A stretch of DNA of 64,000 bases from Azolla caroliniana (taxonomy: Eukaryota; Plantae; Polypodiophyta), in contig JBHGNT010000007.1 of NCBI GenBank assembly GCA_043228905.1, forward strand, positions 3,224,001 through 3,288,000, read 5' to 3'. Shown in pieces: positions 1 through 64,000 of the stretch. The notes under the pieces are model-generated. The model had not been told where the DNA came from, did no database searches, and saw only the letters and a program-made list of their open reading frames with translations. Within the stretch, counting starts at the first letter, position 1, and each line of letters opens with the position of its first letter. Both the position numbers and the translations under genes were made by a program.

Positions 1-3000
1 TGAACCCCGTCACCGAATTGTGCGTAGTTCGATCCGCCCATAGCGCGTAAGGGAGGAGCCGCAGCCAATTCCCAACCTGTCCTTCGCATGCACGTACTAA
101 CGCCTTAACAATGGGCCCGTGACCACGCTCTACCTTCCTGTTGGCCTCCGGATTGTACGTCGTAGTGAGGGAGAGTTTGACCCCCAGTCGGTCAAACAGC
201 TCTTCAGCCTCTTGCGCGTCTAGTTCTCCACAGTCGGCCACGATCTTTCCTACGCACCCATACCGGCACACCACTTCTTCGATCAGAAATCGGCACACGG
301 CCGCGGTCGTTTTGTTCTGCAACGCTCGACCTTCCACCTGGTTCGTCAGGTCCTCCCGAGCCAGCACCAGATATCGCATCTGTCCTACCCCCATCGGCAT
401 ATTCACTAAATCCACCATCCATTTGAAGTGGACAGTCAGTGGGTAGGTTGGATGAAGCTCGTCTCGATGCCAGACTGTAGAGTGCATCTGGCTATTCTTA
501 CAAATTGTCACAAAATGATGCACGTCCTAGTACAGCCCCGGCCACCAATACTTTCCCTTGAGCTTCTCGAATGTGGCCCACGTCCCGCGGTGTCCGGCCC
601 AGGGACTCTCGTGATATGCCGTAAGCAACGCTTTCTGCTCGTCTTTCCTCGCCACTACGCAGAGTGGGGTGCCGCTACGCTTCTTCGGATGCCTCCATAT
701 GTGTCCTCCTCGTTGGAAGAATCGGTACACCTTCTTCTGCACCCGATTGGCCTCTTCTCTAGTCCACACCGTGTCCGGCGTCATCGTCCGCAGGAACCTT
801 CCTATTTGGAGCCACTCCCCGTCGTATTCGCTCTCATCGAACTCGTTAAGCGCCGGAGTGCTCCCTATACCAGTTGCCACGTTAGCTGACCCGAAGAAGT
901 CCTCGCCGACTTCTTCGTTATCCGAAACCATGTCGTCCTCGTTGCTGAACTGCGCCCTTGAAAGTATATCGGACATGGCATTATCCTTTCCGGAGATGTG
1001 TCGTATCTCTGGGTTCAAGGACTTGATGTACGCGATCCACCTGAGCATCGCCAGGTCCGGAGTCGCGCACCCGGAAACCATACCCAGAATCAGTAGGCAG
1101 TCTGTCTCGATGATCACTTCTGTCCCGATCAGATAGTCCTTGTCGGCCTTGACTGCCGAAACGATACCCCATGGCTCGCGCTTAATTTGGGCGTATTCTC
1201 ATTGCCGCTCGCTCAATACCTTTGCTCCGAACCGAATCAGGAACCGAACGCCGTCCTCGTCTTCCTGATTGAACACCCACCCAATCCCGGTCGGGCTCGT
1301 GTTCACCTTCACGTAAATGGGGACTTCCTTGCCGTAAACCGCTTTCCAGAGAGCCGGTGTCGCGGCGAGCGCCTCCTTCAGTCTCCGGACCGACTCTGTG
1401 TGCTCCGTCCTCCATTCGAACCAGTGCCCTTTCTTTAATAACCCGTAAAGCGGTTCCGCCACATGCGCGTAGTGCGGAATCCAGATGTGATAGAACGCAC
1501 ATGCCCCCAGGATCCTTCGGACCTCCGTACCCCACCCCCAATCATCCTTCATCGCGGAGATGGCTTCTACCTTCGTCGGGGACGGCTTCCGGCCATAAGG
1601 CCCGCACAGGTGTCCGACTACCAGGATCTTCAGTTGTCTGAAGGCTGATTTTTCTCCGGAGAAGGTGTGTCACGCACTCTCGAGTCTTTGTAGCACCTTC
1701 TCGCAGTCGCGGATGTGATCCGTCACGAACCTCCGGCAACCGTCAGGCCCGACCGACTCGTCCTTGTCCTCCACCGGACATCCTTTGATCGGGATGTTGT
1801 CCAGAAATGGCATGGTGATGTCCGGGATGCAGTCCCTCAACACCTTGTTCATCGCATTCACCATGTGCGCCACCGAGTTCGTTCCCCCTTGCGGTAGGGT
1901 ACACATCCGAACTAGGTCGAGAGGAGTCTGCATCGTCGTGACATCCCTGCTCTCTACGGCTAGTTGGAACTGATTGTACCCTGAGTACAGATCCCCGACT
2001 GAGTAGATCGACCTCCCTGCGAAGGCCTCCGCGAACTCATCAATGGTCGGTCCGATACCTGCGTTTCGAATGGTCACCTTGTTGACCGGCTGCAGGTCCT
2101 GTATGAAGCGCAGTGTGCCATTCTTCTTTGGCATGGTAAACCACTGATTCGAATATGGGGTACTGGACGGTTCGAGGATGCCCATCTCCACCTTCTGTTT
2201 CAGCGGCTCCATCAGCTCCAGAATGTGAGCTCTAGGCACCGGAATCGGTTTGAGATTCCACAGTACGTTGTCGCGTTGCTACGCACGTGCGTGGCGAAGG
2301 GCGGGACCACGGGGGTCTTGGACTAAGGAGTAGAGGAGAAGGAATCGGACACAAAATGGAAGCTTTGCTCAAGAAGAAGAAGAATGAACAAGAGACTAGA
2401 TCGAACAAGAGGAAGATGGAGACAAGATGAACAACAAGATGTATTAAAACGAAATAAACGATTACAAAATGGTGGCCGCATAAGCCGCACCAAATGACTA
2501 CTCGAAACCCTAACCGACGAGGATGAAGATAAAGATAAAGAATCCCTAACCCTAACCCTAACGCTCGACCTATGTGGTATACCTCGCACACTCAAAATAG
2601 GCAACCCTCACAATGGTGCCTTCCCTCTCCTTTTATAGCACGAGGGAAGACCGTTTACAAAAACGAGACTAAAATATCCCCTTTCATTCAAAGGGGATAT
2701 TTGCCTTGATTTGGGGAGGGTGAGATTGATGGCCCCTTAACTCCCACCTCCTCACAAACAACTAGGTACCTATGTACCGCATAGTACCTCTCTCTCTCTC
2801 TCTCACGTGGATGTGCGCATAAGACCACATCGCCTTTATACCTTAGGGATCTTATGGGGCATTTCTAGCACCATACCCTTTTCCCCTATTATTATTACAA
2901 ATGCATTATGTACGTGTGCAACGTTGCACATCACTCTTTGGCTCTCGTTGCTCGGGTTTCCGCTCGTGGACAAAAATCTTCACGACAACGTGCGGTACCG

Positions 3001-4970
3001 TGATGATCACCATCGGTTCTACGATCGTCGGGTCTACGCAGCTAATCTCCTCCGGCAAGAATGCGAAGGCTTTCCCGTGCCTTCCGAGCATTCTCCGAAA
3101 CCGGTCCTCCTCCGTCGGCAGTAGAAACCCACCCCCACCAACCTTGAGCTCCCGTAGCATTATGTCGGTGAACCGGTGTCCTATGCCGGCCGGATTCCGT
3201 AAACTTGGGTCCGACGCGACCCCCTTTATACGCTTCTCGCTGCCCTTCGACAAGGGTGCCACGACGGGCCTCACCTTCCGGTCCACAGTCTTGTACTTCG
3301 TACTTACGCAAGCCGTCCGATCCGACCTGATCCTTTCCCAAAAGTCCGAGATGACTTCATACATTTCCACTGAGCTGACCGGAATCATCCAGTCTTCACT
3401 AAGGCCCTCATCGACTACGCCACACAACTCTCCCAAGGTGTCGTCAAACGAGACCGCCTCCACCGCGCCGCTAATTTCTTCATCGAGGTGGAGAGCCCCG
3501 CATGACCTGAGCCGCTCCTCCACCTTCTTCTTCTCCCTGCTACTAATGTCAGTTAATGTACAACCTCCATTGTCGGAGAGCCAAAATTTCCTACCTATGG
3601 TACAGGTGTGGGGTTCCTCCGACGCGTCCGGACTATCGCAGCCCCACGCCTTGATAGCCCTCTTTAAAAATACCCTCGGTTGTCGCCGCCGAGAGTCTCG
3701 CGGTTGCGCTCATGATTCGGTCTCACGGTCAGAAATTGGACGGAGTGTCGTCCGTCTTGACTCTTCACGCACGCGTATGCCGAGCCGTTGTCGAGCACCT
3801 TTGTTTCCATGTGTACTGCCGTGATGTGCGGCTTGCCAAGTATCACTGGGTGCGAAGACGTCTCCTACACAAAGAAGTATTGATCTATCTCGATGCCGCC
3901 GATCTTTACGCGCACGTTCGGGCACACCCCGTGCAGCTCCTCCGTAGCGCGGGTCGCCGCGCGTATCTTCCAGCCGTGTTTGGTGTTGATCGGCCATTTC
4001 CCCTTTTTGTAAAAGTCCATGGACATGAGATTGATCTCGGACCCATGGTCTATTAACGCCACTACCGGTTCTTGCACATCTCCGATCCGAACAGGGGTCT
4101 CGGTAGTGGTTCTGGCCCAGTGTAGCTTTGAAAAATGGCTTTCCACCAACTCGTCTTCCAAGGCCGCATCCTCTAGGTGCGTAGTCCGCACCTCTATGGG
4201 CTTCTCCGGTTCTGGTTCCGTGGAGAGCCGTTTGCGCTTCACCAGGTCCACAATGGAGTCGTGGAACTCCTTCTTTGCGATCCCAAGCACCTCCCTCAAT
4301 GACAGTTCCACCTTGTTGTCGAGGATCCGCTCTTCGAGGACCTTCCCCAGGTCCGTCATTTTCTCTATCTCGGTGCTCAGCTGGTACCCAGTAGGCTTGC
4401 CCTTGTCCTGTATGCCGGAATTGCCGGCGTCACCCTTCTTCGGGCCGAAGCGGGTGTCGTACTGTTGTGGGGGACTGGCCCCTCCAGCCTTTCCCGCACG
4501 CTTGTCTTCTACCAGAACCTCGTAGTTCTGGCATGCAGCTTCTACGAAGCCGGACTTTTCCTCGACCGGGTCGTCCCACCCAGTGACCTCTCGGATCCGT
4601 TGCTCCGCGTGGTCCGCTTCTTCCTTCTTTAACCGGACTCCGGAGAGGCCTTCCAGCACCAGTGGCCAGAACCCGAAGTGGCTTGCCTTCTGTCCTTCGT
4701 TGCCCCCGACCCGGATTCCTGTCGACACCGCATAATTCACGGCCTCAGTGTGTCACGTGGTGGCCTCTTCCATCAGCCTCTTCATTCCACCATGCCCGAT
4801 ATTCACTTCCAAGGCTCTCCGAGTCTCGCTAGAGTGCACTCGGCCACCCCAGAGGTACATTGTGTTAGTTCTGAGCGCATCTGCGAAATCCGCGCAGTCT
4901 CTGTGGGCATGGCCGAATGCGTCGCACCATAGGCATCGCTGCCCTGTCGGTGGCCTTCGGTCGCGAGACT
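1..4970 (-). mobile_element. Ty3/gypsy LTR retrotransposon internal region (gag C-term, protease, RT, RNase H, integrase), degenerate, running off the left edge
   Basis: Minus-strand ORFs show protease VALIDHGSEINLM (3865-4740), RT LRFIQDLQPVNK...DLYSGYNQF...LPQG...PFLDNIPIKG (1670-2239), RNase H IIETDCL...HISGKDNAMSDILSR and the integrase zinc-finger start HESPWAGHRG...YWWPGLY (527-1117). There are stops and frameshifts. The domain order PR-RT-RH-IN is gypsy-type. Confidence 0.95.
2269..2987 (-). mobile_element. Solo LTR (719 bp) of a related gypsy family, inserted between the protease and the RT core of the host gypsy
   Basis: Termini TGTCGCG...CACGACA are flanked by ACGT on both sides (2265-2268, 2988-2991). 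Removing the LTR and one ACGT restores the reading TVPHVLWNLKPIPVPRAH. Both ends resemble the LTR at 60690-61338 (TGTCGTGAAGA...; ...GTCCAAGA.CCCCGTGGTCCCGCC...GCGACA). Confidence 0.9.
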
Positions 4971-4972
4971 GG

Positions 4973-5374
4973 TTGTACCTAATTTAGAAATCCACGAAAT
5001 TGAGACCTTGTACCATCAAACTTGGCCGGTAGACTAATCTTTGGTTCTTTCGGTGAAGTTTGAACTTCCATCGCATGTCATCGCAATAGAGTAGCCTCCA
5101 ATTGATGCACCCGTTGAGATAACTCTTCAAATTGTTGTACCTTCTCAGCACTTACTTTTTGTAGGTCGCCTAACAATCTTTGATTTTCTTGTTCCAGGGC
5201 CATGAATTTGGTTGTTAGCATATCGAGTTCGGAGAGAATGCGTATATATTCTTGCTTGCTGACATACTCCATAGTTACAAGAGAGATTTGCTAGATTCGC
5301 TTGAATAAGTTTAACAGAAGAAGAAGAAGAAATTGGAGAAGAAGAAAAGAAGATTTGGTTCAAACTGTCGAGAC

Positions 5375-5427
<53 letters not shown>

Positions 5428-5777
5428 GATAAGAAATGGAAATGAGATTATATTATGAGGAAACAAGGTTACAAAGAGTAGGCTAAGGGCTAAAGACTTG
5501 TGTTGAACCATAAGGAGTATTCTAGAACATTCTAGAACATTCTAGATAAGGAGTATTCTAGAATGTTCTAGAATATTTTAGATATTTATGATTTTTAATA
5601 TAATCATGGAATATCCTAAAATGTTCTAGAATACTCTAAATATCTTGTAATAACTAATAATATATTTATTATAACTATACATCATATATGTTATTATAAT
5701 GGTTAAAGGTCTAACATATAGACTAAGATGTATTGGGCTTGAATTTTTGTAAGGCCAAAATGTATGTCTTCATGACA
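4973..5777 (-). mobile_element. Probable LTR (5366-5777) plus the start of the internal region of another LTR retroelement, with a short coiled-coil ORF (5272-5078)
   Basis: Minus-strand TGTCATG...CTCGACA termini, TTCTAGAA repeat cluster and CT/CA microsatellite. It is followed by ORF MEYVSKQEYIRILSELD...LEQENQRLLGDLQKV. It separates two GC-rich gypsy fragments. Confidence 0.45.
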
Positions 5778-5779
5778 CC

Positions 5780-6400
5780 AGCAAACTGCACATCCTCCGG
5801 CATGTGCCAAGTAGTGAAGCGGTGGGGATTCCGGGTCAGCCTTTACTCATCCACCTCTAATCTGTTGCCCATCGGATCCTCGTTGGCATCCTCTTCTTCT
5901 GCGCCCGAACCTGGTTCCCGCTCGTGTCGCTTCTTGAAGGCTTTTATCCACTTCCCCGCGACCGGTACCGGGATCCTTGTCCCATCGAACTGCACTAGCT
6001 GGTAAGTCACGTTATCATTGGTGGTCGTTACAACATATGAACCGAACCACCGCTTTTGCAAATTTCTGGGTTGACCAGTGCTGGTTGTCATAGACCAACA
6101 CCTAGTCGCCCTCTTCGATCTTCCTCGACCTCAGTCGATGCGTCTATTCGAACCGATCTTCGTTCCTCTCCCGCGCCACCTATAGCTTTGCCTTAGCTCA
6201 TTCTATGTCCTCCGGTTGTCTCTCGAGTTGCTGAATCCGAGCGGCGAGCCACTCTTTCCGACTCATCTTGTCCACCTAATCTACTGCCATCCACGATGTG
6301 ATCGTTCATTCTACTTGCATGATGGGCTTCTGTCCGAACATGAGTTCGGTCGGCATGTATCCAGAGATTACTCCAGATCAGATACAGGTCATGCCATGTA
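5780..6400 (-). mobile_element. Ty3/gypsy integrase C-terminal fragment (second copy), pseudogenised
   Basis: Minus-strand translation gives TGYMPTELMFGQKPIM... and KRWFGSYVVTTTNDNVTYQLVQFDGTRIPVPVAGKWIKAFKKR (GPF/Y-like module). It is interrupted by stops. Confidence 0.8.
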
Positions 6401-6454
6401 CCAACGAAGTTATCCAAAAACGAACTGGATAATCCCTCTCTCGTTCCACTCACC

Positions 6455-6640
6455 GGCTCCTTGGTCTGAGACCCCGGTGGTCCCACCCCGTTTCAACACA
6501 TACTCGTGGATATCCGCGACAACGCGAAGTAGAGAAGAGAGAGTGAGAGACCGGGGTCTCACCCCGTTTCAACACATACTCGTGGATATCCGCGACAACA
6601 CAAAGGTTTCAACACATACTCGTGGATATCCGCGACAACA
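6455..6640 (+). repeat. Gypsy LTR 3' end with the terminal ~33 bp triplicated
   Basis: TTTCAACACATACTCGTGGATATCCGCGACAAC occurs at 6491, 6567 and 6607. The preceding CTTGGTCTGAGACCCCGGTGGTCCC resembles the LTR end near 61280-61338. Confidence 0.7.
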
Positions 6641-6646
6641 CAAAGT

Positions 6647-6686
<40 letters not shown>

Positions 6687-6690
<4 letters not shown>

Positions 6691-6890
6691 AGATGGATGT
6701 AGCTCAGTTGGTAAGGTTGCCCAATGGAGACCAGGTGGTCATGGGTTCAACCCCTACATTCCACAATGGCATTTAGTGAATCAAGAGATATATATGAAGT
6801 ATATAATAGAGAGAAGTAAGAAAATTGGGTTTCGAACCCAAAACGCAGTGCTTGTAGTGTTAACAACTTACCACTAGGGTAACCTAATTA
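6687..6890. mobile_element. tRNA-derived SINE-like repeat with two convergent Pol III heads, copy 1
   Basis: Plus-strand A box TAGCTCAGTTGG (6700-6711) and B box GGTTCAACCCC (6744-6754). Minus-strand A-box-like TACCCTAGTGGTAAG and B box GGTTCGAAACCC (~6827-6884). Flanked by GA repeats. A second copy lies at 32722-32919. Confidence 0.7.
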
Positions 6891-6959
6891 CGAGAAAAAA
6901 GAGAGAGCGAGAGCGAGTGTGATGCACAGGGAAACATAGAGAGTGTGAGCTGCAAGAGA

Positions 6960-7870
6960 AAAAGAGAAAAAGGTGAGAGATAGAGTGTATGAGTGAATAA
7001 GAAGAAAACAAAGGGACAGACAAAAGGTAGTTGTGGTTGGGGATTGTTGAAACCCCAGTTGTGGTTTCAGATGCTCAAGAGTTTGAGCAACACCATCACC
7101 TATGCAGGTTTAGTCGTTCCATATCTTCTTCCTGTTTCTCTCTGTAAGTGTTGTTTTTCTTCAAGGTTGTGGTATCATGAAAGTTCTTGGTGATTCCTCT
7201 AGTGAGCTAAGGGGAGCTCTTGCTACCTAGTTGTATTGTCTCTAATTATCGTGAAGTTTTAGTGACCGAAGAGCACCCGTGGTTTTTTCCCTGATTTGGG
7301 ATTTTCCATGTAAATCGTGTGTTGCTTGATTTCTTTTTTATGTTTCAGCATATTTGTTGTTTATCTCTGAGTGTAAATCACTTCATAGCCGACATGAAAG
7401 TCGACTAGTTGGGCCGACTGGAAAATCGACCCAAGAGTTGATTAGTCGAATGATCGACTGAGATTAATAGTAATAATAATAATAATAATGAAAGTTATGT
7501 TTCTAAATAGCCCATATTGTGTATGAGTATAAATACACCTAGGGCAAACATAGTGAGAAAAGTAGTGCAGAACATAACTATTACAAAGTGTTTTCTGTAC
7601 TGAGTTTAATAGAGAGTAAGACAGAGAGACGCGAGAGCGCACGACAAAGAGTGGCGACATAGTTTAGTGGAACTTGCCTTAAACCCTAAGGAGTATTCTC
7701 TAAAGAGTTTTGTAATCTTCTTTTCTCCCTGTAATCCTATTGATATAATGGAATATCTATTCCCGTAGTTTCCACCTGTTTAGGGTTTCCACGTAAAACT
7801 GTGTACTGTGTATTTTGCTGTTTTTTTTCTTGTTTACTGTGTGAATACTTCAGCACATCTTTCTCGTCTA
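6960..7870 (+). mobile_element. Two LTR-like remnants (probably copia LTRs)
   Basis: The motif CCCGT(G/A)GTTT...TT(G/A)GG...TTTCCA(T/C)GTAAA occurs at 7276-7314 and 7762-7797. It matches the reverse complement of 59630-59666, inside the copia LTR. Boundaries are uncertain. Confidence 0.45.
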
Positions 7871-7879
7871 CTCATGGAT

Positions 7880-8200
7880 CTAACCTCCATGCTTTTCCCA
7901 CAACTCGTCCCCAGGCATAAATCCTCTCACAACATGCTTTGCAAGAAGAGCCTTACTCTTGAGCAAAGGATCTAATAAGCCCAATCCACCTACACTTATT
8001 GGTCGGATTAAAACCAACCAACCAACTTTTGCAACAGCCCTTGATCCCAATGGAGCACCCCGAATAAAATTATGAACTAAGCGTTGTAGTTTCAATATAA
8101 TAGAGCGTGAAAATTACTAGGTTGACACAACTTACCACATTGATGCAAGCAAAACTGAGATTGCCACAACCACCCTTCCTAGTAAAGACAATTTAGTTGC
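7880..8200 (-). mobile_element. L1-type LINE reverse transcriptase C-terminal fragment
   Basis: LQRLVHNFI...AKVGWLVLIRPISVGGLGLLDPLLKSKALLAKHVVR matches the W...P...GGLG motif typical of plant L1 ORF2. Confidence 0.7.
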
Positions 8201-8328
8201 TTCCATACTAGTTGCCTCACATGTTCAATATACAAGAAGTGGGTTTGGACAAGAACTACGAGACTCATTAGTTATACATGTTTTGTCCAAACAATTTCAT
8301 GAGTACGAATATCACATTCTATTGAACC

Positions 8329-8880
8329 ATGTTCCACCTTCATCTATAATCAAGTTTTCTTTTCCCGCATTTTCAATTGACCTATCCCAATATACGTTTC
8401 TTTCTGACACGTAGTGTGCAATTTTAATTACGTCATTCATCAATAGAAATTCTTGAATATCAAGATTCACTCTTCAAGTCGACGCACAAAACATCGAAAT
8501 GTTTCATAATTTGGTCCCAAGCGTGCACCTTTAATTATGACATTCATCAATAGAAAATCTTGAATATCAAGATCCACTCTTCATGTTCCACCTTCATCTA
8601 TAATCAAGTTTTCTTTTCCCGCATTTTCAATTGACCTATCCCAATATACGTTTCTTTCTGACACATAGTGTGCAATTTTAATTACGTCATTCATCAATAG
8701 AAATTCTTGAATATCAAGATCCACTCTTCAAGTCCACGCACAAAACATCGAAATGTTTCATAATTTGGTCCCAAGTGTGCACCTTTAATTACGACATTCA
8801 TCAATAGAAAATCTTGAATATCAAGATCCACTCTTCATGTCCACGCACAAAACATCAAAAAAAATCATAATTTGGTCCCA
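8329..8880. repeat. Tandem duplication (~253-bp unit with shorter internal sub-repeats)
   Basis: CATGTTCCACCTTCATCTATAATC starts at 8329 and 8582. ATTCATCAATAGAAA..CTTGAATATCAAGAT occurs four times. Confidence 0.85.
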
Positions 8881-11800
8881 TAGGTTCAACTATGGAGGAT
8901 AATAAAGTATATCTATTTATTTCTCATCAAAGAGACCAATCAGCATATCGACGGTGTGTGCACTCCAAACTAACTTAAGCACAACTTGGTAAGGTGCTCA
9001 AGAAGATGCATCAAGCCAATCAATAGGGAAAATGTGTGATTATTTGTAGATGTTACGCATCATTCAAAAGATTCTCAACCACATGATAAGGTATACTACT
9101 TCGAACAAGCTTTGATCCTATACATCATGACTCATAATTCTAGGTTCTCAAGACGTTAGAATATCGTTCATCTCCCTCTCTCTAATCATTAGTTATCTCC
9201 CTTGGAACCAATTTTTTCCTCTTCATTGCAAAATGATTATCATCATTCAATCTGTACCTTCACATTAATATCCAAAAGAGTTTCATCTTATTAACATTTA
9301 TGTAAAATAACCGTCATAATATTTTCACTTGATATGAAACCTTAAGAAACATACAGGCCTACGAAGATTTATAATGATGGGACCTAATATAAATATCTAT
9401 CACTACTTCTGTGGTCAAATGGACGAGACACACAATGTCAATAAGTTATGGTATATGACATTCAAGTGAAGATAAAGAAAGCAAAGGTTCAAACTTTCAA
9501 GGGAAGTACTAAGAGAATTAGTGCATATTGTGGTGTATTTGTATGGGTCATTTCAAGCTTGCATGAATGTGCGCTAGCAAGAAGAACTCTTTTCCATGTC
9601 TCTCCATATGCATGTTGCTTCAACAATCAAGAATGGATTGTTCCAACATTTGTCAATATTGAGTATGAAATAAGATCATTGCAATTACAAGCATTGTTCA
9701 TGGAAAACATTTTGTTGAACAATAGAAGAAACTCTCAATCCATTGCCTTAGTTGAGCTTTTCAATATTTAATTATTGTCAAAAACACACCAATATTATTC
9801 AACTAGTTGTTTAATGACCAATGATAGAGTTCCTTTTTGTAATGAGCATAAATTTCCAATCCTACATGTCGGGAATTACAGTTTACAAGTTTTTAGTTCA
9901 AATTAGATGCATAAACGTACTCACTACAAAAAAAAACTTTTAATGCACTCATCATTTATACAGTTCATTCCTTCATTACTTCTTACTAGTGTAAGTTTTA
10001 AGTTTTAACCCAGCCTCCATTATCTATGTAAATGACTAAGGACTCTCAATGGACCTCGTCATTTATTTTACACATGTTTATCTTGTTTACACGTCTATAA
10101 GGATCATTATTCATACAATTTCCCTTCCTTTACAAAGTCTGACAAATTCTAAAACCAATTGGTCTTTTCTAGCTTGTCTTGAAAAAGTTGTACCAAATGA
10201 TGATTTTTCGTAAGCCGCAATAAGACTTTCCCTTATGAAACTTTATTTGGCATGCACGATGTTTTGCATTTGAATGCTTATTAAATTGACTCCATTACAT
10301 GAAATCAAGGCTAATTTTAAGGACTCCATGGCCAATTTCTCTAACTCTGAGGGAAAAGAAAGAAAGAGTGTCAAGGCAAAGATATAGATAGTGAGATCTA
10401 ATTAAATTAAGTAATTGGCCCAAGTTAGTTACCCATCTATCAATAACATGTTCTTATGTTTTCTTGTTGCCCTTACCTATCGAATGTACTAAGGTACTTG
10501 TGGATAAATCAAACGTAATCTAGCATTAACATTAAGACATTGAAACTTTAGTAAACTCTAGTGCATTATGTCTCATTTGTAAATGTACCAATGGATATAA
10601 ATTCACTTATACGAAACTACAATACCATGCATATAGACATCTGTAAAAAGCAAAACATCACAATAAAAGCATCTAGTTAGTTTCAGTATAAAAGAGACTA
10701 AAGTATTATACCACAGAACAACCAGTTAGTATTTTTAACATCCCGTAGTTTTTTAAAAGCATAACTAATTCATACCGAAATGCATTGTCTCTTTACAATG
10801 GCAAATGTAAAAAGACAATACATGTTAACGTACATTGGTACTTTCACAACATTACCTTTTTATACACAAAACCTTGTCTTATTACAATTCTTTAATTGAG
10901 ATGTATAAACATGATTGTCCAACAGCCAAGTTTTTGTTTTGTGACCTTAAGGTTGTGTGATTTGAATGAGAGAATGAAGGTGACTTGATGTTTTGTAAAC
11001 TTTGTTATTGCATTTCTCATTATTTGTTTTTGAATATTTACCTTAACATCAAATACAACCTCCTTAGAACATCTCATGCATTAACATTAAATGAAATGTT
11101 ATGTGAAATTATCGAGGCCAACCTCACGACAGCAGCAAGGCTCAAGTAATGAATGAAAAACAATGTATTTCTAGTTAAAGTTCTAGACATTTAGAGATCC
11201 CAATAGTTCATTACTTATGGATTGAGAGTTATAAACATATTGGTGTAGTAGTTGGATTGTGCCTTATAACATTAAGATTATATGTGCAACTTGAGCAATT
11301 AGTTTGATCTCATGTTCACTATTTTAGTTTGAGTTATTTCATTTTTTTAACTCTTCGTTATTTTAGTTTGAGATTTTTCCTACTGACCATTTGCTAATAC
11401 GTGGAGTTATATAAGATACACACACTCCACAACATCATCATTTAAAAAGAAAATGTTGAAAAGTAATTATTTCCAATTGTAGTGTTGTCAAGAGTGGACT
11501 CTTATGCATTACCCACCTATCATACAATGAAAAATATTGTGAAGGTACATCATGCTTGACCTGGTGACATGACCAACAAGCAAATGAAATTAATAGACTA
11601 TTGCATCAAGGAATGCGTCGAAGTAATAAACTCATAATGAAGGTAACTCTCCTTGAAGGCGACAATGCATTTTCATTAATTTGAATTGACACGGAGATAA
11701 AAAGGTAGGCATCTGGAGATAGTTCAAACTTTAAAGAAATGAACGAATATCTAACCTTGTCTTTTTTGTCTGATAGGAAGTAGACAAGGTCCAATGTCCA

Positions 11801-14054
11801 AGGCATACAAAAACATGGAAATTAATACAGTAATATGCACATCAAAATTGACGAAATTAGTAACTTTACTAAAAGAACTGATAAAAGCAACAAGACAATA
11901 TGGCTTTGAAGCACAATGTGAAAGAATGGCCTCTTTAAATCATAGTTTAGATACCACAATTACTTATCAAGATTCTATTATCAATATTCAAAGCATGTTG
12001 TAGACGGGTATACCTAGTGATGTGCAATGTTAAGTGTGTGTTTGTTTTACATGTGGTGTCCATTTTCATTACTCTCAACTTTTGGGCATAATGTTGTTTT
12101 CTCCTAAATAAATGTCTTAAAACCCTCAACATTGTCATATTTTTCAGCAAGGGAAACGACGCCAAGGCAATGCTAGAGGGGGCCACCCAATGTATGGAAT
12201 AAGTAAAAACATGGATGCTACACCACCTATCACCCATGCTTGGAACTTTAGCCTAGAAATTTACATATGCTGAACAAAAGTAAAATTCTTTATTTGAGGC
12301 AGGAGATATGTGGTTGAGTTCAAGAGATGGAATATGGATATGCTCCACAAATATCATAGAGGACAATGCCTAGTTAGACATTGTTTAATTGCGCCTTGTG
12401 GAAACATTGACCAACAAATAGAAAGAAGGTACAAGGCATAGCAATAACATGTCGGGAAACCTACAGGAAATGTTAGCATGTGCACAATCACACATCCTTA
12501 TCCCCGAGCATTTAGGGTGACACAACCCCCCTCCTCCACACACATAGGCATAATCTCATTATATCCTAATTTAGAGACCCTAGAGATAATAGATTTCATT
12601 TGCGGATTATGCCCTAATGAAGAGCATGATGATGAAGAGTATACATTACCCATGATGTGAAATGGTATTGTTTTCTAGAACGTTCCTTGCATCCCTTGAT
12701 AAGCCAAATGTAATGCAATCTTATATCATTGTATCACATTGACGACAACTATTCCCAAACATACATTTTATGCGAGAGCATAGGAAACCTTTTAGGAGAT
12801 TTGGTGCCATAATAAATGGAGGAGACTCTTGTAATTTTTGTGCAAGTCTCACCAAGTCATGAGGGCCCTCAATTACAAGATAAAGATAATCTTGCATTAC
12901 GCATCGCAAGGCAACCACCCACATGAGACACTCTCTCAACTAACAATGTCATGATAAATTTTAGGATAAAATCTTGGTGGTGTACTATCCTTGATAACAT
13001 AGTGTATATAGAGTGTATAGCAATGTGAAATGTCAAGCTATGGTCGGGATACTATTCATTTCTCTCATGGGCCAATTTGGTCTTAGACGAAGTTAATATA
13101 TATTTCTTTCTTTCTCAAATAGTGAACACATCCCAACACACCATGTTATCTTCCTTGAAACCATTGAGTACTCACTAAAGTTTTTTATGCCAATCCTAGT
13201 CCTCCTAAAAGGATCCAACAATGGATACTAATTGAGATCAAACCCAAATTACCTTGAACCTAAAGGTAAAGAGGTTAAAAAGATGCATCAAACCTAATAT
13301 TTGGCTTGATGCATCTTTCTAAGACTTATTACCAAAGCACTCAACCTCCCCTATTGGCATAGTGACCCCTTGGAGTCTACATTTAGTTTCTTTTTTTTCC
13401 CCGGAAATGTTTTAACCCCGATAGTTGTCAAACTTCTAAGAGGTGGAAATTTCTTTGTACTCTCTTACAAGTTGTGTTTCTAGCCTTGGACTCATCACTA
13501 TCCCACATAGATAACACTAAAGGGGACAATCCCGTTGCGAGCCAACTCATACGAGCTTGTCACCTATCATTGTCAAATATAATCTAGTGACATTGTCTAG
13601 TGTGTGCATTGATAACATGCTCCAATTTTTATAATGATTCTCGATCGATTAGACATGTCATAGCGGCACTAGCAAGTGGGCAGGTATACCAACCTTGAGT
13701 AGCTAGTTCATACCCTAGAGCTTATATATACATGTACAATATTGCATAATTAAAAATACATTGTGTTACATAAATCTATTTGCATGTAATGATGTATATT
13801 GCAGGATATGGAGGCATCTTCCAAGGGGGTTTTTGTGATAGGTTTGATTATCAACATGACCTATCAACCAATCAAGCCTAAACCTCACTTGTTTACCAAA
13901 TATATAAAGATAGTGTAATAGTTTTTGTTTATTAGATTCCCAAGGTTGATTAGTGTTCATTTTCCGCTTCTCGATCGGACAAACGATATAGAGATAGTAT
14001 AATATCATTTCGGTGGGTTAGAATATAGATATATGGGTAGTGATGGCTTGTGTG

Positions 14055-14255
14055 TTATGTATACATATGTCACTATGTGTGTGTGTGTATGAATGTATGT
14101 ATGTATGTGTGTGTGTGCGTGTGTGTGTGTGTGTGTGGATGTATGTATATATGACATATGTATGTATGTATGTATGGATGGATGGATGGATGGATGGATT
14201 GTGTGTATTGTTATGTATGTGTATGTATGTATGTATGTTTGTATGTTTGTATGTA
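14055..14255. repeat. Compound microsatellite (TG)n/(TATG)n/(GGAT)n upstream of the KNOX-like gene
   Basis: Directly visible low-complexity tract. It explains the spurious ORFs at 14005-14336. Confidence 0.9.
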
Positions 14256-14809
14256 AAACTTGAGACATATCTTATCCAGCATAATTCCATGTATAAGGAA
14301 GGAGGCAAATCATGTCTAATCATAGCATCATCATAGGTACATGCATGGTACAGTTAGCTAATAAAGTGCTTTCACACCTGACACCCACACATACCATCCA
14401 GATTAATGACATATACATATTTGACTAGATCATGACAGTCCCTTTCACACACATACACACATACACACACAATCCTAATGAATGAGATGGTCCCTTTCAA
14501 TGCAAACACAAGCAAGCAAGCAAGCTCATATATAGACAAGCTGCAGATTAATTGCATTGTACAAATCACTACAAAGTTACTACAACTGATCTAGTGCCGG
14601 CCCTCTCGCTCTCGCTTACATGAGTGGTGCCCCGTGGGCCGTCACCGAGAAAGAATCTCCGCCCCGGATGAACCAAAATTGCCCATTCAATACTCTTTAA
14701 TTTCAGCACACACACACTCCCTCTCATCACAATATTATATATGTATATAACTCTTAGTGGATTTAGTAGTGATACCTTAATTTAGTTAGCTAGCTAGGTT
14801 AGAGTGACC

Positions 14810-16001
14810 ATGGATCAGCTAGCTCATGTGTTGCAAGAAATCATTAGTGATCATCATCATCACCACCACCATCATCATCATGACACCATTGATCAAAGAG
14901 GATCAATTGACAATCATCATCATTGTCACAAGTATTTTCATTATGATGATGATGATGAGGATAGTGTGAATGACCATAATACTGCACAATGCCATGGTCC
15001 ATCTTCGATACTATTCGAGCCGACCAGCCGTAATTCCCTGCAAATTATGTCTGCCACGATGTTACTGTCGCCCAGGACATCGAACGCCTCCAGCTCGGGC
15101 TCCACATTCCATGGCGAGCAAAACCACTACGATGATGATACTATGCCCGATGATTATGCGACCATCAAAGACAAGATCGTTGCGCACCCCAGTTTCCACA
15201 AGCTTGTGATTGCATACGTGAATTGTCGGAAGGTTCTTCTTTTTAATGATTTCCATGGCCATGCTATGCTGCAATTGATGTTGTCAAAACCCTAAATCAG
15301 CTTAAACCAACTCCTAAAAAGAAAAAGAAACCCTGAATTCAATAGTTATTGGAATTAATGCAAATAAAATTCTAATAGCCCTTATGAACCTGCAGGTTGG
15401 TGCACCTCCACATGTTGTGAAGAAGCTTGATGAGTTAGTTGTGAGGATCATCGGCACTACTGATGATGATGATGCTGCTGCTGGTCATAGTATTGCAGAT
15501 CGTAGTAGAGGACAGCACTCGGTAGGGGCATCTGCAGCTGAGAGTGATTATCACAACTCCATATCCAGCTATGGTGACAATCACGATCGTCATATAAACC
15601 AATCAAACTGTTTGGAAGAAGTAGTTGCAGGATCAAGTGACCCAGAGTTGGATGATTTCATGGTAACTCCAAAAGAGAAGGGAAATTTTCATTATACGGT
15701 TTGTGGGATTGTTAATGAACGAATACAGATCCTTCTATATATATATGATTGGCGGTGCTTCTGCAGGATGCATACTGTGAAGCGTTGCACAAGTACCATG
15801 AGGACCTCATCAGGCCTATGGACGAAGCCATGGCATTCTTAGCCAATATCAAGTTGCAGGTGAATAATGAGGATTATAACGCTACTATGCTCATGGCCAC
15901 CAAAGACAACAGAGATCATCATCACCACCACCATCACCATAATTACAACCAATATGCAGGTCATCATCTCTCTGCCTCAATAACTTAACAGATTCTTTGA
16001 T

Positions 16002-16063
<62 letters not shown>

Positions 16064-17083
16064 TAAGCAGTTTTATAGTGTATATTATGAACTCTGATCC
16101 ATTCATTAGTCATCCCAAATAGGCCCTCCTAAATGCATATATAAGATGCTTATTCACTTGCTTGAGAAATGAAACACTAACTAGAGATGATACTGGTCTA
16201 AGGATCGGAACACTGAATATTTCTATGATTGTTCACATCAATATATATCTGAGGTAGATGATGGAATTATCACCGGAGAGTCAGAGACTGTACTGGCCAC
16301 CCGGTAATGTGTCATTCTCGTATACCATATACTCACAGTGATTAGCTGCTATGGACCATCTTAGATCTCCACTTTTATGTTATCTGCCATGCTAGTATGA
16401 TCGGCCCAAGGTCATCTTGATCGATCTGGAGGCCATTGCACACACTCTACTCTTCTAAAGATCTAAGAAAGTTAGGGTGCCCTGCAAGTACCCCACGCCC
16501 CATGCATTGGCTGAAAATATAATTGGGCCACCAAGCAAGCCATGGTTTCTGGTGGATTGTATCAATTCATCCCCCTTACAAGCGGGTTGGCCAGAGTGGT
16601 CCACAGCAACCATCTCCATGCCTCTTTCTCTGTAAACCCACAAACAGTTCATGCCTTGAATTATATTACTCTAGAGCAAATATCACATTGCAAAATATAT
16701 CATGTTTTAGCTCGATCCATTCCCGATCTCACTCCTACGAGCTATGTACTAGTATTGTACATCTCACTCTCAGGAAAAGATGAAGTGATATGGTAGTGGT
16801 AGAAGTCTATACCATCATTCACCATAGCCATATGTATAGTAAATGCATGTGATATTGGCATATCTCTGTGTGTGTGGTGTGAAGGCTGCGCACCATATTT
16901 GTCATGGTCTCTCATTATATTCAAATGTCTTATGTCGAGGATGCAGGGTTGATGGAGGAGGTGATGGACGGGATTGGGGCAGATGAGCTCGAGCTCAACG
17001 GAGATAAAGAAGAATACGATGACGATTTATATGAGTATGGGGAATACCTGCAGGGATACTACTCCGACAGCTATGGATCATGA
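14810..17083 (+). CDS. Class I-like KNOX MEINOX-domain protein apparently lacking ELK and homeodomain (KNATM-like architecture); exons 14810-15232, 15396-15662, 15767-15959, probable 16947-17083
   Basis: KNOX1 motif IKDKIVAHPSFHKLVIAYVNCRK|VGAPP and KNOX2 motif DPELDDFM|DAYCEALHKYHEDLIRPMDEAMAFLANIKLQ are joined by in-phase GT-AG introns at the usual class I KNOX positions. The N-terminus is His-rich. A phase-compatible last exon encodes an acidic tail GLMEEVMDGIGADELELNGDKEEYDDDLYEYGEYLQGYYSDSYGS*. The alternative is a stop at 15988 if intron 3 is not spliced. Confidence 0.85.
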
Positions 17084-18121
17084 GGACATCCAAAGTTGTG
17101 CTAAGCTATATAACTGCAGGCTTAGGTATATCACGAGTTGTGGGACAATTTAGGAAGGAAGTTAACTGTTGTAAGCTCAAAAATATGTATTGTGTTCTAA
17201 TTTCTTGGTTTATTTTAGATGATGTTTTGCTATATTCCTATTGTGGGTGAACACAGGTCTCCTACTATTTTACTACCGCATCCCCTTACTAGGTTGCTCT
17301 TTCAATATGAAGCAAATTTGTTATTGCAAGTAGGACTAGGACATCCATCAATACAGACGAATTTTTTATATTAGCAGAGTCTAGTCAGCCAGCTCGACGA
17401 ATCTGGACGTAATAGAAAAAACAATTCCCTTCGAATCCCTCAGTTCAAGAGGATCATATAATGTTTTAATGAGCAATTGTGAACATATGGCATCCATAAA
17501 AATGTTTCGAATTCTAATGCTAGAGACAAAAATGAAATTTGGGTCAGAAGTATTTGATACATAATTATTCCATGAACTCGGTGTTTGCAAGCCTGCATCC
17601 ATAGGTCTGCCTCTCCCACAAACACCTAGTCTTAAATACAAAAGTAATGGTGCTTAGAATATATGTATATATATACTATTGCCAAGCTTTTACCAAAGTC
17701 TTAGCTATACAGGGACAATATTCTGAAGACTGCTAGGCGAATGCCAAAAGCAAAATGATAAATCTTTGGCAATTACATCACCAAAACAAGTATAAAGCAA
17801 GCTCACAAATAGAACATAATATGAGAAGCACAAACTTCTTTAACCAAATGAAAATGGAAACTTATTACAAATTAATGCCTTGCTTTTCAGAAACTCAACA
17901 CATAAATAAAGTTGGAAATTACGATGACCTAATGCCTGCATAAGTTAAAGACCATGCAAGCAGTACAAAGTCTTCCAACCATGAGAGTGATTTAATATAT
18001 CGGTTATTCTTTTCTTTCTAGGATTGAACTATACAAAAGATATACTAAGATTTCAAAATTCTTGTTAGCAACCATATGCTATTTACATGTTTTCTGTTTA
18101 CCCACTCTTTATAGGGTTGAA

Positions 18122-21100
18122 TTACATACTGTTATGATGCTCACCTCTTCTAGGACACACAAGAGGAGCTATCATTTCCATCTCATGAACACTCACTCCA
18201 AAATTACACATGTTTGCAAAAGCTCTAGTATACTTAAGGCCATAGTTTGCCAATGGTCCACAATGCTTCTCAAAATTCCGCACCTTCAGAAAAACAAAAT
18301 AAAGTTCTTATCAGGCATTGCAAGGTCTCTTGTACAAGACAAAACCAAGATAATGCACAAAACACTAAAGAACCTTGCAAAATATTAAGAAACTAAGACA
18401 ACTGAGAAAAATGCAAAATGTTCTTTTCAGCTTGGCAAACCCTCATGTAAAATAGAGAACTAAGACAAGTACAGAGCAGATGCTCACCATGTCTTTCAAG
18501 CAATCCCAATCATCAACTAGAGGCTGTCCAGATGGGCGTTTATCTTCTAACGAAAAATGTCCACTGTCTTTCAATAAGAGAAGTTTCCCTATACTCCATA
18601 CACTCCTATCGATGTGCCTTCTATGTGCCAAAGCCATAAAAAGTTCGTCCTGTGCATCCATCTTTGCATTTGATCCCTCATGTGCAGCCTTGAACTGCAA
18701 ACATGTTCAAAGTAAGACCTTGCTAAAGACCTTTTCATCAATAACATCAATGTTTGAATCACCAATACAAGAAGCAAGGTTTGAAACCTCTCAAGAAAGA
18801 CCAGCCATCTCATTATTTACATAATTTAACATGTGATCCTAAATGAGAAGCCCTAGTTGCACAAACAATGCAGAGCATAAAGTCTTAAAAATTACCTTGT
18901 GCCAAAGATAGAGAATATCTGCATCTCTTTGCATCATAGCTACCATTCCTATCCTTTGGTGATTGAAACGATGTCTTAACAAACCACTAGATGGCATTTC
19001 CAACTCAACTTCACCGGTGGTAACGTTCTCCTTTAATGGATCACTACCCAAGTACAGACAAAGTTTCTCGTTGGCCAAGTCAGCACTCCCATAGCACATC
19101 ACATGTGATCCAGAAGTGTAGGTATTGTAATTGGATGTTCTCATTTTGACCTATAATCCAAATAGCAAATGAATACGAAATTTGATCCACAGCAACTTAA
19201 ATTCCCCAATAATGTTTAGGCAGTTAGCACTCTTACAGCATCATACTGTTCTTGCAAACTCCACAATTTGAGATTTTGAGATTCACTGCCATCAAGGCAA
19301 CATATAAACTCGAAAAGAATCAAAGAAAATAAAAAGTAACAGCAAAGGAATTGGATAACACAAACACATACCTGTCTTCCATCCAAGATACACTATACAA
19401 ATCACCAAGGCATGTTATATACTCAGGTGGCGGCGGAGGAACCATGCCTGGGCAATAGGTGCCCCAGCTGCTCTCCTCCGCATTAGAAGCAGTGGTAGCA
19501 TATATGCTTAAGTTATTGGGAAGAAGCCCTTCGAAAATGCTACCACTTTCACATGCTTCCAAATAGACGACCTGCTTACAAGAAGCCAGACAGAACACAA
19601 TAAATTCTTGATACATCATAACGATGTCATCATTCATTATACTGAAATGTCCAACGAGTTAATGACACAACCATCTCTTTGTAGCCATTAGCTTCATGCT
19701 TCTTTTTGAATGCCTCCACTAGCTCATTTGCATAAAGATTTGGTTCAGTAGGCATTCCTGAGTATCCAATTCCTTGACAGTTAAGATTACACAAATGCTT
19801 GAATAAACCAACAGAGAAAGTTTCAACAAAAAATAATCGCAATACCTAGCACTCCTGGACCTCCATGATCAGAATAGAACACAAAGATATGGTCTTCTGG
19901 ACCGCTTTCTATAACCTTCCCACTACCACCAGTGAGAGCACTCTTGTTTCCAAGAAATGCAGCCAAAAAGTTGTTTACAGTCACATTAGCTCCAGTATAA
20001 TCCTGGAGATGGGAAATATTAGCCATTGCCATAAAAAAAAGAAAAGCAGAGACATAAAATATTAAATTAAACAACAATGTAATATAAAACAAACCTTGGG
20101 AACTCCCTCATACACATTCTCTCCATTTGGATTGTTAATGATGGTGCCAGGGCGAGGGTTCAAGGGATTTCCAGCAATATCATCATACATAAAAACGACT
20201 ATGTTCTCTTCTTTGAGACCACCTTTCCGCAGCACTTGGTATGCATGACAGACATCAGCCTATGATCACGCCGAAGATCATAAATGAATAAAAAACAGCA
20301 CAAATGGAACGAATCTTAATACCATACAAATTCAGATGGCGTGAAATGAATAACTAAAAAACAGGAGCAAAGGGAGTGCCGAGCTTCAACCTCATACACA
20401 GTCAGAAGGTGTGCAGAAAGATGATCCATCAAATAATGTAAAATTAGAAACTAATCCTGCACTTGCATGTGAACTTCAGGTACTAAATATAAGTAAAAGA
20501 GATGCATGACAGATATCAGTCTGCATCCAAGATTATGACAAAGTAACGACAACAAACAAATAGAAACATGACTGAAAACCTGTGTTTTCACTAAACATTC
20601 CTAAAGGCAAATGAGATATTGAAACGAGAGGTAAAAATATGGCAAGTGGCCTGCAATTTGACGTTAAACCTTAATCAAGCAAACACGCATAAGCATAACA
20701 AAAGGCTGCTTTGATGTAAATCTGACTGAATTGAATAGTACAAATATAATATAATCATTGTTCCTGAGAGCACAACTGAGTATTTTCATGTAAAACTCAT
20801 TGAAACGGAGGCAATGAGATGTTGAAGGGAAGAGTGTATTTGACAAAAGGCCTCCATGGCAGAAATTGACCAAAAAACCGAGTTTAAACGCATAGCATTT
20901 GCTATATAAACCTTATCAATAGGAAGACAGAGAATCGCATGACTGAGAAATCATCCTGTGCAAAAGATATTGATCAAGAAAAGAAAAGAAACTAACAGAA
21001 AACGCAATGAAAATAATGCATTTGCATGTAAAATGTTTTGATTGAGAAGACCAAAGCAGAAACGAACAGGAAAATTTGACCAAAACAATGATCTGCATTT

Positions 21101-21201
21101 GTCATTGTAAACATTCTATGAATGAAAACAAAAAAAGCAGACATCAGCGTAATGCACGGCAAGAAATGGGAAAGAATAGAGGAAATATATATATATGTAT
21201 G

Positions 21202-21262
<61 letters not shown>

Positions 21263-21574
21263 GTATAGAGAGAGACAGAGAGAATGAAGCAAAGACTAAT
21301 AGTCACTAACCTGATGTCTGTAATTTCCATAGCCAGAAGAGCCAGCGATGATAATGGCCCAGCGAGTACTGTTTTCATCTGCACAGTTAGAAGAAGGCGA
21401 AGAAGGGACGGAGATGTCATCCACAGCCACAACATCTCCAGGAGATCTTCGTCTCCATCGCAAAGCTCCATATCCACTACTACCTCCAGCAAAGGCTAGC
21501 AAAGACAGCTGCACCACCAGAGCGATGGTGGTGAAGCGATGGAGATGAAGGCGGAGAGGGTGAGGATGCGCCAT
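18122..21574 (-). CDS. VPE: Vacuolar processing enzyme / asparaginyl endopeptidase (legumain, peptidase C13), ~9 exons
   Basis: Signal-peptide-like N-terminus, then [18 protein letters not shown]|[14 protein letters not shown]...; catalytic His in [12 protein letters not shown] and catalytic Cys in [13 protein letters not shown]; [13 protein letters not shown]; [15 protein letters not shown]; last exon [27 protein letters not shown]...* (stop 18122-18124). GT-AG junctions are consistent. Confidence 0.96.
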
Positions 21575-21723
21575 GGAAGTTGAGGAGGGGGGAGGTGGGA
21601 TTTAGGTGTGAAGGCGGTCGTCTCCATGGCCATGGTGGCCACCCTAAACCCTTTCTTCGGCCTCAGAACCAGAATAGCAGGCAGAGTTTCTAAATGGAGA
21701 CGATCATGATGAGATTACTCACT

Positions 21724-22090
21724 CTCTTCTTTTTCTTCTTCTTCTTCTTCTTCTTTTTTCTTTTTGCTTTTCTTTTTGCTTTTTCTTTTTCTTTTGCTTT
21801 TTCCTTTTCCTTTTCTTTTTCTTTTCCTTTTTCCTTTTTGCTTTTCTTTTTGCTTTTTCTTTTTCTTTTGCTTTTTCCTTTTCCTTTTCTTTTTCTTTTC
21901 CTTTTTCCTTTTTTCTTTTCCTTTTTTCCTTTTCTTTTTCTTTTTCTTTTGCTTTTTCCTTTTCCTTTTCCTTTTCCTTTTCCTTTTCCTTTTCTTTTTC
22001 TTTTTCTTTCTCTTCACCTTTTTTTCTCTCCTCTTTCTCTTTCTCTTTCTCTTCTCCTCCTATTTTTCTATCTCTTTCTCTTCTTTTTCG
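21724..22090. repeat. Long polypyrimidine/polypurine hexamer tract (CTTTTT/CTTTTC/CTTTTG)n just upstream of VPE
   Basis: About 370 bp of almost pure C/T on the + strand. It generates the Phe-rich and Lys/Glu-rich ORFs in the track. Confidence 0.95.
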
Positions 22091-23852
22091 AACCATTCCT
22101 TCCATGCGACTCAACTCACATGCATTACAATATGTGACATGGCATTGGGGCACAAGTGATGAGAGTGGTCGGCTATGCACACTTTCCCCTAAACAAGTTT
22201 GAGCGTCTGAGTATCACACTTTGATACAATACTCTGCCTTTGATCGTATTCGACCATGCTTTCCACATATCTTCGACTAAGCCCAATCCTTGCACGAATT
22301 TCTCTCACAAGCATAATGTGCACTCTCGATTGGAACATTCATTAGTGAAGTTCTTGAACATCGAGAGTTGCTGCTCACTTTCACACGCATCACGTGAAAT
22401 GTAATATTTTTGGTCTCATAGGTCATATTTGACCTCCGAATACGATAATAGAATCTATCTATCTATCTCTTTCTTCCTTCTCTTTTGCTTATTCTTTCTT
22501 TTTCTCTTTCTCATTGGTTTTTTCCATAAATCTATGTTTGTTATTAAAATAAGTTGATAATACACCCCAAGCTATCTCGATTCTCCACTCCTACATTAGT
22601 AGGGAATTGACGTTAAGGTAAACACTCTCCAAGTCTCTAATACTAGATGACATGAATCTACCTCATCTTGGGACAACCTCCCCATACAACATAGTTGTGA
22701 AAATTGCCAAATCAACTTCCCTTGCATCCTACATATTTGTTGTGGTACATCATGAAGTCCATCAAACCCCCATTTCTCATATTTTTTACTTTAGTTTCTT
22801 CTTCTTTCTCTCTCCCTTTTCTTTTTCTCTTTTCTCTTACATCAAAATTGCATCAATTATTTTAGATCTGTTGTTAATGCTAATCTTGTTGTGGAAGCAT
22901 CAAAATAACAATATATAACCAAGAATAAAGCTATTAGATAGAGTAAGAAGGAAAAAGAAAACAAAACCAGAGAAGAATACAAATTTGAGGATGCCAAACT
23001 AAGAGGAAGCGGAGCTTATTTATAACTCCCAAACCACCTCCCCAATTCCCCATTTCCGATGTGGGATAAAGAATGGGCCAAAAAGTTAACAAATCCTTTA
23101 CACCAACATTCAATCTAGTTATTAGATTCTAATGATGAACCTTATTTCCACTTTCAATTTCATTATTATGGCTATCTCCTAGCAAATTTGAGAAACTAGA
23201 TGTAAAATACATGTATGATTTTGACCTATCTAGACCACACATACCTAATGACAAGAAACACCCTCTTCCCTAGCATACATTTTACATGGACAATTTATGG
23301 AATTAAATTCCAAAACAAATCTATCATTGAGGGCTACTATTGATTACTAGAGATCTTACTAGTCTAGCAAAAAATAGTTTAATTTCCAACCTTACATGTG
23401 TGTTGCAACCTTCAATTATAAAGCCTTTGACAATGTTCTAGATACATTAATTGCAATTGTTATCAAAGAACTAGCTATCTGAACATGCTTAAGAAACATT
23501 AGACTACTTATAATTGGTGATCAATAGCTTTTACTAAAGGCATATTAACAGTTGCTCTAAAACAAAATACATTTGCAAGAACATATGCCTTTCAAATCTA
23601 GCCCCACACGTTTAAAATATATGATTCTTCATCATTGGGACCGTAACATTATCATGATATTTCAATTTTAATTGTCACATTTTCATCTACAAAAATTAAA
23701 TTGTGCAGAATTCGCCAAACGATGATGATGAGACGACTTCACAGCTATGTCAATAATGAAAACAACGCCTTTTTCTATTTAAATTCTGAATAAAATGCCA
23801 ATGCTCTCAAATAAAACTTTCCAATGAGACCACCATCACCTAAAAGCCCTTG

Positions 23853-26800
23853 TCAGAGCGAAGGTGCTGTAGATAAAGCCTGATCTAGATCTGAAATCAA
23901 GTCGTCTACATCCTCAATGCCAGCCTGGAGAACAAAATATTCCACAGCTAAATAGGAAAGACAACCAGGCAATTCTTGGAACAAGAACTGGAATCAGAAA
24001 CAACTTGCTCACCGATAGTCGAATCAAATCTTCAGTTAGACCACGAGCTTCTCTCACACTAGCAGGAATGCTAGAATGCGACATAAAGCATGGTAGACTT
24101 ATTAAAGAATTTACGCTACCTGCAAAACAAATTATAATGAACTGATTCAATGACATTTTATATTCGATTGCACATATATAATTTAATAGCATTATAAAAA
24201 TATGTAGCTATTCACATTGGCTATGGAAAACACAAGGTCCAGAATATGAATACCAAAGCTTACTGTTATGTTGAAAAGTTTTGTGCTCTCCGCGATATGC
24301 TTAGATACTGCCAAGGACCCTGTAGTAAAGCTTAACACAGATCCTGGTCCCTTGGCCTGTAAGCGTAGAAACCAAAAGAAAAAACTATTTTATTGTTGTT
24401 AACAATCTCAATTTCTCTCTTTCATTTCAGTCGGGAGAATTTGTGTATTTCTGCATACCTGTGAGAAGTGAAGATCCCTTCCAGGATGGCCTAGTAACCC
24501 AGCATAATTGACTTTCTTCACCCGAGGATGAGAAGAAAGATATTCTGCAATTTTTTGCGCATTACACTGAAGCAAAGCAATATACTTAGGCTTAAAGGCA
24601 GATGCGTATTAACAGGACAAAATGGCTTATAAATTAGATCACATGTGGAGATTCCTCATCCTTGGAGAGCAAAGAAAGCAATGAGTTAAAGAAAAACAGC
24701 CTAGAGTACATAGTCTCTCTACCCTACAAAACTTTTGGCAGAGGGAAACCTTTTAGAGAAATTATAAACTAGCTTTCATTCAGATACTATTTTAGCTCAT
24801 GCATTGAATTTTCAATGTATCAATAGTCAGCTGCACGCTCAACTCCACAATATTCTTTGTTCCGCGAGAGAAGTAAATTTTCCATACCTGCTGCTTCTCA
24901 ACTCGGAGGGCCATCGTCTTTATGCCTCGTAAACAGAGCCAACAATCAAACGGTGCCAAGCCTGTTCCTTCTGCATTTTGTAGAAAGTATACCTCTTTTC
25001 CCAAACTGTCAAAATCACATCGAAAGAACATCACATGGGGGGGAAATGAATTGATAACTAGACATCAAGTGAATGAGCTTCCTTTATTACTCACCATAAC
25101 TCAATCAAGACTAATGTAGCCTGAATAATAATAAAAAGACAATTGTCAATATCTCTAACCTCTCACCCTTGACTGCAAGAACTCCTGCCATCACATCACT
25201 GTGTCCTGAGATGAATTTGGTGGCCGAATGCATGACAATATCTAAGAATAGACATTATACCGATCTTCTGATGTCAGACAGCGTAGAGAAAACCTCAATC
25301 ACAATTTTAATGTTAGAAGAAACAGCTCACCTGCCCCAAGATCTAGGGGCTTGGAAAGCACTGGGGACATAATGCTATTGTCCACCATTACCAATGCACC
25401 ATGTTTGTGAGCAATTTTTGATATCTCCTGAAGAAAAACAAAGAGATACCATATGTATGCCTCCACAAATGCAAATGCTATTTTAAGAGAGATTTTCTTC
25501 AAACATATTGGAATGATGAGACTTCCTTTAAGCCAATGCATTTAATTGATAAGTTCAGGAGGAAAATGTCAAAGAGCTTTATCTTTTGACTAGATTGGTT
25601 ATATCCCTCATTCAAACAATTGCAAATTGCATCGTGCCATCTTACATTACAAACCTGTGAAAGTGCTCATCTTTCATTTGAGAAAAAAACTTTCATATCT
25701 TGACGCCTACCTACATTAAAATATAATCAACTAGCCTATCTTTTTCAGCAACGGTACATTGCGCTTTCAAACTACAAGTTCTATTCAGGGATGGATTCTT
25801 TGCCAATTCGACCAAGGGTTATGGAAGAAACCTTGGAGAAACTCTAAAGACTCATGAAATGAAAGGTATGATTGGTTGCAAAAATAAGAAACGAAAATCA
25901 CACAGGCAGATGGAGAAAACGGAATATTAAGCCTGATGACAACAGTGAAATGAACAAATATACAAAAGACCATGCACAACACAACCTTATCAGCAAGGAG
26001 TATCATAGTTCTGACAAAAACCTCAAAGTAATGAAAATGACTTATATCGTATATTACTCTCAGGCTCACATCATTTTTATTATGACTCAACAGAAAGCCA
26101 ATATTTGGAAAAGAAGAGACAAGATTGGTATATTGACACACATTATAGTAGAACCTCTCAAGCCTTCATTAGAATAAGATGAGAAGTTAAAGACACAGAA
26201 AGCAAAGAATTCAGGTGCCATATGGGGGGGTAAACAGGTCACTTTTGACCCCGAAAGATGACAACATGATTCATCTGCCTTTCTTTATGTTATAATTAAT
26301 GATGACGGCTACTTATCTTCAAGAACAGCTTTGTTATGACTTACTTTAATGTCAGTTATCATTTGGCGTGGATTGGTAGGACTCTCAAGCCAAACTATCT
26401 TTGTTTTAGGACCAATGGCAGATTCAATTTCTTGCAAATTTGTAGTATCCACTCGTCTACAATAAAAAACAATAGTTCATAAGGAGAATTCTATTGTAAC
26501 TTCATTTACACGAAGAATTAACATAGCTTTTCCTTTTCGAGAGTAGACCACAAATTATTCATAAATGGTATAAATACTAGCATCCTGAATGGCCATCACT
26601 GCAATCAAATCCTATGCAAACTGATGTCTTGTAGATAGTACAAATGCTATTAAAACACCATTTGAATCAGTCCTTAGGGATCAACACTATTATAACACTG
26701 TAAGTGCATGAAACATATGCTCCTAAATATATATTTACATGTATATATATGTGTATTATATATGTGTGTAAATGTATGTATGATGTCATAATTATAGAAC

Positions 26801-29131
26801 TGCAGCAAAACTTATATGAATCATAGATGCAGGGCATACTTACTTTACAACTAAACCTGCCCTAGGTGCTATCTGAGAAAGTAGTCTGTCTGAACCTCCA
26901 TAAATGTCATCACCCACAACTATCTCCTCTCCTGCAAAATTATTTTGCTACAACACGCAATCAAATTTTCTTATCCAGCAGGGGGGGGAGGAGACAATCC
27001 AATCCTAGAAACCTTTACCTGCCCTTGCAAGATGAGTAACTGTGGACAGTGCAGCCATGCCACTACTGAAACAGAACGCTCTGTCTGCACCTTCTAACTT
27101 TGCTAATAACCTGCGTACAAACATATCTTTAGAGTTGAAAAATTTTCTATGCATAAAAATGGGAAAATTGTTATACATTAGTATTTCAATTTGTTTGTTC
27201 TCCAAACTACTTCACAAAAAAGTTACTCCTTGCTCCCATGGATACGAGTTTAGCAAATTAATTAAGTAAATCTCTCTTGCCTCTCTTAATCAATTTACTG
27301 ACGTCTTTTCCATGAAATTAAAGAATAACATTTTGACCAAACATAACTATCATCAGGAAGTAAACAAGCATATTTTTTGGAATTCTCTTGCATACAAGCA
27401 TGTTTACGCAATTTTTCCAAAATAAATATAGAATGCTTACGTCTCAAGTGCAGTTCTGGTTGGATTCCCGCTTCTTGTGTAATCATAACTTCCATACTCA
27501 GTTGCCGAGGGCTGAATGTGGACAGATAAAATAACTTCTATAAATTTCTGACAATTCTCATATCCACATTTTTGTTTATTGAACTATTTTAAAGAAGGCT
27601 TTAAGCATGCTTTCACCTGCTTGAATGTTGCAGTTTGATAAAGAGGAGTACTGAGAGCATTGTAAGGGTCAAATGTGTTCGAAAAATTTAATATTGTAGT
27701 GGATACACCAAAATCTTGAGATCCTAAAAATCAATCCATTTAATGGCCAAATAATATCATGAGCCCACTGTTAACTGAAGAATGAAACAACTAACATTAG
27801 AGACCCAAAAAGAGTAGGCACATCCATTACTCAGACAAAAGAAACTCTTGGAGCTGAAACCCTATATCTTTTCTACCAATCAGATCCCTCCAACTCCATT
27901 CTAATTTACCAAATGTATCTTGTATGTAACAGATTTTATAATAATCACCAGTATATAGAGAAAGAATCAGAATGAACGGTACATTGAGGATGCACATTAC
28001 ATATAGATGATAATCTGCACGCAGTAATCCTGTATCCTTGTACTTGTCTAGACTATGCGAGTTTGACATGTCACTGTGAGAGTCAGATTCTCTAAACTCC
28101 ATGATTTGAACATAGGTGAAATTCCAATTCAAATAGTATCTAATGTCCACTGATCATTTTTTTCCAAGTCTTGTAGGCAAAGTTCATACACTGAGATGAT
28201 GATTTGCAAATAGTAATTGTGTATCCTCGTTGCTCCCCCTAGACTTTGATCAGCATCACCTTCTCTATTTTACATCATCTGCCCATAGATGATAGGACTG
28301 CTATAATTCCACCTCAGCAATCATCGTTTTTACCTTAATTCATACATCATGGGTTCCTACATCAGTGACATCATACATATTCTTGTATATTTCTCTGCTA
28401 GTTATTGTTCGCATGACATCTTTCTTGTTGCATTCTATGTGTACACATTTTAGTGAGAATTGTTGAAGAAAATTTCACTCCTTTCATAAATCTAAGTTGC
28501 AAGGTTTTAACAACGAAAGGCTTACCTTTCTACAAGTGGTAGAATGGTGTGCCATGCATAAATGATCTCCTCCCTTGATTGTACAGGAAAAATCTCAATC
28601 TTTCAATTTTAAGCATAAAGTTTGCTATTAACTCCTTGCAAGATAATCTCTCCTTCTATTTTACTCATCACCATGATTATGCTTCACTTTTGTGGGATAA
28701 CAATGGATGTAAAATCATCTTTCCTTTCACTTACCATCACTGTTTACTTTCTCTTTGAGTTAAAATTTAAAAGAAACAAGTTTTTTTCTCGAGAGTAACA
28801 TTGTCTTTCCTCACGGCAGCCATGATGAAGATTTGCTTCACCTGGTTTCTTCATTGATCAATCAAGCTATGACTAAAATACATATGTTGAAAACCTTCGC
28901 CACTGAAATGCTTTTAGAAATACCCTCACTCTAAAATACATCAATCAAAGCTCTTTCACTAAAATGGATCGATCGAATCTCTCTCACGCAATATGCATAT
29001 ACCAAATATCTCTCTCTTGAGTGCACCTTCTAAAGAATCCTTCTCTCTCTCCATGCAAAATGCATGGGGGGAACTTGCCACTGATCCAGAAGATGAGTCC
29101 TTGTAAAGAGAATTACTATCTGTCACTATCT

Positions 29132-29171
<40 letters not shown>

Positions 29172-29499
29172 AAATGGAAATTTCAAAACTCGCTCTCTTA
29201 ATGCATCTATCAAAGCCCTCTTTCTCTTTGCATTAAAAAATGCATGGGTGGGGTGGGGGGAGCTTACTGTTCGTCCCCGAAGATGAATCCTCAGGAAAAG
29301 AATTAGTATCCATGTGAGAGGAAAGAATGTCAGGAGAAGCCTTTAGTGAGCAGCTAAGTTGCAGAAATCTCCTGATTCCCCTCCTTTGGCCGCAGCTGCT
29401 CTTCAGTGCGAGGTCCCACGGCCGATTGATGTCGATGGAGCTGGGATGCTGTGCAGCACGGAAAGGATTTTGGACCTGCACTGCCATAATTCCGCTCAT
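23853..29499 (-). CDS. CBL: Cystathionine beta-lyase, plastid-targeted (Cys/Met metabolism PLP enzyme), ~13 exons
   Basis: Transit-peptide-like exon 1 ([10 protein letters not shown]...); [19 protein letters not shown]; [11 protein letters not shown]; FSSGMAAL; [10 protein letters not shown]; [15 protein letters not shown]; [10 protein letters not shown]; PLP-lysine motif [17 protein letters not shown]; [19 protein letters not shown]; [15 protein letters not shown]; LIRLS|[13 protein letters not shown]...*. The start could be 29499 or 29487. Confidence 0.95.
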
Positions 29500-29633
29500 G
29501 AATGTCGAAATGATGGGAGTGTGTGTGTACAGTGTCTCTCTGAGTGTCTGTGACTCTTGTAAGCAGGAGGAGGCCTATAAAGCATTTGGGTGGGGTCCAA
29601 GTTACAAGGCCATAGAAGAAGAATGCCTGCATG

Positions 29634-29880
29634 TAGGAATCGGCTCAAACCTTTAAACCGTTTTTTAAACAATTTGGCGGTTCGGTTTATGCTTGAGCTT
29701 CCTTAACCGGTTTGAGCTCGGTTTGGGATCGCTCAAGACGAACTGAACCGATTTCCGGTTGCCAAGCCGGTTAAGGATTAATCGGCTTGGCTAAACCGGA
29801 TTAGGAACCAATTCGTTTTAGGTTTGGAAACTCCCAAACCGGTTGAGCTGAAACCAAACCATTGCCGATTGCAACTTGCA
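29634..29880. repeat. AACCG/CGGTT-rich element, possibly a MITE or DNA-transposon remnant, in the CBL promoter
   Basis: Dense AACCG/CGGTT motifs on both strands (e.g. AACCGGTT, GGTTCGGTTT, AACCGGAT) in an otherwise AT-rich background. No TSD was identified. Confidence 0.35.
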
Positions 29881-30789
29881 TGTATGTATAGATATATATA
29901 TGTTCGTGCAAGGGCTAGGGACATGGTACATTATAACTAGGACATACATGCATGTATACATACATATGCTCATGCAAGGGCTTGGGACCTAGGATAAACA
30001 TGCATAATAGAGAGACCATGTGCCTGGACAACGCATACAAGAAGAAGTGGACATGGATGCGGACATGCAACAAGGGTCACTCTCAAATGCAACATTTAAG
30101 ATTCAAGATCTCTCAATTATTAACAACACTCCCCAATCATTTTCAGGGGGTGTGAACCAAGACTTGAACAAGGCATTGGGGGCGTAGGGACAATATTCAT
30201 ATCTTAAATTAAAGAGGACCCGCATTAAAGATTCAACATCTAAATTATTCTTGCTTCCCCCTATTTATGGCTTGACATGTGGCACAATATAATAATATAA
30301 CCATATTGATGGTTGATGGTATTTGTCGTCTAAAGAGTGTTCAAGACTAGAGAATGTAATTATATGCATCAAAATATAATAAGCAAAATGTGTGTTTGTG
30401 TGATAAGTAAATTTTATCATCCTCCCTGTATGTCAAATATGACCTATGAGACCAAAAATGAATCATTTTTACATAATGTGGAATTGATTAATGACTCTCA
30501 ATGTTCAATAATTTTACTAATAAATGTTGCAATCGAAAATGCTAATTGTGAATGTGAGAGAACGTGTGTAGGGAGTGGACTGAATTGACAATGTCTGGAA
30601 ATTGAATTAGAGTATGGTTAGATGCAAGGCATCGACAATCATATCAAAGTGTGATATGTACTCTAACCCTTGCACTTGTTTAAGGCAAAGTATGCATTGT
30701 CAATAAGTCTCTTGGCACATGCCCAAAATGCATTGTCTCATTTCAAATACAATGTGAGGTAAATCATATGAAAGCAATGACGCATATGG

Positions 30790-31200
30790 TGGAAAACATG
30801 ATAGATTCTACTAGCATGTATCGATGACTGTAGTTTCCCAATTCAGTCGTATTGAAGCAATGGCAAACGGTGGACAAAGGAAAGGGATGGACTCGACTAG
30901 CATCTATCGATGAGTGTAGTTTCCTAGTTGAAAGAAGAAAAATGTTTTGAAGTTTGATGCAACATTTGTAATATAATGTGTGAGAAAAGATAGACTCAAC
31001 AAACATGTATTGATGAGTGTAGTTTCCTTGTTCAAATAAGTAAAAATGGTTATGAAGTTTGGCACAACATTTGTAATATAATGCGTGAGAAAAGATAGAC
31101 TCAACAAACATGTATTGATGAGTGTAGTTTCCTTGTTCAAATAAGTAAAAATGGTTATGAAGTTTGGCACAACATTTGTAATATAACGTGTGAAACATGA
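30790..31200. repeat. Tandem repeat, ~102-bp unit, 2 near-identical plus degenerate copies
   Basis: GATGAGTGTAGTTTCC...ACAACATTTGTAATATAA recurs. The repeated peptide YYKCCAKLHNHFYLFEQGNYTHQYMFVESIFSH in ORF 30764-31303 reflects this. Confidence 0.85.
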
Positions 31201-31959
31201 CCTCCATGTCTTTCCCAAATTGTGATACATTGGCATTGCAAAAAAAAACGCATTCATAGAGTAATCTATCAACACAACATGAAGCATATAGGATGCAAAC
31301 CATTTCTTTGTATCTTTTTGCTTACATCCATCCAAAATTCAAATATATTTTTTGTACTTCATTTGAATCATTTAACTTGGTTCCAATTAAATCTTAGGAA
31401 TTCATAAGAGAGTACACGTAACACAAGATTCACTCGTGTAATGATTTGAGTGAAATGGGGAGAAGATGATACAATGAAGTCAATTTTAATATTAAGAGCA
31501 AATAAAATATAAATCAAGGATAACCAACACTTCATATAAGAGAGGGTTGCTTGGTTTATAAACAACTTCTAGCAAGAATGGACGTAATTTAGGTGGACAT
31601 AATTTAGGATCAATCTAATAATGGCGGGAGGGCAAGTGGGAGATCTAAAATATCCACTTAGTCCAATGTAAAGGCATCTCAATATTACACTGAAGAGTTG
31701 ACATAATGTAGGTTTGCTCAAAATAAGTTTAGATTATCAATCATCATTGATTACATTAATCTCCCACACACAGTCTTACTTATCGGTCTCTAAAATTGGG
31801 AGATTGGTCATGATTTTATAGACGCGGGCGAGGGGATGATACCATGACTATGTGAGCACCCACTTTGTATGAATTTCCAATATTCAATGTTTATTCAATT
31901 GAATAAGTCCTTTTCATATCATTCACTAATTTATTCTATTATTTGATATCATCATTCTT

Positions 31960-32275
31960 GATGAGGCTAACTATAATCTTTTGTTCTTGTTTCTAATATT
32001 ACATAATTAGTTCACTTTCTCATATAACAAGTCCCTTTAATTTTATAGGTGGCCAATTACATGCTCAACTAGTTCAATAGCCCAATGGACAACCAACAAC
32101 TAATTACTTCCTCAGTGTCAATATATGAGGCTAACTATGATCTTTTGTCCTTGTTTCTAATATTATATAATTAGTTCACTTTCTCATATAACGCGTCCCT
32201 TTGATGTTATAGGTGGCCCGTTACATTCTCGACTAGTTTGCAATAGTCCAATGGACAACCAACAACTAATTACCC
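31960..32275. repeat. Tandem duplication (~165 bp)
   Basis: ATGAGGCTAACTAT...AATGGACAACCAACAACTAATTAC occurs twice (~31961 and ~32125). Confidence 0.8.
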
Positions 32276-32721
32276 CATTACAATTAATAGCCTTGTACGT
32301 GGAACGAAACATGCCTTCTTAGTTATTTGATCCATCATTGACAAAAACAACATTTGTGGATGATGTCGAGGCACATTAGATAGACAACATACATCACAAA
32401 AAAAATAAAATTACTTCAATGAACTTACATGCTTGGTTGAAGGGAGTACTAATGTGACAATTTTCTTTATTGGAACAAGTGGAAATTCTTTCCTCGATGG
32501 AGTGTTTATCTTGCCTATTGGCAATTCAACATGTTCCCCTACCCGTGTAGCGTAGTTAGTGGGTAATTATTTCCTTAGCGGAGTGTTTGTCTTGCCTATA
32601 TGACAATTCAACATGTTCCACTACCCATGTTCCATTGTCACACCCATTGTAAGTAGTGTTTTTTACACACATTTATTAATATAATTGTGTGTTCTCATCG
32701 GGAAAGAGAGAGAGAGAGAGG

Positions 32722-32919
32722 GCCTAGATGGATGTAACTTAGTTGGTAAGGTTGCCCAATGGAGACTAGGTGGTCATGGGTTCAACCCCTACATTCCACA
32801 GTGGCATCTAGTAAAACAAGAGATATCTACGAAGTAATAGAGAGGCGAGAAATTTGGAGTTCAAAACCAAGATGTAGTGTTAGTAGTGTAGACAACTTAC
32901 CATTAGGGTAAGTTAATTA
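32722..32919. mobile_element. tRNA-derived SINE-like repeat with two convergent Pol III heads, copy 2
   Basis: Colinear with 6687-6890 (AGATGGATGTA.CT.AGTTGGTAAGGTTGCCCAATGGAGAC.AGGTGGTCATGGGTTCAACCCCTACATTCCACA...CAACTTACCA.TAGGGTAA). Flanked on both sides by (GA)n. Confidence 0.7.
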
Positions 32920-34669
32920 TAGGAGAGAGAGAGAGACGATTCACAAAATATATTAACTGAAATGGGAGAAGATTATACAACGAAGCTCCAATTAATTAAT
33001 ATTAAGGGCAAATAAATTGTAAATTAAGGACAATTAACACTTTATCTAAGAACGGGATTGGTTTATGCAGGAATTTTATGGGAGCACACATAAAAGTTTT
33101 ATCGATATAATGAAGTTGCTCAAGTGGGAGGTATGTCTAAAATATCCAAATTATTTAAGGCAAAAGGCATTCGTCATTCAAAAAGTCAATGGTAGACTTT
33201 AACATAATGACACACACGAGTGCCCTAAGGAGTGTGTGGTTGAGCTTGTTATCTTTGACAATAACAATGCATATGCTTTTAGGTCTATCAATTGTATGCT
33301 TTTTCTTTCTCTTATTTATAATGAATGAATTGATATATTTACATGTTTTTCAAGTAAGAGCTTGTCGTCATGCATTGAGAGACAGAAGATGACGAGCCAT
33401 TTTTTTTAGATGGTTTGTAGGTCGATTGGTCAAACATTATCTTTATTTGTTTCACTTTCGCGTTGTATGTTCCATGGGAGAGAATCATCAGTGGACTTTC
33501 AAAATAGCTTTTCATATAATACCACGAAAAGGATCTAGAGAGTGCATGGAAAAACTTTGAATACCCAAACGAATACCAAACAACAATAGCACGACTTCAT
33601 GAGCAAGTGTGAAGTGTGATAAAACACATGATGGGTTCAACAAAGAGTTTAATATAAATCTTTAGTGGAGTGAACTATTCACGCATATTAAGGATGCCTC
33701 TACTTCTCAGCGTAATGGAATAACATTAATGCTCTAAAAAAGCAATTCTTTCTATTGTACATGAAACCGTTATTCAAATGATATTAATCTCCATTGATTG
33801 TTGTACCCCATTATAATGTGTTATGCATGTAACTTGTTTTGATAGAGCAATTATCTTTAAGAATATGACATATGTAAATTTTTATATTTGATTCGTCTTA
33901 AATGATGTGATGAGCATCTATTCGCACAAACTTATGAAAATCACAAATCCAATCATGGTTTTGGGGATTTAAAGATGGTAGGGAATACTTTTCTAGGGGA
34001 TGAGCGACTTAATTGGAATGTTGTATATTGAAATACAATCATTGTTGTTTATGAAGCATCACAATTTGCATTGTGACAATGCCATGTATTCATACAAAGT
34101 CTTTATTGTATCCATTGTCCAATACAAAATTGGTCCCACTCCCAACCATCCCTACATTTGCACAAACTATACACCTTACAACCCAAACAAATTTAATGAA
34201 TGGAAATTTTCGCATTCACAAATATAGGAGAATGAATTTGATTAAAGAGAGCTCATCGAAGAAGATACACACGAAGGATCTAACTCTAACATTCTCGTCG
34301 GCAATAAACGTTCACGACCCCTATGAGGTATATTCACTTCTCCCCCTTATCCCCAACACTATCTTTGAGAAACCTCATATTTTTCCCAAAGATAGCTCAT
34401 CAAAGAAGTTGGAGAAGAAGATACACACGAAGGATCCAACTCTAACATTCACATTGCCAATAAAAGTTCACGATCCTTATGGGGTATATCCACACTATAT
34501 TTGGGAAACCCTAGGCACATATGGGGAGTGCGGGGTTATGCATTAGTCATAATGTAGAAGCTACAGAGGCGATGGTTCGTTCACTGAAGGGAGGTGTGGG
34601 GTGAAACAAAGCAAGCTTCGGAAGGGCGGGCATTTGGATCAGATGGTGGTTTCATCTTTTTGGAAAGGC

Positions 34670-34880
34670 GTTGTGATCGGGATGAGATAGGCAAATCTAC
34701 GGGCGAGGTTCATCTGTGTACCAAAGAGGGGCCTTGGCATGGGCATTGCGATCGGGACAAGACACGTGAATCTACGGGTGAGGTTCATCTGTGTACCAAA
34801 GACTCAAGAGGAGTCCTGGCATGGGCATTGTGATCGGGACAAGACAGGTGAATCTACGGACGAGGTTAATCTGTGTACCG
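34670..34880. repeat. Three tandem ~76-82-bp repeats upstream of the GDT1-like gene
   Basis: TTG(T/C)GATCGGGA...AATCTACGG..GAGGTT.ATCTGTGTACC starts at ~34671, 34747 and 34828. Confidence 0.8.
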
Positions 34881-35202
34881 AAGAGGAGTCCCGCAGTCGT
34901 GCCCCTCCCAATCAATGCTTCCAGACTCGAGTTTCTTCACTTTTTGTTTAGTTCTTTGATGGAATAACAAAGAAAAGAAAAATCAACAACACAAAGAATC
35001 CAGTATATATATGTATATATTTTTCACCTTGGCAAATAATAACAGTAATAACAATAACAATAATAATAATAATAATAATAATGATAATAATAATGCATCC
35101 TGACAGGAAAGCAAAAAAGGATCTAAAGGCAGAGCAGAGCAGAGCAGATCGACATAGCTGAAGTTTGAACGGGATCTTTGCCTTCCTCTCCTCGATTCCG
35201 CC

Positions 35203-35227
35203 ATGGGTTTCTCTATCTTCGAGGTAC

Positions 35228-35274
<47 letters not shown>

Positions 35275-38200
35275 AATCCCCCTCAAGTGTTTGAATTTAA
35301 GACCGGTTTTTGTGACCTTAGCTCCCCCCGCCTTTCACATTAGGGTTTCATGTCGTGCCTCTTTAAGGACAGAGATCATCCCTCCCGACAGATGAAAATC
35401 TACCTGAAATATGTTCCAATTCCAGAGTAGGAACATGCTATCGAATCCTTCGCAACCTCAAAAATTGAATATTTTGCTTGGGAATACACTCGGACCCCAA
35501 AAACGCGGAAGAACATGATGGTACTCTGGTGTAGTCAAACTATCAATAGACTCAAACTTCCATGGGCATAGTCTCTGGAAAAAGTTGGTCATGGTGAGAA
35601 ACATTTGCTGTAACTAATTAGCATGCCATGTGTCGTTTGTCAGCCAACATTAACCTCAAAAATCACTCTGCCAATTAAGAATGGATCATAACTCACTCAA
35701 CACGAAAAGACCATTTGTGAAACATCATCCTGCCAACTAAGATCGTACTATAACTTACTGGGCTGGAAGAACATCCTTTTTGTATAAATAGTTGGATGGT
35801 TGGCTCACCATCAATATCAACCCGATTACTGGGCTGGAAGAACATCCTTTATGTATAAATAATTGGATGGTTGGAGGTTGGTTCACTATCAAAATCAACC
35901 TGACAAATGACTTCATGAAGAGGTCTTAACATACTCAACACAAAGAGAATCCTTAATATAACTAATCAGCAAACTCGATCTCTTGTTCTTCTTAGCGTAT
36001 TTAACCAGAAAAATCAATCCAACTAAAAATGTGGTATAACTTACTCAACCAAAAGGGATCCTTTACGTAACAAGGTCGAATGTTGAGGTCTATTTGCTAA
36101 TACCAACTAAGATCGAATTATAACTTAGCGTGAAGAGGATGCCTGATACAGCTAGATAGCATGACAATGTCTTGTTCATTAAAAAGAAGGTACCCCAAAA
36201 ATTGAGAATGAACAATAAATTCCTCAATGTCTCGGTTTGATTTTTACTTTAGAGTTTTAGTGAATTATAAATGTCTATCAGTTCATATAAAGTGATCGCT
36301 GCAATAAAACATAGGCACCGATGGGAATCAGGATTTAATCTGTTTTCTTCATTCAAATAATTGCCATCCAGGCATCAAGATATGTCTGGGTTGGATTTTT
36401 TACTTTAGAGTTTTAGTGAATTATAAATGTCTATCTTATTGTTGTCGAAATTCATATAAAGTGATCTCTAGAATAAAGCATAGGCACCGGTGGGAATCAG
36501 GATTTTAATTTGTTTTCTTCACTCTTATAATTGCCATCCAGACATCAAGATATGAAGTAATATGTTGAATTTATATTCATTTGCTAGATTTGTTTTGCAG
36601 GGCTTTATCAAATCGTTGGCTATGACCATTGTTTCAGAGATAGGAGACAAGACCTTTTTCGTTGCGGCAGTATGTGATGTTTTGTAGAAAATGCAATACC
36701 ATCTATGCTTGTATTTTATTTACCGTTGTGTTGCATGGAATATTGCAGCTCATGGCAATGCGACATCCCCGGAGGCTAGTTCTGGGTGGGGCATTTGGAG
36801 CTCTCGCAGTGGGTGATCTTATCTGATTCCAAGAAATTTTTTTGCGTTCTGTAAATAAATTTTCTCTTGTAAAAAGTAGCATGTCACATAATATTTGTTG
36901 TCCAAGCCTCCTAACAGAATCAATCGCAGAAAGATTGAATGTGTTGGTATGTTAGTTTTATGAAATGTGGTTTTTCTGCCAATGATTATCAATTAGATGG
37001 GATATATTTTCACAACAACGTATTTATCTTTAATGTTGTTGGATAAATGTTATGCAACCTTGTAAGTCAGATTGTCCCTATGCTTGCCTGCAATTTTTAT
37101 CATAAATAAAGAGTAAAATGTCTATATTTGGGCAGTTATTGAATTTGCTGATAATGGATTACCTTCCTTAATATGCAACTGTCTGTCACCAAATTTAACT
37201 AACTCTGGCTCAAAAAGAAAACAAAGAAATTCATTCGGTAGTTTCAGAACTTGCATGCGGTTTTGTTATTGCTTTAAGCATGAAATTGCAACATCCATCA
37301 TGGCACATTGTTCCACAAAGCAGTATGAAATCTGTTTTAAGCTTTACCATTGTTTGAAATGAATACAAGATTGTGAACTTCAACTGTCACGCTTAGTGTC
37401 TTGGATGGGCTGCTCTAATAATAGCGATCAGGGAAGGAGTCACTCATTTCCTCTTAATCAAATTTGCAGATTATGACAATTCTTTCAGCTCTATTTGGAT
37501 GGGCTGCCCCTAACTTGGTAATTACTGCTGTTAAAATTTCTCTCTCTCTCTCAAATATATATACAGTATTTGGTAAGTTGTGAACTCAGTATGGCCTCTT
37601 AGGTACATTATCATGCTTTTTTCTTTAAATTTATCACATTTAAAGAAAAAATCTTTGAAATGAGCCAAATTTGCATCAACTGCAGAAGTTTTTGGGAAAG
37701 GAAACTTCTTACGTTGCCTCTTTTACGGTGGTCTTCTGATATTGGAGATGTTTTATTATTGTTATTTTGGGTTACAAAATAACTAGCAACATTACGAGCT
37801 CCTTGGCGACAACTTTAGCTGTAGTGTTTTGATGTGAGGAACATCAGTCAACCTATCCACACCCGAAGACTTATTTACAGATGTATAAATCCTAACAAAC
37901 ATTAGGAGCTCCTTGGTGACAACTTTAGTTGTCGTGTTTTGGAGTGGGGAACATCAGTCAATCTATCCACACCTGAAGACTTATTTATAGTTGTATAAAT
38001 CCTAGTGTAAACCCTAATTTGATATTTTCCTTCCTTATACCCTCTACGAAACCGATAAGTATGCTTGATTTACTGGCGGTTCACACTGTGTGCCATTGAC
38101 AACATGATATTCACCCCCACCAAACCGGCGCATCCTCTGGTCTGCACCCCGCCCAAAATTGACTGTGTCAACAAATTATCCACGATCTCTATGTAGATAG

Positions 38201-41200
38201 TTTATCTTGTTGCGATGACTTGCTTGCATCTATCAAGTCATATGTCCCAACATTGTGAAACATCTGTTGAGTGACATTCTGTACATCTGTTCAGTACTAA
38301 AAGATATAAAATTGCTGGCTTCATATTCATCCAGCTCTAGATATTATCCGCCTATAGTTTGTAGGTTCTCTAGTTTGGTTTGTTCTCAAAAATGTAGTCT
38401 CTTGTTCAGTCTTACAGGACATTTTAGCCGCTTAAAAGATGTTAATATATCTTTCTCTCTTTCTCTCTGAAATACAGATGGTAGACCATGTTACAGTGGT
38501 TGGACAGAGTTTCCTCCATATAGATTCTGGCAGCAGATGATTTCTAACGTGACATGTTGACATAGGAGAATGCTGAGTATTTAATTTTAACTTAACCAAT
38601 ATATGCAACAGGTATCACGAAGGCTCACACACAATCTGGCAACTATTCTATTTTTTGTTTTTGGAGTTCGCTCTCTTTGGGATGCCTTTACGAAGAAGGA
38701 TGGGTGGGTCTGAACTGAAAAGTTATACCATTAATTTCACCTTATATGTTTACGTACGGATATGAGAATTACTAAGCGGGTAATTTTTAATGGTGATAGG
38801 GAATCATCGGAGTTGGCTGAGGTGGAAGCTGAGCTGGTAATTGGAATGTGGTTTCCAGATGTATCAAGCCATGCATAGTATTTTTCATTGTTTGTTGTCC
38901 CTGCTGATGTATTTGCATTGGAGTATTACAGGATAAAGACCAGAAAAAGAAAACGAAAAACCGTGCCTTTAATGATGATGATAATTCGAAGAAGCAGAAA
39001 AGATTATTCCTTGCAGCATTTTTCTCTCCTATACTTTTGGAGGTAATGCTCATATCTGGAAGTCTAAATGTTTCTACTGTTATACATCCTCGATGATGCA
39101 AAGGAATTTAATGTATACAAATAATGGGCTGCATTGGGAATGGGGAATCATGCATATATGTTTCCAACATGCTCTGAAAGTCTTCTCATTGCTGCTATTC
39201 AAGGATGTTTTTTATTAAGGTGCTGACTATATTTATTTTTCTCATCAGACTTTCTCTTTAACCTTCCTTGGAGAATGGGGAGACAAAAGCCAGGTAATGT
39301 GCTTCAAGACAAATATAGATTTAGTTTTTTGGGTAGGAAAAGAAACATGCATGGCTTTGATAGCATTAAAATTGAGGTTATTAAATGAAACATTATAATT
39401 TTTCTAGGTAAACTTGTGGATTTAAGTTCACTAAAGAAATATTCTTTTTTCGCAATTTCGAAGCAAAAAGGGGGGGGGGGAGCATGGAAAATAAAAAGCA
39501 TGTAAAAAATAGGCGCTTCTTTCTCAAGATTGTCATGAGTTGATAGCCCATTACAACACTCATGAAGATCAAGTGACATGGGCCATGCTACTTCCAAAAT
39601 CTCATTATACACTGCTGTGGGGATGTACTTAAATTGGCAGAATTCTGGAAACTTATAGCAGCTGCATAAAAGGAAAAATGTATTTGCATCCTGAATTAAT
39701 TAGTACCAATTATCTATGTGTCAAAATTTCCACACAATACCTTTTAATGTGTGGCCAATATCTATTAGTTTAAGTGATGAGTCTGAGTTTCTCTCTACTT
39801 GATCCTAGAGCACATTTCTCCATTTACGTTCAGTTTTTCTTTATAGCTTTCTTTCTCACATTTCTTATAATTTATTGACACCCTCCATGACACGTAGTGA
39901 ACTGCCTTCTCCATCACTCTTGCCTCTCTCCTTGAAAATTTTCGTTTTCCTGTTTTGTTGGTTGTCTTACAGGTTCTAAATGGCCATTCCCTCTTCATCC
40001 TAGTGTATTCTGACTCTTCTTCATTCCTTTCACTCTATTATGCATGCCTCTACTTGCAAATTTTAACATTTGCCATGTTTTTTCTTTCTCCCATCACTCA
40101 ATTTTTAAAATTTAGTTTGTTTCATCCTTCCATTATACCTAAAGACACCTATTATTAATATGCAATGAAGACTACTTCAACAGCATTACATCTCAATATG
40201 TATGTTTTAGTTTAATGTAATTTGAATTGATGATGCACACAATTTTACATTCTACAATTTGACCTCATATTTATCAGGTTCCAAAACCATGTTACTTGTT
40301 TTTCTCAGTGAGTTCTGAAAAGACCCCAGAAAATGTGTTCCTCAAAGTACAAACCTCCTATGTTTTAGTTATTTTGGAGAGGGACACTGATAATAGAAGT
40401 ATTGTAAGCCAAGAGCCTTAGTTGAACTGCAAAAATTGAAATATTGATCTCCTTTGAACTATTTTCAATTTCATATGGTAGCCTTTTACTTTTGTTCCAT
40501 ATGTAGAGCAACTCTTTTCAAATTTGATCTGTCAAATACTTTCAATTTCACAGTGTATGTTTTTGGGTTTGATTCAGAAATGGACAAGTTGGATATCTGT
40601 TAGTAGTTTTTGACTTCTCTAACTTGATGTAAGTCTATTGTTGCAGATTGCAACAATTGGTCTTGCTGCAGAGGAGAGTGTCATTGGCGTAGCACTCGGG
40701 GGTGTGTTGTAAGTTTATGCTTCTTAATTACATGGCATGCTAATTTTGTAACTGGAATTTGGAAAAGATATAAGACAACGTTGAAGAGATTCAATAGAGC
40801 TTGCATTTCTTGTTTCTTTGTGCTCAGACTTGGCAAAGTCATCATAATACTTATGCTGAAAGGGTTTTTGTCTCTTAAGTTTTGTCCACAATGAAATATC
40901 CAGAATGTTCTTTGTTGTCCTGCAATACCTTTTTAATTCTTCAAGTTATTTTGGTGTAGAGACTTCTAAAGGTGCTACAACAGTAGGAAATCCAATATGA
41001 CTTCATTCAAAGCTTCTCTGGAATAGTTTATATGATTACAGAAATAGAAAAAGTGAAACAAGTTTTGATTCTGTTTCTTTTTTGCTGCTCCTAAACTTGT
41101 TGAGCTGCAGGTTGGATAGGAGAAAAGATGTTGGATGCTAATAGCCATTCGATGAGGAAAACACATAGTCTAACCTCAATTGAAAGATAGAGCGTCTTGG

Positions 41201-43665
41201 AAAGGCCAACCAAGATCAACAATAGCTGGTTTTCTGCGAATATATTGAATTAGAACGTATAATACTCATGGCTTGTGGTAGAGCACTCAATGGGCTAGGA
41301 TAGCCCAAAGTGTGACTGATCCAAAGGAAGCTTCAAATGCGGGCAATGGGTTTGTACAGACAGATTTCGGGTGCTTAGATCCAAAATTGAGAAGGAAACA
41401 GGCCTGATTGTATGCCAAGGTCCTTAAGAAATCACTTAGTGGAAATGGAAGTGATCAAGCAATGACATAACCAGGGATGAGCTTGGAAGCAGGCATCCTT
41501 TAAAGAAAGTGTAATGGCACACTGGTGTAGCCTCATGGCACTGAAATTTTCTTGATGCTCAAATGATTCACCGAAGTCACGAGACCTTGAAAAAAGTTTT
41601 TTCAAGTGTCATTAGCAGAACGTCTGTCAATTGAGGAAGTTGTTGGTGACAACACGTGGAGGCATCAGAGGTGAGAATGCTGACATAAGTAATGAGAAAT
41701 CATGTGAAAAGCATGATCACCTGCCAGTTCCGATCCAAAAAGTGCTTTGTTTCCAGTAGTTCTGCATTTTGCATATATCCAAACAGTCAAGGGTCTCATG
41801 GACCTACACCTCTTGCATTGATGGTCCAGTACCCACATGTGAGTGGAAGGTTGAGGTGCATCCACCAAGATAGCATGAGGGGATTTTTTGTTCACTTGTG
41901 AATGGTTGCAATTAGCTAGTGGCGCATATGGTCAGAATGGAAGAGCTTGGTTTAATGCTTTTCGGTGTGGTCTCAACTAGGTCTAGGATAAATAGCCAAG
42001 GAAATCAAATGTGTATATTCCTTTTTGTCTGTGCCTACACTTCTCTTTAAGCTCTTTGTTTAGAGATTTTGGAAGTTTCCCAGACAAGGAGCAAATCTAA
42101 TTGATTTCATCCGAAAGCTTCTCCAACAATACATTAGATGATCACGTAACAGCAAGGGTGAAACCATACTCGATGCTCTTTCTTTTCTGGTGCTCTTAAA
42201 CTTGTTGTTCTGCAAGTGGGATAAGCAAAAAAACTTTGGATCCCTATAGCCTCCATTTAATTGGTTTGTTTCCAATGGTCCTAGATTTTTTCCGACATCC
42301 AAAGTATCAGGGGTCTCTTGAACCTATTCTTCATGCAACCTACCAACTTAGTGAAGTCTTTATTGTAATATCTTAATAGAAGTGCTTTGTTTTTAACTTT
42401 TTGGTGAGGTCTCACCTGAAAAGATTTTAACTTCCACTTTGTTGCTTGCAAACATATGTGATTGCAACTTGTTTGCAACTCAATGGCATTTCAAAGGTAT
42501 GCAACATACACTATGAATTAAAAGTACATGTTCATCTTTTTTGTTATGTTGCTATATTTACCAGCTCTTATCCATATCGATGTTATTTTTGCTTCCAAAG
42601 CACCCAACAGGAAAACTCGATTATATTATTTAGTCCTTGGTACACCATTTTAACTTATATAGAATGTTTGGAACTCACCAGAGAGGAATCTTATTTATAA
42701 GCAATAATTCTACATTTGGCTGTTTGAAAGCGCCAAACATGATGTTGCAATATACTTACTGCCCAAGAGTCCAATTATCTTCTGTGAATGATGACTTTTG
42801 ACCAAATTAAGCTACATGGACATATATCTATTCTGGGTATCAAGAGAGTGATTGGCCAGCTCTGTACTGTGTCGCTTCTTGTAATGTAGTATCAATTAGT
42901 CCACAAATATCCAAAATCTTAATTGACAGAAATTGCCATACATGGAGAATCAGATGGTCACAGAGATCTGGAGGTGTATAAAATAAATAATCTCAGAACC
43001 TGCAGTTTAATTCACAAGACCAAGTGTGGAGTTGCCTCTAGGTATGTCAGAGTTTTTACAAAGTTTCATTTAATGTAATATATCTAACAATGGAAGAAAA
43101 CATGAAGTATGGCTGATAGATGAAGCTGTTCGGGCCAACTATGAAAAAAGTAGCAGACCATGGAAAGGACTTCTAGGTGAAGTGCTAAGTCACTTGAGAT
43201 TTTTTTCTATCATATAGACGATTTGCTCAGGTAGCAGAGAGGGTGTAGATCAAAAGTCTCCTTGATGTCACATAGAAAGGGTGGATTTGTGCCAGGCAAA
43301 ATCTGCTAATATGGCTGTGCTAACTTGTTATGATTTCTTTGTTTGAAAAGTACAGACTTTCCAGATATTGAAATCTTGATGATAAGCAAAAATTATTTTG
43401 TATCCAAAAAATATGCTTATTGAACATGATTTATTTAATTTCTTTCAGGGCACATTTTATATGTTCATCTGTTGCAGTTTCTGGTGGAAAGCATCTTGCC
43501 TCACGAATCTCAGAGAAAACTGTATGTTATTTCGTCATTTATATGCTCCAATTATATATCATCTCAAGTTTCTTCTGATTGCATTGGTTTCTATTTGCAC
43601 AGGTAGCATATTGTGGTGGCTTTGTTTTTCTTGCATTTGGAACTCAATCGTTATTATCAGGGTGA
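35203..43665 (+). CDS. GDT1/UPF0016 (TMEM165-like) Ca2+/Mn2+ transporter, short form resembling Arabidopsis GDT1-like 4/5 (PML4/5); 11 short exons
   Basis: Spliced by eye: MGFSIFE (35203) | GFIKSLAMTIVSEIGDKTFFVAA (36601) | LMAMRHPRRLVLGGAFGALA | IMTILSALFGWAAPNL | VSRRLTHNLATILFFVFGVRSLWDAF... | ESSELAEVEAEL | ...AAFFSPILLE | TFSLTFLGEWGDKSQ | IATIGLAAEE... | AHFICSSVAVSGGKHLASRISEKT | VAYCGGFVFLAFGTQSLLSG*. Both E-phi-G-D-K-(T/S) family motifs are present and all junctions are GT-AG and in phase. Confidence 0.93.
36235..36555. repeat. Tandem duplication (~160-170 bp) in GDT1 intron 1
   Basis: TTTTTACTTTAGAGTTTTAGTGAATTATAAATGTCTATC...GGAATCAGGATTT...CATCAAGATATG occurs twice. Confidence 0.8.
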
Positions 43666-45364
43666 AGACACTAGGAAAATACCCATCTAATCGTCATAAT
43701 TGAGAATGAATGCCATGTAATAATAGAGGATCTTCAGGTGCCTCTCAATTGTGTGGGGTTGGCTGTGTGGAATAGATATACAAAAGTAACTTCCATGATA
43801 TATTGATTTTCAAATGGTTGCAACCATGGCAAATAATTGGCATGCCATGGAATTAATGTTCAGCTTGTTGCCAAAGGATTCTTGGCATAGTCACGATGTT
43901 TGAGGAAGAATAATAGTAAAATGTATTCTTATTCGTGGATTCTGTATATTTTTTATATGTGATGATTTCATTGAACCGCAATCATTACGTCATATCAACA
44001 ACTTAACCATTCTTTTCAGAAAAAAAGTCATGGAATTAGGATAATGTAATTCTATATCTTTTAGGTAGGTACTTTCATTATTTTTTGGGATTGTATCTCA
44101 AGATTCTGTCATTATTTTGAATCCTTTTTATCACTCACAATTTGGATTGCTAAGGCAAAACATTTTGAATGTGAATCTTATGTTGCATGGATACAATGTA
44201 ATTCAATCTGATGAAGAAATATTTAACCTAAGGTAACGGAGTTTTGAAGCAGTGGGTGCGAAGATTGGGTCTCATAGATTACTGGAAGGAAGAGCCACAC
44301 TGAACCATTATTGACCTAAAGCATATCTTTTTTGTGCAACTCATCTTTGATGACTTATAATAAGCGTCATGGTGAAATGTAGCTCTTTTTCCAAACTACC
44401 TCTACTCTTTTGCATGAAATTGTTTGAGACTGGAATCAGTGTTGTCTCAGCTCAAATAAAGCACTGATGTTTTATGACAAATGCTCAAGTTTTCTATTAC
44501 TTCAAGCCTATTCACGATAAAGCTGATCATTTTCTCATTTTCAAGCCTTAGCAAGTTCAACCCTTACATCTTCTGGCTACTCAAAAGGCTGTGTGCCAAG
44601 ATTCTGTTAGTAAACTTGGTCCATGTCTCGTAAACCATATACTGAGATATGTAAATTATGCCATGCTTAACATGCCTCTTTGGGGAACTCTAATCTCAGC
44701 CTTCCTCGACTGTTGTTTCTCTCATATCCTGACTCGAATTTGATTTGATCTTTGTCATCTACCGCCTTCAAAGAAACTGTCACATGTCATTGCTCTTCAT
44801 GGAAAACTTTCAGTTTTAAATACTAGTTCAGGTTTATGATTACTATTCTCATCTCATCTGTCTTTACTTTTGGATTTGTGCTTTGCTGGGAAGCTTCAAA
44901 TGAGCCTGATCTGCTGTTAAACAAAATTGGAAACATTCAAATGGTTGATGTTCTCCAATGATCGATGCCATGTCCAATCCTCACCTAGTTGTGTTAAGAA
45001 GCAATAATTTTATTCCTTATATTTGACGATTTCACAAACGAAAATTCTCTTTCCAAGAGCACTGCACACTCATGTCATTCCATAAGCCTGCTTCACAACT
45101 CAGTTTTGCAGGTGGTTTCGTTTTTAAAGCGATCTACTCTTCATACTGCCACTGGGAGATCATTGTAGACCCTTAAAATTCCATGAACTTCCGCATGACT
45201 TGAGAACCTATGACTGGAGAAAGTTCTTATAATGTATAAGTTACCCATGGAACAAATTAGCCTAATTATTGTTCAAAACATTTATCATCTATCACTTCAG
45301 CTTTAACATTTGTATTTGGCAGTACATATATTTTCCCAATAAAGGTTTTCAATACTTCATTGAG

Positions 45365-45735
45365 AAAGAGTAATTATTTCCATAAGTCGCAACATCACAA
45401 TATAATCAAGAAATCTACTATGCAAAATCTGTGCAGACCCAAAGTTTCTTTGAAGGGTGTGCATTGTCAAGCATCACATACGACTTAAAAAGCTCATAAT
45501 CTGTCCTGCCAGACAGCAACCCATTAGACTCAAGTTCATGTTTTCAATAATTTATTGATAAAGAGTAATTATTTCCATAAGTCACAACATTGCAATATAA
45601 TCAGGAAATCTACTATGCAAAATCTGTGCACACCCAAAGTTACTTTGAAGGGTGTGCATTGTCAAGCATCACATATGACTTAAAAAGCTCATAATCTGTC
45701 CTGCCAGACAGCAACCCATTAGACTCAAGTTCATG
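45365..45735. repeat. Tandem duplication (~196 bp) just downstream of the Tudor-SN stop (3' UTR region)
   Basis: AAAGAGTAATTATTTCCATAAGTC...CCCATTAGACTCAAGTTCATG starts at ~45365 and ~45560. Confidence 0.85.
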
Positions 45736-45772
45736 TCCGAGCTTACAAAATTTTAGAGCTAACTATAAGAAC

Positions 45773-48700
45773 TCAGCGGCGGTTTCTCCGAGGAGCATTG
45801 TCCTCTTCATCTGATTCAATATCTCCATAGTGCCAAATGTTGACACGTTGCTTTTTAGCAGTTTCCTGGATCTCTGCTAACTTCTCCAACTCAGCCAGTT
45901 TCTCTTTGGCATCCCGTCTGTTCTTCTTCTCCACTCTGGCAAGCCCAGCCTGTAAAAGACAATAGATATTGAAGAAAATGAACTGTATCAAGCCCACTAT
46001 GTAAAACTTACAAAACATGTTCCTAGCTAAATAACATGAAAACATGCAAATGCAACGTTTCAACATGTAATTACAGGACTGCTGAATTCAGCAGTATGTA
46101 CACCATGACAGATGCTTCTCTTAGCTCTATATACGAAAAGTATAAACTTCTGTGCAATTTGAGATGTGCAAATAACCACTTAAAATGAACTGCGGAATAT
46201 TTTTACTGGAAAAATACCAAACTACTCTAAATTTTGGATATTTACCAGAATACACCTCTGTAGGAAAATATTCACTCCCAGAGAGGGTATTCCTGTAAAT
46301 ACCCGAGATGGATATCGGAACAGGCCATATTTTATTGACTTGCATTTTCCTCATTTGCCAAAAATATCACACATTCATGTTCTAAGTCTCACCTCGACCA
46401 TCAATGAATTGATGGATTCGACTGGCTCAATCTCATAAAGAATAACACTCAGTTTTGTGCCCGTTCCTTGGCCTTTAACTTTCCCACCTGATGTGTCCTT
46501 TTCTACCACTGTGGCAGTAAAAACCCTCTCTCCAATCAAGCTGCTGAGGTATTCTGCTGCTTCCTGGCCGTAGTCTTCTTCTAACTCCGGTATTTTAAGA
46601 TAAGCAAGGCTAAACAATAATGCTAGACCAGGTGTACCCAGAGGAATTGATGCATCTATGGGTCTAAGCTTCGAAAATGACACCTTCTCCTGATTTCCAT
46701 AGTCAATGTAAAAGACTTCGTATTCATCCTTGTCTGTTGCTGAAGGAGGCTGTCGTGGTGCACTTACTATCTACATATTGCCAAATAAAGTGAGGAAGTT
46801 GGAGAAAATAATCATATGTGTAAAAGATATTCTTGGTGGAATAATTGCTCACCATAGCACGATTCCAAGACCCATCAACACTGAATTGTGCCATGACTAT
46901 ATCCCCTTTTCTAGGTTCAAAATTGATGGGTGGAAGTGATTTATCCTTCACTCTTAATCCTTCCAACTGCAATTGGAGACTGGAAACACGAGCATCGTTC
47001 GCTAACTGAGCATAAAACTTGCCTCCGCCCATAACTTCAGTTACCCTAATCTGCACATACAGTTCAGTTTGGCAAATAATAAATATAAATTAGGGTTTAT
47101 GAAATTATGGGTTACATCATAGACCAAGTGTAGCCTTTCTTATTCTGGCATCATGAACAAAAGTTAAAATAGTTGACGTAGGAGAAGACGAATGAACTCC
47201 TGACTCCGGCTAATATCTGAACTTAATTGATGTGGAAATACATAAAATCTAAAAATATAATACCTGAAGAACTTCTTGCTTTGGCTTTGCACCTTCCAAT
47301 GTAGATGCTGCTTCCTCTTGACCTTCCACGTATCCCTCCCAGACCTATATTTACAAGAAGAAATATTATTCTCAATCATCCTTGTTTTATCAGGGCTTTG
47401 ATTCATGATCCAGGAATTCCAAAGACTTATTACCTTTAACAATGCCTTCTTAGCTTTTTCCTCGGCTTGAATTAGAAGATGCCCTTCTGTTGTGCGTTCT
47501 GGACTAAAATACGGCTGAAGCTTGGCTAAACCAGCTTCCAATAGGAGGACAGAAACATTTACTTTGGACTCCCACAATGTACCTAAAAATGTCCCGTTCC
47601 TATCAACTGTCTCTATCTCAATCTGTCCATACAATCCAAACAATCTCTTTCAGAAATTAACACGGGCTACATTCTTTCATACTAAAAAGGAAGACCCTTC
47701 TTAACTCCAAATAGGGAAATATGTAAAGTTGCCAATTCAAATGGAGAAATTCATTACTTCAATAATAGCAAGCAATCATAATACCTCAACATCATGTTGT
47801 TGAACTTTCCGCCGCATGAATGCTATTGCATCATCTGCAAAGGGCTCTCCACGACCTGGGCATCGAACACCAGACAAGGAAAATGCAATAGCACATGTCT
47901 CTTTGGGTATAAGCAGCTTGTAACGATGCCCACTCAGAACATAATCAACAATGGCAGGGAGCCTTTTGGATCTTTGAAGGAATGGCAAAAACTGTTTTGC
48001 CTTAGTTGCTGGATTTGGTCCCTTCTGACTCCCAACAGTGGTTGGAGCTCCCTGCAACAAAAGAATTTATCACTCATCAAAACAGTGCTCCAAAGATACA
48101 AACATAGACTGATGATCCACATATTGAGAGACACATACTTGGCCTGACAAGTCGTTGATATGATATGGAGAAGGGTCTTTTTCAGAATGCAATCCTTTCT
48201 TTCCCTTCCTAGCTCTTGCCTCTGCAGCAAGTAGTGCATCATAGTAGTTTGACCGGTCTTCGAAATCTCGATGCTTAACAACTGTTGCATATCCTCTTGC
48301 CACTGCCATCTCTGCAACATTTATACCATCAGGTTGCCCCGCCACAGGAAGAACCGCAGGTATATCCTGAGAATCAGCTTTTGATGCAGATTGCACAAAC
48401 ACAGAACCAAAGTCCATTATCCGTGCATCTCCCATTGCTGCATTCGGAACTGGTATTGGACCATCTGTAGCTGTTACCTTACGAGAATATTCCATCACTA
48501 CAGATACCTGGAAAATAAGAACGCATTCAATGCAATGGTTAAATAGTAAACGCCTATGGATCAACACATTTATTTTCATTCAACATGTTTGTCCAGTAGG
48601 AATCAATGTGATGGGTCCAGTAAGAATCAATGTAATGGGTCCAGTAAGAATCAATGATGTGGGTCCAATAAGATGGGTCCAGTAAGAATCAATGTAATGG

Positions 48701-51441
48701 GACCAATAAGAATCAATGTGATGGGTCCAATAAGAATCAATGTGATGGGTCCAATTGGAATCAATGAGATGGAACCCTACCTCCTGTCCTATAAGGCGTG
48801 TCCGCAAGAACTCTTTTGCCTCTCTGGCATAAGGAGCTGGATCCTCACCCTTTCTTCCCATCTTAGGAGCACGGATACTTGACAAATTGACCCTGCGTTC
48901 TGCAGATGGACTTCCAAAAGGTAATGCATCATCAGCAACTATGATACAATCTCCACTCACAACCTCAATTACCTGTTGAAGTGACAAAATTATTTTCTGA
49001 TCCATTAGAAATCCTTTAGACACTAGATCAGAATTGTTATTAACTGAAGCTTTCCACTTACTTTTCCTTTGAATTTGTCATTGTGAATCGTAGTTGAGTT
49101 TGATGGAGGAGCAACATAGTTTATCCATAACCTTATCTTTTCTTTCTTTGCAACCAACTCTGTGTTCTTTAGAGTTCGTCTTGAATCCTCATCCAGGAGT
49201 TTGGCACTCCATTCAACAACTTTTGCTAATCCCTGATATGATCAAATTTAGCAAAAAGATAAATTGATCAAGACAATTATTGTTCAATTAAAGAAACTCA
49301 CATTTTTCAGCAGCTCAAGGGATAAATCTATGGCCTCATCACCATTTGGGTAATGTAATGAACCAATCAGATTGCTGAACTTGTCCGCCCCTTCCAAAAC
49401 AATCCGCACCTGTATTCCCAAGTTTTTACAAATGAATGCAATTACACAAGAAGATACATAGATCATGAATGGACAACTGATACAATTTTGTCAAGATTGA
49501 TTACATCTCTGTGTAAGGTTCGAACTTCAGTGAAATGCTTTGCCTCTCTTGCGTATGGTTCAGGTGGGATTTCCACACTGGATGATGCAGCCAACCTTTG
49601 TGCAGTGGTTTGTGTGCCTCCAGTTGAGCTGGTGCTGTCGACAACCTCTGCATCTCCGTTTCCAGTAGAGGTTTGGGTCTCACTAGGAGCAATGTTTCGC
49701 CTCCCCATTGATGGAGACTAGACAAAAACATCATTCAGTAGAATAAACTAATCAAGAGAAGAAATCAAATAAGACATGCTATTGAAAATAGGACTTATTA
49801 AAGTATAAATAAGGCCTACCTGAATTCCTGCAATGAAAACTTGAACATACTGAAATTCAGGAAGCAAATATACACGCACTGTGCTTCCATCTCTCACTTG
49901 TTCCACAATAGCAGGCAACGGCTTCCCTCTATTAATTTCGAGAAAACTGGATGCATCAAAATTTGATGCATCTCCAAGTGCAGAAGGAGGAAGATTCCTT
50001 ATTGATGCTTCAGCTGCGGCAGGATTCTGCAGAAAAGCAAAGACACACACTCAAGACCATTGATTATTACATTTTCTCATTGATGACAACCCAAGAGCTG
50101 AGATGTTAGGGCAGGAATAAAAATTTCTGTATAATAAAAGCTTGAGAGATCATTTTGCTACAAATCATAAATTCTAAATTCTGAAGAACAAAATCTTACT
50201 TTATTCCAGATTCCAAGACCCTTTAGCTTTGCCTGTTCCTCCATCTGTTCCAATTCTGTTAAGAACGGACTAACCTCGCTGGTATTTTGTCCAATTTGGG
50301 GTCGAACCTTCACATAAAAAAGATAGAAACCATTAGAAGCCCGTTGGATTGCGCATTCTTTTTCCACTAGTCATTAGCTTGTTTGGATGCGGTGTGAGTC
50401 TAATATACCTTCGCCCATCCTTCGCTAACCACCGCCAGGGCGAGGTTAGTTTCTCCGAGGAAAACCGATCCAAACTCTCTACTAATTGTAGCCACTGTGT
50501 AATCTACTCGGAATATGACATCCTGCATAAAAATTGGCATATATGAAGCATGACAACGTCATATCAATTTCTAAACCGTATTTGAGAATCAGCAAGCATA
50601 AACCATCTTGAAAAGGGTCAGACAAAACAATTTTGACATAGTGAAACCCTAGGCTATCTTTCATGGACCCAAAAATTAATAACCATGAAAACTAAGAGAG
50701 AAAATGAATCAATTACCTTGCCAACACACTTCTTCCGAAGGAATTCTCGACTTTCCCAAGCGAAAGGCTCGTCTTGGCCTCCACGCCGTGCCTGAATAGC
50801 ATAAAGTTTTAGTGCACATGGCAAGGTTTAATAGTTTAGTACATATGAGGACAAAATATAAGAGTCCCTGGTTAATAAACAATTGTAGATAGATAATATA
50901 TAGCCTCAGTTGGAATGCAAAAAAATTAACATATAAGCATGTTCAGCGATTGATTAAACATCTGATCAGATGATCACTCGTAAATCACACGCAACAGAGT
51001 TCTAGATTCATGGATCCAAACGAGTGATTACCTTATTTAAACTCGATATTCACAAAAAACAAATTGGTTGCCTATCTAAACATGGAAATTCACTACAAAC
51101 ATGCGTTTACCATTTCTTTGACATGGAAAACTCACATGAAAAATGTCTGATCCAGATGGAAATAGCTACAAGACCCATTAAACCCACAAGAGAACTTGAA
51201 AATATAGAGAGAAATTGTTGATCTAAAGAGGACACAGTTAGAAAAGAGATTAAACCCAGACGTAAGCAGAGCAGATCGGATCTAATATTAAAAAAGGTAG
51301 ACTTACCAATCTGGGGGCGATGAGGGATGAGAGAGTGATGGTCTTCTCCGGGGGAGCACCGCTCTTGACGCTGCCCATGATGAGAAGAGAATCTCCCGAT
51401 GGAACAGATTTCACGGTTCCCCTCAGCCATTGGGACGCCAT
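45773..51441 (-). CDS. TSN: Tudor staphylococcal nuclease (Tudor-SN / SND1), multi-exon
   Basis: MASQWLRGTVKSVPSGDSLLIM...PPEKTITLSSLIAPRL|ARRGGQDEPFAWESREFLRKKCVGK; AIVEQVRDGSTVRVYLLPEFQYVQVFIAGIQ; VIEVVSGDCIIVADD...ERRVNLSSIRAP; VDYVLSGHRYKLLIPKETCAIAFSLSGVRCP; Tudor AQFSVDGSWNRAM...YEVFYIDYGNQE; C-terminus IWHYGDIESDEED...*. Confidence 0.97.
48592..48765. repeat. ~24-bp minisatellite in a Tudor-SN intron
   Basis: ATGGGTCCA(G/A)TAAGAATCAATGT(G/A) is repeated about 7 times right after the splice donor. Confidence 0.9.
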
Positions 51442-51632
51442 GCCTTCTCCTTCCTCTGATCCTCTCTACTAATTCTTCTTCGGGCAGAGAGATGGAAGCA
51501 GAGACGGAGAAAGATGGGTTTGGAAGAGGAACAAGAGGGGAGGAGGGGGGGGAAGAAATACAGAGCAAGAGAGAGAGAGAGAGAGAGAAGGGGCGTTTTT
51601 GAGGAGAACGCAACAGCAGTGTGAAAGGGGCT

Positions 51633-51677
<45 letters not shown>

Positions 51678-51689
51678 ACTCTGTTCTTA

Positions 51690-51903
51690 AGTCAATGTTA
51701 CCATACATAGATAGATTCACAAAATACACACACACACTCTCTCTCTCTCTCCTCTCTCTCTCCTCTCTCTCTCTCTAATGTTACCATAGATTCACACACA
51801 CAGACACACACACACACACACACTCTCTCTCTCTCTCTCTCTAATGTTACCATAGATTCACACACACAAACTCTCTCTCTCTCTTTCTCTAATGTTACCA
51901 TAG

Positions 51904-51942
<39 letters not shown>

Positions 51943-52109
51943 CTCTCTCTCTCTCTCTCTAATGTTACCATAGATTCACACACACAAACTCTCTCTCTCT
52001 CTTTCTCTAATGTTACCATAGATTCACACACACACACACACACACTCACACTCTCTCTGTCTTGTCTTTGTCTAATGTTACCATAGATTCACACACACAC
52101 ACACACACA

Positions 52110-52160
<51 letters not shown>
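51690..52160. repeat. Composite minisatellite upstream of Tudor-SN: fixed core CTAATGTTACCATAGATTC followed by variable (AC)n(TC)n
   Basis: The core occurs about 7 times (e.g. ~51775, 51841, 51889, 51959, 52006, 52072), separated by microsatellite blocks of different length. Confidence 0.9.
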
Positions 52161-52163
<3 letters not shown>

Positions 52164-52274
52164 GATTGCACTATGCATTGGATTAAACCTTTACATAAAG
52201 GTGGAGATGTAAATAATGTAAACAATTTATCTAATCACCATCGCTGCCTCACTAATGACAAAACTATTTGGATG

Positions 52275-53095
52275 TATAATGGAATCAAAGGTTAAGTGCA
52301 TGGGCCGAGAAAAGTGGTAAGAGAGCTTATGGCCAAGCTGGCTTTCAGAAAACACCATAGCACCATTGATCGATCGCCTTTTGTCACCCATCGAGTGTTA
52401 AATGGGAGCAAAATGGTTGAGACATGAGGGGTTTTATATTGTTGCTTCGTATACTTCAAAGCAAACTTTTGATACGATGGAATCAAAGGTTAAGTGCATT
52501 GGGCCGAGAAAAGTGGTAAGAGAGCTTATGGACAAGTTGGCTTTCAGAAAACACCATAACACCATTGATCACTCGCCTTTTTGTTACCCTTCGAGTGTTA
52601 AATGGAAGAAAATTGCTTGAGACATGAGGGGTTTTTATATTGTTGTTTCATATACTTCAAAGCAAGCTGTTGATATAGTATCTCGTGAGCATCTTTGGAA
52701 GCGCATGGAAAGACTCAGAGTTCCAAGTGAAATATATGTTTGTAGTTGCCCAAATCCACGAGAAGGTACATTTGTGTGCGTATAAGCGAAGAAATCTCGT
52801 ATTTTTTTTCAATTGCACTATTAGCATTAACCAATGATGTTCCTCCCCCCCAACCCCCCACTCTAACCAACTCTATTTGGTCTATTCGTCGATGAATTAT
52901 AACAAAAGATTGCCAAGTTTGTAAAAGAAGTTGTCATTGGGAATATAGTAATCATGCCTTTGTTATATGCATATGATTTGATACTTTTTGCAAACACTTA
53001 AGGAGATGTGCAAAGCTTATGAGGGCTTTAGAAGAGTTGTATGTCAATAGCTTTAAAATTATGTTTGCGAAGAGCCAAAATAAGGGAAAGCTTTT
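52275..53095 (+). mobile_element. Degenerate non-LTR (RTE-like) retrotransposon RT fragment with an internal ~200-bp duplication
   Basis: Translates as WAEKSGKRAYGQAGFRKHHSTID, (D)FKQAVDIVSREHLW, GxxQGCP-like/PTLFGLFVDE and LLYAYDLILFA (degenerate YADD). The block AATGGAATCAAAGGTTAAGTGCAT... is duplicated. Confidence 0.7.
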
Positions 53096-53141
53096 TAATA
53101 TCTTGCCCTTGAGGTTCCTCCAAATCAATGAAATGAATTTG

Positions 53142-56100
53142 CTAACTCAGGTTGGGTTGGGTAATTGTGAGGTAGATGATGCTTCTGACTAGTTGACGAT
53201 AGTGCGATGGCTCACACTCTCTAGTGCCCGAGTCGGCATCTAGCTTTAGGTTTCGATCGAGAGGAGTAGTGACGGGCTTACACGGTGTCATCCCAAACTT
53301 GAAAAGAAGATTGAGAATATAGTGCTTTTGAGAAAGCATGATACCGTCACGAGTTCGAATTACTTCTATGCCTAGAAAGTAATGAAGCTCCTTCATGTCT
53401 TTCATTTCGAATCAGCTAGAGAGGAGCTTCTTGATGTGCTCTATATCTGCTAAATCTTCTCCTCGTATGACCAAGTCATCCACATAAATGATGGTAAATA
53501 TCGGTCCTCTGGAGTCTCTCTAGATGAACAAAGAATTGTCAGATTTGGACATGGTGAAGCGGAATTGATGAAGATATTGCGTTATTTTCGAGTGCCATGC
53601 TCTCGGTGCTTGCTTGAGACTGTAGAGAGGCTTTTTGAGTCGGCAGACAACAGTCGGATGCGTAGTCGACCCGAATCCAGGTGGTTGTATCATGTACACC
53701 TGTTCTTCTAACTCACCTTGGAGAAAGGCATTATTTACGTCCATTTGGTGGAGGTGCCACCCTTTTGCCGTTGCAAGCGCGATCACGGTTCAAACTATAG
53801 TCATCTTTGTTGTCGGGGCAAAGGTCTCTTCGTAGTCGACATCGTGCGTTTGTGCATAGCCTTTCGCCACAACTTGGGCCTTGTACCGATTGACAGTGTT
53901 GTCGGCATTGTGCTTCACTTTGAAGATCCATCGACATCCAATTGCCTTTCGGTGGTTTGAAGAAGGGATGAGATCCCATGTCTCGTTCTTGGAGAGTGCT
54001 TGCATCTCCTCATTCATCGCTTCGACCCATCTAGAGTCCTTCGTGGCTTCGGAAAAGGTTTCTGGTTCTTAGATTGTTGCCACCTTCATCATGAATGCAT
54101 AAGGATATGCCATGTAGTCGTTGTAGCCGAATCTGTTGACTGTGTTCTTTTCTCGGGTGGATCAACATGGTTCTCCTAGTGTCCTCATGATGGGCACATC
54201 CAATCTACCAAACTCACTGTCGGGTAAGTGAGTCGATTCATTTTCATCTGACTCTTCGTACTCAGGCATTTTGGCCTTTCCTCTGATGTGGACCTCAGTT
54301 GATCATTCTCCTCCACATCTATGTTGAACTCGTTTTTGACTGTGCCGGATGGGGCTGATTCAACTATATGTGACTCGTCAAATACTACATCCATACTCAC
54401 TCGTACCTTCTTGGTGGAAGGGTTGAAGCACTTATACCCTTTTTGCTTGAGTGAGTACCCTACAACCATACATTTCTCCAACTTGGGATCGAGCTTCTGC
54501 CGCTTCTTGTCGGGAATATGTACATATGCAACTGAACCGAATATCCTGACGTGGGATAGATCCGGTTTCTTCCCAATCTAAATTTTCGCAGGGGGTAACA
54601 TTGTGCACTCCTGATGTTTTAAAAAAAGAGAGGGAAAATGCACCTTAGTATATTACTTGAAAAGTTTTACATAGAAAAACAGAAGGAGACATTTCATCTC
54701 ACTTCTTTTTGTAAGATACAAAAGCTAGTACATTTGATCAAACAAATGATGCCATATATGAACAAGTAGAACAATACTTACTATCCACTATCCAACATAA
54801 AAGAAGGTATGCCATAATTCCACTTTGGACCAACAATTGTCTCTGAAAATAACTGGAGTCCTTGCCATCGGTTCTTAAAGGTCACTTGTCGTTGCCACAA
54901 AACATCATCCGAACCCTGCAGATCATCATATTGATCATGTAGTGTGTGAACAAACAACATCCAGAATTCAATAAGCATAGTGTTGAGTTGTATGTGGGCA
55001 TTGTTAAAAATAGAATCACATCTCGCTTTCCATATTATCCAAAGAGCCAATCACGTAATAAAACCGTGGAATAGAAGAAGGAAACGAGGTGAGAGAGAGG
55101 TGTCCATAAGAAAAAAGAAAAACATGAGAATAATGAACACTCCTGATGTTGTGCAACGATTCATTAGATAAACGACTGCATTCCCCGCTTCAGCAGATGT
55201 TTCTCGTTCATCATTGCCCTTGCCACCTTGAGTGTGTGCCGATTCTTGTGTTTGGCTACTCCATTCTACTGAGGTGTGTGTCAGCAAGCAAACTCCCGCC
55301 GGATTCGTTCTTGTCGAAGGTATGTTGTAAAGGTGTCGGAGAAGTACTCTTTGCCGTCGTCCGATCGAAGGCATCTGACATGCTGACCGGTTGCCTTTTT
55401 CACTTCATTTTTGACCCTTTTGAAAGTGTTTGAACATTTCGCTCTTTTACCGCATAGGGTAGATCCAGGTATATCTGGAGAAGTCGTTGATGAATGTTAC
55501 GTAGTATCGGCAACCACCGAATGTTGTCGTCTGGGTTGGTCCCCATACATATGAATGTATTACATCCAAGATCCCTTTGCTTATGTTCCTCTCCTTTGGG
55601 AATGGTTAACGGTGCTGTTTGCCGAATTGACAAGCTTCGCACACGCCTGCTCTCTCCTTTTCGGTAAAAGTCAGACGTCCGAAGATGACGCCTTTCGTCT
55701 GCATTCCGTTGAGCTTTTGGAGATTAATGTGACCAATTCACTTGTGCCACAACTCTTTGTCAGCGTTGGCTCTCTGGCCCTTGACATACATTGCCGAGTT
55801 CATCTCGTGAGAGTCGAGAATGAACATCCGACCTTCTCTCCAACCACGACCGATGAGTCGGCCTTCTTTTTCGATGAAGCATCCTCCATCGTTGAAGCGT
55901 ACTTGCATGCCTTGTTCGACTATCAATTGAGACCAAGTTCTTTGTTATTGTAGGAACATGCAAAACGTTCTTGATATAGGTTTGATTGTCTTCTTCCCCG
56001 AATGGGACATTGCCGATATGTTGAATGGGGTGAATTGTGTCATTCCCAATTTCCACATAGCCGGGTCGTTCGGGCTTTCGTAGCTCCTTGCACCAATCCT

Positions 56101-57338
56101 CGTGGGATGTCATGTGGTTGGATGCACATGAATCGACAAACCATACATCTTCTGGTTTGGAGGTGTTGGTCAGGTTGGAGGATGTCATCGAGTTCACTCT
56201 GTGCCTCATCAAAAACATTCCGTCACGATTATCGTAGTCAGAGTTGGAGGCGTAGTTTGTGAGTTGGCTTCTAGAGGCCGACTCACTCTTCTTTTTCTGA
56301 CACTCTGCCTCATAGTGGCCAAATTTACCAGAATATCCACACTAAGCAAGATTGTTTTGTCGGCTGGGTCCGGCTTGATTGCTCCCCTTTCTTCCAGATG
56401 CTCCGCCTCGCGCGTTCGACACGTCCTATCGGTAATAGAAGTTATGTTCTCGGGGTTGCTCTTGGTTGTGTCGGCCTTGACCAAATTGGCCTCTTCTTCC
56501 CCAACCTTGTCCTCTTCCTCCTTCAAAGTTCGAATAGAGCATATGTCCTTCTTGCCCATTGCTTCTTGTTTGAACATGATTCTCCTCGACCAACAACATC
56601 AACTGGAGATCAAAGGAGGGAGGATTCTCCCTTGCGAGGATTGTCGACCGAATGGCTCCAAACCGAGGTGCTAAGCCTCGTTGGTAAATCTGCACCATTT
56701 CATCATCGTCAATGCTAACATTGATCGACCGTAGGGCATCACACAACTCCTTGATCTTCAAGGTGTAGCTGTCGATTGACATATCCCTTTGTTGTATGCC
56801 GTTCAACTCTTGACGGAGTTGAAGCTTTCTTGTGGTCGTGTTGGCTGCGAAGATCTTTGTGAGGTTCCCCCACGCCTCCTTCGGCATTTTAGCCTCTCAA
56901 ATGTAGCCAAGCATGTGATCATGGACACATGATGCAAGGCAATACAACACACGACTCACTGCTTGCTCCCAAACTGGGTAGTCGGCATGTGTTGGGTTGG
57001 GTTGATTCTCGTTTCCCCCTTCGACATAACTCCAATAGCCTTGGCCGACAAAGTATTGGTGCATCTTGTACTCCCAAGATGCAAAGTTGTTTATGTCGAG
57101 CTTTACGGTACGGAGACCACTTCCCATCTGTTTGTTCATGTCAATCTTTTTCTTCTTCTTCTTTGATGTGAACTGTGCAGATTGTTGCTCAAGCTATTAG
57201 TTGATTATTGCCGAACGCGGAATCGGGCACAACACACGTAGGGGCGATGGGCTTCAATCAAGCAACCACACGCTCTAATAACATGTAAAGAATCAGATGG
57301 ATTCTATGCAACGGAAGAACTATGTGTGTGTGTGTGTG

Positions 57339-57393
<55 letters not shown>

Positions 57394-57580
57394 CTCATGA
57401 TTATAGAAAATGTATTACAAAAGAAGCAAGAGTAACCAACAACATTACAAAGAGGAGGAGAAGGTGCCTATGTAGTCGCCTTCTCTCTAGATTCTCTCAC
57501 TAGAGTCGCCTCTTGGGAAGAGGTCGAGTCTTAACTACTTAAAGAATATGTGTCATAGAACATTAAGTTCTATGACACAC
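53142..57580 (-). mobile_element. Ty1/copia retrotransposon, degenerate (gag, protease, integrase, RT) with 5' LTR and degenerate Met PBS
   Basis: gag VKLDINNFASWEYKMHQY and KLQLRQELNGIQQ; protease WFVDSCASNHMT; integrase; RT IGCRWIFKVK...YKAQVVAKGYAQ, LHQMDVNNAFLQG, LKQAPRAW, YFLGIEV. PBS-like TGTTATTAGAGC (57283-57272) directly follows an LTR end ...TTACA at 57284. Confidence 0.92.
54619..55137 (-). mobile_element. 5'-truncated L1-type LINE 3' fragment inserted into the copia integrase
   Basis: ORF with ALWIIWKARCDSIFN (L1 ORF2 C-terminal W..W..R....F motif). Flanked by a 13-bp duplication CACTCCTGATGTT (54606-54618, 55138-55150). Excision restores copia NRCTTSGVHNVTP. Confidence 0.85.
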
Positions 57581-57584
57581 TAGT

Positions 57585-59523
57585 TGTTGAATACTGGTCT
57601 ATAATGGTTGTACATTGTATCTTTGACCAACTAGATTTAGTACAATTCTGTAAATATGTCAAAGGGCAGTTGCCCTAGCTCATTTAATATATAATGGGCT
57701 TTGTAATCTAGTTGTTAAGTTGTTGTCATTATTGAGAGAGCTTGAATAATACAATTTGTTGTGTCCCTTCTCGTTTCCCTCTCTCTCTCATTCTGATTTC
57801 TGATCTTGCCTTCATCTTGTGCTATGATACAAAATGTTGTAGACTTAGACCATCAATGTAGATATATCAACATTTCTTGTTGAAGAAGATCACCGATTTA
57901 TAATCTTTGGATGAAAGAATTTGACTCGGTCCAGGCAAATCTGAATGAGTACGAAAGCTTAAGCTCCCAAATTGTGGCTCAGGGGACGACGATCGAAGTT
58001 GAACTGAGAGCAATGCAGCTCATGAGTAGTCTCCCCCGTTCGTGGGAAACTTTCGTCACTACTGTGTGCAACACGTCGACTGCTATCGTGAAATACTCGT
58101 CAATCACTAGTGCAATTTTGACTGAAGCAACTAGGAGGAAATCATTTACAAGAGACTTGACAGATGAAGCCTATGTAGTACAAGGTTCGACCGACCGATC
58201 GAACAATCGAGGAAGAAGTTCCTCTCGATAGTCGAACAACCAGCGAAGTCAGAGCAAATCTCGGGATAATCGAGTCTGCAATTATTGCAAGAAACCCGAA
58301 CACATCAAAGTGGATTGTCGCGCACTCAAAGCCAAAAATGACAAAGCTCAACGAGCGGATCAGAAGAGTGGCCAACATGAGGAGGTCAATTACGTCAGCT
58401 CTTCAGACGAAGTATTACCGAGCGACCCGAACATACTATCCATTGAGAATCCAGTTGAATCCGAAGTTTTGCTTACGATTGAGGAATCAAGCACATGGCT
58501 CTTGGATTCAGGCGCTTCATATCATGGACCCCTCATCGATTCCAATTTCAACAATACTCAGTCCGACATTCCGACTTAGTTCGAGTCGGAAATTTGCAAC
58601 ACTGCACCATAATCGGCATCGGTACTTTAGAGCTTAACATTCTGAGTGGCTCTTAGATTAGTACTACAAAAAGTTCGACACGTACCTGAGCTCTCAAGAC
58701 CTTTGATCTCAGTCGGACACTCCATAGGGGGAACCTCCTACTTGCTCAAGGACCAAAAGTACATTCCTTGTACCCGTTATACGTCACACTCCGAGAGGGT
58801 GACTTGTTCCTAGTTGATATCTGGGCCGTGTCATCTCTATGGCATGGATGACTCAGACATCTCAGCAAGGCCAGCATAACACATTTATCTAGAGCCTGAT
58901 ACATCCCTAAACTCTCCTTCTCCGATCATCAATTCTGTGAGCATTGCCAATACGACAAACAGATAGCTATATCACTCCCAACATCAACACCAAGAGAATC
59001 GAGTCCACTCAATTTGGTCCACTCGGACCTCTGTGATCCTATGCCACATCAGTCTCTTGGCGGTGCTTTGTATTTTGTCAACTTTATTGATGACTCAACT
59101 CGGAAGGTGTGGGCTTATTCGATCAAAATTAAAGATCAAGTGTTCTTGATCTTTTCCAATTGGCTCGATATGGTAGAGAACCAGAACGGTCAAAAGCTGA
59201 AATGCCTTTGAATTGACAACGAAGGAGAGTTCAAATATGAAAAGTTCGTCAAATTTTGTTGACAACATGACATTCAACATGAATATACGACACCCTATAG
59301 TCCGGAGCAGAATGGAATTGCCGAGCGAATGAATCAGACAATTCAAGAAAGGATAGTTTCCATGCTCCAACACTCCGGACTATCGGATGGCTTATGGGCA
59401 GAGGCCCTCCTTACAAAATTACACATAATCAATATGTCTCCAAGTAGGCATCTAGGAATTCGAATACCTCAGGAATTATGGATCGACAATAAGCTAAATT
59501 GCGACAAACTGAGGATTTTCGTG
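57585..59523 (+). mobile_element. Ty1/copia fragment (LTR-like TGTTG...CAACA 57585-57872, gag with CCHC knuckle, protease, integrase)
   Basis: LMSSLPRSWETFV, CNYCKKPEHIKVDC, WLLDSGASYH, VHSDLCDPM...YFVNFIDDSTRKVW, TPYSPEQNGIAERMNQT. Confidence 0.88.
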
Positions 59524-60689
59524 TGTGGAATGGGGCTCGGCCACAACTAAATCTTAAACACTCAATGTAAGAAAGAAAGAAATGAAAATAAGACTAATGC
59601 ACTTACACAGAATGAGACGACACCAGATGTTAACGTGGAAAACCCTAAATGGGGAAAAACCACGGGAGCCCACAGACTCCAACTATCACTATAAGAAGAG
59701 GATACCAAGCCAGACTCGGAGGCAATGACCTCGAGCTCTACGTCTTCGCCAACCGACGGTTACAATAGAAAAGCCTTTTGTATCTCTCTCTCTCTAACTT
59801 TTACAACAGTCATAACAACAACTACTACAATTACTACAAAGTGGTTGCCCTAAGTCATATTTATACTTATATGACTTTAGGACTATTTACAAATATGGCC
59901 ATGATAGGCCCTCTAGAAACATATTTACAGATATGTCCCTAGATCTGGTTCACACCGGATATCTTCCGGATATGTTTGATCCGGCTCCTTCCTTCGACTC
60001 GTCCGGTTCTCATCCAGATCCCATCCGGGGGGACCGAAGTCCCAACAAGATCCCCCTTCACTCCGGCATGGGGAGTCTTGTCAATCCGATCTGTCTCCTG
60101 CACAAGTCCAACTTGTCGGCTGACAACACCTTGGTCAACATGTCCAACCCTAGCTCTCCGATGAAGTCCTTCATCCATATTACCACTTTACCGGCTTCCA
60201 CGACCGCCATGTACGCGGCTTCCATTATTGATAGTGCAACGGATTTATGCAGCCTCGACTGCTACGATACGGCTCCCCCTGCATATGTCATGACATATCC
60301 GGAATTTGACCGGCTGGTATCTGCATCAACCAACATATCCGAATCCGTGAATCCTTCAAGCTGGGATTTTCTGGAGCCGAATCAGAGGCACATACTCGAG
60401 GTGCCTTTCAAGTATCGGAGTATCCACTTAATTGTGGTCCAGTGTTCTCTTCCCGGATTGCTCATGAACCGGCTAACCACTCCGACAACATATTCGATAT
60501 ACGGTCGGGTACACACCATTGCATACATCAAACTTCCGATGGTAGAGACATATGGTATCTTCATCATCTCTGACTTCTCTGCCTTCATCTTCAGACTTTG
60601 CTTTCTGGACAACTTGCAATTTGTCGGAAGTGTCGATCCGACCGGCTTCGTATCGGTCATGTTGAGCCGTTGGAGCACCTTCTCCATGT
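59524..60689 (-). mobile_element. 3' end of another Ty1/copia element (RT/RNase H, PPT, 3' LTR 59524-60047)
   Basis: IPYVSTIGSLMYAMVCTRP...WILRYLKGT and the RNase H region; purine-rich GAGTGAAGGGGGA before TGTTGGG (60047); LTR ends ...ATTCCACA (59524). It is truncated by the gypsy LTR at 60690. Confidence 0.85.
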
Positions 60690-63600
60690 TGTCGTGAAGA
60701 AAACCAGCCATAGGCGGAATCAGAGAAAAAGGCGCATGAACCGGCTCTTACATAGGTGGATGCGAGAATTGATATTTTGGACACAATTCATAATTAGGTC
60801 GGCTGATGTAAATACTAGGTAGTACATATTTATTAGAGGATTGGTGCGTATCTATGTCGAAAGGGACAAGGAATAAAGCGATTTGACTAGGGAAGGACGG
60901 TCTCCCCTCGACGAACTATTTAAGGAGGGAGAGAAGGAAGAAAGGGTATCGCGCGTTGGCGAGGACAAAGTGCTGCTGAACCGAGGGCCGAGCTCTCTCT
61001 CCTCCGATCGTCGTTCTCTGTAGGTGTCGGGAGTTCGCTGCCTCTGATTCGTGGACAACCCGTGTGCTTCCAGTAGAGGCTCTCCCCCTTTTTGTTTCTT
61101 TGAGTCGAGTGGCTGTCGTCTGTGTGCGTGAGTAGGACCTTGTGTTAGGTCCATTACCGGTTTGCCGGTTGTAACCGTTCGAGTTGTAAGCTACTGATTA
61201 TAGTAATCGGATTCCTGTTTCTTGCTCTTATTTTCTTTCTGTGTGTCTGCAACTCTCTCTCTCTCTCTTACTCTCTCCTTGGTCCAAGATCCCCGTGGTC
61301 CCGCCTCTTCCTACACGCACGCGCGAAACTTCGCGACATAATTGGTGAACCCGACGTGAACAAGTGACAAAGGAGTCGGAAGATGAGGGGATCAGAGCTA
61401 GCAGAGGCAATGGTGGTAGCCGTCGACCGGCTGGTGAGCGCTCGCGAGGGGACGGGTACCCTCGATAGAGCCATTGAATCGATCATCGGCAACATAGGCT
61501 GATTCGGAGGGAAGAATCCCACAAGTTATTTGGAGGCTTACCGGGCCGAAATGATCATGAGGGATATCCCGGTGGACAGGCGGCTGTCCGGATTCCCTCG
61601 GGTGGTGACGTCGAGCATCCACGCGGAGGTGCTCGAGGTGCTGGCTAGATGCCAGACTTGGGAGGAGTTCGAGCTGTAGCTCCTCGAGAAGTACGGGTTT
61701 GATGACTCGCTTCGGCTGTCGAGGCGGGACTTCATGGCGTGGGTGGAAAGCCCCGGAAAAAGGAGGGACACGTCGGCGCTCCTCTAGGAGTTCGAAAAAC
61801 GATTCACGTGACTGTCAACGTTGGACCGGACAGTGCTCAAAACGAGTCGAATACTTTTGTTTGTCAAGTCGGTGGACGCGCTCGACAGGGAAAAGGTGGG
61901 TCCCCTATTGGAGACGGACGAAGGGCTCACGACAGACTGCGCCGTGGTAAAACGGGTCTGCAGCCGTTTCGACAAATGACGCGAGTGGAGCGACGAAAGC
62001 TCGTCGGAGTCTGGACCGGTCCAGGCGAGGAGGCTCGAGGAGCCGGTATCGGTGCCAGCCGGTAGGAAGGAAGAGACCCGAATTTGGCTGGAGTCGGGGT
62101 CAGCATCGAACGACGTGGTCAAAGGCCCATCCGGAGGAGCGGCTCTGGAGGAGCTGACACAGATGGTGCGTGACCTGCAGATCGCACAGGCCCGGAGAGA
62201 CAACGGCGAACAACCTTGCGACCGGAGGCCGCCGGCTGGGCAGCGGTGCATGTGGTGTGACGCGATCGGTCACATTCGGAAGGATTGCGCGGATTTCGCC
62301 GACGCACTCAGGACCAACGTGGTGTACCTCTGGAACGGGCGGGTGCATGCGAGCGAGACCCGGAGAGCCCTAGAACTGAATACGGGGCGCGGCGGAATGA
62401 AGAGGTTGATGGAAGAGGGCGCAGCACGGCATGTAGAAGCCGTTAACTACTCAGTGTCGGCGGGAATTCAGGTCGGGGGTGATGAGACCCGGAAGGCTAA
62501 GGACTCCGGATTTTGGCCGCTAGTGCTAGAAGTCCTCTCCGGAGTTCGGCTAAAGAAGGAAGAGGCGGACCGCGCGGAACAACAGGTCCAGGAGGTCACT
62601 GGATGGGACGATCCGGTTGAAGAGAAAACGGGCTTCGTAGAAGCCGCTTGCCAGAACTACGAGGTTCTGGTAGAAGACAAACGAGCAGGAAAGGTTGGAG
62701 GGGTCAGTCCCCCGCAAAGGTACAAGACCCGGTTCAGACCGAAATAGACCGGTGCCGGCAACCCAGGCGCGCCGAATGGGAAGAAGCAGGCAGGGTTTCG
62801 GTTGAGCACCGAAATCGAGAGAGCAACGGGCCTACGGAAGGTCCTTGAAGAGCGGATCCTTGACGGTAAAGTGGAGTTGTCGTTGCGGGAGGTGCTGGGA
62901 ATCGCCAAGAGGGAGTTCCACGACTCCATCGTAGACTTGGTGAAGCGGAATAGGCTCTCGACGGAGCCGGAACCGGAGAAGTCGGTGGAGGTGCGGACTA
63001 CGCACTTAGAAGACACGACCGTAGAAGATGAGTTGGCGGAAAGCCACTACGCGAAGCCGCATTGGGCCAGGGCAACTACGGAAACCCCTGTGCGGATTGG
63101 CGACGTTCTGGAACCGGTGGTGGCCTTGGTAGACCATGGATCCGAAATCAACTTGATGTCCATGGATTTCTACAAGAAGGGTAAATGGCCGATCAACACC
63201 AAGCATGGGTGGAAGATACGCGCGACGACGCGTGCTACGGAGGAGCTGGATGGTGCGTGCCCGAATGTACTCGTAAAGATCGGTGACGTCGAATAGATCA
63301 ACATTTCTTCGTGCAGGAAACATCCTCGCACCCGGTGATTCTCGGCGAACCGTACATTACGGCAGCACGCATGGAGACGAAGGTGTTGGACAATGGTTCG
63401 GCGTACGCGCGCGTTAAGAGCCAAGATGGTATGCATTTCGTCCAGTTCATGACGGAACGTCCGAACCATGAGAGGAATCGCGAGACCCTCGGTAGCGACA
63501 GCCAAGGGGATTTTTAGAGAGGGATATCAAGGCATGGGGCCGCGGTAATCCGGATGTACCGGAAGAACCCCACACATGTACAGTAGGTAGGAAGTTTTGG

Positions 63601-64000
63601 TTCTCTGAAAACGGAGGTTGTACTATAGCCAGCGTCAGCGGCCGGGAGAGGAAGCGAGCGGAGGAGCAGCTCAAGGGATGCGGAGTCCTCTCCCCGGACG
63701 AAGAAATCAGCGGCGCCGTGGAGGCGGTCTCTTTTGACGACACCTTGGGCGAGTTGCGAAAGGTGATCAGTGAAGACCTTAGAGAAGATCGGACCGTTTC
63801 GGTTAGTTCGATGGGAATGTACGAAGTCATCGCGGACTTTGGGGAAAGGATCGGGTCGGATCGGACAGCCCGTGTGGATACAAAGTACAAGACTGTGGAC
63901 CGGAAGGTGAGGCCAGTCGTGGCACCCTTGCCGGAGGGCAGCGAGGAGCGGATAAAAGGGGTCGCGACAGACCCAAGTTTACGGAATCCAGCTGGCATAG
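60690..64000 (+). mobile_element. Ty3/gypsy retrotransposon 5' part (LTR 60690-61338, PBS, gag with CCHC knuckle, protease, start of pol); same family as 1-4970
   Basis: LTR TGTCGTGAAGA...TTCGCGACA; gag CMWCDAIGHIRKDC; protease VALVDHGSEINLMS. The peptides are highly similar to the minus-strand ORFs at 3865-4740 and 2906-3523. Several nonsense mutations are present. Confidence 0.95.
61343..61360 (+). promoter_or_regulatory. Primer-binding site complementary to the 3' end of tRNA-Trp
   Basis: TGGTGAACCCGACGTGAA lies 4 nt after the LTR end. It is the reverse complement of ...TTCACGTCGGGTTCA-CCA, the plant cytosolic tRNA-Trp(CCA) 3' end as I recall it. Confidence 0.8.

Follow-up and report, generated by a model that had tools for sequence, protein, structure and literature searches.

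KNOX-BELL pairs govern meristems, the dissection of leaves and the switch between gametophyte and sporophyte. Their dimerization is mediated by MEINOX (PMC8476127). The closest described systems to the locus presented here are KNOX proteins that lack a homeodomain. KNATM and PETROSELINUM (PTS) are reported to interfere with KNOX-BELL dimers and to compete for BELL partners (PMC4335488, PMC4673312), with KNATM described as restricted to eudicots and as forming a clade of its own, separate from classes I and II (PMC4617109, PMC12300509, PMC9538144). The liverwort proteins MpKNOX1A and MpKNOX1B are described as liverwort-specific and as expressed in antheridia and sperm, and BELL sequestration has been proposed for them (PMC8476127). 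Among ferns, a survey reports class I KNOX in three copies, all four domains being included in the analysis, and class I KNOX expression that is not switched off in the incipient primordia of divided-leaved species (PMC7432805), while two Vandenboschia KNOX sequences spanning only part of MEINOX were treated as partial (PMC5664125). Our search of the published literature returned no homeodomain-less fern KNOX, and none appears in the accessible text of PMC5637896, PMC9103481, PMC7352642, PMC12501142, PMC13708626, PMC3794426 or PMC4901127; the gene may nevertheless feature in trees or gene tables supplementary to published fern genomes. According to their accessible text, one KNOX survey dropped MEINOX-only sequences (PMC5637896) and another used a homeobox profile beside BLASTP (PMC9103481), and because such surveys require or search by the homeodomain, more homeodomain-less KNOX genes may be hidden.

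The window, by which we mean the whole 64-kb stretch of DNA that was analysed, carries on its forward strand a KNOX gene whose four coding exons (14810-15232, 15396-15662, 15767-15959 and 16947-17083) join into 1020 nt encoding 339 amino acids with no internal stop, in line with an earlier reading of three in-phase, stop-free KNOX1/KNOX2 exons. The three introns measure 163, 104 and 987 nt, are all GT-AG, and lie in phases 0, 0 and 1. The start codon sits in a strong context (GTGACC-ATG-G), with an in-frame stop on its 5' side. Exon 1 contributes the ATG, a His/Asp-rich N-terminus and the first part of KNOX1, which Pfam matches at the exon end (29.6 bits against a cut-off of 26). Exon 2 holds the end of KNOX1, an enlarged spacer and the start of KNOX2, with weak Pfam matches to these other halves of the two domains. 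Exon 3 encodes the main KNOX2 helix (Pfam KNOX2, 37.5 bits against a cut-off of 27, 1.7e-09), a His run and the phase-1 donor; its predicted fold is helix only (pLDDT 80-91 over residues 1-30) and adds little. Both domains are of class I type when set against a comparison set of class I proteins only. After intron 3 (15960-16946), which contains a CT microsatellite at about 16005-16061, the coding part of exon 4 supplies a 45-codon tail rich in Asp, Glu and Tyr and ending in TGA, in place of the linker, ELK and homeodomain; no Pfam family matched this exon. The preliminary description had found in exon 4 the sole phase-compatible continuation, which is incorrect, as the interval 15990-18100 holds 12 YAG sites with at least 30 open codons behind each; of these candidate acceptors, the contigs described below use 16947.

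Untranslated sequence is covered by contigs on both sides of the coding region, at 14659-14809 (run X3, from 14659) and at 17084-17252 (run X2 to 17252 and run X1 to 17231), extents that reflect the reach of the contigs and not a transcription start or a poly(A) site. Upstream ATGs at 14620, 14668 and 14741 open short reading frames of 26, 10 and 14 amino acids. Those at 14668 and 14741 share one frame, terminate 5' of the main ATG and lie within the contig-covered stretch, where they may limit translation of the KNOX protein.

Splicing could be followed in public sequencing runs, of which eight were found and seven examined (X1-X7, from four studies), none being on record as RNA. Contigs from these runs skip the KNOX introns at their GT-AG ends and therefore point to spliced transcripts. 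The joints between exons 1 and 2 and between exons 2 and 3 are listed in six of the seven runs (X1-X3 and X5-X7), and in X4 the letters of exon 1 appear as a loose end at exon 2. The join from exon 3 to exon 4 (15959/16947), proposed earlier from the sequence, is visible in five of the seven runs and three of the four studies. Exon 3 ends in a His repeat that falls within a stretch masked as repeat (15911-16069), yet the join can still be seen: a single 581-nt contig in X2 spans exon 2 to 17252 and contains the expected number of unplaced letters, 43, a loose end in X1 carries the final bases of exon 3 immediately ahead of exon 4, and X5-X7 show a joint from 15895 to 16941 with 43 letters between, a length 15 short of that in the window and hence in frame. 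Exon 4 lacks a contig in X3, and in X4 it is covered with no bridge to exon 3. No contig leading from exon 3 to any acceptor other than 16947 was seen in the seven runs, bearing in mind that contigs drop rare forms, and stretches lacking contig cover (17253-18016, most of intron 3, and exon 4 in X3) were excluded as evidence. Low-depth contigs over part of intron 3 (16304-16960) occur in X6 only and represent unspliced or intron-retaining RNA; read-through into this intron would meet a stop at 15986-15988 and yield a protein lacking the acidic tail. The same splice pattern and stop recur under at least three organism labels, and the locus is a real gene, not an artefact of assembly or annotation.

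Runs X1 and X3 each contain two versions of the gene over window positions 14810-15900, one matching the window and the other about 5% different. The divergent version shares many changes with organism D (the source of X4-X7, themselves about 5% from the window). Two versions within single runs likely reflect hybrid or allopolyploid material in which both copies are transcribed.

The absence of ELK and homeodomain sequence, claimed earlier as far as the neighbouring vacuolar processing enzyme (VPE) gene and across the list of open reading frames, holds over the entire window. Ten ELK/homeodomain motif patterns gave no match in its six frames, and a profile built from 24 fetched full-length KNOX proteins and run against 3597 six-frame stop-to-stop fragments, a scan that the preliminary description had proposed, returned nothing significant (best E 0.52). 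The same ELK-homeodomain profile detected exon-sized control pieces at E values of 2e-29, 4e-19 and 1e-7, and a whole-protein KNOX profile recovered all three MEINOX exons of the window. By Pfam and profile, the gene has no ELK domain, and by motifs, profiles and Pfam over the window, no TALE homeodomain. The best-scoring fragment, a weak homeodomain-like trace at 17737-17853 on the forward strand (8.5 bits), lies 650 nt past the KNOX stop and before the VPE gene. It outscored shuffled sequence (p 0.004 in one test and 0.008-0.016 in another) and has no Pfam match; with a frameshift-aware profile, however, 8 of 218 overlapping real tiles outscore it, and it spans a position at which canonical KNOX genes carry an intron. 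A fossil homeobox here is doubtful, and the trace is probably due to chance.

The locus is bounded by the convergent VPE (legumain) gene anticipated in the preliminary description, on the reverse strand at 18122-21601, which is identified by Peptidase_C13 and Legum_prodom matches and by a spliced contig in X4, and whose last exon and stop, at about 18122, lie 1.04 kb from the KNOX stop. A gene island at 21600-51500 starts at the VPE gene and includes a Cys/Met-metabolism PLP enzyme that is likely a cystathionine beta-lyase (about 23000-29500, reverse strand), a GDT1-like antiporter (about 35000-44000, forward strand) and Tudor-SN (about 45700-51500, reverse strand). LTR retroelements flank both sides (window positions 1-6200 and 53100-64000), where stop-containing Ty3-type pieces occupy either end of the window, oppositely oriented, and Ty1-type pieces lie at about 53100-60800. 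Directly upstream of the VPE gene stands a long tract of purine/pyrimidine simple repeats (21680-22150), and tandem repeats of longer units occur at 30770-31340 and 48660-48900, one of them within a Tudor-SN intron.

The closest named full-length proteins are class 1 KNOX proteins of the ferns Cyrtomium (AWU46637.1) and Thelypteris (AWU46636.1), which agrees with the earlier supposition of a fern or other seed-free host and would place the gene outside the eudicots, to which KNATM is reported to be confined. In an unrooted tree of class I sequences only (97 MEINOX columns, 26 sequences, with 10 of the 24 full-length proteins left out as close duplicates), the window protein is sister to these two (SH-aLRT/UFBoot 68.6/87), followed by another relative (94.6/94), within a group that includes Psilotum (80.5/97). 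Its branch is long, at 0.56 substitutions per site, and over the 97 columns it is 55-58% identical to Cyrtomium, Thelypteris and two other relatives and 49% identical to Psilotum. These comparisons suggest that the gene likely derives from a fern class I KNOX. The earlier idea of a derivation independent of KNATM thus gains moderate support from a tree that is free of KNATM and class II sequences, and the grouping argues, in a tree likewise free of liverwort sequences, against membership of the liverwort-specific KNOX1A/KNOX1B clade. In genomic read-through entries of several further KNOX genes, a Gly lies 11-17 residues beyond KNOX2 and the sequence then ceases to be related; the window gene has the same pattern, placed later in exon 3, which is consistent with an inherited third intron.

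Relatives of the gene exist, as protein pieces corresponding to exon 3 attest. Two of them, P0001 and P0049, are 92-97% identical to the window protein, and the more distant P0002 is identical at 23 of 34 KNOX2 positions, against 18-19 for canonical fern proteins; sharing distinctive KNOX2 residues, P0002 may be a more distant orthologue. A search with exons 1 and 3 among longer proteins found nothing, a weak hint that there is no annotated full-length relative, a metagenome scan for the locus found none, and a PDB search gave His-tag matches only.

Outside MEINOX the protein departs from its relatives to differing degrees. Its KNOX1-KNOX2 spacer is 81 amino acids long and of low complexity, compared with 27-38 in the 23 of 25 comparison proteins in which both motifs were matched, so that it exceeds every measurable protein by about 50 residues; this is a new feature, absent from the preliminary description. 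The His-rich N-terminus, noted there as a difference from KNATM, is not special, since His-rich runs also occur in the canonical-type KNOX proteins P0003 and P0027. The exon 4 tail contains 15 Asp/Glu, 7 Tyr and 1 Lys in 46 residues, and the last 39 residues carry a net charge of -12 with 11 Trp, Phe, Tyr or Leu. In canonical fern class I proteins, especially those of Cyrtomium and Thelypteris, the linker found at this place is likewise acidic. The tail has no detectable homology to the linker-ELK profile of canonical KNOX proteins (p 0.56), and with pairwise p values of 0.04-0.90 over 17 proteins, its derivation from a decayed linker-ELK is unsupported; the tail could be either newly arisen sequence or a linker that has drifted. 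No basic run or cluster was found in the protein, which would thus need a partner to enter the nucleus. ELK is described as a nuclear signal (PMC9538144).

Variation among the runs indicates which parts of the protein are maintained. MEINOX keeps 30 of the 32 columns conserved in 90% of 25 KNOX proteins, the two changes being Y to F and E to D. At least 41 distinct coding substitutions could be counted, and those listed comprise 24 replacement, 17 silent and no nonsense changes. Within KNOX1 and KNOX2 the listed changes are 2 replacement and 5 silent (pN/pS 0.10, p 0.004). The N-terminus and spacer together have 19 replacement and 10 silent changes, and of the five in the tail 3 are replacement and 2 silent. 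These counts are small, carry no transition/transversion correction, and omit the realigned rows at 17023-17030 and differences near contig ends. Sequence outside both domains looks to be changing close to neutrally, and because the counts are uncorrected, that change may indeed be neutral. All five listed coding indels keep the frame and none of the seven listed non-coding indels is a multiple of three (p 0.001), the latter including those that separate runs in the 3' UTR; the coding indels lie mostly within triplet repeats, which favours multiples of three and inflates the contrast, and one in-frame event is a net +3 produced by three single-base insertions. Organism D, about 95% alike, retains both frame and stop codon, the codon preceding the stop differing only silently, despite a tail that has lost 10 residues to a 30-nt deletion and gained a net 3-nt insertion. 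The neutral decay that the preliminary description gave as the mark of a truncated pseudogene thus leaves no apparent sign in MEINOX.

These data bear on several explanations of the locus. It is very unlikely that the short form is one isoform of an ordinary KNOX gene with ELK-homeodomain exons outside the window, or the product of a misjoined assembly. A long third intron often breaks KNOX models, several angiosperm entries ending there and marked partial (P0003, P0006), and a second junction could hide in the masked end of exon 3 or among rare isoforms that contigs drop; yet all contigs crossing the exon 3 end, in five of seven runs, reach 16947, and the 47 kb downstream hold four other genes and no ELK or homeodomain that could be found. 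The assembly gap that the preliminary description allowed for is absent, as the window contains no N, and in several organisms the contigs are colinear with it all the way from exon 1 into the 3' UTR, which argues against a misjoin. We consider it distinctly unlikely, if somewhat less so, that the gene is a transcribed pseudogene, in other words a recent duplicate, deprived of its homeobox and without function, that is slowly decaying. The long branch, the enlarged low-complexity spacer, the near-neutral change outside the domains, the low contig depth in most runs (depth not being an expression measure) and the possible decayed homeodomain trace downstream all fit such a history, but it accords poorly with the lack of nonsense changes among 41 listed substitutions, the in-frame coding indels, the silent bias in MEINOX and the identical splice and stop under at least three organism labels, and the KNOX2 residues shared with P0002 hint at an older lineage.

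A greater though still low likelihood attaches to a positive cofactor, in which MEINOX would dock the protein on a BELL already bound to DNA, or on some other partner, and the tail, acidic and rich in Tyr and Leu, would activate transcription, so that BELL output is rewired and not silenced. An acidic, aromatic-rich composition is typical of acidic activation domains, and the activation role that the preliminary description proposed for the tail, though weakly supported, is possible on composition. Retention of the tail frame and stop in organism D also favours a cofactor, and for KNATM a role as transcriptional regulator is described, with an acidic coiled coil as its contact to KNAT1/BP (PMC9538144). 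The same tail, however, tolerates the loss of 10 residues in a relative, three of its five listed substitutions are replacements, its acidity may be inherited from the linker that canonical fern class I proteins share, and the protein lacks a basic cluster for nuclear import. Unlikely, in our estimate, is the more specific proposal of a fern-evolved homeodomain-less KNOX whose stretched MEINOX docks on BELL while a new acidic-aromatic last exon turns the BELL partner into an activator with changed targets; if true, it would amount to a third origin of the design with a different sign of regulation.

On balance we lean, at slightly better than even confidence, toward a competitor: the product of a spliced gene that descends from class I KNOX, having KNOX1 and KNOX2 and no ELK or homeodomain, which would bind BELL via MEINOX and compete with full-length KNOX. 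A fern class I KNOX gene plausibly gave rise to it through duplication, after which all sequence 3' of the phase-1 third intron would have been replaced or have decayed. The retained MEINOX would dock on BELL in competition with full-length class I KNOX, and the resulting dimer would possess one homeodomain, not two, and might bind DNA weakly or be excluded from the nucleus, with KNOX-BELL output damped in meristems, leaves or gametophytes as the predicted outcome. Such a protein would probably resemble KNATM, PTS and Marchantia KNOX1A/B in its working while being separately derived. Several features of the sequence count against competition: the MEINOX surface might be disturbed by a spacer some 50 residues longer, the protein sits on a long branch, relatives only about 5% apart leave some room for a young, decaying duplicate, and a pure sponge needs neither a 117-residue N-terminus nor an acidic tail. 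MicroProteins are small, single-domain proteins with a size threshold of about 140 amino acids or less, and at 339 residues the window protein falls outside that class.

Beyond the locus itself, the gene offers a concrete handle on how ferns restrain class I KNOX. Structural counterparts in animals are isoforms of MEIS1/Homothorax, which likewise have a MEINOX-type dimerization domain and no homeodomain and dimerize with a PBC partner; those short forms are splice isoforms of a full gene, whereas the window KNOX is a separate gene with no homeobox at its locus. Canonical fern class I KNOX proteins (Cyrtomium, Thelypteris and Psilotum, as well as CrKNOX1/2 and Copies 1-3 as described in PMC7432805) share with it the class I motifs, the His-rich N-terminus and a phase-1 donor shortly after KNOX2, but run on into a linker, ELK, a basic run and a TALE homeodomain, whereas the window protein ends after its 45-codon exon. 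KNATM, PETROSELINUM (TKD1) and FCL1 have, from their published descriptions, the same architecture of KNOX1 and KNOX2 with no ELK or homeodomain, along with an acidic region outside MEINOX (PMC4617109, PMC4335488, PMC4673312, PMC9538144), and competition for BELL partners is likely to be common to them and the window protein. KNATM is described as very short, in a clade of its own and eudicot-only, whereas the window protein has 339 residues, a class I-type MEINOX, an 81-residue spacer and a C-terminal acidic tail. MpKNOX1A/B, compared here by description, likewise combine a class I-derived MEINOX with the lack of a homeodomain in a seed-free plant (PMC8476127), but are reported as liverwort-specific, whereas the window KNOX nests with fern class I sequences. 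Homeodomain-less KNOX proteins have so far been reported from eudicots and liverworts, and the gene of this likely fern would be a third, likely independent, convergent origin. Such modulators are reported in connection with leaf shape in eudicots and with sperm in liverworts, and a fern case would show that this tuning of KNOX-BELL pairs recurs across land plants.
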